Assembly (NCBI GenBank): GCA_964291655.2
Contig: OZ219802.1
Coordinates: 1,152,001-1,216,000 of the forward strand
Direction: 5' to 3'
DNA: 64,000 bases
Origin: Chloroflexota bacterium
GTDB lineage: Bacteria > Chloroflexota > UBA11872 > VXOZ01
Shown: positions 1-64,000 of the stretch, one piece after another
How the letters are laid out: each line of letters begins with the position of its first letter
How positions within the stretch are numbered: the stretch's first letter is position 1
Translations under genes and position numbers: made by a program
The notes under the pieces: model-generated
What the model was told of the DNA's origin: nothing
The model's database searches: none
Seen by the model: only the letters and a program-made list of their open reading frames with translations

Positions 1-1366
1 GCCGCCATGCGCCAGCCGTGAACACATAGTAATCCCCATTAGAATCCACCAGTTGATTCTCGGCAGGATGCATTTCATCCAATGGGATCGCGTTCACAAT
101 GCTCTGCGGGAACGTCCAGAAGTCCAGCACGTCTTGCCACGGCACCTGGTACCGCTCGGCGCTATCGGGGGCAATCCAGACACGGACCACCCGGTTGTCG
201 GACTCGCGAACTACCACTCCGTAGGTCTGGCCCAGGCCCTCATCGCGAATGTAGCCATTGCGATTGAAGCCGCGGGAGCCGTCCGGACCAATGTAGCCAA
301 TGTTCATGAAGAAGTCCTGGCCTCGGCTCAGGTCGAAGTGGATGCGACTGTCACCCACTCGCGTAACCCGTGCCGCGCTGGTTCTCCCAACGAGTGTGAC
401 CGGCTGCGGGGTCGGACTCGCAGACGGCCCCGGTGTCGATGTTGCTGCCGCTGTGCCAATAGAATCGGACCACTCGAAGGTTTCCTCAAAGTCACTCTCA
501 AGGTCAGGAGGATTACCATCGTCGTCTCGCAGGTCGGCAAAGGTGATATCGAACTCATAGGAGAATTCAATCCGCGCGGCAGCGGCGTCATCCTCGGTCA
601 ACGTGTACTTCTTCGATTCCGGCGTGCCTTGGGATCCCGTTCTAAGCGGCCGAATGATGAACAGCAATCCCCTGGGGCTGCTCGAAGACCCAATCTCGTC
701 GCCATTCGCGTCATACAACTGCTTGCGGATACGTACCAGCTTTGTTCTGAACAGCCAAAACTCGCCGGTAGTCACCGCCAACGTGAACGTAACATCCTCG
801 CCCTCGGCAAACCTCCTAGGCGGGGTCATGTCCATGACCACACCCACTTCCGATATTTCCTCGGTCGTGGTTTCGGCCTTTCTGACCACGACCACGGGAA
901 CCTTGTTGCTCTTGATGGTGACAGAATTATGGATTCTTGTGTCTGCGTGACCAGGCACGAAATTAAGTTGGAATTGAATGAGCGCAGTACGACGCCCGGC
1001 AGCGCCGAGATCCGCTGGCTGAACCAAATACTTTACTTCCTTGGAGAAGAAGATCTTTCCCCCCTCAAGGCTGTCTGATAGGGTATCGCCAAGCATTTCG
1101 GGACCAAATCCACCGCCGGTAACACTACTCAACTGAGCCTTGAAGGGGACAGAATGTTCAGCGTTCCGACTCACAAAGACCTCAAATGTCAGTACTGTCC
1201 CAACCTTTACCGTTGTCTTGTTGTCTATACGACCGATCGACAACGCTATGCCGTAGTCATCGTCATCCTCGACATCAATGGGACCATGGGCGGACACCGT
1301 TAGCAGCGAGGCTCCCAGCAGCACAAGCGCCAGCAAGATGCTCAACAAACGAGACACAGGTCTCAC
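1..1366 (-). CDS. Secreted/surface protein, paralog of 4230..5813 (3' end runs off the window; missing from ORF track)
   Basis: GTG at 1366 behind AAGGA/AGGA; manual translation gives signal peptide MRPVSRLLSILLALVLLGAS and C-terminal NGYIRDEGLGQTY...NAIPLDEMHPAENQLVD...GAWR, matching the paralog. Confidence 0.85.
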   Translation of the reverse strand, partial: MRPVSRLLSILLALVLLGASLLTVSAHGPIDVEDDDDYGIALSIGRIDNKTTVKVGTVLTFEVFVSRNAEHSVPFKAQLSSVTGGGFGPEMLGDTLSDSLEGGKIFFSKEVKYLVQPADLGAAGRRTALIQFQLNFVPGHADTRIHNSVTIKSNKVPVVVVRKAETTTEEISEVGVVMDMTPPRRFAEGEDVTFTLAVTTGEFWLFRTKLVRIRKQLYDANGDEIGSSSSPRGLLFIIRPLRTGSQGTPESKKYTLTEDDAAAARIEFSYEFDITFADLRDDDGNPPDLESDFEETFEWSDSIGTAAATSTPGPSASPTPQPVTLVGRTSAARVTRVGDSRIHFDLSRGQDFFMNIGYIGPDGSRGFNRNGYIRDEGLGQTYGVVVRESDNRVVRVWIAPDSAERYQVPWQDVLDFWTFPQSIVNAIPLDEMHPAENQLVDSNGDYYVFTAGAWR

Positions 1367-1995
1367 AGTTTCCTATCCTTTCACTAGAACGTCTGCTTCC
1401 TTAGAGCAGAACCGTTTCCAATTGCAAAGCAGAAGAGAGATCGAAAGAGACACCCGATTCCGGGTAATTGGAACGCGTTGGCGAATAGGCTCCCTTCTTA
1501 ATGGCTATTCCGCGCGCAGGCGGAATCGTGCGGATATGTCACAGTCTCCGGAAGGTAGACTAGTGGGGAGATCGTTGCTGACCTGGTCGGTAGCGCCAGG
1601 AGCACGGTACGCTAATGCAGAACACATCTCTCTGATCTTCATGCGCACCTACAGCGTCCACCTCCGCACCGCGGAGTGCGGCATGGCGGGCGTACGCTTT
1701 GCGGTCTTGCTTAAAAGTGTAGCAGAGTGGCCTGTTTGCTGCAAGAGGTACACACGTCGGCGGAATTGACGGGTATGTAACCTCAATCTCATGGTACCTT
1801 CTCACTATCGCCGCGTTGCACGGCTATTCTGCGACGCATTGGCATCACCCTCACCCCTGTATCCAGTACGGGGGTGAGGGTGAATCTACCGAAATCTCTC
1901 CATATGCACACCGACTCTGCCCTGATACGTCTTGCCACTACCCAGCGTAAAGGGCCATTGTAGCAAAAAGACCCCCCTCACCCCGGCCCTCTCCC

Positions 1996-2283
1996 TGTAC
2001 AGACCGGGGACATAGGTAACAGTTGTTCGGGGACATGGGTTACACATTTTACTGATTGACACCTACGAGAGCATTGGGTTGGTCCGGGTTTGATAAGAGA
2101 CTGGCGACACAGTGCACTCACTTTCAGCCTGTCAGCTTGTGCCAGAGAAACAAACTGTGTGCATAAGGATATTGAGCGGATCTAACTTTCAAGGCAAGGA
2201 CATCGCATACTACGAAAATCCCCTCGTTCTATGGTGTAACCTATGTGCCCGAACATGTGTAACCCATGTACCCGGTCTATACA
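1996..2283 (-). mobile_element. IS481-derived MITE (family A, copy 1, 288 bp)
   Basis: TGT...ACA termini, ends match the IS481 at 8501..9765, 5-bp TSD CTCCC. Confidence 0.9.
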
Positions 2284-2489
2284 CTCCCCCAGGAGAGGGA
2301 GTGCCTCTGCTTGCAAGTGGGGTTGTGCAATGGTCTCCCCAGGGAGAGCAAACTGGATTCTCATTCCCCTCTCCGACTCCCTCTCCCCGGGGGAGAGGAA
2401 ACTGGAGACTTATTCCCTCATCTGACTCCCTCTCTCCAGGGGAGAGGAAACTGAACACTTACTCCCTCATCTGACTCCCTCTCCCCGGG
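2284..2489. repeat. Cluster of CCCTCTCCC/GGGAGAGG palindromic repeats (~50-bp tandem units) plus a GGTCTC MITE end at 2337
   Basis: Repeated GACTCCCTCTCYCCRGGGGAGAGGAAACTG units. Confidence 0.75.
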
Positions 2490-2777
2490 TGTATAGACCG
2501 GGTACATGGGTTACACATGTTCGGGCACATAGGTTACACCATAGAACGAGGGGATTTTCGTAGTATGCGATGTCCTTGCCTTGAAAGTTAGATCCGCTCA
2601 ATATCCTTATGCACACAGTTTGTTTCTCTGGCACAAGCTGACAGGCTGAAAGTGAGTGCACTGTGTCGCCAGTCTCTTATCAAACCCGGACCAACCCAAT
2701 GCTCTCGTAGGTGTCAATCAGTAAAATGTGTAACCCATGTCCCCGAACAACTGTTACCTATGTCCCCGGTCTGTACA
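2490..2777 (+). mobile_element. IS481-derived MITE (family A, copy 2, 288 bp)
   Basis: Inverted copy of 1996..2283; flanks CCGGG/GGGAG (no perfect TSD). Confidence 0.9.
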
Positions 2778-3250
2778 GGGAGAGGGTCGGGGTGAGGGGA
2801 TTTCTGCTTTGCCCATCCTCTTTAACAGGTAGACCGATACGCCAATGTGCAGTAACGGGAAATCTTGGCTCCCAGTTTGCGGGACTCTCCCCTCTCACCT
2901 CCGTATGCGGAAATCTCCCCCTCACCCTAGCCCTCTCCCCGAGGAGAGGGGACAAGATGCTCTCGACCGCTATTGATCCCTCTCGCCGGCCACTGGGGAT
3001 AAGTCCTCTCCCGGCCGCTCTTGCTCCCTGTTCCCGACCGCTGGGGACGAGTCCTCTCCTGGCCATTCTTCCTCCCCTCACCCTAGCCCTCTCCCCGAGG
3101 AGAGGGGACAAGATGCTCCCGGTCACTCTTGCTCCCTATCGTTTGCCACTGGGGCTAGATTACGCGTAGTCTCTCTTGTTCCCTTTACCCGGCCGCTGGG
3201 GATGAATCCTCTCCTGGCTGTTCTTCCTCCCCTCACCCTAGCCCTCTCCC
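2778..3250. repeat. REP-like palindromic repeat array (CCCTCACCCTAGCCCTCTCCCC-GAGGAGAGGGG units)
   Basis: Direct repeats visible; 2778-2900 is an inverted homolog of 8380-8500. Confidence 0.75.
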
Positions 3251-3538
3251 TGTATAGACCGGGTACATGGGTTACACATGTTCGGGCACATAGGTTACAC
3301 CATAGAACGAGGGGATTTTCGTAGTATGCGATGTCCTTGCCTTGAAAGTTAGATCCGCTCAATATCCTTATGCACACAGTTTGTTTCTCTGGCACAAGCT
3401 GACAGGCTGAAAGTGAGTGCACTGTGTCGCCAGTCTCTTATCAAACCCGGACCAACCCAATGCTCTCGTAGGTGTCAATCAGTAAAATGTGTAACCCATG
3501 TCCCCGAACAACTGTTACCTATGTCCCCGGTCTGTACA
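3251..3538 (+). mobile_element. IS481-derived MITE (family A, copy 3, 288 bp)
   Basis: Same sequence as copy 2; TSD CTCCC. Confidence 0.9.
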
Positions 3539-3639
3539 CTCCCCAAGGAGAGGGGACAAGACCCGGAGCTCGCTTTCCTCCTCTTCCCGGCCGCTGGGGA
3601 TGAGTCCTCTCCCGGCCGCTCTTGCTCCCTCTCCCGGTG

Positions 3640-3873
3640 GAGACCTTTGCGCAACTCAAGCGGTAGCGAAATAGTTCCCTCTCCCTCGACGGGAGAGGGC
3701 TAGGGTGAGGGTGAGTCTCCTGAAATCTCTCCATATGCACACCGATTCTGCCCTGATATGTCTTGACACTGCCCAGCGTAAAGGGTCATCGTAGCAAAAG
3801 CCCCCCTCACCCCAACCCTCTCCCCCAGGAGAGGGAGTGCCCCTGCTTGAAAGTGGGGTTATGCAAAGGTCTC
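3640..3873. mobile_element. MITE with GAGACCTTTGC...GCAAAGGTCTC termini carrying internal palindromic repeats
   Basis: 11-bp perfect TIR, 5-bp TSD CGGTG; removal restores hairpin CCCTCTCCCGGTGGGAGAGGG. Confidence 0.8.
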
Positions 3874-4073
3874 CGGTGGGAGAGGGTTGGGGTGAGGGGG
3901 AGAACGAAGATGTGCCTATGGCATACGCAGTGGGTACGCCTAGGCACATGGAATGGACGCGCGAATTATACGATTACTGCGTCACAATGGTGACACGCTT
4001 CACAGAGGATGCATTCCGATCTGGACGCCCTCCTTCGAGCAGGCGCTCTGAGGAGCACGTCCAATTAAATATA

Positions 4074-4109
4074 CAAGAGCCGGTGTCCTGCCACAGACAC
4101 CGGCTCTTG
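4074..4109 (-). terminator. Rho-independent terminator candidate downstream of 4230..5813
   Basis: CAAGAGCCGGTGTC/GACACCGGCTCTTG stem followed by a T-rich tract on the minus strand. Confidence 0.65.
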
Positions 4110-4229
4110 CCGTAGCATAAGGAGACTGTACAGACCCCCCGGGCCGCTAGCGTGCGGTCATCACGCTTCTGCTGTCCCGGATACTGATAACACTAAGTGT
4201 AACCTGCCCATACAGCTTTAATGCATCCT

Positions 4230-5813
4230 TTACGAGTGGCACACAGGATAATCGGGATCCTCAGTGTCACCACTGGAAGGCAACGCCTGTCCAAGTTGGA
4301 TATTGTCGGCCCAGCCCTCAGCAGCCGTCGTCAAGTCGCAATAGAAATAGCCACGCGACTGGAACGTCGGGATGTTGGGGATGTGCCGCCATGCGCCGCC
4401 TGTGTAGGCGTACCACGTGCCGCCGGCATCAACCAGTTGGTTCGGCGCCGGTGCCGTGTGATCCAGCGGGATGGCATTCACAACGTCCTTCGGCACGTTG
4501 TAGAAGTCCAGCACCGCAACCCAGTCAATGTCACCCACGTGAGGACTGGCCGATGAGATCCAGACACGCACGATCGCGCCATCGGACTCACGGGCCACCA
4601 CCGCGTAGGTCTGACCGAGGTTACTGTCGCGGATGTAACCGTTGGAATGCGGCTCGAGCGTGCCGTCGGCAGCCAGAACACCAACGCCAAGGCTGAAGTT
4701 GGTGCCGCCGTCATGCCGCTCGACGTCAACGAGGTTGCCCGCGCCCTTCGTCACCGTGGCCGCTTCGGTCATACCGACCGGCGGCTCCGGCGTGGCTTCC
4801 GGCTCAGGAGCAGCGACAGGCAACGTCAGAAGGATACCCTCTGAGGTCTCTATCGTGTCTAGCGTGTCATCGTCCTTGTTGAAGTCAGTTCGCTCTTCCT
4901 GAGGCAGAGCGCCGGTGTCGAGCACGGCAGCATCATTCTTTGTGATATCGGCCTCATTGATGTCGAGCTCATAGGAGAACTCTATGGACCCACCCTCATC
5001 GAGGGCGTCGACGTCCGCTTGCGACAGCGTGTAATCCGCCTCAATGGCGGAACTCGTCGAATTGGTCTTGAGGTCATCAATCTGCATCGCGGCTACCGGC
5101 AGCGCAACGCCGTCATCCTCGCCGTCAGCGTCTTTCACCTGCTTCATGATGAGGAAGCTGCCGCCTCTGTACCGGTAATCGGCTGTCGAAACTGTCAACG
5201 AGAACTCGATCTCGTTGCCCTTTTCAATCTCAGGCACCACAGGATCGGCAAAGTCCAGCACCACACCGGTAGCGCCGCCCTCTGCAGCCGGCCTAGTTTC
5301 AATCAGGATGGCATCTGAGGCCGTAACCTCTGAGTCAGCCGCAGCAATTTCATGTTCGTCGTCGGCGTTGTTAGCGACAAAATGGTCAGCCGTAAACGCG
5401 AGCGTCCACTCCAAGGTGAGCGTGCGGCTGGAAACACCTGTATCCAAACCAGGAACCTCGTACGTGACTTCCGCTTCATGGAACGTCGACGTGGCGATTG
5501 TACCCGCGTCTACCACAGTGTCCTCGGCGTATATTGCGAATGCCGCAACATCGTCGGAGCTATCAGCAGTTCCATCAGGCCCCACCACTGTGGCGCTCGT
5601 GATACTATGGTCACCAAGCCGGTAGACAGTGATCATGAACGTCAACTCATCACCGGGATAAATCGCATCCGGCGGATCTACCATGACGACTGACATGGTG
5701 GCATACGATTCACCATCCGCGTCGGTAGTTGCATCTGCTGACGCCGTCGCCATCGACAGACCCATCAGTATGAGCGCTATAAAGACGCTCAACAAACGAG
5801 ACAATTGTCTCAC
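4230..5813 (-). CDS. Acidic secreted/surface protein of unknown function
   Basis: 527-aa ORF, signal peptide, D/E/T-rich beta-type regions, Pro linker, C-terminal domain shared with paralog. Confidence 0.85.
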   Translation of the reverse strand: MRQLSRLLSVFIALILMGLSMATASADATTDADGESYATMSVVMVDPPDAIYPGDELTFMITVYRLGDHSITSATVVGPDGTADSSDDVAAFAIYAEDTVVDAGTIATSTFHEAEVTYEVPGLDTGVSSRTLTLEWTLAFTADHFVANNADDEHEIAAADSEVTASDAILIETRPAAEGGATGVVLDFADPVVPEIEKGNEIEFSLTVSTADYRYRGGSFLIMKQVKDADGEDDGVALPVAAMQIDDLKTNSTSSAIEADYTLSQADVDALDEGGSIEFSYELDINEADITKNDAAVLDTGALPQEERTDFNKDDDTLDTIETSEGILLTLPVAAPEPEATPEPPVGMTEAATVTKGAGNLVDVERHDGGTNFSLGVGVLAADGTLEPHSNGYIRDSNLGQTYAVVARESDGAIVRVWISSASPHVGDIDWVAVLDFYNVPKDVVNAIPLDHTAPAPNQLVDAGGTWYAYTGGAWRHIPNIPTFQSRGYFYCDLTTAAEGWADNIQLGQALPSSGDTEDPDYPVCHS

Positions 5814-6531
5814 AGTCCTTTCCTTTCACTAGATTGTCTGCTTCCGTGAAGCAGACCTAGAAATCTCGAATTAACACCCAACATTACCGGGCTATTCCGG
5901 CGCGTGCATGAAGATACACTCCCTTCTTGAATTGCTATCCCGCGCTGAGGGGGAATCGTGGGTGTACGTCACACTCCCCAGGGTGGCAGACCAGGGTGGT
6001 CATTGCTGACCCGACCGTTGACGCCAATAGCACGGTATGTTGATACGAGACAATACATGCTGACATTACTGTGCGCCCACGGCGTCATTTATCGTGAGCG
6101 TGCACTCGTCAGCTCGCCCTGTAGTGTAACAGACCACCCCAGGCCATGCAAGAGGTAATCGCGAAAAAACAGCAAAACGACCGGGCGACAAAATAGGCTG
6201 ACTCGCTCCGACCCGACGGGTGTCGCTGTTCGCACGGTACACTTGTAGGGACAAAGCCAATGGACTTTCTCCTGCCCACGAAGGCTGCGCAACTATAATT
6301 TGCGCTCGCAACTATAGGTTGCGCCCGCATCTATAAAGATACGCCTGCATCATGGGTGTGCGCTTGTCAGCGCATTCCAGTGTAGCAAAGGGCCAAGACC
6401 AGTGCAAGCACAACTCATTGCCAACCTCAGGGTATTGCTGCATCACCACCTGGCGCGGTCCCGCAGCCGCCCTTGCCCGACCCAACCACAGAGACCCCGC
6501 GACCAGGGGACGGGGCGGACTTGGCGAGACC

Positions 6532-8223
6532 CTACCTTGCAACTGCGCATCTCTGCCATGCAATCGTAGGCCGGAGCGGGACACATTTCCCCTCACCCCG
6601 GCCCTCTCCCCCAGGGAGAGGGAGCAGAGTACGGAGGCGAGAGGGGGGGAATCCCCTCTCCTGGGGAGGCTGTCTCAATATTTTGGTGCGGGGCACGGTG
6701 AATGGGGTGAGAAGGACAGACAGATGGCGGGTGGTATGAACAAGACGGTGCCAGTGAGAGACTCGTCCCCGGGGCGACGCTGGACTACACCCAGACCGCC
6801 ACAGGGCGTGGAGGCTCTTGAGATTGAACGCGGTGGCCAGCAGGTGCCATTCGGACGTCACGTGGCTGCGGCCTCTGAGCAGGAAGCGCCTGGCACTGTG
6901 CCACTCCTTGAGCAGGCCAAAGACCGGCTCGACGATGGTACTCCGGCGGCGGTACACCTGCTTGGCAGGCGCGGTGGCCATCAACTGCCTGTGCCGTTGC
7001 AGTATTGGCTCGTAGGCGCTGATCTTTATGGAGCGGCCCCTCTGGGAGGAGGTGCAGACGCCGAAGGCCGGACAGGTTCTGCAGTCCCGGCCGTTGGCTT
7101 GGTACCGCTTGACCCGGTAGCCGTTGCTGTGGGTCAAGCGGTGCGTGTAGGTGAGCACCTTTTGCTGGGGACACAGGTAGGTGTCGGTCTCTGGACGGTA
7201 GGTGAAGTGGTCTTTATGGTAGGGGTTGCGGCGTCTGCGCTCGTGGGTCGTGGGCATCAATACCGTGTGGCCGCCGGCGTGGCACGTGGCGAGGTTGGCC
7301 CCCGAATGGTAGCCGGCGTCCGCAACGGTCACCACGTCCCGCGCGGCGTCGATGTTCTCCTGCGCCGCCTCGATCAGCGGCGCCAGGTGGGGATGGTCGT
7401 CGGCACTGGCGCTCACGTCCACGGCTGTGATCAACCTCCCCCCTGCGCCCTCGTCCGGGGACGCAAGAGGGGAGACCAGCGCCTGGGCGTTGTAGCCGGT
7501 GATGAAGCCACCCATGCCAGTCTTGAGCAGGGCCGCGTCCGCATCAGTCAGGTTCGTGTAGCGCGGCCCGTCCTCAGCCGCGACGCGGGCGAGCGCGTCG
7601 TCCACCCGCCGCCGCAGGGCCTGGGCATCGGCAAGTTCCTGCGGCAAAGTCGCTGGCGGCGCGTCGCCCCCCGTGGCGTTCTGCGCCTCCAGGTCCGCGA
7701 TCGCTTGCTCGGTGCGGGACAACAGCCGCTGCAGCCCCTGCGCGTCGTGGGTATGCCGCGTCCCGGCGTTGGCCGCGATCCTGGTGCCGTCCACCGCCTG
7801 GATTGCCAACTCCACCAGGCCGGCTCGCACCGCCGTGCGCACCGTGCGCTTGAGCAGCGTCCGCATCCGGTCGCGGTGCGCCTTGTAGAAGCGCCACAGC
7901 GTGTTGTGGTCCGGCTGCTGCATCCCCACCAGCCACAGGTACGGTACCTGATCCCGGCAGGCTGCCTCCAGCTTGCGGCTCGAGCGCACGCCGGTCATGA
8001 AGCCGTAGACCCATACGCCCAGCAGCGCGCGCGGATGGTAGGCCCCGGCGCCACGCGGATCGCCTTGCAGGTCAATCTCCATCGCCTCCCAGGCCGCAGC
8101 ATCGAGGCTGTCCACGAACGCTGCCGCAAACCTGACAGGATGGTCGTCCGGGATCAGTTCGTCCAGCGTCGGCGGCAACAGCCAGGCCTGTTCACGACTA
8201 AACGGTCTCAACGGCATCGTCAC
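6532..8223 (-). CDS. IS1182-family transposase
   Basis: Motifs LLPPTLDELIPDDHP, YHPRALL, SSRKLE, PDHNTL, VDGTRI, GYNAQ, ADAGY, RSTIVEPVFG. Confidence 0.92.
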   Translation of the reverse strand: MTMPLRPFSREQAWLLPPTLDELIPDDHPVRFAAAFVDSLDAAAWEAMEIDLQGDPRGAGAYHPRALLGVWVYGFMTGVRSSRKLEAACRDQVPYLWLVGMQQPDHNTLWRFYKAHRDRMRTLLKRTVRTAVRAGLVELAIQAVDGTRIAANAGTRHTHDAQGLQRLLSRTEQAIADLEAQNATGGDAPPATLPQELADAQALRRRVDDALARVAAEDGPRYTNLTDADAALLKTGMGGFITGYNAQALVSPLASPDEGAGGRLITAVDVSASADDHPHLAPLIEAAQENIDAARDVVTVADAGYHSGANLATCHAGGHTVLMPTTHERRRRNPYHKDHFTYRPETDTYLCPQQKVLTYTHRLTHSNGYRVKRYQANGRDCRTCPAFGVCTSSQRGRSIKISAYEPILQRHRQLMATAPAKQVYRRRSTIVEPVFGLLKEWHSARRFLLRGRSHVTSEWHLLATAFNLKSLHALWRSGCSPASPRGRVSHWHRLVHTTRHLSVLLTPFTVPRTKILRQPPQERGFPPSRLRTLLPLPGGEGRGEGKCVPLRPTIAWQRCAVAR

Positions 8224-8309
8224 TACCTCTCTACAAACTATCCCACCACCTCACCTTGCTTCTCTTCACACCAGTATATATCCAGTAGATCTATTTTTGA
8301 GACACCCTC
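6666..8309 (-). mobile_element. IS1182-family insertion sequence
   Basis: TIRs GAGGCTGTCTCAA / TTGAGACACCCTC; near-TSD CTGGG/TTGGG in a hairpin loop. Confidence 0.8.
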
Positions 8310-8500
8310 TTGGGGAGAGGGAGCAGAGTACGGGGGCAAGGGGCGGGGGAAGTCCCCTCTCCTTGGGGAGAGGGTTAGGGTGAGGGGGAGATTACCGCAA
8401 ACTGGGAGCCTCTTTTCCCGGTTATTGCACTCTTGCGTATCGGTCTTGCAGTTAAGGTGGATGGGGTACGCAGAAATCCCCTCACCCCGGCCCTCTCCCC

Positions 8501-9765
8501 TGTATAGACCGGGTACATGGGTTACACATGTTCGGGCACATAGGTTACACCTTAAGGCATGGAGATTCTTACAGATGGAGGAGCGCCATGCCTTGGAAGG
8601 AGAGTACGGTTGTGTCTGAACGCAAGGAGTTCATTGCACTGGCACTGATGGAAGGGGCCAACATCAGCGAGCTGTGTCGCCGTCTGGAGATCAGTCGCAA
8701 GACGGCGTACAAGACGCTGGAGCGGTATGCGAAAGCTGGCGAAGACGGTTTGCACGACCGGTCGCGGCGGCCGCACACGTGTCCGCACCGCACGCGCCCG
8801 GCGCTGGAGGAGCGCATCATCGCCTTGCGCCTGGCGCATCCGAAGAAAGGCGCACACGTGCTGCGCCGGATGCTGCAGGACCAGGGGGTCACCGACGTGC
8901 CGGCCAAGAGCACCATCAATGCCATTCTCAAACGCCATGGGCTCATCGATCCAGCCCAGAGCGCCAAGCACACGCCCCATGTGCGCTTCGAACGACCCCA
9001 GCCCAACGAGCTGTGGCAGATGGACTTCAAGGGACATTTCGTCATGCAGCAGAACCGCTGTCATCCTCTCACCCTCCTAGACGATCACTCCCGCTTCAAC
9101 CTCGGGTTACAGGCCTGTGCCAACGAGCGGGGAGAGACGGTCCAAGACCGCCTCACCGCTGTCTTTCGCCGCTACGGCTTGCCCCAGGCCATGCTCATGG
9201 ACAACGGCTCTCCCTGGGGTAACGACAGTGCCCAGCCCTTCACGCCCCTCACCGTCTGGCTCATGCAGCTGGGCATCAACGTCCTGCACAGCCGACCCTA
9301 CCATCCCCAGACACTCGGCAAGCTGGAACGCTTCCACCGCTCCCTCAAGAGCGAACTGCTGGCAGGGACCACCTTTACCGACCTGGACCATTGCCAGCGC
9401 GCCTTTGACACCTGGCGCCACTTCTACAACTTGGAACGCCCACACCATGCCCTCGATCTCGACACTCCCATTACCAGATACACGCCTAGTCCTCGCCCTT
9501 TCCCAGAGACCTTGCCTGCCCTCGCCTACGCTCCCGACGACCGCGTACGCAGCGTCGATGTCTCCGGCCGCATCTCCTTCCAAGGCAGACGGCTCCGTGT
9601 GGGCAGGGCCTTCACGCACAAGCAAGTCGCCCTGCGACCCACCCGAACGGACGGTGTCTGGGACGTGTACTTCTCGATCCAAAGAGTAAAAACCATAGAC
9701 CTCAGAGCACAAAATGTGTAACCTATCTACCCGAACATCTGTTACCTATGTCCCCGGTCTGTACA
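8501..9765 (+). mobile_element. IS481-family insertion sequence (1265 bp)
   Basis: TGTATAGACC...GGTCTGTACA ends with repeated GGTTACAC sites; TSD TCCCC. Confidence 0.92.
8588..9721 (+). CDS. IS481-family transposase
   Basis: MPWKE start behind GGAGGAG; HTH, WQMDFKG, DNG, PQTLGKLERF integrase core. Confidence 0.93.
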   Translation: MPWKESTVVSERKEFIALALMEGANISELCRRLEISRKTAYKTLERYAKAGEDGLHDRSRRPHTCPHRTRPALEERIIALRLAHPKKGAHVLRRMLQDQGVTDVPAKSTINAILKRHGLIDPAQSAKHTPHVRFERPQPNELWQMDFKGHFVMQQNRCHPLTLLDDHSRFNLGLQACANERGETVQDRLTAVFRRYGLPQAMLMDNGSPWGNDSAQPFTPLTVWLMQLGINVLHSRPYHPQTLGKLERFHRSLKSELLAGTTFTDLDHCQRAFDTWRHFYNLERPHHALDLDTPITRYTPSPRPFPETLPALAYAPDDRVRSVDVSGRISFQGRRLRVGRAFTHKQVALRPTRTDGVWDVYFSIQRVKTIDLRAQNV

Positions 9766-10138
9766 TCCCCCCAGGGAGAGGGAGTGCCCTTGCTTGAAAG
9801 TGGGGTTATGCAGAGGTCTCCCAGGGGAGAGGGTGCAGAGTACGGATCCGAGTAAACTTGGAGCAATTCCGATTCCCTCTCCCTGGGGAGAGGGTTAGGG
9901 TGAGGGGAACCCCATCTCAACACACCGCAGACCCTCCCGCAGGGACGACTTACGCGATAGTCCCTCTTTAAAGGAAGCGACCGTGCACCTCGCTTCCACG
10001 GCGCGCCCTCCGCAGGCGGCGCGAGAGAGCAGCCGCGCGGTTGCCAGCCACCAAAACCGGGCGCGCAATGATACAATCATCCATATCAATCGTGAGCATG
10101 TTGGCGCGGCGACGATCCGGCTGCATTAAAGAAGAGGA

Positions 10139-11383
10139 GTGGGTGTGATGGAACGACTGGCCCTGCACGGCGGGACACCGGTACGCGACGGTACGAAGCG
10201 TTGGCCTAAGTGGCCGCAGTTTGACGAGACGGAACTGCGCAACGTGCGCGCGGTCTTCGAGAGCAACCTCTGGGGCGGCACGTCGCACGGTCCCATGAAG
10301 ATGGCGGCGCAGGAGCAATTCGCCGCCTACCATGACGCGAAGTTCGGCATTGGGCTCATCAGTTGTACCGCCGGCCTGGAAATCGGGCTGAAGGCGTTTG
10401 GCGTGGGCGCGGGCGATGAGGTGATCGTGCCGGCGTTTACGTTCATCGCCACGGCGTTTGCGCCCATGTACCTTGGGGCGACGCCGGTGATGGCGGACAT
10501 TCACCCGGGTTCGCTCTGCCTGGACCCCGACCGCACGGAGGAGGCGATCACGCCCCGCACCCGCGCTATCAGCCCGGTGCACTACGGCGGCTATCCGGCG
10601 GATATGGAGCGGTTTGCGGAGATTGCGCGCAAGCACGACCTGGCGATCATCGTGGATGCGGCCCACGCCCACGGGGCGGAGTGGAAAGGCACGAAACTCG
10701 GCGGCATGGGCGACGCCAGTTCCTACAGCCTGGGCGGCGGCAAGAATATGAGCACCGGCGAGGGCGGCATGCTGACCACGGATAACGAGGAACTGGCTGA
10801 GCGCTGGCTGTATACGCTCTCCAGCTTTGGCCGGGCCAAGGGCGAGCCGGGTTACGTGCACTACGAGCTGGGCGGCCACTACCCGATGAATGAGTTCCAG
10901 GCGGCGATCCTGCTGGGACAGATGGAGCGGTTCGACGAGCAGACGAAGATACGCAACCGCAACGCGCGGTATCTCAACAGCCTGCTGGCGCAGATTGACG
11001 GCATCGAGCCGCCGCCGATTCCGCCGGAGGTGACCCAGCACGGCATGCACATCTACACGTTCCGCCTCAAGCCGGAAGAGTTCGGCACGGACAAACGGAC
11101 GTTCCTGGACGCCGCGCACGCGGAGGGCGTGCCGGTCTCCGGCGGGCACCCGCGGCCGATCTACGACAATCCGATGCTGGACCTGGAAACGGGCGACATC
11201 GCGGGCGGCGCGGGCAAATTCCGCGTGATGGAGTGTCCGGAGTCCGAACTCCTGACGCGGGAAGAAGGCATCGCTATGGGCCACGTGACCCTGCTGGCGG
11301 ATGAGTCCGATATGGACGACATCGCCGAGGGCATCGCCAAGGTGCGGCGCAACGTGGGCCAACTGCAACGAGTCGCGGTGTAG
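10139..11383 (+). CDS. DegT/DnrJ/EryC1/StrS family PLP aminotransferase
   Basis: VGAGDEVIVPAFTFIAT, PVHYGG, DAAHAHG, KNMSTGEGGM. Confidence 0.92.
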   Translation: MGVMERLALHGGTPVRDGTKRWPKWPQFDETELRNVRAVFESNLWGGTSHGPMKMAAQEQFAAYHDAKFGIGLISCTAGLEIGLKAFGVGAGDEVIVPAFTFIATAFAPMYLGATPVMADIHPGSLCLDPDRTEEAITPRTRAISPVHYGGYPADMERFAEIARKHDLAIIVDAAHAHGAEWKGTKLGGMGDASSYSLGGGKNMSTGEGGMLTTDNEELAERWLYTLSSFGRAKGEPGYVHYELGGHYPMNEFQAAILLGQMERFDEQTKIRNRNARYLNSLLAQIDGIEPPPIPPEVTQHGMHIYTFRLKPEEFGTDKRTFLDAAHAEGVPVSGGHPRPIYDNPMLDLETGDIAGGAGKFRVMECPESELLTREEGIAMGHVTLLADESDMDDIAEGIAKVRRNVGQLQRVAV

Positions 11384-11769
11384 GACTACTCAAGGCGGTC
11401 GTTGGCGTGGCGCGAGTTGGACAAAGGCGTGCCGGGGTAGCGAGGACGCGGTGGCTCTCTCTAATGGTCAGACCGCTGAGTGCCTTGCCAGTCAGCCTTG
11501 GCGCCCGGCTGTTGGCTGGGCAAGGGTGCGGGGCTTTCCTTTAATGGGGTCACCGACCGGTGTCCTACCTCTATTGAGGGAGAATCTGCTGCTCAGAGGC
11601 TAGTCCCTCTTTAGAGGCTGGTCCCTTAATTGATGTAAGGAAGATGGCTTGGCGGAAAGATGGATTCCCGCTTTCGCGAGAATAACGGACGACGCGCCCC
11701 TCGCGTTACCCTCTCACCTTCGCTCATCTGTAGCCCTTCTTCAACATACAAATGACAGATCGTGTTCGG

Positions 11770-12185
11770 TCTTCCTCTGCGTAGCGCGGGGGCTTGTCCC
11801 CCGCTCTTCAAACATAGCCGCACTTCCAACCTGACCGACTCCGCCACGGCATGTCTTGCGGCACTCGCCCTGGGCGGAAGTGACGCATCGTATACCGCTT
11901 TCCTCTGCGTAGCGCGGGGGCTTGTCCCCCGCTCTTCATCCTTTCCCGCACTTCCAACCTGACCGATTCTGCCACGGCATGTCATGCGGCACTCGCCCTG
12001 CGCGGAAGTGACGTATCGCAAACCGCCTTCCTCTGCGTAGCGTGGGGGCTTGTCCCCCGCTCTTCACACTTTCCCGCACTCCCAACCTGACCGACTCCGC
12101 CACGGCATGCCCCGCGGCACTCGCCCTGCGCGGAAGTGACGCATCGTATACCGCTTTCCTCTGCGTAGCGTGGGGGCTTGTCCCT
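11770..12185 (+). repeat. 128-bp tandem array built on a GTAG-type REP (GTAGCGCGGGGGCTTGTCCCCCGC)
   Basis: REP starts at 11781, 11909, 12037, 12165. Confidence 0.9.
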
Positions 12186-12354
12186 CAATTTTGTGGCATC
12201 TACCGCCGGGGTGAAGAATGTGGTGTTCTCGGTGCCCTGCCCGGTAGCGCAGGTTTGCAACCTGCGTCCTCCTGCTGGAACGCAGTCCTTGTGGTTGCAT
12301 GTCTTTTCTTATTGCCGCAACGCTGCATTTCCCCCTCACCCCGGCCCTCTCCCC

Positions 12355-12641
12355 TGTATAGACCGGGTTGATGGGTAACAGGTGTTCGGGTTGATAGGTT
12401 ACACCATCGAATATGGGAGTTTTCGTTGTATGCAGTGTCCATGCCATGGAAGTTAGACCAACTCAATACCCTTATGGATACGGCTTTTCCCCTGGCACCA
12501 GCTCACGAACTGAACATGAGTATGTCGTGGTGCCTGGAACGTCTATTTCTCTGCCCAACCTAAAGCGCCCAAAGGTGTCAATCAGTACAATGTGTAACCT
12601 ATCAACCCGAACACCTGTTACCTATCAGCCCAGTCTGTACA
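12355..12641 (+). mobile_element. IS481-derived MITE (family B, 287 bp)
   Basis: Ends match the IS481 at 57200..58464; 6-bp TSD CTCCCC; internal ATGCCATGGAAG remnant of the transposase start. Confidence 0.88.
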
Positions 12642-12739
12642 CTCCCCCAGGGAGAGGGAGCAAGACACGCCTCTCGAGGAGATTCGCGTTCCCTATGAGC
12701 GAAGGCGCTGCCAAACGTTCCCTTGTGCTTTTAGTGCGA

Positions 12740-13092
12740 CAGCATTGGGGCTTGTCCCCCGCTCTTCATCCTTTCCCGCACTTCCAACCTGACCGACTTC
12801 ACCACGGCATGTCTTGCGGCACTCACCCTGCGCGGAAGTGACGCATCGCAAACCGCCTTCCTCTGTGTAGCGCGGGGGCTTGTCCCCCGCTCTTCACACT
12901 TTCCCGCACTCCCAACCTGACCGACTCCGCCACGGCATGTCATGCGGCACACGCCCTGCGCGGAAGTGACGCATCGCAAACCGCCTTCCTCTGCGTAGCG
13001 CGGGGGCTTGTCCCCCGCTCTTCATACATTCCCACACTTCCAACCTGATGTACTCCACTACGGCATTTGGCCGGGCACACGCCCTGCGCGGG
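12740..13092 (+). repeat. Continuation of the 128-bp GTAG-REP tandem array
   Basis: REP starts near 12740, at 12867 and at 12995. Confidence 0.88.
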
Positions 13093-13348
13093 AATGGTAG
13101 ATTGCTTGGACAGAGACGAACTCACGGCTCCGGTGGGCAATCTCTTACCCAATAGGCCTGTCGCTGGCGGCGTCCAGCACAATACTCCGCCGGCAACATG
13201 AGACCCACTTTCATTCCCGAACAGAGCCTTCGGCAAACTCTGCCAAGAGATCGGTCTCGGACAGTGTGGACGTAGCTTCCAGTGTGGACGGAGCTTCGCC
13301 CTCACGTCAGCCCTTGCTTGCCATCCCATGCTCGTTCCGGGGGCGGAG

Positions 13349-13460
13349 TGAGCACACCTAGATTGTGAGCACACTTACAACGTGTGCACGATTATAGCTT
13401 GAGCACGTAGACAACGAGTGCAAATCTACAACTTGAGCACCTCGACAACGTGTGCATGCC
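13349..13460. repeat. Seven 17-bp-period units (TGWGCAC core) upstream of the TPR lipoprotein gene
   Basis: Cores at 13349, 13366, 13383, 13400, 13417, 13434, 13451. Confidence 0.75.
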
Positions 13461-13555
13461 TGCCGAGCCGCGGTGGAACCGAGCGCGCAGGCGCGCTACG
13501 GGTGGTAGAATGAAATTAAGGCAACCCACTAATTGAAAGCGAGCGTCATAGCCAA

Positions 13556-14731
13556 ATGCGTGTATGGAGGCGGTGGAGGATAGCACTAGCCAGTGTCTTG
13601 CTTACGCTGGCTCTCGGCGCTTGTGCGCCAAGTATTCCGTTCTTTTCCGGCGATGATGTCGGTGTTGATGAACTCTTGGCGCAAGGTCAGGAAGCTCTGC
13701 AAAAGGGCGACCTGGAGTCGGCTATGGACATTTACAATGAGGCCGTTGATAAGTATCCTAATGAATCCCACCCGTATCATCAGCGCGCTCTTGTACACGC
13801 GCAGTTGGGAGACATCGCCAGCGCGCTGCGGGACATGGATCGCTCGATTGAAAGCGATCCCAACGACGCCAGCCACATCTTCTTCCGGGCCGGCATCTAC
13901 CTCAACATAGGAAACCTGCAAGGGGCGCTCGATGACTTAACGCGGCTTATTGAACTCGATCCGAGTTTTGTTGAGGCCTACTTGGCACGCGCTTCAATCT
14001 ACTATGCGCAGAACCGCATGGACGAGGCCCTGGCTGACGTGGGCATGGCCATAGAACTTCGTCCCAACGAAGCGGAACTCTACTTCCGTCGCGCCAGTTT
14101 CCTTTTGACGCGAAACGACTACCAGGGCGCTGTTGACGACCTTACCAGAGCAGTGGAAGTCAACCCCGATTATGCTGAGGCGTATTACCTGCGGGGTCTG
14201 GTGGAGCAGGTGGAGGGCAACTTGGAAGCCGCGCTCGCCGACCTGAGCAAGGCCGTGGAATTGGCGCCGGAACAGCCGCAGCCGTACGTGGCCCGCGCGG
14301 GCATCTTACAAGAATTGGAACGCTACGACGATGCTCTGGTAGACCTGCAGCAAGCGGTAAACATAACCCCGCAAAGTCCGGAGCCCTATGCTGCCCGCGC
14401 TGAGGTCTATCGAGCCATGGGCCAGCTTGCGCGCGCGCTCGATGACGCGAATCGGGCTATCGACCTAGGTGAAGGCGACCCGCGGTATCTCTTGACCCGC
14501 GCGGCAGTTCTCGCCGCTCAGGACAATACGACCCAGGCCCTGCGTGACTTGGACAACGCGGTGGAGGCGGACCCAGGCTTGGCGCAGGCGTTCTTGCAAC
14601 GCGCCGAGATATACGAAAAGCTAGGCGAAACAGAAAAGGCAATAGAAGACTACACCCGGGTGCTCTCTATTCCCGCTTCGGACCAGATGCTCGAGCAGGC
14701 CCGCACGGCGCTGGAACGATTGCGCAGTTAG
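13556..14731 (+). CDS. TPR-repeat lipoprotein
   Basis: Lipobox LGAC followed by about ten 34-aa TPR repeats. Confidence 0.9.
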   Translation: MRVWRRWRIALASVLLTLALGACAPSIPFFSGDDVGVDELLAQGQEALQKGDLESAMDIYNEAVDKYPNESHPYHQRALVHAQLGDIASALRDMDRSIESDPNDASHIFFRAGIYLNIGNLQGALDDLTRLIELDPSFVEAYLARASIYYAQNRMDEALADVGMAIELRPNEAELYFRRASFLLTRNDYQGAVDDLTRAVEVNPDYAEAYYLRGLVEQVEGNLEAALADLSKAVELAPEQPQPYVARAGILQELERYDDALVDLQQAVNITPQSPEPYAARAEVYRAMGQLARALDDANRAIDLGEGDPRYLLTRAAVLAAQDNTTQALRDLDNAVEADPGLAQAFLQRAEIYEKLGETEKAIEDYTRVLSIPASDQMLEQARTALERLRS

Positions 14732-15139
14732 GCGGATACGTGCTCTCGTCTCTTCTGCATCTGACGCGCTGCGGTTGAGCGCGTAACCCGAACAGGATCG
14801 CACGCTGCGGCGAGCGGGCGATCCTCTGGGGACATCATTGGGCATTCCACTCCGGACTATTAGGGCCCCCCGAATCCCTCGTTGAGACCATTGAAGTGCT
14901 CCGCCGAGTGCGCCGGCATAGGCTGGATGCGGCGAATGTGCTCCCTCACACCGACTCCTTCCCCAGGAGACCTCCGCATAACCCCACTTTCAAGCAGGGG
15001 CACTCCCTCTTCTGTGGGGGAGGGTTGCCCTTCGCGCCGAGCCGGAGGCCTCCACTGGGACAACACAAGCCTTTCTGCCATGGGCAGATGTTGTGTGCAG
15101 GTCCCCTTGTTGGGACGCCAGTCGGACTGCGCTGTGCCT

Positions 15140-16660
15140 CTAACGCGCCAGTTCAGCCGCGCCGCTTGCGGTGGAGCTTTGGTCCCATTGTGGTGAAGAT
15201 GGGGATTCATCCCTGGCGTTCACGCCCGCCAATGCGGAGAGGACCCCAAGGAGTACGCCGAGCAGAATGCCGATACTATGCACGAAGAGACTATCCACGA
15301 GACTGTGGGCACAGAAGGCAGCCAGACTGCCCATCAGTCCGAGTGCGAGCAAGCGCCCCCACGCGTCGGAAGTTTGCCGCCAATTGTGAGCGGCCAATCG
15401 CCAAGCGAGACCCAAGAAGAGCAGAAAAGCGGTGAGTGTTAGCAGCCCCCCTTCTGCCGCTAGATTGAGGTAGTAGTTATGCGCGTGGCCGACGCCGGTC
15501 GGCCAGCCGGGCAACGCATAGGTTGCATATGCCTTGGGGTAGTTGCCAATGCCCACACCGAGGAAGGGATTTTCGGCAAACATCTGCCAGCCGGCATACC
15601 ACTGCGAAACCCGTTCTAAGATGGCCCAGTTGTCGGGATTCGGTCCGGCGCGCAACTCTTGCACCAGACGCGAGCCATACGTGAACAAATCAGTCACACG
15701 GGTTAGCAAGGCCTCCGGTACTAACCCAAACACCAGGACAACCAGCGTTCCCGTCATCCCACCGTATGCCAGCGCGATGGCACGCAATCGGTTGCGTTGG
15801 CTGTCGAGCAACCAAACTATGCTAAGTGCCGCCAGCGTTCCCAGCCACGCGCCCCGCGAAAGGCTGAGCGCAATACCGACTGCCAGTGCGATACTTGCAC
15901 CCCAGCCCAATAGGCGTATGTTGCCACGGGGCGCTGAGAGCGCTATAGCAAGTGCAATGGGGAGAATCAGCGCCAGGTAGCCCCCGTACGGGTTGGGTTG
16001 TCCAAACGTGCCGTGGGCCCGCATCAGAATGCCTCCGGCGAGAAAGTGCGGCGGACCGATCCGGAAGGCTACCTGAAGCAAGCCGATGCCAACCTCTGCC
16101 AGGGCAACGAGCAACAGCACCCCGACCAATGCAGCGAGCACGCGGCGGCTACGCACCGTCGTGGCGGTGACAAGGTAGATCACAAAGAGCTCGGCCCACT
16201 TGCTAACCTCTTTTATGCTCAGCAACAGACTGTCCGCGGCGAGCGCGGAGAGTCCCATTGGAATCAATACAATGATGATGGATATAGTCAAAGATGGCAG
16301 CGAGGGCGTGTACCACCGCCCCACGAGCATACCGGCGAGCCAGGAGAGACCGATGAGCGCGACAAGGGGCTCGTTAACCGTTATGTCAACGTTGTCCGGT
16401 AGGCTGATGGTGCGGATGCTGCCAAAGGGAACAGTCAACAGGAGCATGCCGACACCCAAGACCGGATAGGCAAAGACGGCCACAGTCCCCGCCACCGCGC
16501 CGATTGTCAGAAGCGCCCATAGTGGAGGCAAAAACCACGCCACCAGGAGCGCGGCGAGCACACCGCAGAAACCAAGCAAACGCCATCTTTGCATCGAAAG
16601 GCGTTGCCGAGCGTAGATCCGTTCGGAGATCGCGGTGCTGTACTTGATCATGGTGTTCAC
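15140..16660 (-). CDS. O-antigen ligase family membrane protein
   Basis: Multi-TM; GTFGQPN, LSLSRGAW, PFLGVGIGNY, HAHNYYL motifs. Confidence 0.88.
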   Translation of the reverse strand: MNTMIKYSTAISERIYARQRLSMQRWRLLGFCGVLAALLVAWFLPPLWALLTIGAVAGTVAVFAYPVLGVGMLLLTVPFGSIRTISLPDNVDITVNEPLVALIGLSWLAGMLVGRWYTPSLPSLTISIIIVLIPMGLSALAADSLLLSIKEVSKWAELFVIYLVTATTVRSRRVLAALVGVLLLVALAEVGIGLLQVAFRIGPPHFLAGGILMRAHGTFGQPNPYGGYLALILPIALAIALSAPRGNIRLLGWGASIALAVGIALSLSRGAWLGTLAALSIVWLLDSQRNRLRAIALAYGGMTGTLVVLVFGLVPEALLTRVTDLFTYGSRLVQELRAGPNPDNWAILERVSQWYAGWQMFAENPFLGVGIGNYPKAYATYALPGWPTGVGHAHNYYLNLAAEGGLLTLTAFLLFLGLAWRLAAHNWRQTSDAWGRLLALGLMGSLAAFCAHSLVDSLFVHSIGILLGVLLGVLSALAGVNARDESPSSPQWDQSSTASGAAELAR

Positions 16661-16954
16661 TATAGCACGGGGCGGAGCGGTGATCGGAAAGGCACGAGAG
16701 AAGGGTGGTAGTCGTTCGCGATTGGCTGTTATTAGCTGTGACTTGGAGCCTCTTTACTTGAGTCTGATAGCTGAGAGGATGAGCCCGGATTAGGGATAAA
16801 TCTGCCTGGCCCTGGCGCTTTCGCGCATCGGGGCGAGAACTGTGCGGCTAATGTCGGCCCAAGTTCGTCAGAATGGTTGCGTTGCACACAGACGCCACCG
16901 GGAGCGATATCCGACAATGCGAAAACCACCCCTCACCCCGACCCTCTCCCCCAG

Positions 16955-17093
16955 GAGACCCTTGCGTAACTCCGTCATTCCGGCGCAAGCCGGAATCCAG
17001 AGCGCGTTTACAACTAAAGATAGCATGATGTCAAGTCATTTCACCCCCATCCCAACCTTCCCCCTCAAAGGTGAAGGGTTATGCAATGATCTC
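16955..17093. mobile_element. Short GAGACC-ended MITE carrying a GTCATTCCGGCGCAAGCCGGAATCCA palindrome
   Basis: Imperfect TIR GAGACCCTTGCGTAAC / GTTATGCAATGATCTC; TSD CCCAG. Confidence 0.7.
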
Positions 17094-17262
17094 CCCAGGG
17101 AGAGTGAGCAAAGCGACGGAGGGAGCTACGCAAGGTTTGAGGTTATTCCTTTCCTTGCGACCAGGGCAACACAAGATTCTCCCCAGGGAGTAGAAGATTC
17201 CCCATGTCCGATCTAGTACGTACTGGAGGATTCTTGGAGCGCAACACAAATTACGTCACTGA

Positions 17263-18087
17263 TTGCCAAGAGCAGCGAGAGCAGTGAGTACTCCGACCAA
17301 GTCCGATAATGAACCGCTGCGCTGGCGGGAAGTAGCCCAAGCGGTGCGGCAGCAACAGATAGGCCACAGTGTGGTCTATCGCACGGAAGTAGATTCCACG
17401 ATGGAGGTCTGCCATGCGCTGGCACGCGCCGGCGCTGAGTCCGGAGTGGTTGTGGCGGCCGACTCCCAGAGTGCCGGCCGGGGCAGACAAGGCCGGGCTT
17501 GGCACGCACCGCCCTCTACCTGTCTGCTCTTTTCCGTGCTCTTGCGGCCCACGTTGCAGCGCAATCAGTGGTTGCACGCGCTATGGCCGCTGGCGGTGGC
17601 GCTGCAAGAAGCCACGGAGCACGTGACAGGCTTGCGCGCAGCGATCAAGTGGCCGAACGACCTCATCCTGTGCGGCAAGAAGCTGGGGGGTCTGCTTGCC
17701 GAGACAACGGCGGACGCCGTGGTAGTCGGCGCGGGTCTAAATGTGAATTTTTCCACAGAAACCCTCTCGCTCGACCAACCGGTTACTACGGTTTCAGACG
17801 CGCTTGGCCGTTACATCTCCCGCGAAGAACTCTTGGTCGCCAGCCTTCGTTCGTTTGACCGTTGGTACCGTCGCTGGCTTGCGGCGCCCGACGAGGTGTG
17901 GCAGGCCTGGCGAGACGGCGCGTATTTGATCGGTCAGGCTGTGGACGTATCCGTTGGCGGGAACACGTTCAGCGGAATCGCGGAGGACCAGGACCGCAAC
18001 GGGCGCCTCTGCGTACGCGCAGCCGATGGGCGCGTGCGTCGATTCACGGCTGGCGATGTGAGCGTCCGCCTAATGCGTGCGCGGTAA
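17263..18087 (+). CDS. birA: Biotin--protein ligase
   Basis: STM, QSAGRGRQGRAW, KWPND, KKLGGLL, GAGLNVN. Confidence 0.93.
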   Translation: MPRAARAVSTPTKSDNEPLRWREVAQAVRQQQIGHSVVYRTEVDSTMEVCHALARAGAESGVVVAADSQSAGRGRQGRAWHAPPSTCLLFSVLLRPTLQRNQWLHALWPLAVALQEATEHVTGLRAAIKWPNDLILCGKKLGGLLAETTADAVVVGAGLNVNFSTETLSLDQPVTTVSDALGRYISREELLVASLRSFDRWYRRWLAAPDEVWQAWRDGAYLIGQAVDVSVGGNTFSGIAEDQDRNGRLCVRAADGRVRRFTAGDVSVRLMRAR

Positions 18088-18667
18088 CGGCACCGGGAGC
18101 TTGCCTGCGGCTGACCGGGTGATGTGCCACTCCCGGACTGGGAGAGCATGCGGACCCATCGAGCGGCGCGGTGTCCCAGGAGCGAAGGATTCTATCCTGC
18201 GCTAGCCATTAGCAAGCTATCGCGCCACTCTACCAAACAGTCGGAAATGGGCCGGACCGGCACCGACTTCCCTCTCGCTAGCTGACCCTTGCGCAATTCT
18301 GAAGGCGGAGGGCAAATTTGCTGGAGAGAAAGAGAATTCCCCTCACCCCAACCCTCTCCCCCAGGAGAGGGAGTGCCCCTGCTTGAAAGTGGGTCTATGC
18401 AAAGGTCTCCCCAGGGAGAGGGAGTGTTCTCGCCTGTAGGCATGAGTCTTGCAAGGGCCTTCCCAGGGCGAAGGAGTACTCTCACCTGCAAGCCTGGGCA
18501 ATGCAGAAACCTCCCCAGGGCGTGGGAGGTCTCTTCATCAGCAGGGACAACAAGCTGTGCAAGGCATGCCCCGTACGTGGTACGGGGCTGTCTTCGACGG
18601 AGAGTTGGATTGGATCCCAATTAGGTTTGATCGAGGAAAACCCGGAATGGGACTGTTGTTCGAGCTG

Positions 18668-19402
18668 CTACGCCTGCGCCTCGGCCTCCGGCTGTTGGAG
18701 CTCGATGACGACGCGCCGCTCGTCCCCGGTGCCGGTGGAGTGGGTCGAGACGTCGTCGTCTTCAGCGAGGGTCAGATGGATGATGCGCCGCTCGTGGGGC
18801 GGCATCGCCTCCAGCGTGATTGCCTTGCCGTTTTCGCGAACCAGGTCTGCCAGACGGCGGGCCATACCGGTGAGCAACTCCTCACGGCGCTGGCGATAGC
18901 CGCCAATATCGACCACGACGAGATCGTGCTCGCCAAGCTGTTTCGTCAGCATGAGATTGAAGAGGAATTGGATCGAACGCAGCGTGGTACCGCGCTTGCC
19001 GACGAAGGCGTCAGTGCCGTCGCCGGAAACGTTGAGGCGGAGTGGCTCGGTTCCGGTCACCTCAACTGTAACGGTGCTGCCAAGATGGTGGAAGAATTCG
19101 CGGAGGAGTTCCGTAGCATCGTCAAGCTGTTCCTGCGCCAGCGGCAACTCCGGGGTCTCCGGCGCCGGTTCGGGGGCGGCCGCTTCCACAGGAGTTTCTT
19201 CCTCGACGGTCTCGTCAGCAGCGCCTTCCGGTTTCAATTCCACGAGCACACGGGTTTCTCCACCGCCAAGGCCGAAGAGACCTCCGGTGCCCGCGCTAAT
19301 GACCCGAACGGTCACGGCATCGCGTGAGGCGCCGAGTTCCTCGAGGGCGTTCTGAATTGCATCTTCGACTGTTTTGCCGGTTGCTTCAACGCTTTCCGCC
19401 AC
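18668..19402 (-). CDS. jag: Jag/EloR RNA-binding protein (Jag-N, KH, R3H)
   Basis: GTG start overlapping yidC end; VEATGKTVEDAI, GKRGTTL, ERRIIH; synteny. Confidence 0.92.
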   Translation of the reverse strand: MAESVEATGKTVEDAIQNALEELGASRDAVTVRVISAGTGGLFGLGGGETRVLVELKPEGAADETVEEETPVEAAAPEPAPETPELPLAQEQLDDATELLREFFHHLGSTVTVEVTGTEPLRLNVSGDGTDAFVGKRGTTLRSIQFLFNLMLTKQLGEHDLVVVDIGGYRQRREELLTGMARRLADLVRENGKAITLEAMPPHERRIIHLTLAEDDDVSTHSTGTGDERRVVIELQQPEAEAQA

Positions 19403-20462
19403 CTTTTTTCTTCTCCCTCTTGCGCGACCTTGATCTGCCAGTGTTGGGCGCTTCTTTGGCAGCGCCTTCTCCCTGGTCGTCGGCATCATCCAGGCCGAGT
19501 TCTTGTAGAGTCGTTTCGGTGAGATCAGGAATGGACGAACGTTTCACTCCCCCAAATGATAACCCACCCAGGAGTCCGCCGGGACGCTCCGGCGCGACCT
19601 CTTGCTGACTCTTTGCGGGTGCTTGGGGCGTCTTCTTTTGGCCGTCTTCCTTGGTCGCTGGCGGGGCAGCGGGCGATTGCGCCGGTTTGGCACTTTGGCT
19701 GTTGCTGTTCTGGGCAACCGCTGCCGGCGCCGTTGCCGGTATGTTCAGGCCCTTGTCCCGCATGATGAACCACTGCTGCCCGATGCTGAAAACATTGGAA
19801 ACCACCCAATACAGGGCAAGACCCGATGGAAACTGCATAGCAAAGAAGACAATCATGATGGGCATGAATTGCATTACGTTCTGGATCATCTGCTGCTGCG
19901 GGTCTTTGGTCATTCGATTCATCATCATGCGTTGCACGACCCACTGGGTGGCGCCGGCGGTGAGCGCCAACGCGCCGGGCAGCTTGAACGGCAAGTCAAC
20001 GCCCGGCGGCAGCCAAACGTCAGGTACGGCCAAGTCGGAAAGCCAAAGGAATGCCATCTCCAGGCCGGCCATCGTCACCTCGTCGTTTGTCACACCAATG
20101 ATGGCCCAGTAGAGTGCGAACAATACGGGCAACTGGGCTAGTTGGGGCAGACATCCCATGAGCGGATTAACGCCGTGCAGCTTGTAAAGCTCCATCTGGG
20201 CCTGCGCCATGGCTTGACGGTCACCCTTATGTTGTCTCTGCAATTCCTTCAGGCGGGGCGACAACAACTGCATGCGACGTGAAGAGCGCAGACTTGTCAC
20301 ACTGAGCGGAAAGAGAATGAGTCGTACGATGACTGTGAAGATCATGATGGCAATGCCAAAGCTCGGCACGCCCGCGTATTCGGTCAGATCGTAAAGACGG
20401 AGCAAACCGTTTTGGAGGCCACCAACGAGTATGTCGTTCCAGAGTGTGCCGAAAAATTCCAC
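19386..20462 (-). CDS. yidC: Membrane protein insertase YidC
   Basis: FGIAIMIFTVIVR, NPLMGCLP, PSGLALYW; synteny. Confidence 0.93.
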   Translation of the reverse strand: MEFFGTLWNDILVGGLQNGLLRLYDLTEYAGVPSFGIAIMIFTVIVRLILFPLSVTSLRSSRRMQLLSPRLKELQRQHKGDRQAMAQAQMELYKLHGVNPLMGCLPQLAQLPVLFALYWAIIGVTNDEVTMAGLEMAFLWLSDLAVPDVWLPPGVDLPFKLPGALALTAGATQWVVQRMMMNRMTKDPQQQMIQNVMQFMPIMIVFFAMQFPSGLALYWVVSNVFSIGQQWFIMRDKGLNIPATAPAAVAQNSNSQSAKPAQSPAAPPATKEDGQKKTPQAPAKSQQEVAPERPGGLLGGLSFGGVKRSSIPDLTETTLQELGLDDADDQGEGAAKEAPNTGRSRSRKREKKKGGGKR

Positions 20463-20600
20463 TGGAACCGCTTTCTCTTCCTAAGTGTTGCCGGGATACT
20501 TGATATTGTCTCTGTGCCTACCCACCACGGCTGTCACCGGGGTGCTTCGCGGCACTCACGAGCGCGGTGTCATCCAAACCTGCCGCTTTGTGTTTCTACT

Positions 20601-20867
20601 CTACGTCCGCCGCGTTCGGCTGCTCACGGCAGCGTCATCGCGAGCAATCTCGGGCACCGGATCGGCGCCGCCGGGATGGAACGGGTGGCACCGCGCGACG
20701 CGCTTGATGCCCAACCAGCCGCCCCGGAGCAGTCCATGCTCCACGATAGCGTCGTAGCAGTACTCCGAGCACGTAGGCGCGTACCTGCAGCTTGGCGGCA
20801 GCAGCGGCGAAATTGCCAGCCGGTATCCTTGAATAAGCCGCAGCGCAACCGAACTGCCGAGGGACAC
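20601..20867 (-). CDS. yidD: Membrane protein insertion efficiency factor
   Basis: [27 protein letters not shown]. Confidence 0.93.
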
Positions 20868-20917
20868 GAGACATCTTCTCCCGGTTTCTCAATCTTTCGA
20901 GGCCCTGTCAGCAAGTC

Positions 20918-21393
20918 CTACTCTTGATGCGCCTTGCACTCCGAGGGCAGCAGATGTGCGCGCATGAGCACGGCATGAACATGCCGGTGAAGCTCCCAGA
21001 ACAAGACCCTGACTGCGTCTCGACGGGCAATGAATACAAGGTCCATTCCCGGTCGTATGTGAGGATAGTGCTTGCGCACAGACTCACGCAGCCGCCTCCG
21101 GACACGGTTTCGGGTTACAGCATTGCCAAGACGCTTCGATGTAATGAAACCGCACCGGCTGAGCGAGAGGTGGTTCGGTTGGACTATGAGTCTAACAGTT
21201 TGCGCCGACCTAGTCGCAGCCGTCGATTTCGTCGTAGGCTTCGACCCTGTCGCAGGCGGCGACCACGCCTTGCCCTGGGTCAGGACAAACGTAAAATCAC
21301 GTTGTTTCTTAATCTTCTCCGTTTGGTTCGATCCTCATGCGGAGCCTTCTCGACGGCCCTGCGCTTTAGCGCCTCTCGCCTTCGCGCTTCCAT
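20918..21393 (-). CDS. rnpA: RNase P protein component with an apparent 1-nt frameshift near 21305
   Basis: Manual translation: KQRDF...GFITSKRLGNAVTRNRVRRRLRE...DLVFIAR; located between rpmH and yidD; upstream ATG is out of frame. Confidence 0.82.
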
Positions 21394-21452
21394 TAGGGGA
21401 CACGCGGCAAACGCGTGCGTTACACGAAAAGGAAAGAGAAGGTCAAGCAGGC

Positions 21453-21590
21453 TCAGACGGTAAGCCGTGTGCGATGCTTATCTCGTCTGTGCTTTATGAT
21501 TCGTCGCCCCGCTCGCGTGGACATGCGCGCACGAAACCCGTGCCTGCGCAGCCGTCGCCGCACTTTCGGTTGGTAGGTTCTCTTCGGCAT
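21453..21590 (-). CDS. rpmH: 50S ribosomal protein L34
   Basis: [32 protein letters not shown] (45 aa, manual translation). Confidence 0.95.
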
Positions 21591-21839
21591 TCAGAATTAT
21601 CCTTCTTTCCTTTATCTGACTTTACTATAACATTCCGCTGAATCTACGGTCAAAGCACCGCTTGCGGCCCCTCGAAAAGCGGTCGCTCCACTTTTTCACG
21701 GCAGGTTCTTTTCTACCAGTCCACCAAGTTCGCGCAAGACTCGCTCTTGCGAGCAGGCAGAGATTGAGAGTGCGGCGCGAGCGGCAGGCCGACGGCTGCC
21801 GCTGACTTAGTTTTCCAACGTGTAGCGATAGGCGGAAAA

Positions 21840-22175
21840 CTACCCGCTGGTGCGGATAACCAGATACGTTATCGGGAACTCGCCACTGTTGCGCAGACCG
21901 TGGCGCGTGCCCTCCGGCGCAAAGAGCGCAGCCATGGCCTCCATCGGGTGCTCCTCCTCGCCCAAGGTCGCCATGCCGCTGCCGGAGATGAGAAACATGA
22001 TCTCTTCGCCGCCATGCTCGTGTGGTGGATGGGCTGCCTCGCCCGGATTAATGGAAGAGAGGTGGAGTTGCAGGACCTCTGCGCCGGCTTCCTCGCCTAC
22101 AAACGGCAAGGAGAAACCGCGTTCGTGCACGCGTTTGCGCGCTTCGTCCCAAGAAATAACGACCGGCTGTTTCAT
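21840..22175 (-). CDS. Cupin domain protein
   Basis: HPPHEHGGEEIM and PEGTRHGLRN cupin motifs; start uncertain. Confidence 0.85.
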   Translation of the reverse strand: MKQPVVISWDEARKRVHERGFSLPFVGEEAGAEVLQLHLSSINPGEAAHPPHEHGGEEIMFLISGSGMATLGEEEHPMEAMAALFAPEGTRHGLRNSGEFPITYLVIRTSG

Positions 22176-22322
22176 AAGTGTCATCCTTTCAACATGCCTA
22201 CCGTGCGGCGTGGTACTCTCTCTTCCTCCCGCTTGTCGCTCCAACGCGCCCAACTGTCCATTGCGCAGGTTGCACACCTACGCTACCGGAGTACAGTCGC
22301 CCTACCGCGCATCGGGTCCAGC

Positions 22323-23513
22323 TTAACCGCGCGGATAGAATGTATCCACGAGACGGTCTACGTCCGTCGGCTCGCAACCGTACTTCTCCGTGAAGCTCTC
22401 ATGGACTTTCTCTTCATATTGTGTGGTCTCCTGCAGGGGGAATGAAATGGTCGTCCGATCCTTCCCACCAGACTCCAACATCGCGATGTCCATCTCCTGG
22501 TCGAGCCGCGCGGCGCGCGCGCCATACGCGGGCTCGGTGTCTTCCCGCACTGCCGCAGCAATGCTCAGCAGTTCGTCGGCGACTTGCACCTGATTCTCGG
22601 TCAAGGAATACTGCTGGAAGGGACTTTCCCACGTAACGCGCCGGTCGGGGAGCGCCACCTCGAGCCGCTCCAGGATCTCCACACCGTCACGTTCGCTCGT
22701 GACCCGCTGCGGCAAGGCCGGCCTGCTCTGCGCGCCGGTGAGTAATTCATCAGCGGGCACGGCGTGGACCTCGTCACCCACAATAGTGCCGTGCGTTCCG
22801 TCAATTTGCGAGCAGCGAAAGGCACCGCGACCCAGGGAATGCGCATGGATAACGTTGGAGTACGCAGAGAGCGCCGTCACCCCGTTCGCAAAGTCAATGA
22901 TGCCGATGGAGAGTCTTTCGCTCTCGTGGTGACGCAACATGCGGTCGATGATCGGCACCACCGGGCTGGTATGGGAGACACCCATCACCGCCGTGGGGTC
23001 CGCCCCCGCCCAGATGCGGAGGACGCTCATGCCGTGGTAGCCGCCCTCCTCGAAGATGCGATAGATGCGGCTGACCGTGCCGATAGCGCCGGAGTTGATA
23101 ACTTCCTGCATGAGGCGGATGAGCGGCTGGCGGTAGTAATTCTCCGCCACTTCCAGTTTCACCCGGTTTTGTTGTGCCGTCTCGATCATCAAGTCGGCTA
23201 GTGGCAGAGTCCTCGCGATTGGCGTCTCCACGATTTGGTGGATGCCGTGTGTCGACAGAAAGCAACTCAGCGCATGGTGGGCGTCGCCGGGCACCACCAC
23301 GTCGGCAATGTCTAACGATTCGTTCGCTACAAGCTCCCGCGCAGAGGTGTATGCTCTGCAGCCATACCGCGCCGCCACCTCTTGGGCCCGCTCCTCCGTG
23401 GCGTCGCACACGGCCACGAAGTTGAATACGTCATCCAGCGCAGCAAGCACCGGAGCGTGGGCACCTGCACCCCGGCGCCCGGCGCCGACCAGAGCGACAT
23501 TGAGACGTTCCAT
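22323..23513 (-). CDS. Gfo/Idh/MocA family oxidoreductase
   Basis: VALVGAGRRG Rossmann motif, ETPIA, AENY. Confidence 0.88.
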   Translation of the reverse strand: MERLNVALVGAGRRGAGAHAPVLAALDDVFNFVAVCDATEERAQEVAARYGCRAYTSARELVANESLDIADVVVPGDAHHALSCFLSTHGIHQIVETPIARTLPLADLMIETAQQNRVKLEVAENYYRQPLIRLMQEVINSGAIGTVSRIYRIFEEGGYHGMSVLRIWAGADPTAVMGVSHTSPVVPIIDRMLRHHESERLSIGIIDFANGVTALSAYSNVIHAHSLGRGAFRCSQIDGTHGTIVGDEVHAVPADELLTGAQSRPALPQRVTSERDGVEILERLEVALPDRRVTWESPFQQYSLTENQVQVADELLSIAAAVREDTEPAYGARAARLDQEMDIAMLESGGKDRTTISFPLQETTQYEEKVHESFTEKYGCEPTDVDRLVDTFYPRG

Positions 23514-23626
23514 GGCTTCGGCCTCCTTACCCTAAACTAACTGGGAGCTATTCACAGTCTAGTCCGCAACGGTCTCAGGATGAATGCCTGGCATACGTAC
23601 GGTGTCAGTCACGTTACCGTTATTCT

Positions 23627-24706
23627 ATGGTACGCTGGCAAATGTTGAAAGGGACAGAGGAGATGAATATGCGAGAGCCGCTGTATATTGAGGTTACGCG
23701 CGGCGCGCTTGTAGAGAGCGTACATCGTGCCCACGCTGCGGTTGTGGATAACGCCGGAAACCTACTGTACGCCGCTGGTGATCCGGAGCGGGTTACGTTC
23801 TTGCGCTCGTCGGCAAAGCCGATCCAAGCACTCGCCATGGTTGAGAGCGGCGCCGCAGGACGATTTAGTTTCACCGACCGTGAAGTAGCGGTGATGTGCG
23901 CGTCGCACTTTGGCGAGCTGTTTCACGTAGCCGCCGTGCAAAGCATTTTGCAGAAGATTGGCTTGGATGAAGAAGCATTGGCGTGCGGCACGCACGCACC
24001 CACCCACGCGCCGAGCGCGGAGGCGCTGGTCCGCGCGGGCGAGTCTCCCCGGAAGATTCACAATAACTGTTCCGGCAAGCATGCCAGCATGCTCTCGCTC
24101 TGCCGGCACGCCGGGTGGCACATTGAAGGCTATACCGCACCCGACCATCCGGTGCAGGTGCGCCTGCGGACGGTTCTGGCGGAGATGGCCGGGGTTCCCA
24201 CGGAGGATGTTTACGTTGCCGTAGACGGCTGCAATGCGCCGGTATTTGCCATTCCGCTCCGCAACATCGGCCGCGCATTCGCTCAGTTAGCACAGCCTGC
24301 CGCCGTCTCGCCTACCCGGGAGGCCGCGATCCAACGAATATCGCAAGCAATGCGGGCTCATCCGGAAATGGTGTCCGGCACGAATGGCTTTACCACGGAC
24401 CTCATGCGCGTGGCGGGTGACAACGTGATGTCAAAGAGTGGCGCCGAAGGGCTCTTCTGCGCAGGCGCCCTGTCCCAAGGCTGGGGCGTCGCGGTCAAGA
24501 TTGAAGACGGGGATGCTCGCGCCCACCCGGTGCTGGTGCCCGAACTCCTCGCTGCACTGCACGTCATTAACTCGGATCAACGCGATCGACTGCGCGAACT
24601 GCACGCTCCGGGCGTCCTTAATACCGCTGGGGTCACGGTGGGAGCAATACGGCCGCGCTTCACGCCAACGGGCGAAATATTGTCCAAAGTAGCAATGCCC
24701 AGGTAA
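23627..24706 (+). CDS. L-asparaginase II (Rhizobium AnsA-type) family
   Basis: RSSAKPIQA, ASH, NNCSGKH, DGC, KSGAEG, KIEDG. Confidence 0.9.
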   Translation: MVRWQMLKGTEEMNMREPLYIEVTRGALVESVHRAHAAVVDNAGNLLYAAGDPERVTFLRSSAKPIQALAMVESGAAGRFSFTDREVAVMCASHFGELFHVAAVQSILQKIGLDEEALACGTHAPTHAPSAEALVRAGESPRKIHNNCSGKHASMLSLCRHAGWHIEGYTAPDHPVQVRLRTVLAEMAGVPTEDVYVAVDGCNAPVFAIPLRNIGRAFAQLAQPAAVSPTREAAIQRISQAMRAHPEMVSGTNGFTTDLMRVAGDNVMSKSGAEGLFCAGALSQGWGVAVKIEDGDARAHPVLVPELLAALHVINSDQRDRLRELHAPGVLNTAGVTVGAIRPRFTPTGEILSKVAMPR

Positions 24707-25415
24707 TTGCGCCGACCGTTCCGTATTCGAGAACTACCGCCATGCCCATTCTCTTGGCGCGGTACGCGCGGGCCAAGCCAAGCACCACGTGGACGTGCAG
24801 CAAGAGCGCCAGCGCCTCTTGGAACGTCGGCAGCGGCCAAAAGTTCAGCGCCCACGTGATCTCGCCCACGATCAGAGCCGTCAACAAGCTGTATGTTTGA
24901 ATTGCGGCCCGGGGCATACGTTCGCGAAACAGTATAGACATGCTCCCAGCGTGCGCGGCGATGGCGGCAAGCGCCGCATGCAAGACGATATTGATATGCC
25001 ACGTATCGAGTGTGACAAAGAGCATGGCAATCGCGACGTAAACGGTCGCTTGGTTGGGCCATGTGATTGAGCGCCTCGCACTGTAATAGCGACTCTGGTG
25101 GTAGTCCATGATCGCCAGGAAAAAGAGAACGCCGAACAGGGCGCTGCCGATGAGAGTTGCGCGTTCGTCGGGGATCGTGCGCCAGAACAGCGCGCTTGCC
25201 AAGGTGAGCAAGAGCGGCGCTAACATCCACGCCGACTCTTCACGCCGGGCTCCCACGATTTGTCGTAATGCGGCAAGCACGACACCGAGCAGGACGAACA
25301 CGGCAACGATCAGCAGCGGCATGGTCGCGCGCGACGTGAGCAGTACGCCAACGGTAGCAATCGCGCTCAATACGATGAGCCGGTCGAAGAGGAGCCGCTG
25401 ATACCAATTCTGCAC
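24660..25415 (-). CDS. Multi-pass membrane protein of unknown function
   Basis: 251-aa hydrophobic ORF with GEITWALNFWP; overlaps the convergent gene by 47 bp. Confidence 0.75.
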   Translation of the reverse strand: MQNWYQRLLFDRLIVLSAIATVGVLLTSRATMPLLIVAVFVLLGVVLAALRQIVGARREESAWMLAPLLLTLASALFWRTIPDERATLIGSALFGVLFFLAIMDYHQSRYYSARRSITWPNQATVYVAIAMLFVTLDTWHINIVLHAALAAIAAHAGSMSILFRERMPRAAIQTYSLLTALIVGEITWALNFWPLPTFQEALALLLHVHVVLGLARAYRAKRMGMAVVLEYGTVGAITWALLLWTIFRPLA

Positions 25416-25861
25416 GTTGTTTGTCTACTCCCTAGGAAGACCTTTGCATAGCCCATGCCGAGGCGGGCAAAACCCCTCTTCCGGCTGAGACCCATGCGTA
25501 ACTCTTGCCAAGGCGGGAAGGTACCCTCTCCCGGTGGAAGAGGCCAAGAGCCTGCCCCGTATTCGTTACAGCGTATCGACACGTTACGGGGGTGAGGGGA
25601 AGCACCCGCAAGCCGGGCGCCTTCTTGCCGATGTTGCTCATCTATGTATGGATCCTATAGGTAAGAGGGACGGAATAAGCAAAACTCCCCTAATTCCGGC
25701 CCGCTCTCCAGAGAGAGGGAGCAGTTCTTGCACCTCCGGCCCAAGGTACGCACAGGTCGCTTAGAGGCAGGATAGCACGTCTTAGCTTTTGACTTGGTGC
25801 ACTTCCAAGACTATACTTTAGGTGAATGAGAAGTGGGAGAATTCCCTTCTTATCTGTAGAC

Positions 25862-25936
25862 GGCGACGTAGCCAAGTGGTAAGGCGAGGGTCTGCAAAAC
25901 CCTTATACAGCGGTTCGATTCCGCTCGTCGCCTCCA
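25862..25936 (+). tRNA. tRNA-Cys(GCA)
   Basis: GGCGACG/CGTCGCC acceptor stem, anticodon loop CTGCAAA, GGTTCGATTCC, U discriminator, encoded CCA. Confidence 0.96.
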
Positions 25937-25975
25937 GCGGTCTTGCCATTGCAGCCACAGTAAGCAATTTGCTCG

Positions 25976-26001
25976 AAAAGCGCCCGGCGAGGCGCCTTTT
26001 C
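25976..26001. terminator. Hairpin terminator candidate after the tRNA
   Basis: GAAAAGCGCC...GGCGCCTTTTC. Confidence 0.55.
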
Positions 26002-26259
26002 ATTTAACGCTGATTGCCGATACAGGCGCACTGTTGACGTCGCTTCGCGATCGGCAACAGCAGAATTGGATGGAAGATAACTCTCCGTGCCAACCGCAGG
26101 TACCCAGTCTGTGGCTGCTTCTGCTATTCGCGCTGTGCCCTGGTCTTTCCACCCTTCCGGTCTTAAACGGACTCCACCTGAAGCCGTGTCCGACAGAACG
26201 CCCCGCCTGAACGGCTCAACTTGAGGAATCTGCGCGCCGGCTGGCAAGCGATCGTAATC

Positions 26260-27048
26260 CTACACGAGGAATGATCGCAGCACGTGGCGGAAGGCGACCT
26301 GCTGCTGGCGAATACGGTCGGTCAGGGGTTGTAGGCCCGGCGTTTCAAATCCCACCACGCGCCGAATGATCCCGTGCCGCAGAAGTGTCGGCTCGAGGGC
26401 GCCGGAACGGCTGACGCGCACGGAACCGGGGTTAGACACGACGAGGCCGCTGCGATTGTAGTTGCCGTCCACGTGGTCGCCCCTGCAGACGGCGTATCCG
26501 TGGGACTCGAGGGTATCCAGCAGCGCGACGTCATCAGCGACAATCCGCGCAAAGAGAGTGCGCTCCCGCATGCCGCTTTCATACATGTAGAAGCACTGGG
26601 AGGTCACATCTTCGTGCAGCGAGACGAGCAGCTCCGCTCGGTGCTGTAGGAGATAATTCAGGACGATCTTGTTCTCGGGCTGGGCAGTGGGACGCTCGAA
26701 GTGGCGGTTGAGGTCTATGACGCCGTTGCCGCGAATGCCGCGCGCATAGCCGATTGGATTTATGAGAGGCAAGAAGATGAAGCGGATGTGCTGAGCCGCG
26801 GCATGGTTAGCCTCATCCTCCCAGAACTGAAGCAGAGCGAGCGGCCCGGCAATCTCATCGCCGTGCGTGCCGGCGAGGACAATGGCGCTACGTTCGCCAT
26901 CGCCTACCGCTCCGGCATAAATCGGGAAACGAATGCCAAATCGCTCTACCGCGCCTATTTCGGTGAATGAAAACTGGGGGAACCGGGCAGCGAGCGCCTG
27001 GTACCGGTGGATAAGCTCCCATACACGGTTTGGATCGCGGCGGGGCAT
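26260..27048 (-). CDS. M14-type zinc carboxypeptidase / succinylglutamate desuccinylase family
   Basis: AGTHGDE, INPIG, DLNRHF, SLHED, FETP. Confidence 0.85.
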   Translation of the reverse strand: MPRRDPNRVWELIHRYQALAARFPQFSFTEIGAVERFGIRFPIYAGAVGDGERSAIVLAGTHGDEIAGPLALLQFWEDEANHAAAQHIRFIFLPLINPIGYARGIRGNGVIDLNRHFERPTAQPENKIVLNYLLQHRAELLVSLHEDVTSQCFYMYESGMRERTLFARIVADDVALLDTLESHGYAVCRGDHVDGNYNRSGLVVSNPGSVRVSRSGALEPTLLRHGIIRRVVGFETPGLQPLTDRIRQQQVAFRHVLRSFLV

Positions 27049-27051
27049 AGC

Positions 27052-27660
27052 TTAGGCGTTATCCTGACGCCCTTGCAAGGCGCTTGCTATGGTCTCCTCG
27101 TCGGCGTATTCGAGGTCTGCGCCGGTCGGCAAGCCCCGCGCCAGCCGCGTAACGCGCGTGGCGAACGTCGCGGAAACCTGAGCCACGTAGCTAGCCGTCG
27201 TGTCACCTTCGTGGTCGGCGTCCATGGCGAGAATCAATTCCTCTACCGGTTGCGCTTGCAACCGCTGGACGAGTTCAGCGATTCTCACGTCTTCCACGTT
27301 ACGGCCTTCCAACGGCGACAAGGAGCCGTGCAGAACGTGATAGAGACCGGCGTAGAGGCCGGTTCGCTCGATTGCCAGGAGGTCCAGCGGCTCTTCGACG
27401 ACGCAGATGCGACTCCGGTCGCGGTCCGGATCCTGACAAATAGGACAGGGATCGTGCTCACTGAGATTGAAACAACGCGAGCACCATACCGTCTGGGCGC
27501 CCATATTCTCGAGGGCTGTCGCGAGGTTGCGGGCGAGATCCGGAGATGAGCGGAGCAAGTAAAACGCCAGTCGTTGTGCTGTACGAGGGCCGATGCCGGG
27601 CAGCCGGGATAGCTCTTCGATGAGCCGAGCTACGGGCGCGGGGAGGCTCATCCGGGCCAT
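27052..27660 (-). CDS. recR: Recombination mediator RecR
   Basis: LPGIGPRTAQRLA, C4 zinc finger, YHVLHG, Toprim. Confidence 0.95.
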   Translation of the reverse strand: MARMSLPAPVARLIEELSRLPGIGPRTAQRLAFYLLRSSPDLARNLATALENMGAQTVWCSRCFNLSEHDPCPICQDPDRDRSRICVVEEPLDLLAIERTGLYAGLYHVLHGSLSPLEGRNVEDVRIAELVQRLQAQPVEELILAMDADHEGDTTASYVAQVSATFATRVTRLARGLPTGADLEYADEETIASALQGRQDNA

Positions 27661-27697
27661 CGCTACGCTGTCTCCTTAGATTGAGAATACGGTGGCG

Positions 27698-28024
27698 CTA
27701 CGTCAGACCGGGAATATTCATGCCGCCTGTAACGGCGGAAAGACGGCGGCCCGCAAGCTCCTGCGATTTGCCCACGGCATCATTGACAGCGGCGACGAGC
27801 AAGTCCTGCAACATGGCAACGCCCTCTTCGTCTACCTCACCCTCCGGGGTGACGGTGGACTCCAGGACGTCGGGTAGGATTTCGATGGCATGCACTTTCT
27901 GATGGCCGGTCATTACGACCTTGACCGCTCCGCCACCGGCGGTGCTTTCCACCAACTCTCTTTCCAATTCTTCCTGGATTTTCGTCATCTTTTGCTGCAT
28001 CTGCCGCAGCATCTTCATCGACAT
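27698..28024 (-). CDS. ybaB: YbaB/EbfC nucleoid-associated protein
   Basis: AGGGAVKV, LQDLLVAAVNDA; next to recR. Confidence 0.93.
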   Translation of the reverse strand: MSMKMLRQMQQKMTKIQEELERELVESTAGGGAVKVVMTGHQKVHAIEILPDVLESTVTPEGEVDEEGVAMLQDLLVAAVNDAVGKSQELAGRRLSAVTGGMNIPGLT

Positions 28025-28212
28025 GCGCAGTTCTCCTCAATGGTGGCTGTGTATTCACAGCATACCAGATGGGCAGCAGGACGAATAGGCACGAAACTGT
28101 TCTTTACTTTTCCGTCTGACAATGCCTATAATGGTGCCAGGCCACAATACGTGTGTGGGCATGATGTGTCTTTGCCAAAAAGAGTAAAACGTGAAGAGGG
28201 TGAAGGTAACCA

Positions 28213-29397
28213 GTGCAAGAATCACCAACGACAGAAGTTCCAATGACGATGGAGTCCTTGCTGAGCGAGATTGAGAGTTCAATTCGCACAGTGCGGCGCG
28301 GCGACGTGGTTGAAGGCGTTGTCGTGCAGTCTGCCTCTGATGAGATCATGGTGGACATCGGTCTCAAGGCAGAAGGAATTGTCTCCGGCAGGGAACTCGC
28401 GCGCATGGATGAAGCGCTCGACATAAGCGTGGGTGAGAAAGTGCTGGTGTACGTAGTAAACCCTGAAACCGCTGAAGGTCATGCGTTGCTTTCCATCCGA
28501 CGCGCGATGGCAGAACGTGCCTGGCGGGAGATCGAAGAGCGATACAACAACGGCGAAATCCTGGAAACCTCCGTTATCGACGCCAACAAAGGCGGCGTAA
28601 TCGTAGACATCGGGTTGCGCGGTTTCGTGCCCAGTTCCCAGCTTGTTTCGTTGGAACGGCCGCCGAACCGGGATGCGAGTGAGGAAGACCTCTTGGCGCG
28701 CCTCTCGGAGCTTATCGGACGGGAACTAAAGCTCAAGATCATCGAAGTGGACCGGCGCCGAAACCGGCTGATTCTCTCCGAACGCCTGGCGGAACGTGAG
28801 ATGCGCGCGCAACAGCGCGAGCAGTTGCTTAAAGAACTCGAAGTAGGCCAGACACGCGAGGGTGTGGTGAGCAACCTTTGCAGCTTTGGCGCGTTCGTAG
28901 ACTTGGGCGGCGCCGACGGCCTGGTGCACATTTCTGAGATTTCCTGGAGCCGCGTGGAGGACCCAAGTGAGGTGCTGGGCGTCGGCGAGCGCGTAAATGT
29001 CAGCGTACTCAGCCTGGACCATGAAAGTAAGAAGATCGGCCTCTCCATTAAGCGCACGGAAAAAGACCCCTGGGAAGGCATTGAGGCACGGTATCCCGTA
29101 GGCAGAGAAGTGCCTGGCATCATCATAAAGATTGCACCCTTTGGCGCATTCGTGCGTGTTGAAGACGGTATCGAAGGACTGGCACACAATTCCGAAATGA
29201 CGCCGGAAGGGCGAGACCTCTTGCAGGAAGGCTATGAACTCACATTCCGGGTACTGAGTGCCGATCCGCAACGTCATCGCATGCGCCTATCACCCATAGA
29301 CCTGGAAGAGAAGCTTGGGCACTTGATGGATGAGGCCGACGACGAGGAACCTGAGCACACCGAATTAGAGCCTGAATCCGAAGCACAGGACGACTAA
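28213..29397 (+). CDS. rpsA: Ribosomal protein S1 (short, four S1 domains)
   Basis: RGFVPSSQL, FGAFVDLGGADGLVHISEISW, FGAFVRVEDGIEGL. Confidence 0.85.
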   Translation: MQESPTTEVPMTMESLLSEIESSIRTVRRGDVVEGVVVQSASDEIMVDIGLKAEGIVSGRELARMDEALDISVGEKVLVYVVNPETAEGHALLSIRRAMAERAWREIEERYNNGEILETSVIDANKGGVIVDIGLRGFVPSSQLVSLERPPNRDASEEDLLARLSELIGRELKLKIIEVDRRRNRLILSERLAEREMRAQQREQLLKELEVGQTREGVVSNLCSFGAFVDLGGADGLVHISEISWSRVEDPSEVLGVGERVNVSVLSLDHESKKIGLSIKRTEKDPWEGIEARYPVGREVPGIIIKIAPFGAFVRVEDGIEGLAHNSEMTPEGRDLLQEGYELTFRVLSADPQRHRMRLSPIDLEEKLGHLMDEADDEEPEHTELEPESEAQDD

Positions 29398-29516
29398 GCA
29401 AGAAAGAGAAAGAGTCGATCAAGCATATTACTGCCGCTGTTCCCATGTGATGTGGCAAGTACGGCGGGGCCGGCTTCTACGAAGAAGACTGCGACAATTG
29501 AGCCAGGAGTATTGTC

Positions 29517-30197
29517 GTGAGTCCTATGTTCGACAAATTTACGATTCGGGCGAAGCGGGTTCTCATGTTTGCGCACGACGAGTCTCGCCGCCTTAATCAC
29601 GACTATATTGGTACCGAGCACTTGCTCCTTGGCTTGGTGCGTGTCAAGAAAGGGAGCGCCGCGAAGGTGTTGGCCGGCATGGGGGTGGATCACGCCAAAG
29701 TGCGCGATGCGGTAAAGGCAGTTACGGAACGGGGAACACATAGCGTTGTTGGCGACATAAGCCTCTCAAATCGCGCCAAGAAGGTAATTGAACATGCCGC
29801 CGAAGAATCACACCTGATGGGACACGACTATATCGGCTCCGAGCATTTTCTCTTGGGTCTCGCGCGCGACACCAACAGCACAGGCGCAAGGCTCCTAAGC
29901 GACATGGGAGTGGGGCCGGACAAGATCCGCGGCGCCGTGGAGTTTGCCGCCGAACGTGGGAAGCAGATCAAAGCATCCAATCTCAGCTTTACTCCGGGCG
30001 CAAGCAGAGCACTTGGGTTAGCGGCAGAAGAGGCGCGCCGGTTAGGGCATAGCGAAGTTGGCACCGGGCACCTGCTCCTTGGTCTTGCAAGCGAAGGTGA
30101 AGGGCTCGCGGCGGGTGAATTGCAGGGCCTCGGTGTGGACCTGCAAAGGGTGCGCCGACAGGTTAGACAAGCGGTCAGCCAAGGAGAAGCCTCGTGA
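29517..30197 (+). CDS. Stand-alone Clp N-terminal-domain protein (three Clp_N repeats)
   Basis: Three H-x-x-[IV]G-x-x-H-x-LLGL repeats, no ATPase; GTGA overlap with clpC. Confidence 0.85.
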   Translation: MSPMFDKFTIRAKRVLMFAHDESRRLNHDYIGTEHLLLGLVRVKKGSAAKVLAGMGVDHAKVRDAVKAVTERGTHSVVGDISLSNRAKKVIEHAAEESHLMGHDYIGSEHFLLGLARDTNSTGARLLSDMGVGPDKIRGAVEFAAERGKQIKASNLSFTPGASRALGLAAEEARRLGHSEVGTGHLLLGLASEGEGLAAGELQGLGVDLQRVRRQVRQAVSQGEAS

Positions 30198-32659
30198 GTC
30201 CCCTGTTCGACAAATATACGGATCGAGCGAAGCGGGTTCTCATGCTTGCGCAAGAAGAGGCGCGCCGCTTCAACCACAATTACATCGGCACCGAGCACCT
30301 CCTGCTGGGCCTCGTGCGCGAAGGCGAAGGCATTGCCGCGAAGGTGCTCTATGACATGGGCGTGGACCTCACCAAGGTGCGCAGTGCCGTGGAGTTTATC
30401 ATCGGCCGCGGCGAGCGCGTAAACGTCGGTGACATCAGCCTGACACCCCGCGCGAAGAAAGTCATCGAACTCGCGGCAGAAGAGGCCCGACGCCTGGGTC
30501 ACAACTATATTGGCACGGAGCACTTGCTGCTCGGCTTGGTCCGCGAAGGCGAGGGAATCGCGGCCGGCGTGCTGGAAAGCCTTGGCGTAAGTCTGGAAAA
30601 GGTCCGGCAGAAGGTCATCCAATCGGTGAGTCAGCAGCCCTCGCGTCCTATCCAAGAGAGCAGCGGGCGCCAGTCTTCCTCGCGCACTCCCCTTATCGAC
30701 CAGATGGGCATCGATCTCACGGCTGCGGCGCGTGCAGATAAACTCGATCCAGTGATCGGGCGCCAGCAGGAGATTGAGCGCGTCGTGCAAATCCTCTCCC
30801 GCCGCACGAAGAACAATCCGGCACTTATCGGTGAACCCGGCGTCGGCAAGACGGCCATTGTGGAAGGTCTGGCGCAGCGGGTCGTGTCGGGCGACGTGCC
30901 GGAAACATTGCTCGGGAAACGCCTGCTCACCCTCGACATCGGCGCGCTTGTTGCCGGCACGAAGTACCGCGGCGAATTTGAAGAACGCCTCAAGAAGATC
31001 CTCGAAGAAATTCGCGGTTCCGGTGACTGTATGCTCTTCATCGATGAGTTGCATACTCTCGTTGGCGCCGGAGCGGCGGAAGGTGCGGTGGACGCCGCCA
31101 ACATCCTCAAGCCCGCGCTGGCGCGCGGAGAACTGCAGTGCATCGGCGCGACCACATTGGACGAATACCGTAAGTACATCGAACGTGACGCAGCGCTGGA
31201 GCGCCGCTTCCAACCGGTGCACGTGCGCGAACTCGACATTGAAGAGACGATTTTGGTGCTCCAGGGCGTTAAGGAACGCTATGAGGAACACCATAAAGTA
31301 CATATTACCGATGATGCCGTCAAAGTAGCGTCAGAGATGTCCGGCCGCTACGTGACCGACCGCTTCCTGCCGGATAAGGCAATCGACTTGATCGATGAAG
31401 CAGCTTCCCGCGTGCGTATCCAGCAGGCCAACACCTCCAACGCGCTGCGCAACGCGGTAAAGGACCTCGACGGCGTCGTGCGCGAAAAAGAGGACGCCAT
31501 TGAGAGTCGTCAGTATGACGAGGCGGTTGGGCTGGGCGAAAAGGAAGCGGAGCTGCGCAAGAAGATCGAAGACCTCGAGTCGGATTGGCCGAACACCGAA
31601 GAGAAGTGGCCCGAAGTTACAAAAGAGGACGTGGCGACTGTGGTCTCCATGTGGACGGGCATCCCGGTCACGCGCATCGCCCAAGAGGAATCAGCACGAC
31701 TGCTCCACATGGAAGAGAACTTGCACGAGAAGGTGGTGAGCCAGGAAGAGGCCATCAGCAACGTATCCAAAGCTGTGCGGCGGGCCCGTGCCGGTCTGAA
31801 GGACCCCAAGCGGCCGATTGGCTCCTTCATTTTCGTCGGCCCCACGGGCTCCGGCAAGACCTACCTCGCCCGAGCGCTGGCGGAGTTTATGTTCGGCAGC
31901 AGCGACGCCATGGTCCGGCTGGATATGTCGGAATACATGGAGAAACATACGATTTCTCGTTTAGTCGGCGCGCCGCCAGGTTACGTGGGGTACGAAGAAG
32001 GCGGCCAACTCACCGAGGCGGTGCGACGGCGCAGCTACTCGGTGGTGCTCCTGGACGAGATCGAAAAGGCCCACCCTGACGTCTTCAACGTGCTGCTCCA
32101 AATCATGGAGGACGGTCGGCTCACCGATGGCAAAGGCCGCACGGTAGACTTCCGCAACACTATCCTCATCATGACCTCCAATGTTGGCGCGCATCTCATC
32201 AAACGCGACGCCGCCGTCGGCTTCCGGCTGGAGGCCAACGACCTGCGCAATGAGGGACAACTCTACAAAGAGATGCGGGAACGCGTGATGGCGGAAATCA
32301 AGAAGACATTCCGGCCTGAATTCCTCAATCGCGTGGATAGCGTGGTGGTGTTCCGTCACCTGTCAAAAGAGGACATTATCAGCATCGTCGATATCCAGCT
32401 CGACGAAGTGCGGGCACGCCTCACGGAGCAAGAGATTACGTTGGAAGTGACCGACGAGGCCAAAGAACTGCTGGTGGAACAGGGCTACGACCCAGATAAC
32501 GGAGCGCGGCCGCTCCGGCGCGTAATTCAAAATTTGATTGAAAATGAACTCGCGGAAGGACTGCTGGCGGACAACTTCCACGCGGGCGATACGGTCGTGA
32601 TTGACCGCGAAGGTGAAGAACTGCGCTTGGAAGTGCGCATGCTTGTGGAACAAACGTAG
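30194..32659 (+). CDS. clpC: ATP-dependent Clp protease ATPase ClpC
   Basis: Two Clp_N repeats, GEPGVGKT and GPTGSGKT Walker A motifs, UVR-like middle domain, VGF loop. Confidence 0.95.
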
Positions 32660-32693
32660 TCCGACCGTACAATCTTCCTTTGCACGAACAATA

Positions 32694-32719
32694 AGCAGCC
32701 CGGCGCAAGCTGGGCTGTT
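32694..32719 (+). terminator. Stem-loop after clpC
   Basis: CAGCCCGGC-GCAA-GCTGGGCTG; weak U-tract. Confidence 0.45.
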
Positions 32720-32841
32720 GGCGTTAAGCCGGCTGGGAGTGTGGCGGGGCCGCTTTCGCTACAATATATGAGACGGCAGAAGCAGAGGTGGGCATGGAGC
32801 CTGCCGGCGCACAGAAGTAAGATTCCAGAATAGGGCAGCCG

Positions 32842-34287
32842 GTGAGCAAGACCAAGAGCGTGTACGTCTGTCAGCAGTGCAGCTACGAATCCCCAAAGTG
32901 GGCGGGACAATGTCCTTCCTGCCAAAGCTGGAATAGCCTGGTGGAAAGCGTGCAGCGCGAGGGCAGGGCGGGCACTGCACGTTCAAGGCGCCGCCCGTCT
33001 GCTGGCACACCGCAGGCACAAAAGCTGCAGGACATTCCTCCCAGCGACCTCATCCGCATTCCGGTACCGATCGGCGAACTCCACCGGGTCCTGGGCGGCG
33101 GGCTGGTACCGGGGAGCGCCGTGCTCCTCTCCGGGGACCCGGGGATAGGGAAGTCCACGCTCTTGCTGCAGTTTGCGCTCGCATTGGCGCACGCCGACCG
33201 GCCGGTGCTCTATGTATCCGGTGAAGAGAGCGCGGCGCAGATTCGCCTGCGGGCGACGCGGCTCGGTCTCGACCCGCAGGAGCTCTACGTACTTGCCGAA
33301 ATCGGCCTTGCGGACATACTGGATTCTATCGCTGACGTGCGGCCCGGTCTCGTCATCATTGATTCGATTCAGACTCTGGTCAGCGCGGAGCTCACCGGCG
33401 TACCGGGCAGCATCGGTCAGGTGCGGGAGTGCGCCTCCCAGTTGGTCGCCTTGGCAAAGCAGACTGGGATTACGCTCTTCTTGGTCGGTCACGTAACCAA
33501 GGAAGGCAACGTGGCCGGACCGAAGACGCTGGAGCACATGGTGGACACGGTGCTCGCGTTGGCCGGCGACCAGCACCACAACTACCGGATTCTCAAGGCG
33601 ACCAAGAACCGCTTCGGGTCTACGAACGAAGTAGGCATCTTCGCCATGCAGGAGCGGGGGTTGGTGGAAGTGCCCAACCCCTCGGCAGCCTTCCTGGCTG
33701 AGCGGGAGCCGATTCCGGGGTCTGCCGTCGCCGTGCCGCTGGAGGGTTCGCGGCCGCTCCTCGTCGAGGTGCAAGCGCTCGTAACGTACAGTCCGCTGGC
33801 GGTGCCGCGCCGCATGGCGAACGGCTTCGACCAGAGCCGTCTGCACATGCTGATTGCGGTGCTCACCAAGCGGGCGGGCCTGCGCTTGGTCGATCAGGAT
33901 GTCTACGTAAACGTAGTCGGCGGCCTGGAGTTGGATGAACCCGCCGTAGATATTGCCGTCTGCTTGGCAATTGCCTCCAGCGTCGCAGACGTGGCGCTGC
34001 CGGGCGATCTGGTTTCAATTGGTGAAGTGGGGCTGGCCGGTGAATTACGCAGTGTCTTCAAGCTGGAAGAACGTGTACTCGAGGCGACGCGTCGCGGCTA
34101 CAACCGGGCCCTGCTGCCGCGCGCGAGCAAGCTTGGCGCGCTTGGTGATGCTCGCCCCGACCTCTCTCGCGCGGAGAGCGTGCGGCAGGCAATTCGCCTT
34201 GCGCTGAGCAAGACGCCGCCGCAGGGCCGCGCAGGTAAGAGTGGGGGTGCGCGCGAAGGCACGGAAGAGGCCGCTGCCCACCGGTAA
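32842..34287 (+). CDS. radA: DNA repair protein RadA/Sms
   Basis: C4 zinc finger, GDPGIGKST, KNRFG. Confidence 0.95.
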   Translation: MSKTKSVYVCQQCSYESPKWAGQCPSCQSWNSLVESVQREGRAGTARSRRRPSAGTPQAQKLQDIPPSDLIRIPVPIGELHRVLGGGLVPGSAVLLSGDPGIGKSTLLLQFALALAHADRPVLYVSGEESAAQIRLRATRLGLDPQELYVLAEIGLADILDSIADVRPGLVIIDSIQTLVSAELTGVPGSIGQVRECASQLVALAKQTGITLFLVGHVTKEGNVAGPKTLEHMVDTVLALAGDQHHNYRILKATKNRFGSTNEVGIFAMQERGLVEVPNPSAAFLAEREPIPGSAVAVPLEGSRPLLVEVQALVTYSPLAVPRRMANGFDQSRLHMLIAVLTKRAGLRLVDQDVYVNVVGGLELDEPAVDIAVCLAIASSVADVALPGDLVSIGEVGLAGELRSVFKLEERVLEATRRGYNRALLPRASKLGALGDARPDLSRAESVRQAIRLALSKTPPQGRAGKSGGAREGTEEAAAHR

Positions 34288-34324
34288 TAAAGTGAGAGCT
34301 CAAGGTTCAATGTGAGCGCAAGCT

Positions 34325-34762
34325 AAGCCGCGCACTCTAGCGAAGCCGCGCACTTAGCGAAGCTGGGCATACTAGCGGAACTGGGCTTACTTGTCATTTC
34401 GAGCGCAGCGAGAAATCTAAGGCGCTCGACTGCATTAGCTCTGCCAACGTATTTTCTAACGTCGGAACGTTTGCTGCTCTGGGCAGAGCTAGCTTCCCGC
34501 TTGAGTTGGTGTACAGATGGTGTCAAACAGATGGATTCCCGATTTCGCGGGAATTGTAAATGTCAGGTAATTCGTTGACAGATTTGGTAGAAGAAACATG
34601 GGAGCAGAACTCTGTGCTCGCCTACATACATGTCAATCCGAACGGAGCGTAGCGGAGTGTCGCTCTTAGCGCGGAATCTAGAGTGCTGAGGCCGTGAAAG
34701 TGTGTTGAGCAGGGACCCTAGATTCCGCGAACCCTGTTCGACGCTCCGCTCGGAATGACATG
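34325..34762. repeat. Mixed palindromic repeats and a short 17-18-bp tandem
   Basis: TGTCATTTCGAGCGCAGCGAGAAATCT, TGGATTCCCGATTTCGCGGGAAT, CGCTCGGAATGACA; AAGCCGCGCAC(T)TAGCG-type tandem at 34325-34390. Confidence 0.65.
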
Positions 34763-34928
34763 CACCGTCAACTCCTCAGAATGGAAAGCGAATTCTGTCA
34801 ACGAATTACTCAACACTTGCAGGAAAGACTCACAGGCTTGAATGCTATTGTCATAGCAAATACGATCTATCTTCCGAGCGTGCAATGCAACGTAGCCGAC
34901 GTTTTCGCGCCGGAGGGGGCCCGGGCTC

Positions 34929-35633
34929 GTGACTGATACCAGCCTGGCAGCAATCATCGTCGGCGGCGGCCGCAGCAGCCGCATGCAAGGGAGCGACAAG
35001 CTCTACGCCTCCATTGGCGGGCGACCGGTGATTGCCGCGACCGTGGAAGTCTTCGAGTCGGCTGCGGTGGTCGACACCATCGTACTGGTCGTGGCGGCCG
35101 ACCGTGTCGCGCACTGCCGAAAGCTCGTCCACGAGCGAGGCTGGAGCAAGGTCAAGACTGTGTGCACGGGCGGAGCGAGCCGCAGCCATTCGGTAGCCAA
35201 CGGTCTGCACGCGCTGCAAGAAACACCGGCGGCATACGTAGCCGTACACGACGCAGCGCGTCCTCTTGTAACCTCGGAACTCATTGCGCGCGGCCTGAGC
35301 GCAGCGCAGCAGCACGGTGCGGCGGTTCCAGGGATACTCTGCGCCGATACCATCAGGCGCGTCGACGAGCAAGATCAATCCCGCGAGACGCTCCCGCGCA
35401 ACGCCTTGCGTGCCGTACAAACGCCACAGGTCTTCGCGCGCGATTTACTCGAACGGGCGTACGCAGAACAAGAGGCGAACTTGGGTTCATTCACCGATGA
35501 TGCGGCGGTGGTGGAGTCTATGGGCGCGCCCGTCCATGTGGTGCCGGGGGACTATGGTAACATGAAAATCACCACGCCGACGGACTTGGCATTCGCCAAA
35601 TGGCTGGTGCAACGGAGCGATGGAGAAGCCTAA
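34929..35633 (+). CDS. ispD: 2-C-methyl-D-erythritol 4-phosphate cytidylyltransferase
   Basis: GGGRSSRM, HDAARP, QTPQVF, TDDA, NMKITTPTDL. Confidence 0.95.
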   Translation: MTDTSLAAIIVGGGRSSRMQGSDKLYASIGGRPVIAATVEVFESAAVVDTIVLVVAADRVAHCRKLVHERGWSKVKTVCTGGASRSHSVANGLHALQETPAAYVAVHDAARPLVTSELIARGLSAAQQHGAAVPGILCADTIRRVDEQDQSRETLPRNALRAVQTPQVFARDLLERAYAEQEANLGSFTDDAAVVESMGAPVHVVPGDYGNMKITTPTDLAFAKWLVQRSDGEA

Positions 35634-36223
35634 TGGAGGCCGGGCAGACGGAAACGGCGCCTGCCGAACGGAATGAGAGTGAGGCGACTACTCGCGCACC
35701 GGTAATCCCACCGCTTCGCATCGGCGTTGGCTACGACGTTCACCGTCTTGTGCCCGCTCGTCCGCTCGTGCTGGGAGGCGTGCGTGTGGCGCACGAACCG
35801 GGTCTCGCGGGACATTCGGACGCCGACGTATTGGTGCATGCGATCATGGATGCGCTGCTCGGCGCGGCGGGACTGCCCGACATCGGTCGTCAATTCCCCG
35901 CGGACGATCCGCAGTACCAGGACGCTGATAGCTTGCAATTGTTGGATGACGTGCGTAAGCTACTGACTGAACAACAATGGCGTGTCGTCAACGTAGATAG
36001 TACAATCTTGGCACAAGCACCTAGGCTCGCAAGCTATATCCCTGAGATGCAATCAAACATTGCCGGGACGCTGGGTGTCGAAACAGTGAACATAGGTATC
36101 AAAGCCACTACCACAGAAGGACTTGACGCCATCGGTGCCGGCCACGGCATCGCGGCGCATGCCGTGGCGCTCCTTATGCACGACCCATCGCTACAAGACT
36201 GCGCGTGTATCTCGCCCCGCTAG
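35633..36223 (+). CDS. ispF: MECDP synthase
   Basis: RIGVGYDVH, GHSDADV, DIG, KATTTEGL. Confidence 0.95.
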   Translation: MEAGQTETAPAERNESEATTRAPVIPPLRIGVGYDVHRLVPARPLVLGGVRVAHEPGLAGHSDADVLVHAIMDALLGAAGLPDIGRQFPADDPQYQDADSLQLLDDVRKLLTEQQWRVVNVDSTILAQAPRLASYIPEMQSNIAGTLGVETVNIGIKATTTEGLDAIGAGHGIAAHAVALLMHDPSLQDCACISPR

Positions 36224-36314
36224 GGGCTTTTGGCGATCGCGCACGGGCGTCAAGCTCAGTCTGCGCGGTCCAATGTTCACTGATGCGCAGTGTTGAGACG
36301 AGGGGATTTTTCTC

Positions 36315-37004
36315 ATGAGCATTCTCCGTGCGCTGCGGCAGGACATTCGTGTGACGCTCGAGCGTGACCCTGCCGCGCGCAACGTAATCGAAATCATTTT
36401 GGCCTATCCAGGCGTGCACGCTATCTGGTTCTATCGCCTTACCCACGCGCTGTGGCAATTGGACGTGCCGGTCGTGCCGCGTTTTATCTCCCATATCGCT
36501 CGCTTTCTCACCGGCATTGAGATTCATCCGGCGGCACAGCTCGGCCCGGGCCTCTTCATCGATCACGGCATGGGCGTCGTGATTGGCGAGACCGCGAAGA
36601 TTGGTGAAAATGTCACTCTCTATCAGGGCGTCACCCTGGGTGCGCAGACGCTGCATACCGGCAAGCGCCATCCCACCTTGGGCAACAACGTTGTGGTTGG
36701 CGCGGGAGCGAAGGTCCTAGGGCCGGTGACAATTGGCGAAGACTGCGTCATTGGCGCGGGGGCCGTTGTCCTCAATGACGTGCCGCCCCATGCCACCGTG
36801 GTGGGCGTGCCGGGTCACGTGGTGGCGATGCGCGATCCCCACACAGGCGAGAGCGCGCGAGTGGTACAGCCCGATCCCATGGCCGAAGCGCTCTACGCCC
36901 TGCAGAAACGCGTCGTAGACTTGGAGGCGCGGCTAGCGCGCTTTGAGAATGGTGGAGCGCCGGCAGAGCATGAAGAGTCGCTGGAGAGATGCCGTGACGC
37001 TTAG
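36315..37004 (+). CDS. cysE: Serine O-acetyltransferase
   Basis: [31 protein letters not shown]. Confidence 0.95.
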
Positions 37005-38409
37005 CATTTCCAATACCCTCGGCGGCCAAAGAGAGCCGTTCGCGCCCCTCGACGGCAAGAACGTCAAGATGTACGTGTGCGGTATGACGCCCAAGCGCGA
37101 GCCGCACATCGGCCATGCGCGGCTCTTTGTCGCTATGGACATGATTCGACGCTACCTTGCCTACCAAGGCTACGAAGTCCAGCACGTCCAAAACATCACC
37201 GACGTCGACGATAAGATTATTGCGGCGGCGGAACGCGAAGGCGTGACGCCGGATGAAGTAGCGCAAATGTATACGGACGCCTATGACGCGGTGATGGGCA
37301 ACCTGAACGTGCTGCGGGCCCATGAGTTTCCCAAGGTTACCAAGACCTTGCCGCAGATCATCGCTATGATCGAGGGACTGATTGAGAAAGGGGCAGCGTA
37401 CGCGGCCGAAGAGGCGGTGTATTTCTCGGTCCCGGGCTTTGCGGAATACGGCGCGCTTTCCACGCGTACCGAAGAGAGCGGTATCCAGGCCGGCGCTTCC
37501 GGACGCGTGGATGATGAGCCGGGCAAGCGCGACCCCCGTGACTTTGCTCTGTGGAAGCCGGCGAAACCCGGCGAACCCTGGTGGCAGAGCCCGTGGGGCC
37601 AGGGTAGGCCCGGTTGGCACATCGAGTGCAGCACGATGATCTATGAGACGCTCGGCGAGCAAATCGACATACACGGCGGCGGCGCCGACCTCATCTTCCC
37701 CCACCACGAGAATGAGATCGCGCAGAGTGAAGCTTTTACGGAGAGAGTCCCGTTCACCAAGTACTGGCTCCATACCGGTCTGCTGACGATCAACGGCCAG
37801 AAAATGGCGCATTCGCTCGGCAACTTCATCACGATCGAGGACATTCTCAAAGAGTACAGCGGGCCGGTGCTGCGGCTCTACCTGCTCTCCGTACACTACC
37901 GTTCGCCCCTCACCTATTCACCGGACAGCCTCGATCAAGCGCGGTCCGGCATGGCGCGCTTGACCGGCGCGTTGCGTGTGCAAGCCGGGGGCAGCGGCAG
38001 CACCGATGCCGCACTAAGCCAGGCAACGCAGCAGGCCGAGACCGGCTTCTTTGCCGCCATGGACGGCGACTTCAACTCCGCCGGTGCGTTGGGGCAACTC
38101 TACGAACTCGTGCGCGAGATCAACCGTTTGGGGGCTGAGGCGCGGCCGTCCACCTTGCAGGCCGCTCAGGAGACGCTGGTGAACTTGGCCGATATCTTGG
38201 GTATTGACTTGCAGGAGATGCTGGAAGCGGAAATGGCGACCGGTGACGGCGACGCCGCCGGGTTCATTGACCTGCTTGTGGAGTTGCGTTCCGACCTGCG
38301 CCAGGAAAAGCAATTCGCGCTGGCGGACAAAGTGCGGGATGAGTTGGCAGCACTGGGAATTGCGCTAGAAGATTCGTCTAGCGGCACAGAGTGGCGACGC
38401 AAGAACTAG
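36994..38409 (+). CDS. cysS: Cysteine--tRNA ligase
   Basis: [38 protein letters not shown]. Confidence 0.95.
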
Positions 38410-38511
38410 CCTGGACGACGTGCCCCGACTGCGTTCTCACCCAATGTGGGCAAAACTCGAGGAAGCCGTACGTCGTCTTATTTTGCGCAGGGTCTGTTCG
38501 CTCGCGGAAGA

Positions 38512-38995
38512 CCGGAGCGGGGGACAAGCCCCCGCGCTACATGGCCGGAGCGACCTCCGGTAGGTGCAGGTTTGCAACCTGCACGCGCCAAATTGGTTGC
38601 CTAGCCCGTCCGATCACGGCCCAATTTGGCAACACACACGCTGACCTGGCGGTAGACAAGCCCCCGCGTTACGCTCTGACTAGCCGCCCTCCGCGCCAAT
38701 CCCAGCCACCGTTCGCGCTTTGGGTTGCGCAAAGCACCTGTCGAAGCATAATCGGCATGTGCCTGATCGACCGGAGCGGGGGACAAGCCCCCGCGCTACA
38801 TGGCCGGAGCGACCTCCGGTAGGTGCAGGTTTGCAACCTGCACGCGGCGCATGGGTAGCTTTGGCCGAGCGATCGCGAACCAATTTGGCAACACACACGC
38901 TGACCTGGCGGGGGATAAGCCCCCGCGCTACGTTCAAACAACAGGGCATCATGTGCTTAGGACTTTGCCGTTCGCGCTGAGCTTGTCGAAGCGCA
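38512..38995 (-). repeat. GTAG-type composite REP array
   Basis: Four GCGGGGGACAAGCCCCCGCGCTAC-like units plus GTAGGTGCAGGTTTGCAACCTGCAC. Confidence 0.85.
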
Positions 38996-39012
38996 AGTGG
39001 CGGCCTCTGGGC

Positions 39013-40530
39013 TCAGGGCCCAGGTTCGTCACTCTCTTCCTCAAAGATGTGCTGGATACTCTCGCCAAAGTCTCGCGCTTCGTCGTCGTACGTTGCAAAG
39101 GGATTCGGCATTTCCAGCACCCGGCCGTGGGCGGCGATGGCTTTCCAGTCCAGCACGTAGGGTATGACTTCCCAGCTATTGTTGGCGGCCACGTCCTCCC
39201 AGTCGTCCACGTAGTCATAGGCGAGAAAGAAATAGCGCCGATCCCACATGAGGTTCTCCAAATTTGACCTCAGGTCCTGCCACGGTATGGCCGTATCGGC
39301 CCCGGCGGCGGCCAGCGCGCGCAACGCCAGACTCCGCCCGTGGGCGCGCGTGTCGATTGGCGCTTGCGTCTCGGCCGTATAGACGGCGTCGCCTTCCGCC
39401 CAATAGAGATTCCGGTGCAGTTTGGCCAGCACGTCGAAGAGACTGATCGACGGGTCAATTTGGTGATAGGAAAGATCGAGTTTTATCAGGTCAGGGTCGG
39501 TCCAGGCCTGGTCGCTGCCGGCATAGCGCTTGATTTGCTCATGCTTCGTAACCCAATCCAAATAGCCATCGAGCCGCGCCGGGTCTCGCTCAAGTTCGTC
39601 CAGCACCCACGCCCAATTTTCCAGAGTCCATTCCGTATCCGCGTCGCGCCCTACAAAGCGCCGCTCGGCCTCACGCAGATAGCCTCGCTGCACCTCAATG
39701 GCGGGGATGTACTCGTCGTTATCGGTTCCCACCGTCCAACGGCCGCCGGTGGTCGCGGCAATGCGGCGGAGGTCGCGCACGGGATCAGCGAGAACAAGCT
39801 GCGGGCTCCAGCCCTGCTCGAGCAACTGAGCAACCAGCGCGGTTGTGCCAATCTTCAGCGCCGTCGTGTACTCCGAACGATTTACGTCGCCGACGATGAC
39901 GTGCAACCGGCGGTACGTGCGCTCCGCCAGTGGCTCGTCCCGCAGATTGATGATGGGCCGGCCGCCAAAGCGCACGCGATGGCTTACATCGATGGTTACG
40001 AATTGCGCCCGCTGGGAGAGGGCAAAAGCAGCCGGGGTATCGTCGCCGCGGGGCAGCAGGCAGCCGGCTCCCGTGTAGATCTGGCGGGTAACGAGAAACG
40101 GGAGCATGCCATCGACAAAGTCGCTATCGTACGGACTCTGCCGGATGCAATAATTCTCATGGTAGCCGAACGTATGGCCGAAATAGTCCGTGTTGTTCTT
40201 GACGAAGTAGGCCTGTGACTGCAGCTCGGCGGCTTTCACGGCTTGGTTGATAATGGTCTCGCCCGCTCGCTCATGGGCGACGATGTCGGTCAGCGTGCGG
40301 CACTCAGCCGTAGCATGTTCCAGGTGACCGAGGTCCAGGTACATACGTCCGCCATTGAACAGAAAGCCGCCGTTTCCCGGCACCTCGCCCCATTCGCGGG
40401 GAGGCGGGTCTATCAGACCGTGTCGACACCCGCGAAAGATAGCATCCTTCACCAGCAGGGCAGCGCGCACAGGCTGCATACTGCCTACACAGCCGTATTC
40501 TATTTCGGTGCCGAACAGAGCATCTTCCAT
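39013..40530 (-). CDS. pafA: PafA-like Pup--protein ligase
   Basis: FGTEIEYG, FLFNGGRMYLD, ATAEC, KNNTD, GYHENY, FLVTRQI, RDEP, RRLHVIVGD, DLSYH, DTRA. Confidence 0.85.
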   Translation of the reverse strand: MEDALFGTEIEYGCVGSMQPVRAALLVKDAIFRGCRHGLIDPPPREWGEVPGNGGFLFNGGRMYLDLGHLEHATAECRTLTDIVAHERAGETIINQAVKAAELQSQAYFVKNNTDYFGHTFGYHENYCIRQSPYDSDFVDGMLPFLVTRQIYTGAGCLLPRGDDTPAAFALSQRAQFVTIDVSHRVRFGGRPIINLRDEPLAERTYRRLHVIVGDVNRSEYTTALKIGTTALVAQLLEQGWSPQLVLADPVRDLRRIAATTGGRWTVGTDNDEYIPAIEVQRGYLREAERRFVGRDADTEWTLENWAWVLDELERDPARLDGYLDWVTKHEQIKRYAGSDQAWTDPDLIKLDLSYHQIDPSISLFDVLAKLHRNLYWAEGDAVYTAETQAPIDTRAHGRSLALRALAAAGADTAIPWQDLRSNLENLMWDRRYFFLAYDYVDDWEDVAANNSWEVIPYVLDWKAIAAHGRVLEMPNPFATYDDEARDFGESIQHIFEEESDEPGP

Positions 40531-40841
40531 GCTGCGTATTCCAATGTGGCGTGGGCTTAGCCGGACGAGTGCGGCGCTAGTTTTCCGCGTGCGATTGTAA
40601 TGGACATTCTGACCTAGCGGACAATGTAAACTCAGGCGACCTACTTTTCACGGGAGTTCATGGAGAAAGGCCGAACGGCTACCGGACCATGCGGAAGTAG
40701 ATACATGTGGCAAGAGCGTTCGATTGTTCGCCGGCCTCTCAATAAAGATTGCCATTAGCGTGGGGTTCACGGGGGGATAATTCGAACTTAACCGAGAGTT
40801 ACTCGACCGGCGCCTCGGATGCTTGGCTTCTCGACCGTTGG

Positions 40842-41066
40842 CTACTCTCCACCAGGCTGCGGTGTGGGGTCGGGCACCTCGCGAATGATGCGCTTGATCT
40901 CTTCGTCAAGATCGTCGGTTTCGGTTTTCTCCGGCGCCTCAGTGGGCGTTTCCGTAGGCGCATCGGCGCCTGCCAAAACAGAACGCGGGCCGCCCCGCAG
41001 CAACCCCTGCCACACTGTAGTGTTGGAGTGTTCTATCTGAAATCCATTCCCAGCATACCACGTCAC
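40842..41066 (-). CDS. Putative Pup/UBact-like modifier peptide (74 aa, C-terminal GGE)
   Basis: GTG overlapping the dop stop (GTGA) with GGAGG SD; ends DDLDEEIKRIIREVPDPTPQPGGE. Confidence 0.7.
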   Translation of the reverse strand: MTWYAGNGFQIEHSNTTVWQGLLRGGPRSVLAGADAPTETPTEAPEKTETDDLDEEIKRIIREVPDPTPQPGGE

Positions 41067-42577
41067 GAGCCGCCTCCTTGTTGCACTGCTCGGCGGAGTT
41101 CTTCGATTGTTTGACACCCATCCACCAATTCTTGCTGTCTCTCCACTGTGGCCCCCCACAGTTCATTCAGAGATAGAGTGAAGGACGCCCCGTTGTGCCC
41201 AAATGTGACGGATCCCCACTCCATTTCCGTAATGTACGGCGCGAACTTGGCGAGGCAAGCTGCGCGCACCGTGGCACGCGTGCCTGCGGGCGCTGTATTC
41301 TCCGCGCGGTCGATATCCGCATCCGTCACAATGCGCTGCATCCGTCCGGCGCGGGTCAGCATGTGGTAGAGGCTCACCGCAGGGTCCACCATATGGTACG
41401 CGAGATCGAGCCGCAGCACCGCCGGGTCATCCCAGTCGACGGCGTCATCACCGCTGACCTGGGCGAAGAGCGCGAGCTTTGCCACCCAGTCCAGACGGTC
41501 GCGCAAGCGCGTGGGGTTCGCATCCAGCAGATCAAGCACGGTTCCCCATTCGTCCAGCACCCAATCGGTCTCGTCGTCGCGATTGTGGTATCGTTGCGCC
41601 GCTTCCCAATAGAGGCGCTGAATGTCAATGGCACGCAGTGTAGAGCCGTCGGCCATTGCAAGAGGCTGCTGCAATTTGAGATCGCGAGAGACCGCTCGCA
41701 GTGCCTGCACAGGGTGTCGGAGTTGCACCCGTGGCGTAAGACCCTCCTCGACCAAATCGAGCATCAAGGCCGTGGCACCGACGCGCAAGGCCGTGGCAAA
41801 CTCGGAGCAATTGGCGTCGCCAATGATAACGTGCAACCGGCGGTACTTCTGAGGATTGGCGTGCGGTTCGTCCCGCGTATTGAAGATCGGGCGTTGTGTG
41901 GTGGTATTTATGCCCACTTCTGTTTCAAAGAAGTCCGCCCGCTGGCTGATTTGAAAACCGCCGGTGCGGCTCGTTGCCGTCTCATACGCCGCTTTCCCCG
42001 CGCCCGCATAGATCTGACGGGTGACGAAAAAGGGGATGCAGGCTGATATCAGATAGTCCAAAGGCACACTACGGCTTACAAGATAATTTTCGTGGCAGCC
42101 GTAACTCCTACCGTGATAGTCTGAGTTATTCTTGACGAGGCGTACGCCATTCTCTTGTCCCACGGCTGTGTTACGCGCTTGTTGGGCACGGAAGACCACA
42201 CGCTCGCCGGCCCTGTCTTGGGCAACAAGATCATGGAGCGAGAGGCACGCATCGGTGCAGTATTCGGGATGATTGTGGTCGTTGTAGAGACGGGCGCCGT
42301 TGGCAAGCACGGTATCGGCGAGGAGGTCCTGCCGGCTGAGATGCCTGCTCTTGGCAGTGTTACCGCGCAGGTCGTGCGGATCTTGGTCGAGGCGTTTAAC
42401 TCGTTTGCCGCGCAGGTCTACGCGCGGGTTTTCCGCCGTGTAGTCCCACCCGCGGAAGCAGTCCGCCAGCGGCGCGCTGCGCACGAGCATGGCCGCCTCG
42501 TAGGCGAAATCCACGGTTTCCGCGGCGTTGGCGCAGAGCATGCCGTACTCGGTCTCGATTCCCACCGGGCGATTCAT
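41063..42577 (-). CDS. dop: Dop-like depupylase/deamidase
   Basis: GIETEYG, Dop-loop WDY segment, LANGARLYNDHNHPEY, KNNSD, SYGCHENY, ISQRADFFE, NTRDEPHA. Confidence 0.87.
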   Translation of the reverse strand: MNRPVGIETEYGMLCANAAETVDFAYEAAMLVRSAPLADCFRGWDYTAENPRVDLRGKRVKRLDQDPHDLRGNTAKSRHLSRQDLLADTVLANGARLYNDHNHPEYCTDACLSLHDLVAQDRAGERVVFRAQQARNTAVGQENGVRLVKNNSDYHGRSYGCHENYLVSRSVPLDYLISACIPFFVTRQIYAGAGKAAYETATSRTGGFQISQRADFFETEVGINTTTQRPIFNTRDEPHANPQKYRRLHVIIGDANCSEFATALRVGATALMLDLVEEGLTPRVQLRHPVQALRAVSRDLKLQQPLAMADGSTLRAIDIQRLYWEAAQRYHNRDDETDWVLDEWGTVLDLLDANPTRLRDRLDWVAKLALFAQVSGDDAVDWDDPAVLRLDLAYHMVDPAVSLYHMLTRAGRMQRIVTDADIDRAENTAPAGTRATVRAACLAKFAPYITEMEWGSVTFGHNGASFTLSLNELWGATVERQQELVDGCQTIEELRRAVQQGGGS

Positions 42578-42726
42578 GGGTCTATCCTGACTTTGCGATT
42601 GTAGAATCTAGTATAGCAAGCCGCAGCGCGATTGGACGCCCCGTCCGCGAGACCGTCGCGTCCGCGGAGTCGCCGCACGTCGAGAGGGATTTGCACAACG
42701 TGCTCAGGATTGAGGCACACAGAAAT

Positions 42727-42977
42727 GTAGCGCGGGGGCTTGTCCCCCGCTGGCCTGGCACTTGGTACCCAAACGGGCTGCTCTTGGCCGGCGGAGTAAC
42801 TCTCGCGCCTCGTCCAGGTTGCATAACTGCACCTACCGGAGATCGCTCCGGCCTTGTAGCGCGGGGGCTTGTCCCCCGCTGGCCTGGCACGTGGTTCCCA
42901 AATGGGCTGCTCTTGGCCGGCGGAGCAACTCGCGCGCCTCGTGCAGGTTGCAAACCTGCACCTACCGGATGTCGCTC
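42727..42977 (+). repeat. GTAG-type composite REP array (129-bp period), inverted relative to 38512..38995
   Basis: REP at 42727 and 42856; 42811-42880 is a near reverse complement of 38515-38585. Confidence 0.85.
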
Positions 42978-42999
42978 TGGGCAGACATGCGCCGCCGGC

Positions 43000-43884
43000 T
43001 TACCGCGGATCCTGCGGGCCGATGTCGCCTTCCGCCAGGATGCCGTAGAGTTCCGGCCGGCGGAAACGGGGATGGAAGACTCCCTGCGAACGGCGCTCGG
43101 CCAGGAGTTGCTTATCGAGGTCGGCAGTGACCATCACTTCGTCATCGGCGTCATCCGGGGAGGCCGCCACCAGTTGTCCCAGCGGGCTATAGACCACGAC
43201 CATGGGATTACTGTAGTGCGCGCTCCCGCCGGTTGGCGGCGGCCCGCAGGCGTTGATAGCAACGAGAAAGACCCCGTTATCGATGGCACGTGCGGGAAAA
43301 GTACGGCCGGCGTAGTCTTTCCAGGCGCGGTTGCGGCTGGCGTGGTCCGGCGGCTCGCCCCACTCGCCGACTGACCAGACGTAGGGAGCGAGGATGACCT
43401 CAGCCCCTTGCAACGCCACCATGCGGCTCGACTCCGGCAGCCAGTTGTCGAAGCAGATGTTCACGCCAACTTTGGCAACACCAATGTCGATTACGGGGGG
43501 AGTGCCGCCGCCGCGCCAGTAACCCACCTCCGCCGGTGGGATGTGTATCTTGCGCGACTTGCCAATGTACCCATCAGGACCCACGATCACGTAGGTGTTA
43601 TACACAATGTCGCAGTCGTTTTCGGCAATGCCGGCGGCGAGCATGACGTTGTGCTCCCGCGCCAGGTCTACGAGCGCCTGCGTGGAAGGTCCCGGCACCG
43701 GTTCGGACGCCTCCCAGATTGCCGGTGTGATGGAATAGCCGCTCAGACCAAGTTCCGGAAAGCAGATGAGTTCGGGATTCTCCGCCTTGGCCCGCACGAC
43801 CCACGCGGCGTGATGGTCCAGGTTCTCCCGCGGCGACGCCGGCTTGCTGCACAGCGACACCGCCGAAACGCGAAAGCTCTGCAT
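43000..43884 (-). CDS. Carbon-nitrogen hydrolase (nitrilase superfamily)
   Basis: E-K-C triad: FPELGLSGY, RKIH, NICFD. Confidence 0.9.
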   Translation of the reverse strand: MQSFRVSAVSLCSKPASPRENLDHHAAWVVRAKAENPELICFPELGLSGYSITPAIWEASEPVPGPSTQALVDLAREHNVMLAAGIAENDCDIVYNTYVIVGPDGYIGKSRKIHIPPAEVGYWRGGGTPPVIDIGVAKVGVNICFDNWLPESSRMVALQGAEVILAPYVWSVGEWGEPPDHASRNRAWKDYAGRTFPARAIDNGVFLVAINACGPPPTGGSAHYSNPMVVVYSPLGQLVAASPDDADDEVMVTADLDKQLLAERRSQGVFHPRFRRPELYGILAEGDIGPQDPR

Positions 43885-44301
43885 TCGTCATTCCTCGCTA
43901 GCCGTCGGGCCCTTTTACTTCATCCGTCTTTCCCAGAGAAAGCGCCGGAACCGCTTCAGCACCTAGCATCGCACACCGTCTCGTTACCTGCAATGAAAGG
44001 CTTTTGAGCTAGGGCACACACGTATTTGCACTGACCGCCCTGTGAGGGACGCAGACAACTGATCAATCCGAAAAAGGTACGACTCAATCTCCCCGTGGTC
44101 TTACCATCTCCCTGCCTCATCTGTGGCAGGGAAACAGAGATCTTCCCAGAGCATGTAGTCTACATGTTAAGGGGATAAGACGAGTAGGCCCTCGGCTACA
44201 GCAACCTCAGTGATGCAAGTTGGCCACTGACAAAGCCGATTGTGCGCAGACGTGATCTGCCTTTGAAAGCGGCAAATACCCGAAAACTAGAACGCTCTCG
44301 T

Positions 44302-47300
44302 TCAATCTGTAGGTATCTCTAGTTGGTCGTATTTGTTCCAGCCCCAGCAGAGGGCCGTGCCGTTCTCTCTCAGTCCGCAAGCATGCATTCTGCCGGTAGT
44401 GATGTCCGTGAAGCGCTCGCCTTCCGGCGGTGAAGCCTTGCCATAGGCGTCGTCACCCCAGCAGACGGCAGTGCCGTCCGTTCGCAGGGCGCAGGTGTGG
44501 TCATAGTTGGAGCTTATCGCCGTATAGCGCTGGCCCGTGGGCGGGGATGCTTCCCCGTACCAATTTTGGCCACCCCAGCATACAGCGGTGCCGTCAGTGC
44601 GTAGAGCACATGCATGAGAACTACCGCTGCTGATCACCCTAAAGCGTTCGCTCTCCGGCGGCGATGTCGCACCACTATAGTCGTCGCCCCAGCAAATGGG
44701 CGTACCGTCTTCTCGCAGTGCGCATGTGAACAAACTGCCGCTGCTTATAGACGTGAAGCGCTCTCTTTGAGGCGCCGATGTTTGAACGTAATCATCCCAG
44801 CCCCAGCAAGCGGCAGAACCATCCTCGCGAAGAGCACAAGTGTGGCCACTGCCAGTGCTGATGGCAGTAAAACGCTCGTTCGCAGGTGGCGTTGCCTGTC
44901 CGCCGCTATTGTTGCCCCAACAGATAGGTGTTCCATCCTCACGCAAGGCACAGATGTGCCCACTAGTGCTAATTGCGGTAAAGCGTTCGTTATCAGGTGG
45001 CGCTAAGCCAATTCGACCCCAGCACACGGGTGTTCCGTCCGTGCGGAGCGCACACGTGTAGCCTGAGGTGCTGCTGATCGCCATGAAGCGAGGCGCAGGT
45101 GTGGGCGTTACCGATGCGGACGTAGAAGGCGAAGGCGTTGGGGGTGGAAGCGGAGCGTGATAGGACTCCGGTGAGGTTTGGCCGTAGTCCTCCCATCCCC
45201 AGCAGACGGCGCTGCCGTCCGCACGCAGGCCGCAGGTGTGGGAACTGCCAGCGCTGATGTCCTTAAACTGCTCATCTGCCGGCGCCGAGGATTGTCTTGA
45301 GTGATCATCTCCCCAACATACGGCCGTGCCATCCGGACGAAGCGCGCACGTGTTGCCCGACCCACTGCTGACAGTTGTAAAGCGCTCACCTTCCGGCGGC
45401 GTTGCAGCGTGAACATATCCCCAGCAGACGGGAGAGCCATCATCCCGCAGCGCGCAGGTGTGGCTAACTCCACTGCTAATCGCCGCGAATTGCTCTCCTT
45501 CCGGGGGAGCTGCCTGTTCCTGGCCGTTCTCTCCCCAGCAGACCGGGGTGCTGTCTGCACGGAGTCCGCAGCCGTGCGAAGCGCCCGTGCTCAAGCTAGT
45601 GAGAGTCTCACCCTCTAGGGGACTCTCATCAATGAACTCCCGGCCCCAACAAACCAGGCTTCCGTCCGTCTTGAGGGCGCACGTGTACGAGCGCCCGTAG
45701 CCGGAGCTGACCGCCGTGAAACGGTATTCCTCTGGCGGCGACCGAGGCGGCGAGGGCTCGCCTCCGCCCGACGGCCAGCAATACACCGTGCCGTCCTTAC
45801 GCAGCCCGCAAGGTTCGGCTCCAACGCTGACGGAACTGAACCGCTCGTTGCGTCCTAAGTAGTAACTGGAATCCCAGGGTCCCCAACAGTAAAGAGAACC
45901 GTCTGTACGGAGACCGCAGGCCTGATTGTAGCCGCTGCTGATGGCGGTAAAGCGCTCTTCCGCAGGCGGAGAGGCGTCTATGCCCCAACAAACCGGCGTG
46001 CCGTCCGCGCGCAGCGCGCAAGTGTGCAAGTCCCCGCTGCTGATAGCCACGAAGCGCTCTTCCTCCGGCGGCCGCGCCTGCCCGAAGTTGTCTCGATGGG
46101 GGCTAGCGTCTGCTTGCACGCGAAACCCCCAGCAAACCGGAAAACCATCTTTGCGCAGCGCGCACGTGTACTTTCCAGCACTACTGATGGCGATGAATCG
46201 TTCGTCCTCAGGAGCATCGGCCCGACCATCGTAGTTTTCACCCCAGCAGACGGGAGATCCGTCTTCACGCAGAGCGCACGTGTGGTATTGACCGCTGCTG
46301 ATAGTAACGAACGCCTCACCGAGGGGTGGAGCAATGGCTCCTGGCAAACCCCAACAAAGAGGCTTGCCACCAGCAAGTAACCCACAAACATGGTTGCCAC
46401 CGCTGCTAATTGCCAGGAAGCGCGCGCCTTTTGGTGGCGATGCCTGTCCTGAATGATTTGATCCCCAGCAGATTGCAGTGCCATCTGCTCGCAATCCGCA
46501 GGAATGGCGCTCACCACTGGTGATGGCAACGAAGCGCTCATTCACTGGAGGCGAAGACTCGCCGTACTTGTCGTCATCGCTCCAGCAGACGGGAGAGCCG
46601 TCCTCACGCAGCGCGCAGGTGTGCTTGTCACCGCTGCTGACGGCGACGAAGCTCTCGCCCGCCGGCGGCGCCGCCTGGCCTTCACGATTCGATCCCCAGC
46701 ATAACGCCGTGCCGTCCGGCCGCAGGGCGCACGTATGTAATCTCCCGCTGCTGATGGCTACTAGGCCTTCCGCGGCGAGCTGCGCAAAGACAGGCGTGGG
46801 GGCCGACCTCGCCACGAGCGGCTGCGCGGGTGGCGGCTTGGAGGCATCCATCGGCAGCGATGCCTTGCCGTAACTATCATCTCCCCAGCAATAGATAGTC
46901 CCGTCCGCGCGCAGGGCACAGAAGTGGTTTCCGCCACTGTCGAGCGCCACGAAACCCTCACCTTCCGGCGCTATCGTTGTACTTTCAAACCTACCGCCCC
47001 AGCAGAGTGCCGTCCCGTCCGCCTGCAAACCGCAGGCGCGGAAAAAGCCGACGATTACTGCCGTAAAGCGTCGGTCTTCAGGAGGCGAAAGATCGGCAAG
47101 CAGGTCACGGCCCCAGCAAACGGCTCCGCCGTTTGCGCGTAAGGCGCACGTGTCATTCGCACCGCTGGCTATGGCAGTGAAGCGCTCCTCTGTCGGGGCC
47201 TCGGTCTGGCCATCTTCGCTATTGCCCCAACATGAGGCGCCACCATCTGTCCGCACCGCACAGAAAAAGTTTCCGCCACTGCTGATGGCAATATAGCGCT

Positions 47301-47871
47301 CGCCCTCCGGCGGCGTTGCCGCCCCGCCACTGTCCAAACCCCAGCAGACGGCGCTGCCGTCTTCACGCAGGGCGCAGGTGTGCAAACTGCCGCTGCTGAT
47401 GGCCGCAAAGCGTTCGTTACTTGGTGGGGGAACCTGCCCAAATCTATCATCGCCCCAACAGACTGCCGTCCCATCCGCTCGCAGGGCACACGTGTGCCCC
47501 CAGCCGCTGCTGATGGCGGTGAAGCGTTCGCCTGTGGGAGCCGATACCTGACCAAAATAGTCCGAGCCCCAGCAAACTGCGCTGCCATCCTCCCGCAGTG
47601 CACAGGTATGATCATAGCCGGTGCTCACCGCAATGAAGCGATGCGGAGGTGTCGGTGTAGCTGTCCCCATAGGGTAAGGACTAGGCGAGGCGACAGGCCC
47701 AGAGAGAAGATCCTGTGCGTCCGCTGGTTGCGGTGCCGCAGGCAAGACCCGCTGATCGCCTGCGCATGCCGCCAGCAGCGCTACTGTCAGCAGGAAGAAC
47801 AAGCCTATTCTTGCCAATAGGCACACAAACTCTTGTACGGGGAGCAGCACGAGGTATGAGAGTGTCGACAT
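44302..47871 (-). CDS. RCC1/BLIP-II-like beta-propeller repeat lipoprotein
   Basis: Lipobox LAAC; 28 repeats of FxAISSGxxHTCALRxDGxxxCWG; true start may be downstream. Confidence 0.88.
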   Translation of the reverse strand: MSTLSYLVLLPVQEFVCLLARIGLFFLLTVALLAACAGDQRVLPAAPQPADAQDLLSGPVASPSPYPMGTATPTPPHRFIAVSTGYDHTCALREDGSAVCWGSDYFGQVSAPTGERFTAISSGWGHTCALRADGTAVCWGDDRFGQVPPPSNERFAAISSGSLHTCALREDGSAVCWGLDSGGAATPPEGERYIAISSGGNFFCAVRTDGGASCWGNSEDGQTEAPTEERFTAIASGANDTCALRANGGAVCWGRDLLADLSPPEDRRFTAVIVGFFRACGLQADGTALCWGGRFESTTIAPEGEGFVALDSGGNHFCALRADGTIYCWGDDSYGKASLPMDASKPPPAQPLVARSAPTPVFAQLAAEGLVAISSGRLHTCALRPDGTALCWGSNREGQAAPPAGESFVAVSSGDKHTCALREDGSPVCWSDDDKYGESSPPVNERFVAITSGERHSCGLRADGTAICWGSNHSGQASPPKGARFLAISSGGNHVCGLLAGGKPLCWGLPGAIAPPLGEAFVTISSGQYHTCALREDGSPVCWGENYDGRADAPEDERFIAISSAGKYTCALRKDGFPVCWGFRVQADASPHRDNFGQARPPEEERFVAISSGDLHTCALRADGTPVCWGIDASPPAEERFTAISSGYNQACGLRTDGSLYCWGPWDSSYYLGRNERFSSVSVGAEPCGLRKDGTVYCWPSGGGEPSPPRSPPEEYRFTAVSSGYGRSYTCALKTDGSLVCWGREFIDESPLEGETLTSLSTGASHGCGLRADSTPVCWGENGQEQAAPPEGEQFAAISSGVSHTCALRDDGSPVCWGYVHAATPPEGERFTTVSSGSGNTCALRPDGTAVCWGDDHSRQSSAPADEQFKDISAGSSHTCGLRADGSAVCWGWEDYGQTSPESYHAPLPPPTPSPSTSASVTPTPAPRFMAISSTSGYTCALRTDGTPVCWGRIGLAPPDNERFTAISTSGHICALREDGTPICWGNNSGGQATPPANERFTAISTGSGHTCALREDGSAACWGWDDYVQTSAPQRERFTSISSGSLFTCALREDGTPICWGDDYSGATSPPESERFRVISSGSSHACALRTDGTAVCWGGQNWYGEASPPTGQRYTAISSNYDHTCALRTDGTAVCWGDDAYGKASPPEGERFTDITTGRMHACGLRENGTALCWGWNKYDQLEIPTD

Positions 47872-48210
47872 GACCTACCTCTGTAGGCAGTTCCTGAACT
47901 CAAGCTTCACAGTACGTTCATATTAGTACAATTGAAGGGTGATTGACAAAGTAATTATTCAGTCGCCCTCAGCATTAATGTTGGCTTAGGACAATGATGA
48001 GGCTCTACAAGAATTCTTGCCCTGTGTTCTCTCCGTCCGATAACTCTCACGCACTCACAGAGTTTGCCACTCTTGCGAGGAGAGCAGCATGCCGTTTGCC
48101 GACGACGCATTGCGCCCATGAGTCCTTCCTCCTACTTGCCGGATTGACGGGAAGGTGCTAAATTACATAACAATATGGGTATCGTACGCATTCTCAGAGA
48201 GGAGCATGCT

Positions 48211-49422
48211 ATGCGACTTCTTGACTGGAAAAGAACCATTCTGCTGGCGGCACTGGCGCTGCTGGCGTCGCTCGCGATTGCCTGCGGCGGGGATGCCGCT
48301 CCTGACGAAGAGAAGGACATGGCGGCGGCGGAATTGCCGCCCTTTAAGATTGGCGTGATGGAGTCGCTCACTGGACCGGGCGAGACCTACGGCAGCGTGG
48401 CTCTGCAAGCCAAGCAGATGGCCGTGGATGAGATTAACGCGTCGGGCGGCATCAATGGCCGCATGCTGGAGCTCATAGTCGAGGACTCCAAGTGCTCCGC
48501 CCAGGACGCCATCACCGCGTATAACAAGCTTACCGACGTGGACGGTGTCAAGATTATTCTGGGCACGTCTTGCAGCGGCGCCATGCTGGGCGCGGCGCCC
48601 TTGGCGGAAGCCGACGGCGTGGTCCTCTTCTCCGGTTTGGCGACGAATCCGGATATTGCCAACGCTGGCGACTATATCTTCCGCACGTCCATGAGTGACG
48701 CCCAGCTTGGGGTAGACGCCGGCAACGTCATGTGGGCGGACGGTGTGCGCAATCTGGCGACCATCTCCGAGACCACCGACTATGCCGAGGGTGTGCGCCG
48801 CACATCGGTTGCACAGTTTGAGAAGCGCGGCGGCACTGTGGTTGCTGAAGAGCGCTATGGTTCGGATACCACCGACTTCAGGACCCAGTTAACGAAGCTG
48901 ATCGGGGAGAGCCCCGATGCCCTGCTCGTGGCCGCTCAGTCCGAATTCACCGGCGGTACCATCATCAAGCAGGTGCGCGAGTTGGGCTTTGAAGGGCAGA
49001 TATATGCCGACATCGTGCCGGTTGGCGCCACGGCTCTGGAAATTGCCGGCGATGCTGCAGCCGGCACCAAGGCCATCTTGGCAGACATTTCTCCTAGCAA
49101 TGCCAAGGGTCAAGAAGTGCTGGCCAATTTCCGGGCGCGTTACGACTACGTCACACTGGCCTGGTACATTGGCTCGGTCTATGATGACGTTTACATCACC
49201 GCCGAGTGCCTCAAGCAGACCAATGACGATCAGGATGCCGATGGCTTCCGCGACTGCCTGTACGCCATCACCTGGACCGGCGCTATCGGCGAGAATTACA
49301 CTTTCGATGAGAACGGCGAGGTCGTCGGACTTTCCAACGTGGTGGTGGAAGTACTGCCCGTAGCCGAGCGGACTGAGGAAAACCAGGGCTACAAGGTGCT
49401 GGGCAGCGCGCCGACGGAGTAA
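48211..49422 (+). CDS. Liv-type ABC transporter substrate-binding lipoprotein
   Basis: Lipobox IAC; EINASGGINGR, GDYIFRT, TDFRTQLTK. Confidence 0.9.
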   Translation: MRLLDWKRTILLAALALLASLAIACGGDAAPDEEKDMAAAELPPFKIGVMESLTGPGETYGSVALQAKQMAVDEINASGGINGRMLELIVEDSKCSAQDAITAYNKLTDVDGVKIILGTSCSGAMLGAAPLAEADGVVLFSGLATNPDIANAGDYIFRTSMSDAQLGVDAGNVMWADGVRNLATISETTDYAEGVRRTSVAQFEKRGGTVVAEERYGSDTTDFRTQLTKLIGESPDALLVAAQSEFTGGTIIKQVRELGFEGQIYADIVPVGATALEIAGDAAAGTKAILADISPSNAKGQEVLANFRARYDYVTLAWYIGSVYDDVYITAECLKQTNDDQDADGFRDCLYAITWTGAIGENYTFDENGEVVGLSNVVVEVLPVAERTEENQGYKVLGSAPTE

Positions 49423-49795
49423 TGCCACTGCACGTTGTGTTTGCGGTGTATTTGCGGTTCGGCCGTGGACTGCGGGTATGAACTTTCCGCACGACCGCTC
49501 ACAATGAAGTGCTTGCCAAACCGTTCCTGCTGCAAGGAGAACTGCGCGAACACCACTCAGCATGAACGGTTTGGCGCTCTCCGCGCCTGCGCAAGACTCT
49601 GCGCAACACCATGTGGACACATGGCGCCATGCGTTCGCAAGAGGATTGCGCAGACCCAGACTCCCTGTAAGTCCTATGCGATTGCGCGCAAACAGTGCTT
49701 ATGTGTTTCTCCGTGCACTTGCCGCATTGACGGCATTGGTGCTAAAGTAACTACCCAATTAGTAAACCTAGACCATTCTCACAAAGATGTGTGCT

Positions 49796-50998
49796 ATGCG
49801 AATCGTATCTTGGCAGCGTTTGATTTGGCTCTCGGCAATTTGGCTGCTCGCTCTGCTTGTCATTGGCTGCGCCGCCGCGGACACGGAACAAGACGCGGGA
49901 GACGATGAGAAAGCGCCCTTTAGGATTGGCGTGATGGAGTCGCTCACGGGCCCTGGCGAGACTTACGGCAATGTTGCGATCCGCGCCAAGCAGATGGCCG
50001 TGGACGAAATCAACGCCGCGGGCGGCGTTGACGGCCGCTTGCTTGAACTCGTGGTGGAAGACTCCCAGTGCAGCGCCAAGGAAGCGGTCGCCGCGTACCG
50101 CAAGCTGACCGACGTCGACGGTGTGAAGATCATCCTTGGCACCTCCTGCAGCGGCGCCATGCTCGGGGTCGCTCCCCTGGCGGAGGCCGATGGGGTCATC
50201 CTGTTTTCCGGGCTGGCGAGCAACCCGGACATCGCCAACGCGGGCGACTACATCTTTCGCACCCAGATTAGCGATGTCGAAGTCGGCATCGGCACCGGGA
50301 ACCTGATGTGGACCGACGGCGTCCGCAAGCTGGCTACCATCACCGAAGCCACCGACTACGCCGAGGGCGTGCGCCGCACCACAGTGGCCCAGTTCACGAA
50401 ACGGGGCGGACAGGTGGTGTCCCAGGAGTCGTACGCGTCCGACGTTACCGACTTTCGGACCCAACTGAGCAAACTGTTCGACGAGCAGCCGGACGCGCTG
50501 CATCTGGCGCCGCAGTCCGAGTTCGCGGCCGGTGTCATCATCAAGCAGGCGCGAGAGTTGGGCTACGCAGGCCCCATCTATGCCGAGACGATTTCCGTGG
50601 GGACGACGGCCCTGGAGATCGCCGGCGACCACGCCACCGGGATGAAAGCAATCACGGCAGACTTGCACCCCGACAACGCCAAAGCCCAAGAGGTCCTTGC
50701 AAACTTCCGGCAACGTTACGACTACGTCACATTGCCGTGGCACCTCGGTTCCGCCTATGACAACGTGTACATCGCCGCCGAATGTCTCAAACGAACCGGC
50801 GATGACCAGGACGCGGATGGCTTCCGCGACTGCATGTACGAATTAACCTGGAGCGGCGCGATCGGCAACGACTACAGCTTCGACGCCGACGGCGAAGTGG
50901 TGGGCCTCTCCAGGCTGGTCGTGGAGGTCCTGCCCGTCGCCGAGAGAACGACGGAAAACCACGGCTACAGGGTGCTGGGCAGCGCGCCGACCGAATAG
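49796..50998 (+). CDS. Liv-type ABC substrate-binding lipoprotein (paralog)
   Basis: Closely similar to 48211..49422; shares upstream TTGACGG...GGTGCTAAA motif. Confidence 0.9.
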   Translation: MRIVSWQRLIWLSAIWLLALLVIGCAAADTEQDAGDDEKAPFRIGVMESLTGPGETYGNVAIRAKQMAVDEINAAGGVDGRLLELVVEDSQCSAKEAVAAYRKLTDVDGVKIILGTSCSGAMLGVAPLAEADGVILFSGLASNPDIANAGDYIFRTQISDVEVGIGTGNLMWTDGVRKLATITEATDYAEGVRRTTVAQFTKRGGQVVSQESYASDVTDFRTQLSKLFDEQPDALHLAPQSEFAAGVIIKQARELGYAGPIYAETISVGTTALEIAGDHATGMKAITADLHPDNAKAQEVLANFRQRYDYVTLPWHLGSAYDNVYIAAECLKRTGDDQDADGFRDCMYELTWSGAIGNDYSFDADGEVVGLSRLVVEVLPVAERTTENHGYRVLGSAPTE

Positions 50999-51252
50999 GA
51001 GAAGCGGCCACAACGTCAACCGTCCATGGGACGAATGCTTGGCCGGAAAACGCAAGTCTGCGGGCAAGCGGCTGCTTACTCACTATTCCACATGGGTCGG
51101 CAAGCGCTGCGGACAAACTGACCATCGCGTTCGACTTCGTCATTGCACGCAAAGCATTCCATCGGCTTGTAATGGAGCCTTCGGTAGAGAGCGGTACGTC
51201 AGGTCCTGCGTGACCACTACACCTACGGAGATTCTGCGGAGAGAGAACGCAC

Positions 51253-52602
51253 TTGATTGCACAACGTGTCAGCCTGAATAACCTCCTGGCAATCGCGCTC
51301 ACCGCAGCCGCTGCGGCCTATGTCGGCTGGAAGATTAGCCAGTCGCCCGATCAGGCCTTGCAGTTCGCGTTCAATGGTTTGTCCGTTGGAGCCGTATACG
51401 CCATGCTCGCCATGGGGTTTACCCTGGTCTACAGCACGGTCTGGTTCTTCGATCTCTACTATGGCGCGGCGGCTGCGCTCGGCGCGTACGGCGTCTTCTA
51501 CCTGCGGTCGCAAGAGACCCTCGGCGGGCTCTACGCAGTAAACAACGTATTCGTGAATGTCCTGTTCGCCGCGGTGACCGCCGGCGTCGTGGCCTGGGCC
51601 CTCTACGAGAGCCTGTACCCTCGCTTCCGTGCGCGTTTCAGCCCAATTGCTCTGCGCGCTATCCTGGGCCTCTTGGCGGCAGGAGCAGGCGTCTATATGG
51701 GCTATGTACTTTCGTTTCCCAAAGACCTGCACCTCACCCTAAGTCCGGTGATCGCTGTCGGTGTAGCCGTGGCTCTCACCTGGTCTCTGTACCAGGTCTT
51801 GCAGGGAGTTTGCGCCGGCCGCGTATTGCTGGGGCTCGTGAGCGTTACCGGCCTCGTGGCGGCGGCTCTGGGAGCATATTGCGGCTATCTTATCGCCAAC
51901 GCTCCCGATTCAAAGCTCTACTTGAGTTGGGGGCTCTCTTGCTTTCTGGCGGGCATCGTCGGTCTTGCCTTCTATCGGGGGTTATACGTGTACATGCGAG
52001 AGCGGTCGCGGTCGCCCCTCATAATGCTGGTCGCGTCGCTCGGTATCCTGCTGGCTATCACGGCACTCACGAGCATTGTCTTCGAAAGCACGCCACGCCC
52101 GCTGCCTGAGGCGCTTGGCAACGATCCGTTGGCCATCGCCGGGGCGACCATCAAAGGCTTCAACGTCTTCACCGTGGGTGTGGCGCTCGTAGGCTTCTTG
52201 TTTCTGCAGTTTCTACTCAAGCAGACCGCCTTCGGCAAGGCAGTGCGCGCAATTGGCGATGATGAAGAAGTCTCGAAAGTGGTGGGCATTAATACTACCA
52301 CGGTCATTGCCGTCGTCTTCTTCATCGGCGCAATCTATGCCGCCATGGCCGGACTGCTGAGCGGCCATGACACAGCCATTCAGCCCAGAATGGGATTATT
52401 GCTCCTCTTGAAAGGCTGGATCGCCTCTGTGGTCGGCGGTATCGGCAACCTGCAAGGCGCCATTGTTGGCGGGTTCGTGCTGGGCATGATCGAGCAGTTC
52501 GGCATCTGGGACTTAGCAGGCGAATGGAGAGACGTCATCTCCTTCATACTCCTTATTCTCTTCCTTTCCTTCTGGCCCACGGGCCTTCTGCCGAGGAAGT
52601 AG
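51253..52602 (+). CDS. livH: Branched-chain amino acid ABC permease (LivH-like)
   Basis: NGLSVGAVYAMLAMGFTLVY, FGKAVRA, VVGGIG. Confidence 0.82.
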   Translation: MIAQRVSLNNLLAIALTAAAAAYVGWKISQSPDQALQFAFNGLSVGAVYAMLAMGFTLVYSTVWFFDLYYGAAAALGAYGVFYLRSQETLGGLYAVNNVFVNVLFAAVTAGVVAWALYESLYPRFRARFSPIALRAILGLLAAGAGVYMGYVLSFPKDLHLTLSPVIAVGVAVALTWSLYQVLQGVCAGRVLLGLVSVTGLVAAALGAYCGYLIANAPDSKLYLSWGLSCFLAGIVGLAFYRGLYVYMRERSRSPLIMLVASLGILLAITALTSIVFESTPRPLPEALGNDPLAIAGATIKGFNVFTVGVALVGFLFLQFLLKQTAFGKAVRAIGDDEEVSKVVGINTTTVIAVVFFIGAIYAAMAGLLSGHDTAIQPRMGLLLLLKGWIASVVGGIGNLQGAIVGGFVLGMIEQFGIWDLAGEWRDVISFILLILFLSFWPTGLLPRK

Positions 52603-52608
52603 GCGCGC

Positions 52609-53664
52609 ATGCAGACAAACGCAGAGAGCAGCAGCAAGCCCACGCGGCTTCTTGGCAATCCTCAGGCACTCCTGGCATCCGCCAAGGGCAACCTGGAACT
52701 GTGGGCAAATCTGCTCATTATCGCCTGGGCGCTTGGTTTCATGCTGTGGCAAGGGGTGGGGTTCGCCATTACGGTGGGCACCGTCTTTGCCATCTGGGCG
52801 ATACTCAGCGTCAGCCTGAACCTCGTCGTGGGGTTTACCGGCTTGCTCTCGGTGGGCCACGTTGGCTTCTTCGGTATCGGCGCGTACACCGTGGCGATCC
52901 TCACCTCGCGGGCTGAGTACGAACAACTGCGCACCGAAGCCATCCCCACGTTTGGCTGGCCCTTCTTCGCGGCGCTGCCTGTGGGCGTACTGCTCGCCGG
53001 GATTGTCGCCATTGCAGTGGGCGTGGTGTTTAATCGCTTCCGAGACGATATCTACGTGCTCGTCTCATTTGGATTTGCCATTATCAGCTTCAACATCTTC
53101 TTGAATTGGCGGGGGCTCACGCGTGGAGCGTTCGGCATTCACGAAATTGCCCGGCCGGCGGTAGGTGGCTGGGCGCTCGACGACGAATTAGGATTCCTCA
53201 TATTCGCCCTCGCAATTCTCGCGATCGTCGTGCTGCTTTCCTGGCTCATCGTGACCTCCTCGTTCGGTCGCGTGCTCACCGCCATCCGCGAGGACGAGGA
53301 GGCGATTGCGGTATTTGGCTTCCGGACTACCCACTATAAGCTCGCAGTGTGGACAATATCGGCCATGATGGCAGGTCTGGCCGGCGGGCTCTTTGCAAGC
53401 TGGACAACGTTTGTAGACCCGAATTCATTCATTTTGCTTGAATCAATGCTGCTGGTCGCTATCGTGATTCTTGGTGGGCTGGCCACCATATGGGGTTCGC
53501 TTCTCGGCGCCATGACCTTTGTGCTTTTAGAAGAGGGCATGCGCTTCCTGCCGTTCCTGCCCACTATTCACGTCGGCCAAGCGCGGCTGGTCGTGCTGGG
53601 CATACTGTTAGTGCTGTTGATGCTCTTCCGGCCTCAGGGCCTGGTTGGGAGGTATAAGTTATGA
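52609..53664 (+). CDS. livM: Branched-chain amino acid ABC permease (LivM-like)
   Basis: LNLVVGFTGLLSVGH, FGRVLTAIREDE, RPQGL. Confidence 0.85.
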   Translation: MQTNAESSSKPTRLLGNPQALLASAKGNLELWANLLIIAWALGFMLWQGVGFAITVGTVFAIWAILSVSLNLVVGFTGLLSVGHVGFFGIGAYTVAILTSRAEYEQLRTEAIPTFGWPFFAALPVGVLLAGIVAIAVGVVFNRFRDDIYVLVSFGFAIISFNIFLNWRGLTRGAFGIHEIARPAVGGWALDDELGFLIFALAILAIVVLLSWLIVTSSFGRVLTAIREDEEAIAVFGFRTTHYKLAVWTISAMMAGLAGGLFASWTTFVDPNSFILLESMLLVAIVILGGLATIWGSLLGAMTFVLLEEGMRFLPFLPTIHVGQARLVVLGILLVLLMLFRPQGLVGRYKL

Positions 53665-54422
53665 GACCCGGTGCTGAACAAATCGACGATCCGTATGTCA
53701 TTCAGACGGATAGCATTTCCAAGAATTTTGGCGCAGTGCGGGCCGTGCGGAAACTTTCCATTTCCATTCCCAAGCGGGGCCTGACCAGCATCGCCGGGCC
53801 GAATGGTTCGGGAAAGTCCACGTTGGTTAACCTCCTGAGCGGCGTACTGCCGCTGGACGGAGGCATCGTCATTGTAGCCGGCACCAGCCTGAAGGTGGTA
53901 AAAGCCCACGACAATCCCGCCTTCGGCTTGACCCGCACGTTCCAGGAAGTGCGGCTCTTCGATCAGGTCACCGTGTGGAACAACATCATGGTGGTGCTGT
54001 CCGAACGCGGACCCTTTCGCGCGCTGCTGGAGCGCGTAAAGCCCGCGCAACGGGATAAGGTGCGCGGCATCTTGGAGAACGTCGGCCTCTGGGATAAGCG
54101 GGATGCCCTGGCCATGAATCTTTCCTACGGTCAGCGCAAGCTATTGGAAATCGGCCGCGCTATGGCTATGGAGGCCGATATCTACCTCTTCGACGAGCCC
54201 TTTGCCGGCCTCTTCCCCGAGATGGTGGAGAAGGTGAAGGAAATCATGAACCGGATGCGGGAGCAGGGCGACACCATCGTCTTCATTTCCCACAATATGG
54301 ATATCGTGCGCGAGCTTTCCGATCACCTTATTATCCTGGATAGCGGCAGCCTGCTTGCGGAAGGAGCGGTAGACGAGGTATTGAGCCGCCCGAAGGTGAT
54401 CGAAGCTTACTTGGGAGCGTGA
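53661..54422 (+). CDS. livG: ABC ATP-binding protein (LivG-like)
   Basis: GPNGSGKST, RTFQ, LSYGQRK, DEPFAG, AYLG. Confidence 0.88.
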   Translation: MRPGAEQIDDPYVIQTDSISKNFGAVRAVRKLSISIPKRGLTSIAGPNGSGKSTLVNLLSGVLPLDGGIVIVAGTSLKVVKAHDNPAFGLTRTFQEVRLFDQVTVWNNIMVVLSERGPFRALLERVKPAQRDKVRGILENVGLWDKRDALAMNLSYGQRKLLEIGRAMAMEADIYLFDEPFAGLFPEMVEKVKEIMNRMREQGDTIVFISHNMDIVRELSDHLIILDSGSLLAEGAVDEVLSRPKVIEAYLGA

Positions 54423-54718
54423 ATTCAAGCGACGAGTGTGTTAGAAAGCTCTCGATGGTGATGAACTGAAGCTACAGGCAGGTTCCTATTCCCTGACTGT
54501 TGCCAATGCTGGAATACTCTAGTAGCAGAAAAACACCTGAAACGGCCTATAGAACAAACGCCACTCCTGCCTCGGGGAGAGGGCCGGGGTGAGGGAAAAA
54601 CTCCAGAGCACTTTCAAATTCCTTTAGCATCCGCCGCACATTCAAATCGCGAGAAACTCGATCCAGGACAACACAATGGGCACCCCCACAACCAACTAAT
54701 CAGGGGAATTAGTAGAAC

Positions 54719-54747
54719 TTGACTTAATGGTGTCTTGTGTCTAGTCT
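54719..54747 (+). promoter_or_regulatory. Sigma70-type promoter at the IS1595 end
   Basis: TTGACT-17 nt-TAGTCT. Confidence 0.6.
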
Positions 54748-54753
54748 ATGGGG

Positions 54754-54854
54754 TGCCACAGTTTGATACGTACGCGAGCCCGGTAGGAGCACACCGCAGG
54801 TTTAGGATATTCATGTCTCCTTGCGGCTCGCGTGCTAGGTTTCAAACTGTGGCA
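54754..54854 (+). ncRNA. Candidate structured RNA (long multi-stem hairpin)
   Basis: TGCCACAGTTTGA/TCAAACTGTGGCA, TACGCGAGCC/GGCTCGCGTG and AGGAG/CTCCT nested stems. Confidence 0.45.
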
Positions 54855-54891
54855 AGTCTAAAACCTTCAGTGTGTCGCAAGGAGGCACCTC

Positions 54892-55539
54892 ATGACTAGC
54901 ATACTGCGTCGTTCCTTGATTATATTGGCAGTGCTGCTATTAGTCACCCCAGCAGCATTGTTTGCACAGTCCGAGACTGCGTCCGAGATTATCGATCTGA
55001 TCTTCTCCGATGACGAATCCAAGATTACGATCTCGGAGACCATCGAGACCAACGCCCGGGTTGCCTTTACCCATGACGGCCAGGACTACGTCATACGCGT
55101 GCCGGTCACGATTGCTGTGGACGAGACGCTCCCCCTCTTGGATAACGTGAGCTCCACGACCAGCGCTGCTCGCGTTGGGGTGTTTGCCATCGAGGTTACG
55201 GGGATAGACGAGACTGAAGACGAAATCACCGTAGGCTACTTTGACTACGCTCCCAGCGAAGGCAACAAGCTCGTCGGCGTGTTCTTCACACTTACGAATA
55301 TCAGCCAGTCACCTCATCGCTTCGCCCAGTGGTCAAGTGATGGCGTAGTCGTCGGCATCGACGACCTGGGGCAGCGGTACGATACGGCGGAGCTCCTCGG
55401 ATGCGAGGAAGTGAATCCAGGCAGCAAGGTAGAGTGCCTTGCTCTATTCGACGTGAAACTGGATGTGACGCTTTCCTCAATGGACATCCAGGCAATCGAT
55501 CAACTAACCGTGACGCTGGAGGAAGCGTCTAATGAGTAA
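54892..55539 (+). CDS. Secreted protein with a DUF4352-like Ig-fold C-terminus (IS passenger)
   Basis: AAGGAGG SD, signal peptide, PSEGNKLVGVFFTLTN...VNPG...FDV pattern. Confidence 0.75.
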   Translation: MTSILRRSLIILAVLLLVTPAALFAQSETASEIIDLIFSDDESKITISETIETNARVAFTHDGQDYVIRVPVTIAVDETLPLLDNVSSTTSAARVGVFAIEVTGIDETEDEITVGYFDYAPSEGNKLVGVFFTLTNISQSPHRFAQWSSDGVVVGIDDLGQRYDTAELLGCEEVNPGSKVECLALFDVKLDVTLSSMDIQAIDQLTVTLEEASNE

Positions 55540-55789
55540 CCCGATCAACCGGACGGAGCGCGTCGAATTGAAAAGCGGTTGGCTCAAACTTGGGGAAAGC
55601 CAGGGGCGCGCCGTAGACCGTGTCATCGAGCGCATGAATGAGGATGGTTACCGACTAGTCTTTATTACTGAGGACAGGTGGTCGTTTGGCAAGAAGCTCG
55701 GTACCTTTCTCTTGTTTTGTATCTCGTTCGGATTCCGAGGGCGGAAACCAAGCGTCTTGATCGTCGGGGAACGCATCATCGAGGATTAA
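55532..55789 (+). CDS. Small hypothetical protein (IS passenger)
   Basis: 85 aa, overlaps the upstream stop, MNEDGYRLV plus a hydrophobic stretch. Confidence 0.65.
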   Translation: MSNPINRTERVELKSGWLKLGESQGRAVDRVIERMNEDGYRLVFITEDRWSFGKKLGTFLLFCISFGFRGRKPSVLIVGERIIED

Positions 55790-56027
55790 TGCTACACTTG
55801 GAATAGGCGTATAAAGAACACGCCCTCGGTGCTGATAACACCGAGGGCAACCCTCCCGAAGGAGTTGTATCTAGATATGTTTATCGTAGACAGCGCATTC
55901 CCTATTGTCAAGAATCCCGCTCTTGACCGTGCCCGGCGTTGATCGAGGGCGGGGTCCTACTGGTAAGCGGTGTGGTTGTGCTTGCCGTATTCCTGTACTT
56001 GTGGATTCAAGAGAATCTAAACACTGA

Positions 56028-56231
56028 TTAGTCCTCTGTTTCTTCAATCCACCAATCCGCTATTCTTCCGGTGAACTTGCCGACAATCTCCCCGTCGCGT
56101 TTCAGTGTGACGTACTTCAAATTGAGGTCGCTCTCGGTACAAATCGTGTCCGCATGAACGAGGGCTTCCGGTTTGTCGTCAATGCGTATATGGTAGATGC
56201 GCTTCTTAGGTTCTTCCGTTGTCGGCGTCAT
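56028..56231 (-). CDS. Small hypothetical protein directly downstream of the transposase
   Basis: ATG immediately follows the transposase TAA; 67 aa. Confidence 0.6.
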   Translation of the reverse strand: MTPTTEEPKKRIYHIRIDDKPEALVHADTICTESDLNLKYVTLKRDGEIVGKFTGRIADWWIEETED

Positions 56232-57092
56232 TTACGCTACTCCCATCGCTCGCTGCATGAAGTCGCTAAAGGGCGTTTCCGATTCCCTAGTATTGTACTT
56301 GTAGCTTGCCTCGTCAATATAGCGGTCTGCCCACTCTATCGTGTAGTGGTGGTGCTGGCCGGAGATAGCGCGCTTCACCAGCGCCCAGAAGCCCTCGATG
56401 GTGTTCGTGTGAATCTCGCCATCAACGTACCGCTTGGAGTGGTTGATCCGCTTGTGGCTGATCCAGTCGTGGGCATCGTTGTAGACGGAGTACATGTCGG
56501 TAATGAGCATGGCGCGTGGGTCAACGTTCCGGCGCAGGAATGCGTTGATGAGTTTGGAAGTGACACGGGGAGACGGCTCCGCTCTTACTTTGCCGTCGCG
56601 CTCGACTACGCCGACCACGGGAGTTTTCTTGCTTGGTCGGCGTTGCCCTGGCGTTTTGGGGCCGCGCGGCTTGCCACCTATGTAGGTCTCGTCAGCTTCC
56701 ACGATGCCCCGGAGGAACGCGCCGTCCTCTTTCATGGCTTTGCGGATTCGCATCGCCATGTACCATGCCGTTTTCTGATTCAGGTCTAGGTCGCGGGCAA
56801 GCTGGCAACTGGATACTGACTTCTTGGCGTTCAGCAGAATCGCGATTGCCGCGAACCACTTAGGGAGCGGTATCTTGGTTCCCTGGAAGATGGTACCGGA
56901 AGTGACCTTGAACGCTGACAGGCAGTTGTGGCAGTTCCAGCGGCCTACGCCGGCATTGTTCTTGATGCGCCGCGCCACTTCCAAACTCTGGCAGTAGGGG
57001 CAGTAGGGCTTGCCTTGCCACTTCACCTTTTCAAGCAGATCGATGCACGAATCTTGGTTGCCGAATTGCTGGACGATGCTGATTACGTTCAT
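56232..57092 (-). CDS. IS1595-family transposase
   Basis: CPYC/CHNC zinc ribbon, VEADETYIGG, ITD, HTNTIEGFW. Confidence 0.93.
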   Translation of the reverse strand: MNVISIVQQFGNQDSCIDLLEKVKWQGKPYCPYCQSLEVARRIKNNAGVGRWNCHNCLSAFKVTSGTIFQGTKIPLPKWFAAIAILLNAKKSVSSCQLARDLDLNQKTAWYMAMRIRKAMKEDGAFLRGIVEADETYIGGKPRGPKTPGQRRPSKKTPVVGVVERDGKVRAEPSPRVTSKLINAFLRRNVDPRAMLITDMYSVYNDAHDWISHKRINHSKRYVDGEIHTNTIEGFWALVKRAISGQHHHYTIEWADRYIDEASYKYNTRESETPFSDFMQRAMGVA

Positions 57093-57112
57093 GACTTCTA
57101 CCTCCTAAAGAC

Positions 57113-57141
57113 ATTGTACTAAATGCCGTTTAGGTAGTCAA
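57113..57141 (-). promoter_or_regulatory. Sigma70 promoter of the IS1595 transposase
   Basis: TTGACT-17 nt-TACAAT followed by AGGAGGT SD. Confidence 0.7.
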
Positions 57142-57199
57142 GTCTTATTCTACTAATTCCCCTAATCAGGAACCATTCCTGCCCCCTCTCCTCGGGGAG

Positions 57200-58464
57200 T
57201 GTACAGACTGGGCTGATAGGTAACAGGTGTTCGGGTTGATAGGTTACACATTTTGTTCTCTGAGGTCTATGGTTTTGATGCGTTGTATTGAGAAGTGCAC
57301 GTTCCAGATGCCGTCGGTTTGGGCAGGCCTGAGTGCGACCTGTTTGTGGGTGAAGGCCCTGCCCACACGGAGCCGTCTGCCCTGGAAGGAGATGCGACCG
57401 GAGACATCGACGCTGCGCACGTGGTCGTCAGGAGCGTAGTCGAGGGCAGGCAACGTCTCAGGGAAGGGGCGCGGACTAGGCGTGTATCTGGTGATGGGTG
57501 TGTCGAGATCGAGGGCATGATGGGGGCGTTCCAAGTTGTAGAAGTCGCGCCAGGTGTCGAAGGCGCCCTGGCAGTGCTCCAGGTCGGTGAAGCTGGTTCC
57601 TGCCAGCAGTTCGCTCTTGAGCGAGCGGTGGAAGCGTTCCAGCTTGCCGAGTGTCTGGGGATGATAGGGTCTACTGTGGAGCACGCTGATGCCCAGCTGC
57701 ATGAGCCAGACGGTGAGGGGCGTAAAAGGCTGGGCACTGTCGTTGCCCCAGGGGGAGCCGTTATCCATGAGCATGGCCTGGGGCAGGCCGTAGCGCCGAA
57801 AGACAGTGGTGAGGCGGTCTTGAACCGTCTCTCCCCGCTCGTTGGCGCAGGCCTGTAAACCTAGGTTGAAGCGGGAATGATCGTCCAGGAGGGTAAGCGG
57901 ATGGCAGCGGTTCTGCTGCATGACGAAATGTCCCTTGAAGTCCATCTGCCACAGCTCGTTGGGCTGGGGTCGTTCGAAGCGCACATGGGGCGTGTGCTTG
58001 GCGCTCTGGGCTGGATCGATGAGCCCATGGCGTTTGAGAATGGCATTGATGGTGCTCTTGGCCGGCACGTCGGTATGCCCCTGGTCCTGCAGCATTCTGC
58101 GCAGCACATGGGCGCCCTTCGTAGGATGCGCCAGACGCAGCGCGATGATGCGTTCCTCCATCGCCGGGCGCGTGCGGTGCGGACACGTGTGCGTGCGGTG
58201 CGAACGGTCACGCAGGCTCTGCGCTCCCCCCGACGCGTACCGCCGCAACCACTTGTAGCCAGTCTTGCGGCTGATGTTGAACCGACCGCACAATTCGCTC
58301 ATTCTCACCGCGCCACTATTGGCCAGAGCAATAAACTCTTCCCGGGCAGACATAAGCGTTTCCACCTTCCACGACATGGTCATCCTCCCGCTGCAAGATT
58401 CTCCATGCCTATAGGTGTAACCTATCAACCCGAACAAGCGTTACCCATCAACCCGGTCTATACA
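57200..58464 (-). mobile_element. IS481-family insertion sequence (1265 bp), second variant
   Basis: TGT...ACA ends, TSD GGGAG. Confidence 0.92.
57244..58377 (-). CDS. IS481-family transposase
   Basis: MSWKVE start; core nearly identical to 8588..9721. Confidence 0.93.
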   Translation of the reverse strand: MSWKVETLMSAREEFIALANSGAVRMSELCGRFNISRKTGYKWLRRYASGGAQSLRDRSHRTHTCPHRTRPAMEERIIALRLAHPTKGAHVLRRMLQDQGHTDVPAKSTINAILKRHGLIDPAQSAKHTPHVRFERPQPNELWQMDFKGHFVMQQNRCHPLTLLDDHSRFNLGLQACANERGETVQDRLTTVFRRYGLPQAMLMDNGSPWGNDSAQPFTPLTVWLMQLGISVLHSRPYHPQTLGKLERFHRSLKSELLAGTSFTDLEHCQGAFDTWRDFYNLERPHHALDLDTPITRYTPSPRPFPETLPALDYAPDDHVRSVDVSGRISFQGRRLRVGRAFTHKQVALRPAQTDGIWNVHFSIQRIKTIDLREQNV

Positions 58465-58725
58465 GGGAGAGGGCCGGGGTGAGGGGAAAACTCCAGAGCA
58501 CTATCAGATTGCAGAAGCACCCGCCGCGCACTCAAACCTCAAGAATCTCGACTAAGGACAACACAATGGGTACCCCCACATCCAACTAACCAGGGACCAC
58601 TCCTACCCCCTCTCCTCGGGGAGAGGGCCGGGGTGAGGGGATATCTTCAGAGTACTATCAGATTGCAAAAGCACACGCCACAAACTCAATCCGCGAGAAT
58701 CTCGAGCTAGGACTTCACAATGGAT
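58465..58725. repeat. ~154-bp tandem units containing the G-rich repeat; the first unit (54565-54703 + 57170-57199) is split by IS elements
   Basis: GGGAGAGGGCCGGGGTGAGGG...CAGAG(C/T)ACT...ACAATGG repeated three times. Confidence 0.8.
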
Positions 58726-59514
58726 ACTCCACAAGAGACAGCCCAGGCGCAGGACCCCAATCCGCCTGCTGCCGGTACCATCACGAACGACGCGCCCATT
58801 CTCGAGCTCTCCGGCATCTCCGTGCACTACGGCGCCGTGGTCGCGCTCAATGACGTTTCGCTGGGGGTGCGCCGCGGCGAGGTGGTGGCTGTGATGGGCC
58901 CTAACGGCGCCGGCAAGTCCACGGTGCTCAAGGCTGTCATGGGGCTGGCGCCCGTGGTTTCGGGTGAAGTCCTGTGGCGGCGGGAACGGCTGGCGGCAAA
59001 GACCCACGAGATCGTGAAAGAAGGCATTGCATTCGTGCCACAGGGCCGGCGCGTCTTCACGCATCTCACCATCCAGGAGAACCTGGAAATGGGCTGCCTC
59101 CACTTGAAAGACAAGGCGGAGAAACAGCGCCGTCTCGAGTCAGTGATGCGGATCTTTCCAATCTTGGAAAGCAAGCGCCGCGACCTCGCCAGCGCGATGT
59201 CCGGCGGACAGCAGCAGATGCTCGCCCTGGGCCGCGGCCTCATGGCCGGTCCCGACGTGCTCCTGCTCGATGAACCCACCCTCGGCCTGGCGCCCATCGT
59301 GGTCAAAGAGGTCTTCGAGCGCGTATCCGAGATCAGCGAACGGCTCAAGACCACGATCATGATCGTGGAGCACAACATCAAAGGCGTGCTCGACATCGTC
59401 GACCGCGCCTACGTCCTCGATAAAGGCCGCGTCGTCTTCACCGGCACCCCCGACACCATCCGCGAAACCGACATCCTCACCCAAGTCTTCCTCGGCAAAT
59501 CAGGTGCGAGCTAG
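58720..59514 (+). CDS. livF: ABC ATP-binding protein (LivF-like)
   Basis: GPNGAGKST, VPQGRRVF, MSGGQQQMLA, LDEPTLGLAP. Confidence 0.9.
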   Translation: MDTPQETAQAQDPNPPAAGTITNDAPILELSGISVHYGAVVALNDVSLGVRRGEVVAVMGPNGAGKSTVLKAVMGLAPVVSGEVLWRRERLAAKTHEIVKEGIAFVPQGRRVFTHLTIQENLEMGCLHLKDKAEKQRRLESVMRIFPILESKRRDLASAMSGGQQQMLALGRGLMAGPDVLLLDEPTLGLAPIVVKEVFERVSEISERLKTTIMIVEHNIKGVLDIVDRAYVLDKGRVVFTGTPDTIRETDILTQVFLGKSGAS

Positions 59515-59764
59515 CCTAGATAGCGAGGTAATTGAAGAATCTGTCGCTATGCGCGGAATGTACAATTGATCCAAAAGGGAGTCTCGACCACGCGGTGCGC
59601 GGATCATCGCTATGAGGATGCTTAGAGAGTAGTGGGAGCGGCACGCCAGAGCTGAAGGCCTGCTACGCGATAGGAACAAGAGAGTCAAGTAGCAGTGTTC
59701 TTGGATGAGGAGTGAATTGAGACGCTGGCGGAGGGCTGAGGATTAGGGGAGGAGGGAGACGAAG

Positions 59765-60253
59765 ATGATGGACTCGATAGTCCAAGGTGCCATAGCTGGC
59801 CTCATCGCGGCATTAGCAACGACGTTCATTCTTGGCGCAGCAAGGGTCGTTTACAATGGGTTGGAGAGGCACCGAGAGGCAAGAATCATTCGTGAGATAC
59901 TCGTTGAAGGAAGCAAGCTCGTCTTAGAAACGGAGGATGCACCTGTTGAGAATATGCAGGCTGTCCTGCCAGCAGATAAACTACGCGCAGCGCGGTACAA
60001 TCGAATGCTAAAGAAGGTTGGGTTTGCCCTTGAGAAACGAGTGAAGCATTTGAGAATTGACCAGATAGAAGAACTGTATTATGCCTTAGACTGGCACAAC
60101 ACTGAAGGTTTGCACGTTACCAAGCGTACTGATGGTAGAATCGAATTCCACAATGTCCCTGACGGGCAATGGCCCGGGACAACGATGACGACTGAGATCG
60201 CAAAGCATAGATTTGAGCAGATTCAAGCTGTTTCATGGCTCAATTTGATCTAA
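59765..60253 (+). CDS. Hypothetical protein with an N-terminal membrane anchor
   Basis: 162-aa ORF, strong SD, hydrophobic N-terminus. Confidence 0.7.
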   Translation: MMDSIVQGAIAGLIAALATTFILGAARVVYNGLERHREARIIREILVEGSKLVLETEDAPVENMQAVLPADKLRAARYNRMLKKVGFALEKRVKHLRIDQIEELYYALDWHNTEGLHVTKRTDGRIEFHNVPDGQWPGTTMTTEIAKHRFEQIQAVSWLNLI

Positions 60254-60427
60254 TTGCGGAATCCCTGGCCTTTACCGGGGGTTCCGCTATAGCAGCTATT
60301 CCTGCCTGGCCCAATATTCAAAGCAAGTACGTTAGTTTCAAGTATTGTACACTGGACGCGTTGCATGCATACGCTTTGTCGGCACAAATGCCGATTACAG
60401 CCGCATCAATGCAGTGGAAGTGTCTCC

Positions 60428-60718
60428 ATGACAAGAGTTGAGAGAATCCGCACCGAGGCTGATTACGACGCAGCCTTGGGCCGGATTTCCAAACTTATGG
60501 ATGCCCTGTCAGGACCGCAAGGGCAGGTAACGGATCCGAATCACCCCCATCGAGTCGAACTCGATTCCCTTGTCAGCCAAGTCGAACGCTTCGAAGACAA
60601 GCACTACCCAATCGACTCTCCTAGCCCCAAAGAGGCTATCGAGTTCTCCATCGACCTGACCGGCAAGGCCCCGCGTGACTTGACCGCCCGCAGCGAAAGA
60701 CCCGAAAAGGTCTCCTAA
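60428..60718 (+). CDS. HigA-like antitoxin N-terminal fragment (HTH truncated)
   Basis: IRTEADYDAALGRI...ELDSL...FEDKHYPIDSPSPKEAIEF, then early stop. Confidence 0.65.
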   Translation: MTRVERIRTEADYDAALGRISKLMDALSGPQGQVTDPNHPHRVELDSLVSQVERFEDKHYPIDSPSPKEAIEFSIDLTGKAPRDLTARSERPEKVS

Positions 60719-60953
60719 GCTTCATCGAGCAAGTGGGATTGGCAGATGTTTTTGAGTCTGCCGTCAACCCAGTGATAGGGGCATTCCTGCGGCACGCACG
60801 CACATCTCATGCCGTTACTGCTACAGCCCACTAGGCGACTGAGTTCGACTTGCGTAGCGTTTCTTGCGAGTGAAACAAGAACGGCACAGAGGTAGGTATG
60901 CTGCGATATAGGCAGTGTATAATCGTCATAAACGAAAGTTTAGCACTCTCGTT

Positions 60954-61250
60954 GTGCATATCGTCAATCCTGATCGGCTCATTAGATTCTGGGAGCGTCA
61001 CTCCGATGCCAAGCAACAGCTAGAAGCTTGGTATGATCGGGTGTGTGAGGAAGATTGGGACACGCCGGCCAAATTGAAAGAACTTCACGGCAGAGCAAGT
61101 ATAGTTGGCAAGCGTCGCGCCGTCTTTAGGGTCAAAGGCAATAGCTATAGGGTGGTAGTAGAAGTCAACTACAAACGCAGGATAGTTGACATCCGATTCA
61201 TTGGTACGCACGCCCAGTACGACCGCATCAAGGATATCAGGGAGGTCTAA
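60954..61250 (+). CDS. higB: HigB-family mRNA interferase toxin
   Basis: FWERHSDA, LEAWY, WDTPA, VFRVKGNSYR, IRFIGTHAQYD. Confidence 0.88.
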   Translation: MHIVNPDRLIRFWERHSDAKQQLEAWYDRVCEEDWDTPAKLKELHGRASIVGKRRAVFRVKGNSYRVVVEVNYKRRIVDIRFIGTHAQYDRIKDIREV

Positions 61251-61252
61251 GG

Positions 61253-61573
61253 ATGGCACACTCTGAACCCATACGCACGGAGCAGGAATATCAGGCTGCG
61301 CTAACTAGGATTCGTGAGATATTCCATGCAGAGGAAGGCACGCCTGAGGGCGATGAGCTTGAAAGTCTCGTCGACCTTGTAGAGAAATATGCAGAAAAGC
61401 ACTACCCGGTCGATCCGCCCAGCCTAATTGCAGCTATCGAATATGACTTGGACCAAAGAGGCCTGACTCTAAGAGATTTGATCCCTTTCGCTGGCGTCTA
61501 TGCCAAGGTGACTGAAGGCTCATCAGCCAAGCTGGACTGGCAGTCATTGAGTCTGACATCAGCACAACAATAG
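61253..61573 (+). CDS. higA: HigA-family antitoxin (degenerate HTH)
   Basis: PIRTEQEYQAAL, GTPEGDELE, KHYP; follows higB. Confidence 0.8.
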   Translation: MAHSEPIRTEQEYQAALTRIREIFHAEEGTPEGDELESLVDLVEKYAEKHYPVDPPSLIAAIEYDLDQRGLTLRDLIPFAGVYAKVTEGSSAKLDWQSLSLTSAQQ

Positions 61574-61604
61574 GGTACATCACTTCAACTAAGGAGGTCG
61601 GTCA

Positions 61605-63389
61605 ATGATCAATGAGTTGGCCACCGCTATTGATGATGACCTTTCTTTACATGACAGTGCGTACACGGAATTCCAAAAAGGCTTTGCATGTCAGAATAGG
61701 GCAGATGAAGCGAAGACTTCGGCAACAAAGAATCATCTGCTAGAGAGTGCAATCTACCACTACGATAGATCGATAGAACGCAAGCCGGATCTCGCCGTAG
61801 CCTATAATAACCGAGGCAATGCAAGAACCGAACTTGGCCGCCGTGAGGACGCTATATCCGATCACAATAGAGCAATTTTCCTAAGGCCTGACTATGCCGT
61901 GGCGTTCAGTAACCGAGGAATTACAAAACAGACGCTTGGCAAATATGAGTCTGCCATTTCTGACTTTGATAAAGCTATCTCCTTGGACCCAAATCTTGCC
62001 GAAGCGTTCATCAACAGGGGTGTCGCATACTACGAACTAGGAAAATTCGAGTTGGCGATCTCCAACCATGATCGGGCAATACATCTCTACCCAGAATCCG
62101 CTGTTGCTTACTATGATCGCGCTCTAGCGAAAAACAAGCTTGGTTTCTATGCGGAAGCCATTGTCGACTGCAACCAAGCAATCCTCCTTAAAGCAGATTA
62201 CGCCGACGCCTACAATAACCGAGGCGTCGCTAAGGAATATCTAGGCCGATACACAGATGCGATTGCCGACTATGACAGGGCAATTTGCTATAACTCAAAG
62301 TATGCCGAAGCCTACAATAATCGGGGCGTCGCAAAGAGCAACCTGGGCCATGACGAATGTGCAATCGTCGACTATGATAGGGCAATTTGCCTCAATCCAG
62401 ACTACGCAGAAGCTTACAACAATCGAGGCGTTGCAAAGAACAACCTGGGCAGGCATACAGAAGCTATCGCCGACCACGACAATGCTATCTGCCTAAACCC
62501 GAGCTATGCCTTGGCCTACACCAATCGGGCAGGCGCAAAGATCGAACTCGACCGCCACGAAGATGCTATCGCAGACTGCAACAGAGCCATCGAGTTGCAG
62601 CCATCTGCTTCAGCCTACTTTAATCGGGGACAGATAAAGAACAAACTCGGTCACATAATAGAAGCAATCTCCGACTACAATGAGGCTTTGCTCCAAGATG
62701 AGAAGTATGCCAGAGCTTACTTGGCTCGCGGCAATGCGAAAAGCGCTCTCCACAAATATGAGAACGCTATTTCCGATTTTGACCAGACAATTCTCCTTGA
62801 CCCGAATAACGCGGAATCTTATAACAACCGGGGTATGGCCAAGGCAAAACTGGGGCTATACCAGGATTCAATTGCCGACTACGACAGAGCGATACGTCTA
62901 GGGACATCCTATGCTGAAGCCTACTATAATCGGGCGAATGCCCATGTTGCCCTAAGTCACTATGAAGAGGCTATTCCCGATTACGATGAAGCAATCAGGC
63001 TACAACCAGATTCTGCCCCGGCTTACTACAACCGGGGTCATGCAAAGAGCACCCTTGGCCTCTATGAGAATGCCATCCCTGACTACGACCAAGCGATTTG
63101 CCTTCAACCAGACTTGGCCACAGCCTACGCCGCCCGAGGCAATGCCAAAGCAGGCCTTGGCCAACATGAGGAGTTCATGGCCGACTATGAGGAGGCAATC
63201 CGCATAAAGCCAGACTTTGCCGAAGCCTATTACATTCGGGGCGCGGTCAGAGCCGCGTTGGGAAGCGGCGAAGATGCCAGAGAGGATCTTGAGACCGCTC
63301 TAAGTCTCGTAGAAGAGGCAAGCAACGACAAACTCAAAGCCGCCATTGAAGCAAGCCTTCAAGAGCTCAATAAGGAACAAGAGGACTGA
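61605..63389 (+). CDS. TPR-repeat protein
   Basis: About 15 tandem AYxNRG...AIxDYDxAI repeats; AAGGAGGT SD. Confidence 0.92.
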   Translation: MINELATAIDDDLSLHDSAYTEFQKGFACQNRADEAKTSATKNHLLESAIYHYDRSIERKPDLAVAYNNRGNARTELGRREDAISDHNRAIFLRPDYAVAFSNRGITKQTLGKYESAISDFDKAISLDPNLAEAFINRGVAYYELGKFELAISNHDRAIHLYPESAVAYYDRALAKNKLGFYAEAIVDCNQAILLKADYADAYNNRGVAKEYLGRYTDAIADYDRAICYNSKYAEAYNNRGVAKSNLGHDECAIVDYDRAICLNPDYAEAYNNRGVAKNNLGRHTEAIADHDNAICLNPSYALAYTNRAGAKIELDRHEDAIADCNRAIELQPSASAYFNRGQIKNKLGHIIEAISDYNEALLQDEKYARAYLARGNAKSALHKYENAISDFDQTILLDPNNAESYNNRGMAKAKLGLYQDSIADYDRAIRLGTSYAEAYYNRANAHVALSHYEEAIPDYDEAIRLQPDSAPAYYNRGHAKSTLGLYENAIPDYDQAICLQPDLATAYAARGNAKAGLGQHEEFMADYEEAIRIKPDFAEAYYIRGAVRAALGSGEDAREDLETALSLVEEASNDKLKAAIEASLQELNKEQED

Positions 63390-63428
63390 ATTACAGACCT
63401 GCTCACCGAGAGCGGGAGCAAATCGCGG

Positions 63429-64000
63429 CTAATTGATTACCACGCCCTCTTGGCCGGCGATGCTGATCTGTTGGGCTACTGCGCCAGCGACCTCGCGGTA
63501 GATGGCGGCCAGGGGTGAGTCCGGTTGGGTGGCCGCGATGGGTTTGCCTTCATCGCCGCCCTCGCGGATGGCGACGTTCAGAGGCACCTCGCCGAGGAAG
63601 GGCACGCCCATAGCTTCCGCCGCCTGGCGCGCGCCGCCGTGGCTGAAAATTTCCGTACGCTCGTCGCAGTGGGGGCAGAGGAAGTAGCTCATATTCTCCA
63701 CGATACCCAGGATGGGCACGCGCAGTTGTTGGAACATGCCGATGGCTTTGCGGGCGTCTGCCAGCGCCACGTCCTGCGGCGTGCAGACGATCACCGCGCC
63801 CGCGCCGGGAATGGATTGCGCCAGGCTGAGGGGGGCGTCGCCAGTGCCGGGGGGCAGATCGACAACCAGGTAGTCGCGCTCGCCCCAGTGGACGTCGCCG
63901 AGAAATTGCGTGAGCAAGCGGTGGACGATAGGCCCACGCCAGATCATGGCCTGCTCCGGCTTAATGACAAAACCGGCGGACATGAGCGTAATGCCGTAGG
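63429..64000 (-). CDS. mrp: Mrp/ApbC Fe-S cluster carrier ATPase (5' part outside window)
   Basis: WRGP, DLPPGTGD, TPQDVA, ENMSYFLCPHC. Confidence 0.92.
   Translation of the reverse strand, partial: YGITLMSAGFVIKPEQAMIWRGPIVHRLLTQFLGDVHWGERDYLVVDLPPGTGDAPLSLAQSIPGAGAVIVCTPQDVALADARKAIGMFQQLRVPILGIVENMSYFLCPHCDERTEIFSHGGARQAAEAMGVPFLGEVPLNVAIREGGDEGKPIAATQPDSPLAAIYREVAGAVAQQISIAGQEGVVIN

Follow-up and report, generated by a model that had tools for sequence, protein, structure and literature searches.

Here we describe a three-gene locus on the minus strand of a Chloroflexota genome, in which a Dop-like gene is followed by a 74-aa open reading frame (ORF), a 311-nt gap and a PafA-like gene. 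The locus lies in a window of 64,000 nt of contig OZ219802.1, which is the whole stretch of DNA that was analysed. The product of the small ORF is called the tag below, and the features, in window coordinates, are as follows.

42577-41063, minus strand: Dop-like gene, 504 aa; predicted to deamidate GGQ ends and to take the tag off lysines (PF03136, TIGR03688 and tree).
41066-40842, minus strand: putative modifier (tag) gene, 74 aa plus stop; disordered, acidic, Pro/Thr-rich, with the end PQPGGE.
40916-40845, minus strand: residues 51-74 of the tag, DDLDEEIKRIIREVPDPTPQPGGE, its conserved C-terminal module with the invariant columns.
40531-40841, no strand: 311-nt spacer separating the tag and PafA-like genes.
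40530-39013, minus strand: PafA-like gene, 505 aa; predicted to ligate the terminal Glu of the tag to lysines, with ATP.
39163-39294, minus strand: aromatic/acidic insertion of the PafA-like C-terminal domain, residues 413-456, 44 residues, clade-specific.

This layout, with the small ORF coupled to the Dop-like gene and the gap at 40841-40531, is the one that a first-pass annotation had given from the letters alone, and the peptide sequence, its stretch DDLDEEIKRIIREV and the terminal PQPGGE all match what was quoted there. The proposed Chloroflexota host is borne out by the nearest loci, 75 of 79 of which are from Chloroflexota MAGs. The GTG start of the tag gene (41066-41064) overlaps the TGA stop of dop (41065-41063) in the sequence GTGA, and AAGGAGG is found upstream of this GTG at 41079-41073. 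Read from its first GTG the ORF comprises 105 aa, and from the GTG at the dop stop 74 aa; the latter length is backed by gene callers in close relatives, where 19 of 23 matches have 74 aa. The spacer gave no Rfam match (38000-43500 searched) and no sigma-70-like promoter was detected in it; its RNA fold is no better than those of shuffles (z = +0.61), and the single weak terminator-like site nearby (40999-40984) falls within the tag ORF, outside the spacer. Spacer length is variable inside the genus and is ~10-30 nt in many other lineages.

Both enzymes match the Pup_ligase family PF03136 far above its cut-off of 25 bits, with 512.6 bits for the Dop-like and 355.7 bits for the PafA-like protein. 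The Dop-like protein scores 441.5 bits with the Dop model TIGR03688 (2-483 of 485 positions covered) versus 354.1 bits with the PafA model, and the PafA-like protein 283.5 bits with the PafA model TIGR03686 versus 249.6 bits with the Dop model; all four scores are below the NCBI equivalog cut-offs (492.3 for TIGR03688, 551.3 for TIGR03686), and the exact activities could therefore differ from those of Dop and PafA. The solved Dop (5LRT/4B0R) is a full-length match to the Dop-like protein at 366 bits, the Dop-specific loop region included, with LYNDHNHPEY aligned to LYVDHAHPEY of the solved Dop; the PafA-like protein is without the Dop loop. In alignment A3, residues E9 and E11 of the N-terminal ExE motif and D66 of the PafA-like protein are invariant in 20 PafA rows, and the active-site columns are invariant across three lineages; the roles of the ExE and Asp residues in both enzymes we take to be those given in the literature. 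The aromatic/acidic insertion that had been noticed near the C-terminus of the PafA-like protein could be confirmed at residues 413-456 (TAIPWQDLRSNLENLMWDRRYFFLAYDYVDDWEDVAANNSWEVI). All 14 Chloroflexota-type PafA rows of alignment A3 have it and none of the 6 UBact-type or actinobacterial rows does, so that it also sets this ligase apart from the PafA of UBact systems.

The relationships of the two enzymes were addressed with a Dop/PafA tree of 65 rows (quick LG+G4 search, midpoint root, narrow actinobacterial sample), in which the Dop/PafA split has an SH-aLRT of 99. The Chloroflexota-type sets form one clade each at SH-aLRT 100, the first gene of the locus lying among the Dops and the second among the PafAs. 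The Chloroflexota-type PafA clade has UBact-type PafA as its sister and nearest clade (SH-aLRT 98); for a sister relation of the Dop-like clade to UBact-type Dop, no support is resolved in the tree. Both Chloroflexota-type enzymes are placed outside the narrowly sampled actinobacterial clades and are not nested in them.

The first-pass annotation had made its reading depend on whether the small ORF is kept beside homologous dop genes, and it is: the tag ORF lies directly 3' of dop in 72 of the 72 readable Chloroflexota loci (75 fetched), across which Dop identity falls to 45%. The last 24 tag codons yield 25 distinct peptides from 71 distinct DNAs, with the third position variable in 24/24 codons and a codon-position entropy of 1.29 bits at the third position versus 0.36 at the first and 0.22 at the second. 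These codons are under purifying selection, and the small ORF represents a genuine, conserved gene. The tail has the consensus RIIRE[IVLM]P[DGN]P[TK]PQPGG[EQ] in the 72 loci, and 11 columns (R59, I60, R62, E63, P65, P67, P69, Q70, P71, G72 and G73) are invariant in 30 sequences. A second conserved block, with the consensus AETEAPxKPxETPTE and with P37 and P45 invariant, is located upstream of the predicted ligase-binding part. The C-terminal residue is Glu in 44 loci and Gln in 28, both forms occurring as in Pup, compared with 48 Glu and 26 Gln in 74 UBact loci. Since GGQ ends are found in 28 of the 72 relatives, the Dop-like enzyme would be needed, across the tag family, as a deamidase too, and not in the depupylase role only, as had first been suggested.

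The peptide is neither an ordinary Pup nor an ordinary UBact, in line with the initial reading of its tail. At E<=10, 0/30 tags match the Pup models PF05639 and TIGR03687 or the UBact model NF033388, against 71.1 bits for a Pup peptide and 78 and 83.2 bits for UBact peptides used as positive controls; the tag has no Pfam or NCBIfam match. In profile-profile comparison with hhalign, the probability was 0.44% for UBact and 2.65% for Pup, both insignificant. A search of the tag's own genome with NF033388 gave 0 matches, and the Pup-model search gave only a 14.8-bit match within an unrelated 367-aa frame. A profile search of the tag family in 1.84 billion representatives recovered only 26 proteins, and the ESM Atlas held no usable match. 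In the literature on UBact and on pupylation in Chloroflexota we found no paper describing the tag, and supplementary alignments (e.g. Additional file 1 of PMC2588565) could contain such sequences.

A complex model of the tag with the PafA-like protein reached an ipSAE of 0.74, compared with 0.02 for the best of three controls, a result that speaks for a likeness of binding mode and not for binding, because the model may lean on 4BJR, the solved PafA-Pup complex that is among the sequence matches of the PafA-like protein. The ipSAE mark applied is reached by 58/80 solved complexes and 2/110 mismatched pairs. At least 80% of contacts are shared between runs, and the partner pLDDT is 66-68. In the model, tag residues 63-74 contact residues 11-21, 66-69 and 115-122 of the PafA-like protein, beside the invariant E11 and D66, so that the tail is predicted to be placed in the active-site cradle, and the invariant tag residues are those that make the contacts. 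The confident contacts that tag residues 30-74 make do not include the 44-aa insertion. Pup resembles the tag in having a short acidic helix before the tail and in binding of that tail in the ligase cradle, which for the tag is predicted. On PafA, Pup forms a second helix (4BJR); the ten C-terminal residues of the tag cannot do so, being rich in proline.

The locus is not flanked by proteasome or ARC genes, as the first-pass annotation had stated, nor were any found elsewhere in the genome, which is 97.55% complete and represented by one assembly. The proteasome model PF00227 gave 0 matches in it, and the best match of the ARC model TIGR03689 is an FtsH with 146.9 bits (cut-off 504.75), the best ARC-model matches being two FtsH proteins and ClpX. 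Genes for arc and prcAB elsewhere in the genome had been named as an argument against a distinct modifier, and this argument falls away because they are not there. In the control genomes, only Corynebacterium scored above the ARC and Pup model cut-offs. Among 41 relatives, all of them MAGs, 40 have the Pup_ligase pair. One relative has an ARC-like match (E<=1e-60) that does not reach the cut-off with its 453 bits, and one has a proteasome next to the locus; four relatives have weak PF00227 matches (~20-46 bits) elsewhere in the genome. The tag and the enzyme pair co-occur, one genome (G031) being without both.

Taken together, we lean towards reading the locus as a third Pup/UBact-type modifier family, that is, a self-contained three-gene tagging cassette for conjugation without proteasome delivery. 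The conjugation chemistry, reversibility and non-degradative role that we infer would run as follows. The C-terminal Glu of the tag would be free from the start. Its short helix DDLDEEIKRIIRE is predicted to be bound by the PafA-like enzyme, with the proline-rich tail VPDPTPQPGGE threaded over the beta-sheet cradle to the ATP/Mg site. The side-chain carboxylate of the terminal Glu would be phosphorylated and then joined to the side chains of target lysines, by analogy with what PafA does with Pup, and the tryptic remnant predicted on these lysines is EVPDPTPQPGGE, linked via Glu74. The Dop-like enzyme would take the tag off again, and where the tag ends in Gln, as in 28/72 relatives, it would convert Gln to Glu first. 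Since the tag's own genome and nearly all relatives are without a 20S proteasome and ARC/Mpa, the tag would more likely be a reversible regulatory mark, or be read by some other partner, than serve for proteasome delivery; the idea of a regulatory mark is argued from absence. In its fuller form, to which we give guarded credence, this would be the third disordered bacterial tag family, confined to one Chloroflexota class (many sponge-associated MAGs) that lost or never had the proteasome and ARC, and acting as a lysine mark that is reversible and nothing more, with a PafA that has an additional aromatic/acidic module as writer, Dop as eraser and a proline-rich, non-helical tail entering the ligase ("ubiquitin without degradation").

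Unlikely, in our view, is degradation of the tagged proteins by ClpC/ClpP, ClpX/ClpP, FtsH or Lon, which would read ETEAPxKPxExP or the free N-terminus; this alternative differs from the preferred reading only in the fate of the tagged proteins. It would give a function to the second conserved block of the tag, with its invariant P37 and P45, which is outside the confident PafA interface of the model, and the genome has ClpC, ClpX and two FtsH genes. The ClpC-like gene to which the first-pass annotation had pointed, while noting that no link was shown, is indeed nearby (30194-32659, plus strand), but its proximity is ordinary housekeeping context, namely a clpC...ispF-cysE-cysS stretch. In 20 compared loci the only common neighbours are dop, tag and pafA, and 0 unfoldase or protease genes are linked to the cassette. 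ClpC as the reader of the tag was rejected for this lack of conserved linkage.

It is improbable that the locus is a divergent UBact system after loss of prcAB and arc, with the tag as a member of the UBact family. UBact loci, fetched from Armatimonadota, Poribacteria and others, do share the order of dop followed by a small tag gene, and their tags are of similar size and end in G[EQ]. This explanation also draws on the position of the PafA-like clade as sister to UBact-type PafA, and on the sole hhalign alignment, non-significant, in which ETDDLDEEIKRI is paired with DTKELLRRMRRV; by eye, D-L-x-x-R-x-K-R-[IV] and Q-x-x-G-[EQ] are common to both tags at equal distance from the end. Against it, the tags are unrelated by HMM and by profile-profile comparison, the tail of UBact is RYRQR[ST]G[EQ] and not PDPTPQPGG[EQ], and the tree does not resolve UBact-type Dop as sister of the Dop-like clade. 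UBact loci have prcB/prcA between the tag and pafA and ARC upstream, whereas the Chloroflexota cassette is without all three. One genome of the same class (G017, locus L113) does possess UBact, proteasome and ARC in a canonical ARC-Dop-UBact-PrcB-PrcA-PafA locus, the sole case of that order, and it is without the Chloroflexota-type tag. The nearest relatives of its UBact-type Dop are from Armatimonadota, not Chloroflexota, and the locus therefore looks separately acquired.

Much less probable still is an ordinary Pup system after secondary proteasome loss, as in Corynebacterium, with the tag as a divergent Pup. The Actinomycetota Pup system has in common with the cassette the Dop and PafA orthologue pairs, a terminal GG[EQ] with Gln at -5 (VQKGG[EQ] in Pup) and a modifier gene adjoining dop/pafA, but it has Mpa/ARC and the proteasome PrcAB, which the cassette lacks, and the tags do not match the Pup models. 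Actinobacteria that keep the tagging machinery without prcBA, Corynebacterium glutamicum among them, are described in PMC8223512. Corynebacterium retains ARC and a standard Pup, however, whereas here ARC is absent in 40/41 genomes, the tag is not a standard Pup and the enzymes are not nested in actinobacterial clades. Pup-ligase loci without proteasome linkage are also recorded for Plesiocystis and Rhodopirellula in PMC2588565. There the ligases have four transmembrane segments, and a membrane protein is linked to them; neither is seen in the Chloroflexota cassette.

That the small ORF is not a tag at all, the enzymes acting on another carboxylate and amine or processing the peptide as a natural-product precursor, is equally hard to credit, since membership of the Pup ligase family in the carboxylate-amine ligase superfamily (Iyer et al. 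2008) and sub-equivalog scores of both enzymes are set against a terminal GG[EQ] with E/Q alternation that is the substrate requirement of Dop/PafA, a predicted tail-in-cradle binding with clean controls, and the absence of conserved biosynthetic, export or immunity genes nearby in the 20 loci compared.

The preferred reading of a tagging cassette bears on how such tags are viewed in general. To our knowledge, no bacterial counterpart of ubiquitin tagging other than pupylation is well studied, the biology of pupylation has been read almost wholly via the proteasome, and ARC/Mpa is the only known reader. Here a whole bacterial class appears to keep writer, eraser and tag under strong selection, with proteasome and ARC/Mpa not found in nearly all of the genomes compared, and the cassette would offer a natural test of tag roles apart from proteasomal degradation. 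As the last ten residues are proline-rich, yet are predicted to reach the same active site, the tag can show which Pup-recognition features of PafA and Dop are essential. In current HMM libraries there is no name for the tag of the 72 loci (Pfam/NCBIfam 0/30 scanned), and annotation pipelines name the enzymes "Pup ligase" and "depupylase" and miss the tag. PUP-IT is a type of proximity-tagging tool, and the compact trio of ligase, tag and eraser, with its orthogonal tag, could serve the same purpose.

Two further features of the surroundings were considered. An upstream ORF of 435-646 aa, present in 7/20 loci, was dropped as a candidate reader, having no Pfam match and a translation that resembles an antisense frame of a GC-rich gene. 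That the flanking inverted repeats point to mobility was rejected; their 27-nt hairpin core has 62 matches spread over the genome, which makes them ordinary intergenic repeats. Only the longer identity of 70-167 nt between the flanking repeats is local.

The cassette lies on the minus strand at 39013 to 42577, where the open reading frames define three genes encoding, in order, a predicted eraser/deamidase (Dop-like), a small peptide (the tag) and a predicted ligase (PafA-like):

42577-41063, minus strand, Dop-like gene, 504 aa; Pup_ligase match of 512.6 bits (Pfam)
41066-40842, minus strand, tag gene, 74 aa; likely start GTG at 41066-41064; peptide end DDLDEEIKRIIREVPDPTPQPGGE
40530-39013, minus strand, PafA-like gene, 505 aa; Pup_ligase match of 355.7 bits (Pfam)

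The GTG start of the tag gene overlaps the dop stop codon (GTGA), with AAGGAGG at 41079-41073, and a 311-nt spacer separates the 3' end of the tag gene from the PafA-like gene; no Rfam match, promoter-like site or unusual fold was found in this spacer. The best NCBIfam scores are those of Dop for the first protein (TIGR03688, 441.5 bits, nearly the whole model covered) and of PafA for the second (TIGR03686, 283.5 bits), both below the NCBI equivalog cut-offs. These reading frames and family matches bear out the layout proposed in the first-pass annotation, namely a Dop-like gene, a coupled 74-aa peptide, a 311-bp gap and a PafA-like gene.

A scan of the Dop-like protein against species-representative genomes identified 79 loci, four from actinomycetes and 75 from Chloroflexota metagenome-assembled genomes (MAGs), in agreement with the Chloroflexota host assumed earlier. 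At 72 of the 75 Chloroflexota loci, an open reading frame starts at or a few bases from the dop stop codon and ends in RIIRE[IVLM]P[DGN]P[TK]PQPGG[EQ]; the other three are unreadable at this position due to contig ends (L072, L080) or a run of N (L053). The small gene was retained beside homologous dop genes at every readable Chloroflexota locus, with Dop identity dropping to 45%. Among 30 diverse members, 11 of the last 16 tag residues are invariant. The last 24 tag codons are under purifying selection at the protein level, because 71 distinct DNA sequences encode only 25 peptides with free third positions: the third position varies in all 24 codons (entropy of 1.29 bits, compared with 0.36 and 0.22 bits at positions 1 and 2). 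In close relatives, gene callers report 74-aa proteins, all without a name. The terminal residue is Glu at 44 and Gln at 28 of the 72 loci, similar to the UBact loci fetched here (E in 48, Q in 26) and to Pup, for which this alternation is also known.

Both enzymes were placed by phylogeny. A quick IQ-TREE reconstruction (LG+G4, SH-aLRT, midpoint root) included 65 proteins, picked for identity spread, from Chloroflexota (the window plus 14 of the 72 loci), UBact-type systems (11 of 80 loci) and actinobacteria (7 of about 84 loci, with L265 represented by its PafA only). All first genes separate from all second genes with support of 99, placing them on the Dop and PafA sides, respectively, and on both sides those of the Chloroflexota type group into a single clade (100 each). 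Among the PafAs, this clade has the UBact type as its sister (98); among the Dops, the tree does not resolve its placement. Solved Dop structures align with the Dop-like protein over its full length, and the alignment covers both the loop region specific to Dop and the strand that bears the catalytic Asp. PafA-like residues E9, E11 and D66 are invariant in all three lineages, and the aromatic/acidic insertion noted earlier near the C-terminus proved to be a 44-residue segment (residues 413-456) present in all 14 Chloroflexota-type rows and none of the six others.

The tag is neither an ordinary Pup nor an ordinary UBact, as previously proposed: none of the 30 aligned tags matched the Pup models of Pfam and NCBIfam or the UBact model of NCBIfam even at E<=10, while a Pup and UBacts from loci fetched here scored 71 and 78-83 bits with the same models. 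A model search of the window's genome found no other Pup or UBact gene. In profile-profile comparisons, the tag (30 rows) matched UBact (19 rows) with a probability of 0.44% and Pup (13 rows) with 2.65%, and the control comparison of Pup with UBact gave 0.74%; by sequence, therefore, no two of the three families recognise each other, the tag being as remote from Pup and UBact as these are from one another. The tag profile matched 26 of 1.84 billion representative proteins at E<=0.001; among the ten whose sequences were fetched, seven have the full tail and three lose it before the end, and the last of the 26, a 2246-aa protein matched over only 15 positions, is probably a chance hit. By eye, and as leads rather than evidence, a Q-x-x-G-[EQ] end is common to all three families, and D-L-x-x-R-x-K-R-[IV] occurs at an equal distance from the end in the tag and UBact. 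No description of this tag was found by full-text search of the main texts of accessible papers, which do not include the UBact paper.

The lack of ARC (unfoldase) and proteasome genes next to the cassette extends to the whole genome (3.47 Mb, two contigs, 97.55% complete), where a search for arc, prcA and prcB found none elsewhere; no proteasome-family gene was detected, and the best matches to the ARC/Mpa model were two FtsH and one ClpX. Across the genus and class (41 genomes), the Pup_ligase pair is present in 40, an ARC-like gene in one and proteasome genes at the locus in one. This single relative (G017), from the same class, carries a canonical ARC-Dop-UBact-PrcB-PrcA-PafA locus (L111/L113, G017:C2:61576-68457) with a UBact of 78 bits and a Dop whose nearest relatives are from Armatimonadota, and the Chloroflexota-type tag is absent from its genome. 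Three more solitary Pup_ligase paralogues lie on other G017 contigs, five in all. Together with the Armatimonadota affinity of its Dop, this suggests horizontal acquisition and paralogue expansion. Weak matches to the proteasome family (PF00227, about 20-46 bits) occur in four other relatives, at sites remote from the dop-tag-pafA cassettes of these genomes:

G005:C1:2090244-2090720, weak PF00227 match
G011:C1:901263-901739, weak PF00227 match
G010:C3:463628-464209, weak PF00227 match
G037:C1:651972-652136, weak PF00227 match

Of 301 evenly sampled Chloroflexota genomes, 31 carry the tag; all 31 fall in the window's class (30 of its 32 members besides the window's genome), compared with none of the 268 genomes from other classes. 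The tag also occurs in two loci from MAGs labelled Thermoflexus.

The first-pass finding is real and its interpretation stands: the simplest account is a pupylation-like writer-tag-eraser cassette that uses a tag of a third family and operates in the absence of proteasome and ARC. The cassette is conserved throughout a bacterial class, with functions predicted from sequence and model. Going by its family and the conserved columns of its active site, the PafA-like enzyme would activate the side chain of the terminal Glu in an ATP-dependent manner, and then form an isopeptide bond to lysine. The Dop-like enzyme would act as eraser and deamidase, a role suggested by orthology and also supported by its retention both in GGE genomes, where deamidation is unneeded, and in genomes with a GGQ end, where the tag requires this step.

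A complex model of the PafA-like protein (20-row alignment) with tag residues 30-74 (30-row alignment) scored 0.74, compared with 0.02 for the best of three controls; of 80 solved complexes, 58 attain this mark, as do 2 of 110 mismatched pairs, and these counts apply only approximately because our own alignments were used for the model. At least 80% of contacts agree between runs (partner pLDDT 66-68). The tag helix (residues 49-61) is predicted to contact PafA-like residues 332-371, and the tail (residues 63-74) residues 11-21, 66-69, 108 and 115-122, adjoining the invariant Glu/Asp. A PafA-Pup complex is already solved (4BJR), and therefore the score may reflect likeness to it; the model supports the binding mode of a predicted interaction.

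We lean slightly towards a non-degradative reversible mark as the fate of tagged proteins. Their hand-over to another AAA+ protease seems rather improbable; it could be served by a second conserved tag block at residues about 34-47 (40926-40967, minus strand; consensus AETEAPxKPxETPTE, P37 and P45 invariant), a block not included in the interface predicted with the ligase. At 6 kb from the cassette, the ClpC-like gene is part of a clpC...ispF-cysE-cysS housekeeping stretch. As precedents for tagging machinery without a linked proteasome, some Actinobacteria, such as C. glutamicum, are described as lacking prcBA and keeping ARC (PMC8223512), and Iyer et al. 2008 (PMC2588565) reported that Plesiocystis and Rhodopirellula have Pup-ligase loci without linkage to proteasome genes, whose ligases are anchored in the membrane; the abstract and relevant passages of that paper do not mention Chloroflexi.

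Comparison of 20 diverse loci revealed no gene common to all beyond dop, tag and pafA, which in many lineages are spaced just 10-30 nt apart; the widest other neighbour cluster, at only seven loci, is probably an antisense artefact. In the window, the cassette is flanked on each side by two tandem copies of a repeat of 126-167 nt, the two pairs being inverted relative to each other, with arms of 76 nt that are 92% complementary:

38510-38676 and 38769-38935, plus strand, tandem pair of repeat copies
42726-42851 and 42855-42980, inverted, tandem pair of repeat copies

The 27-nt GC-rich hairpin core of the repeat (AGCGGGGGACAAGCCCCCGCGCT...) is dispersed genome-wide (62 matches listed; 40 of the 204 candidates scored), and the copies look like REP/MITE-type intergenic repeats, with only the longer identity being local. 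An array of the same repeat at 11779-13019 (minus strand) contains five core copies, three spaced exactly 128 nt and the other two also 128 nt apart. At 6352-8619 (plus strand), a 755-aa reading frame without Pfam match overlaps a 563-aa one at 6532-8223 (minus strand), either of which could be the real gene. The gene at 44302-47871 (minus strand) encodes a 1189-aa protein that begins with a hydrophobic segment near its N-terminus; RCC1-type repeats make up nearly all of the protein (21 stretches, 583.8 bits).
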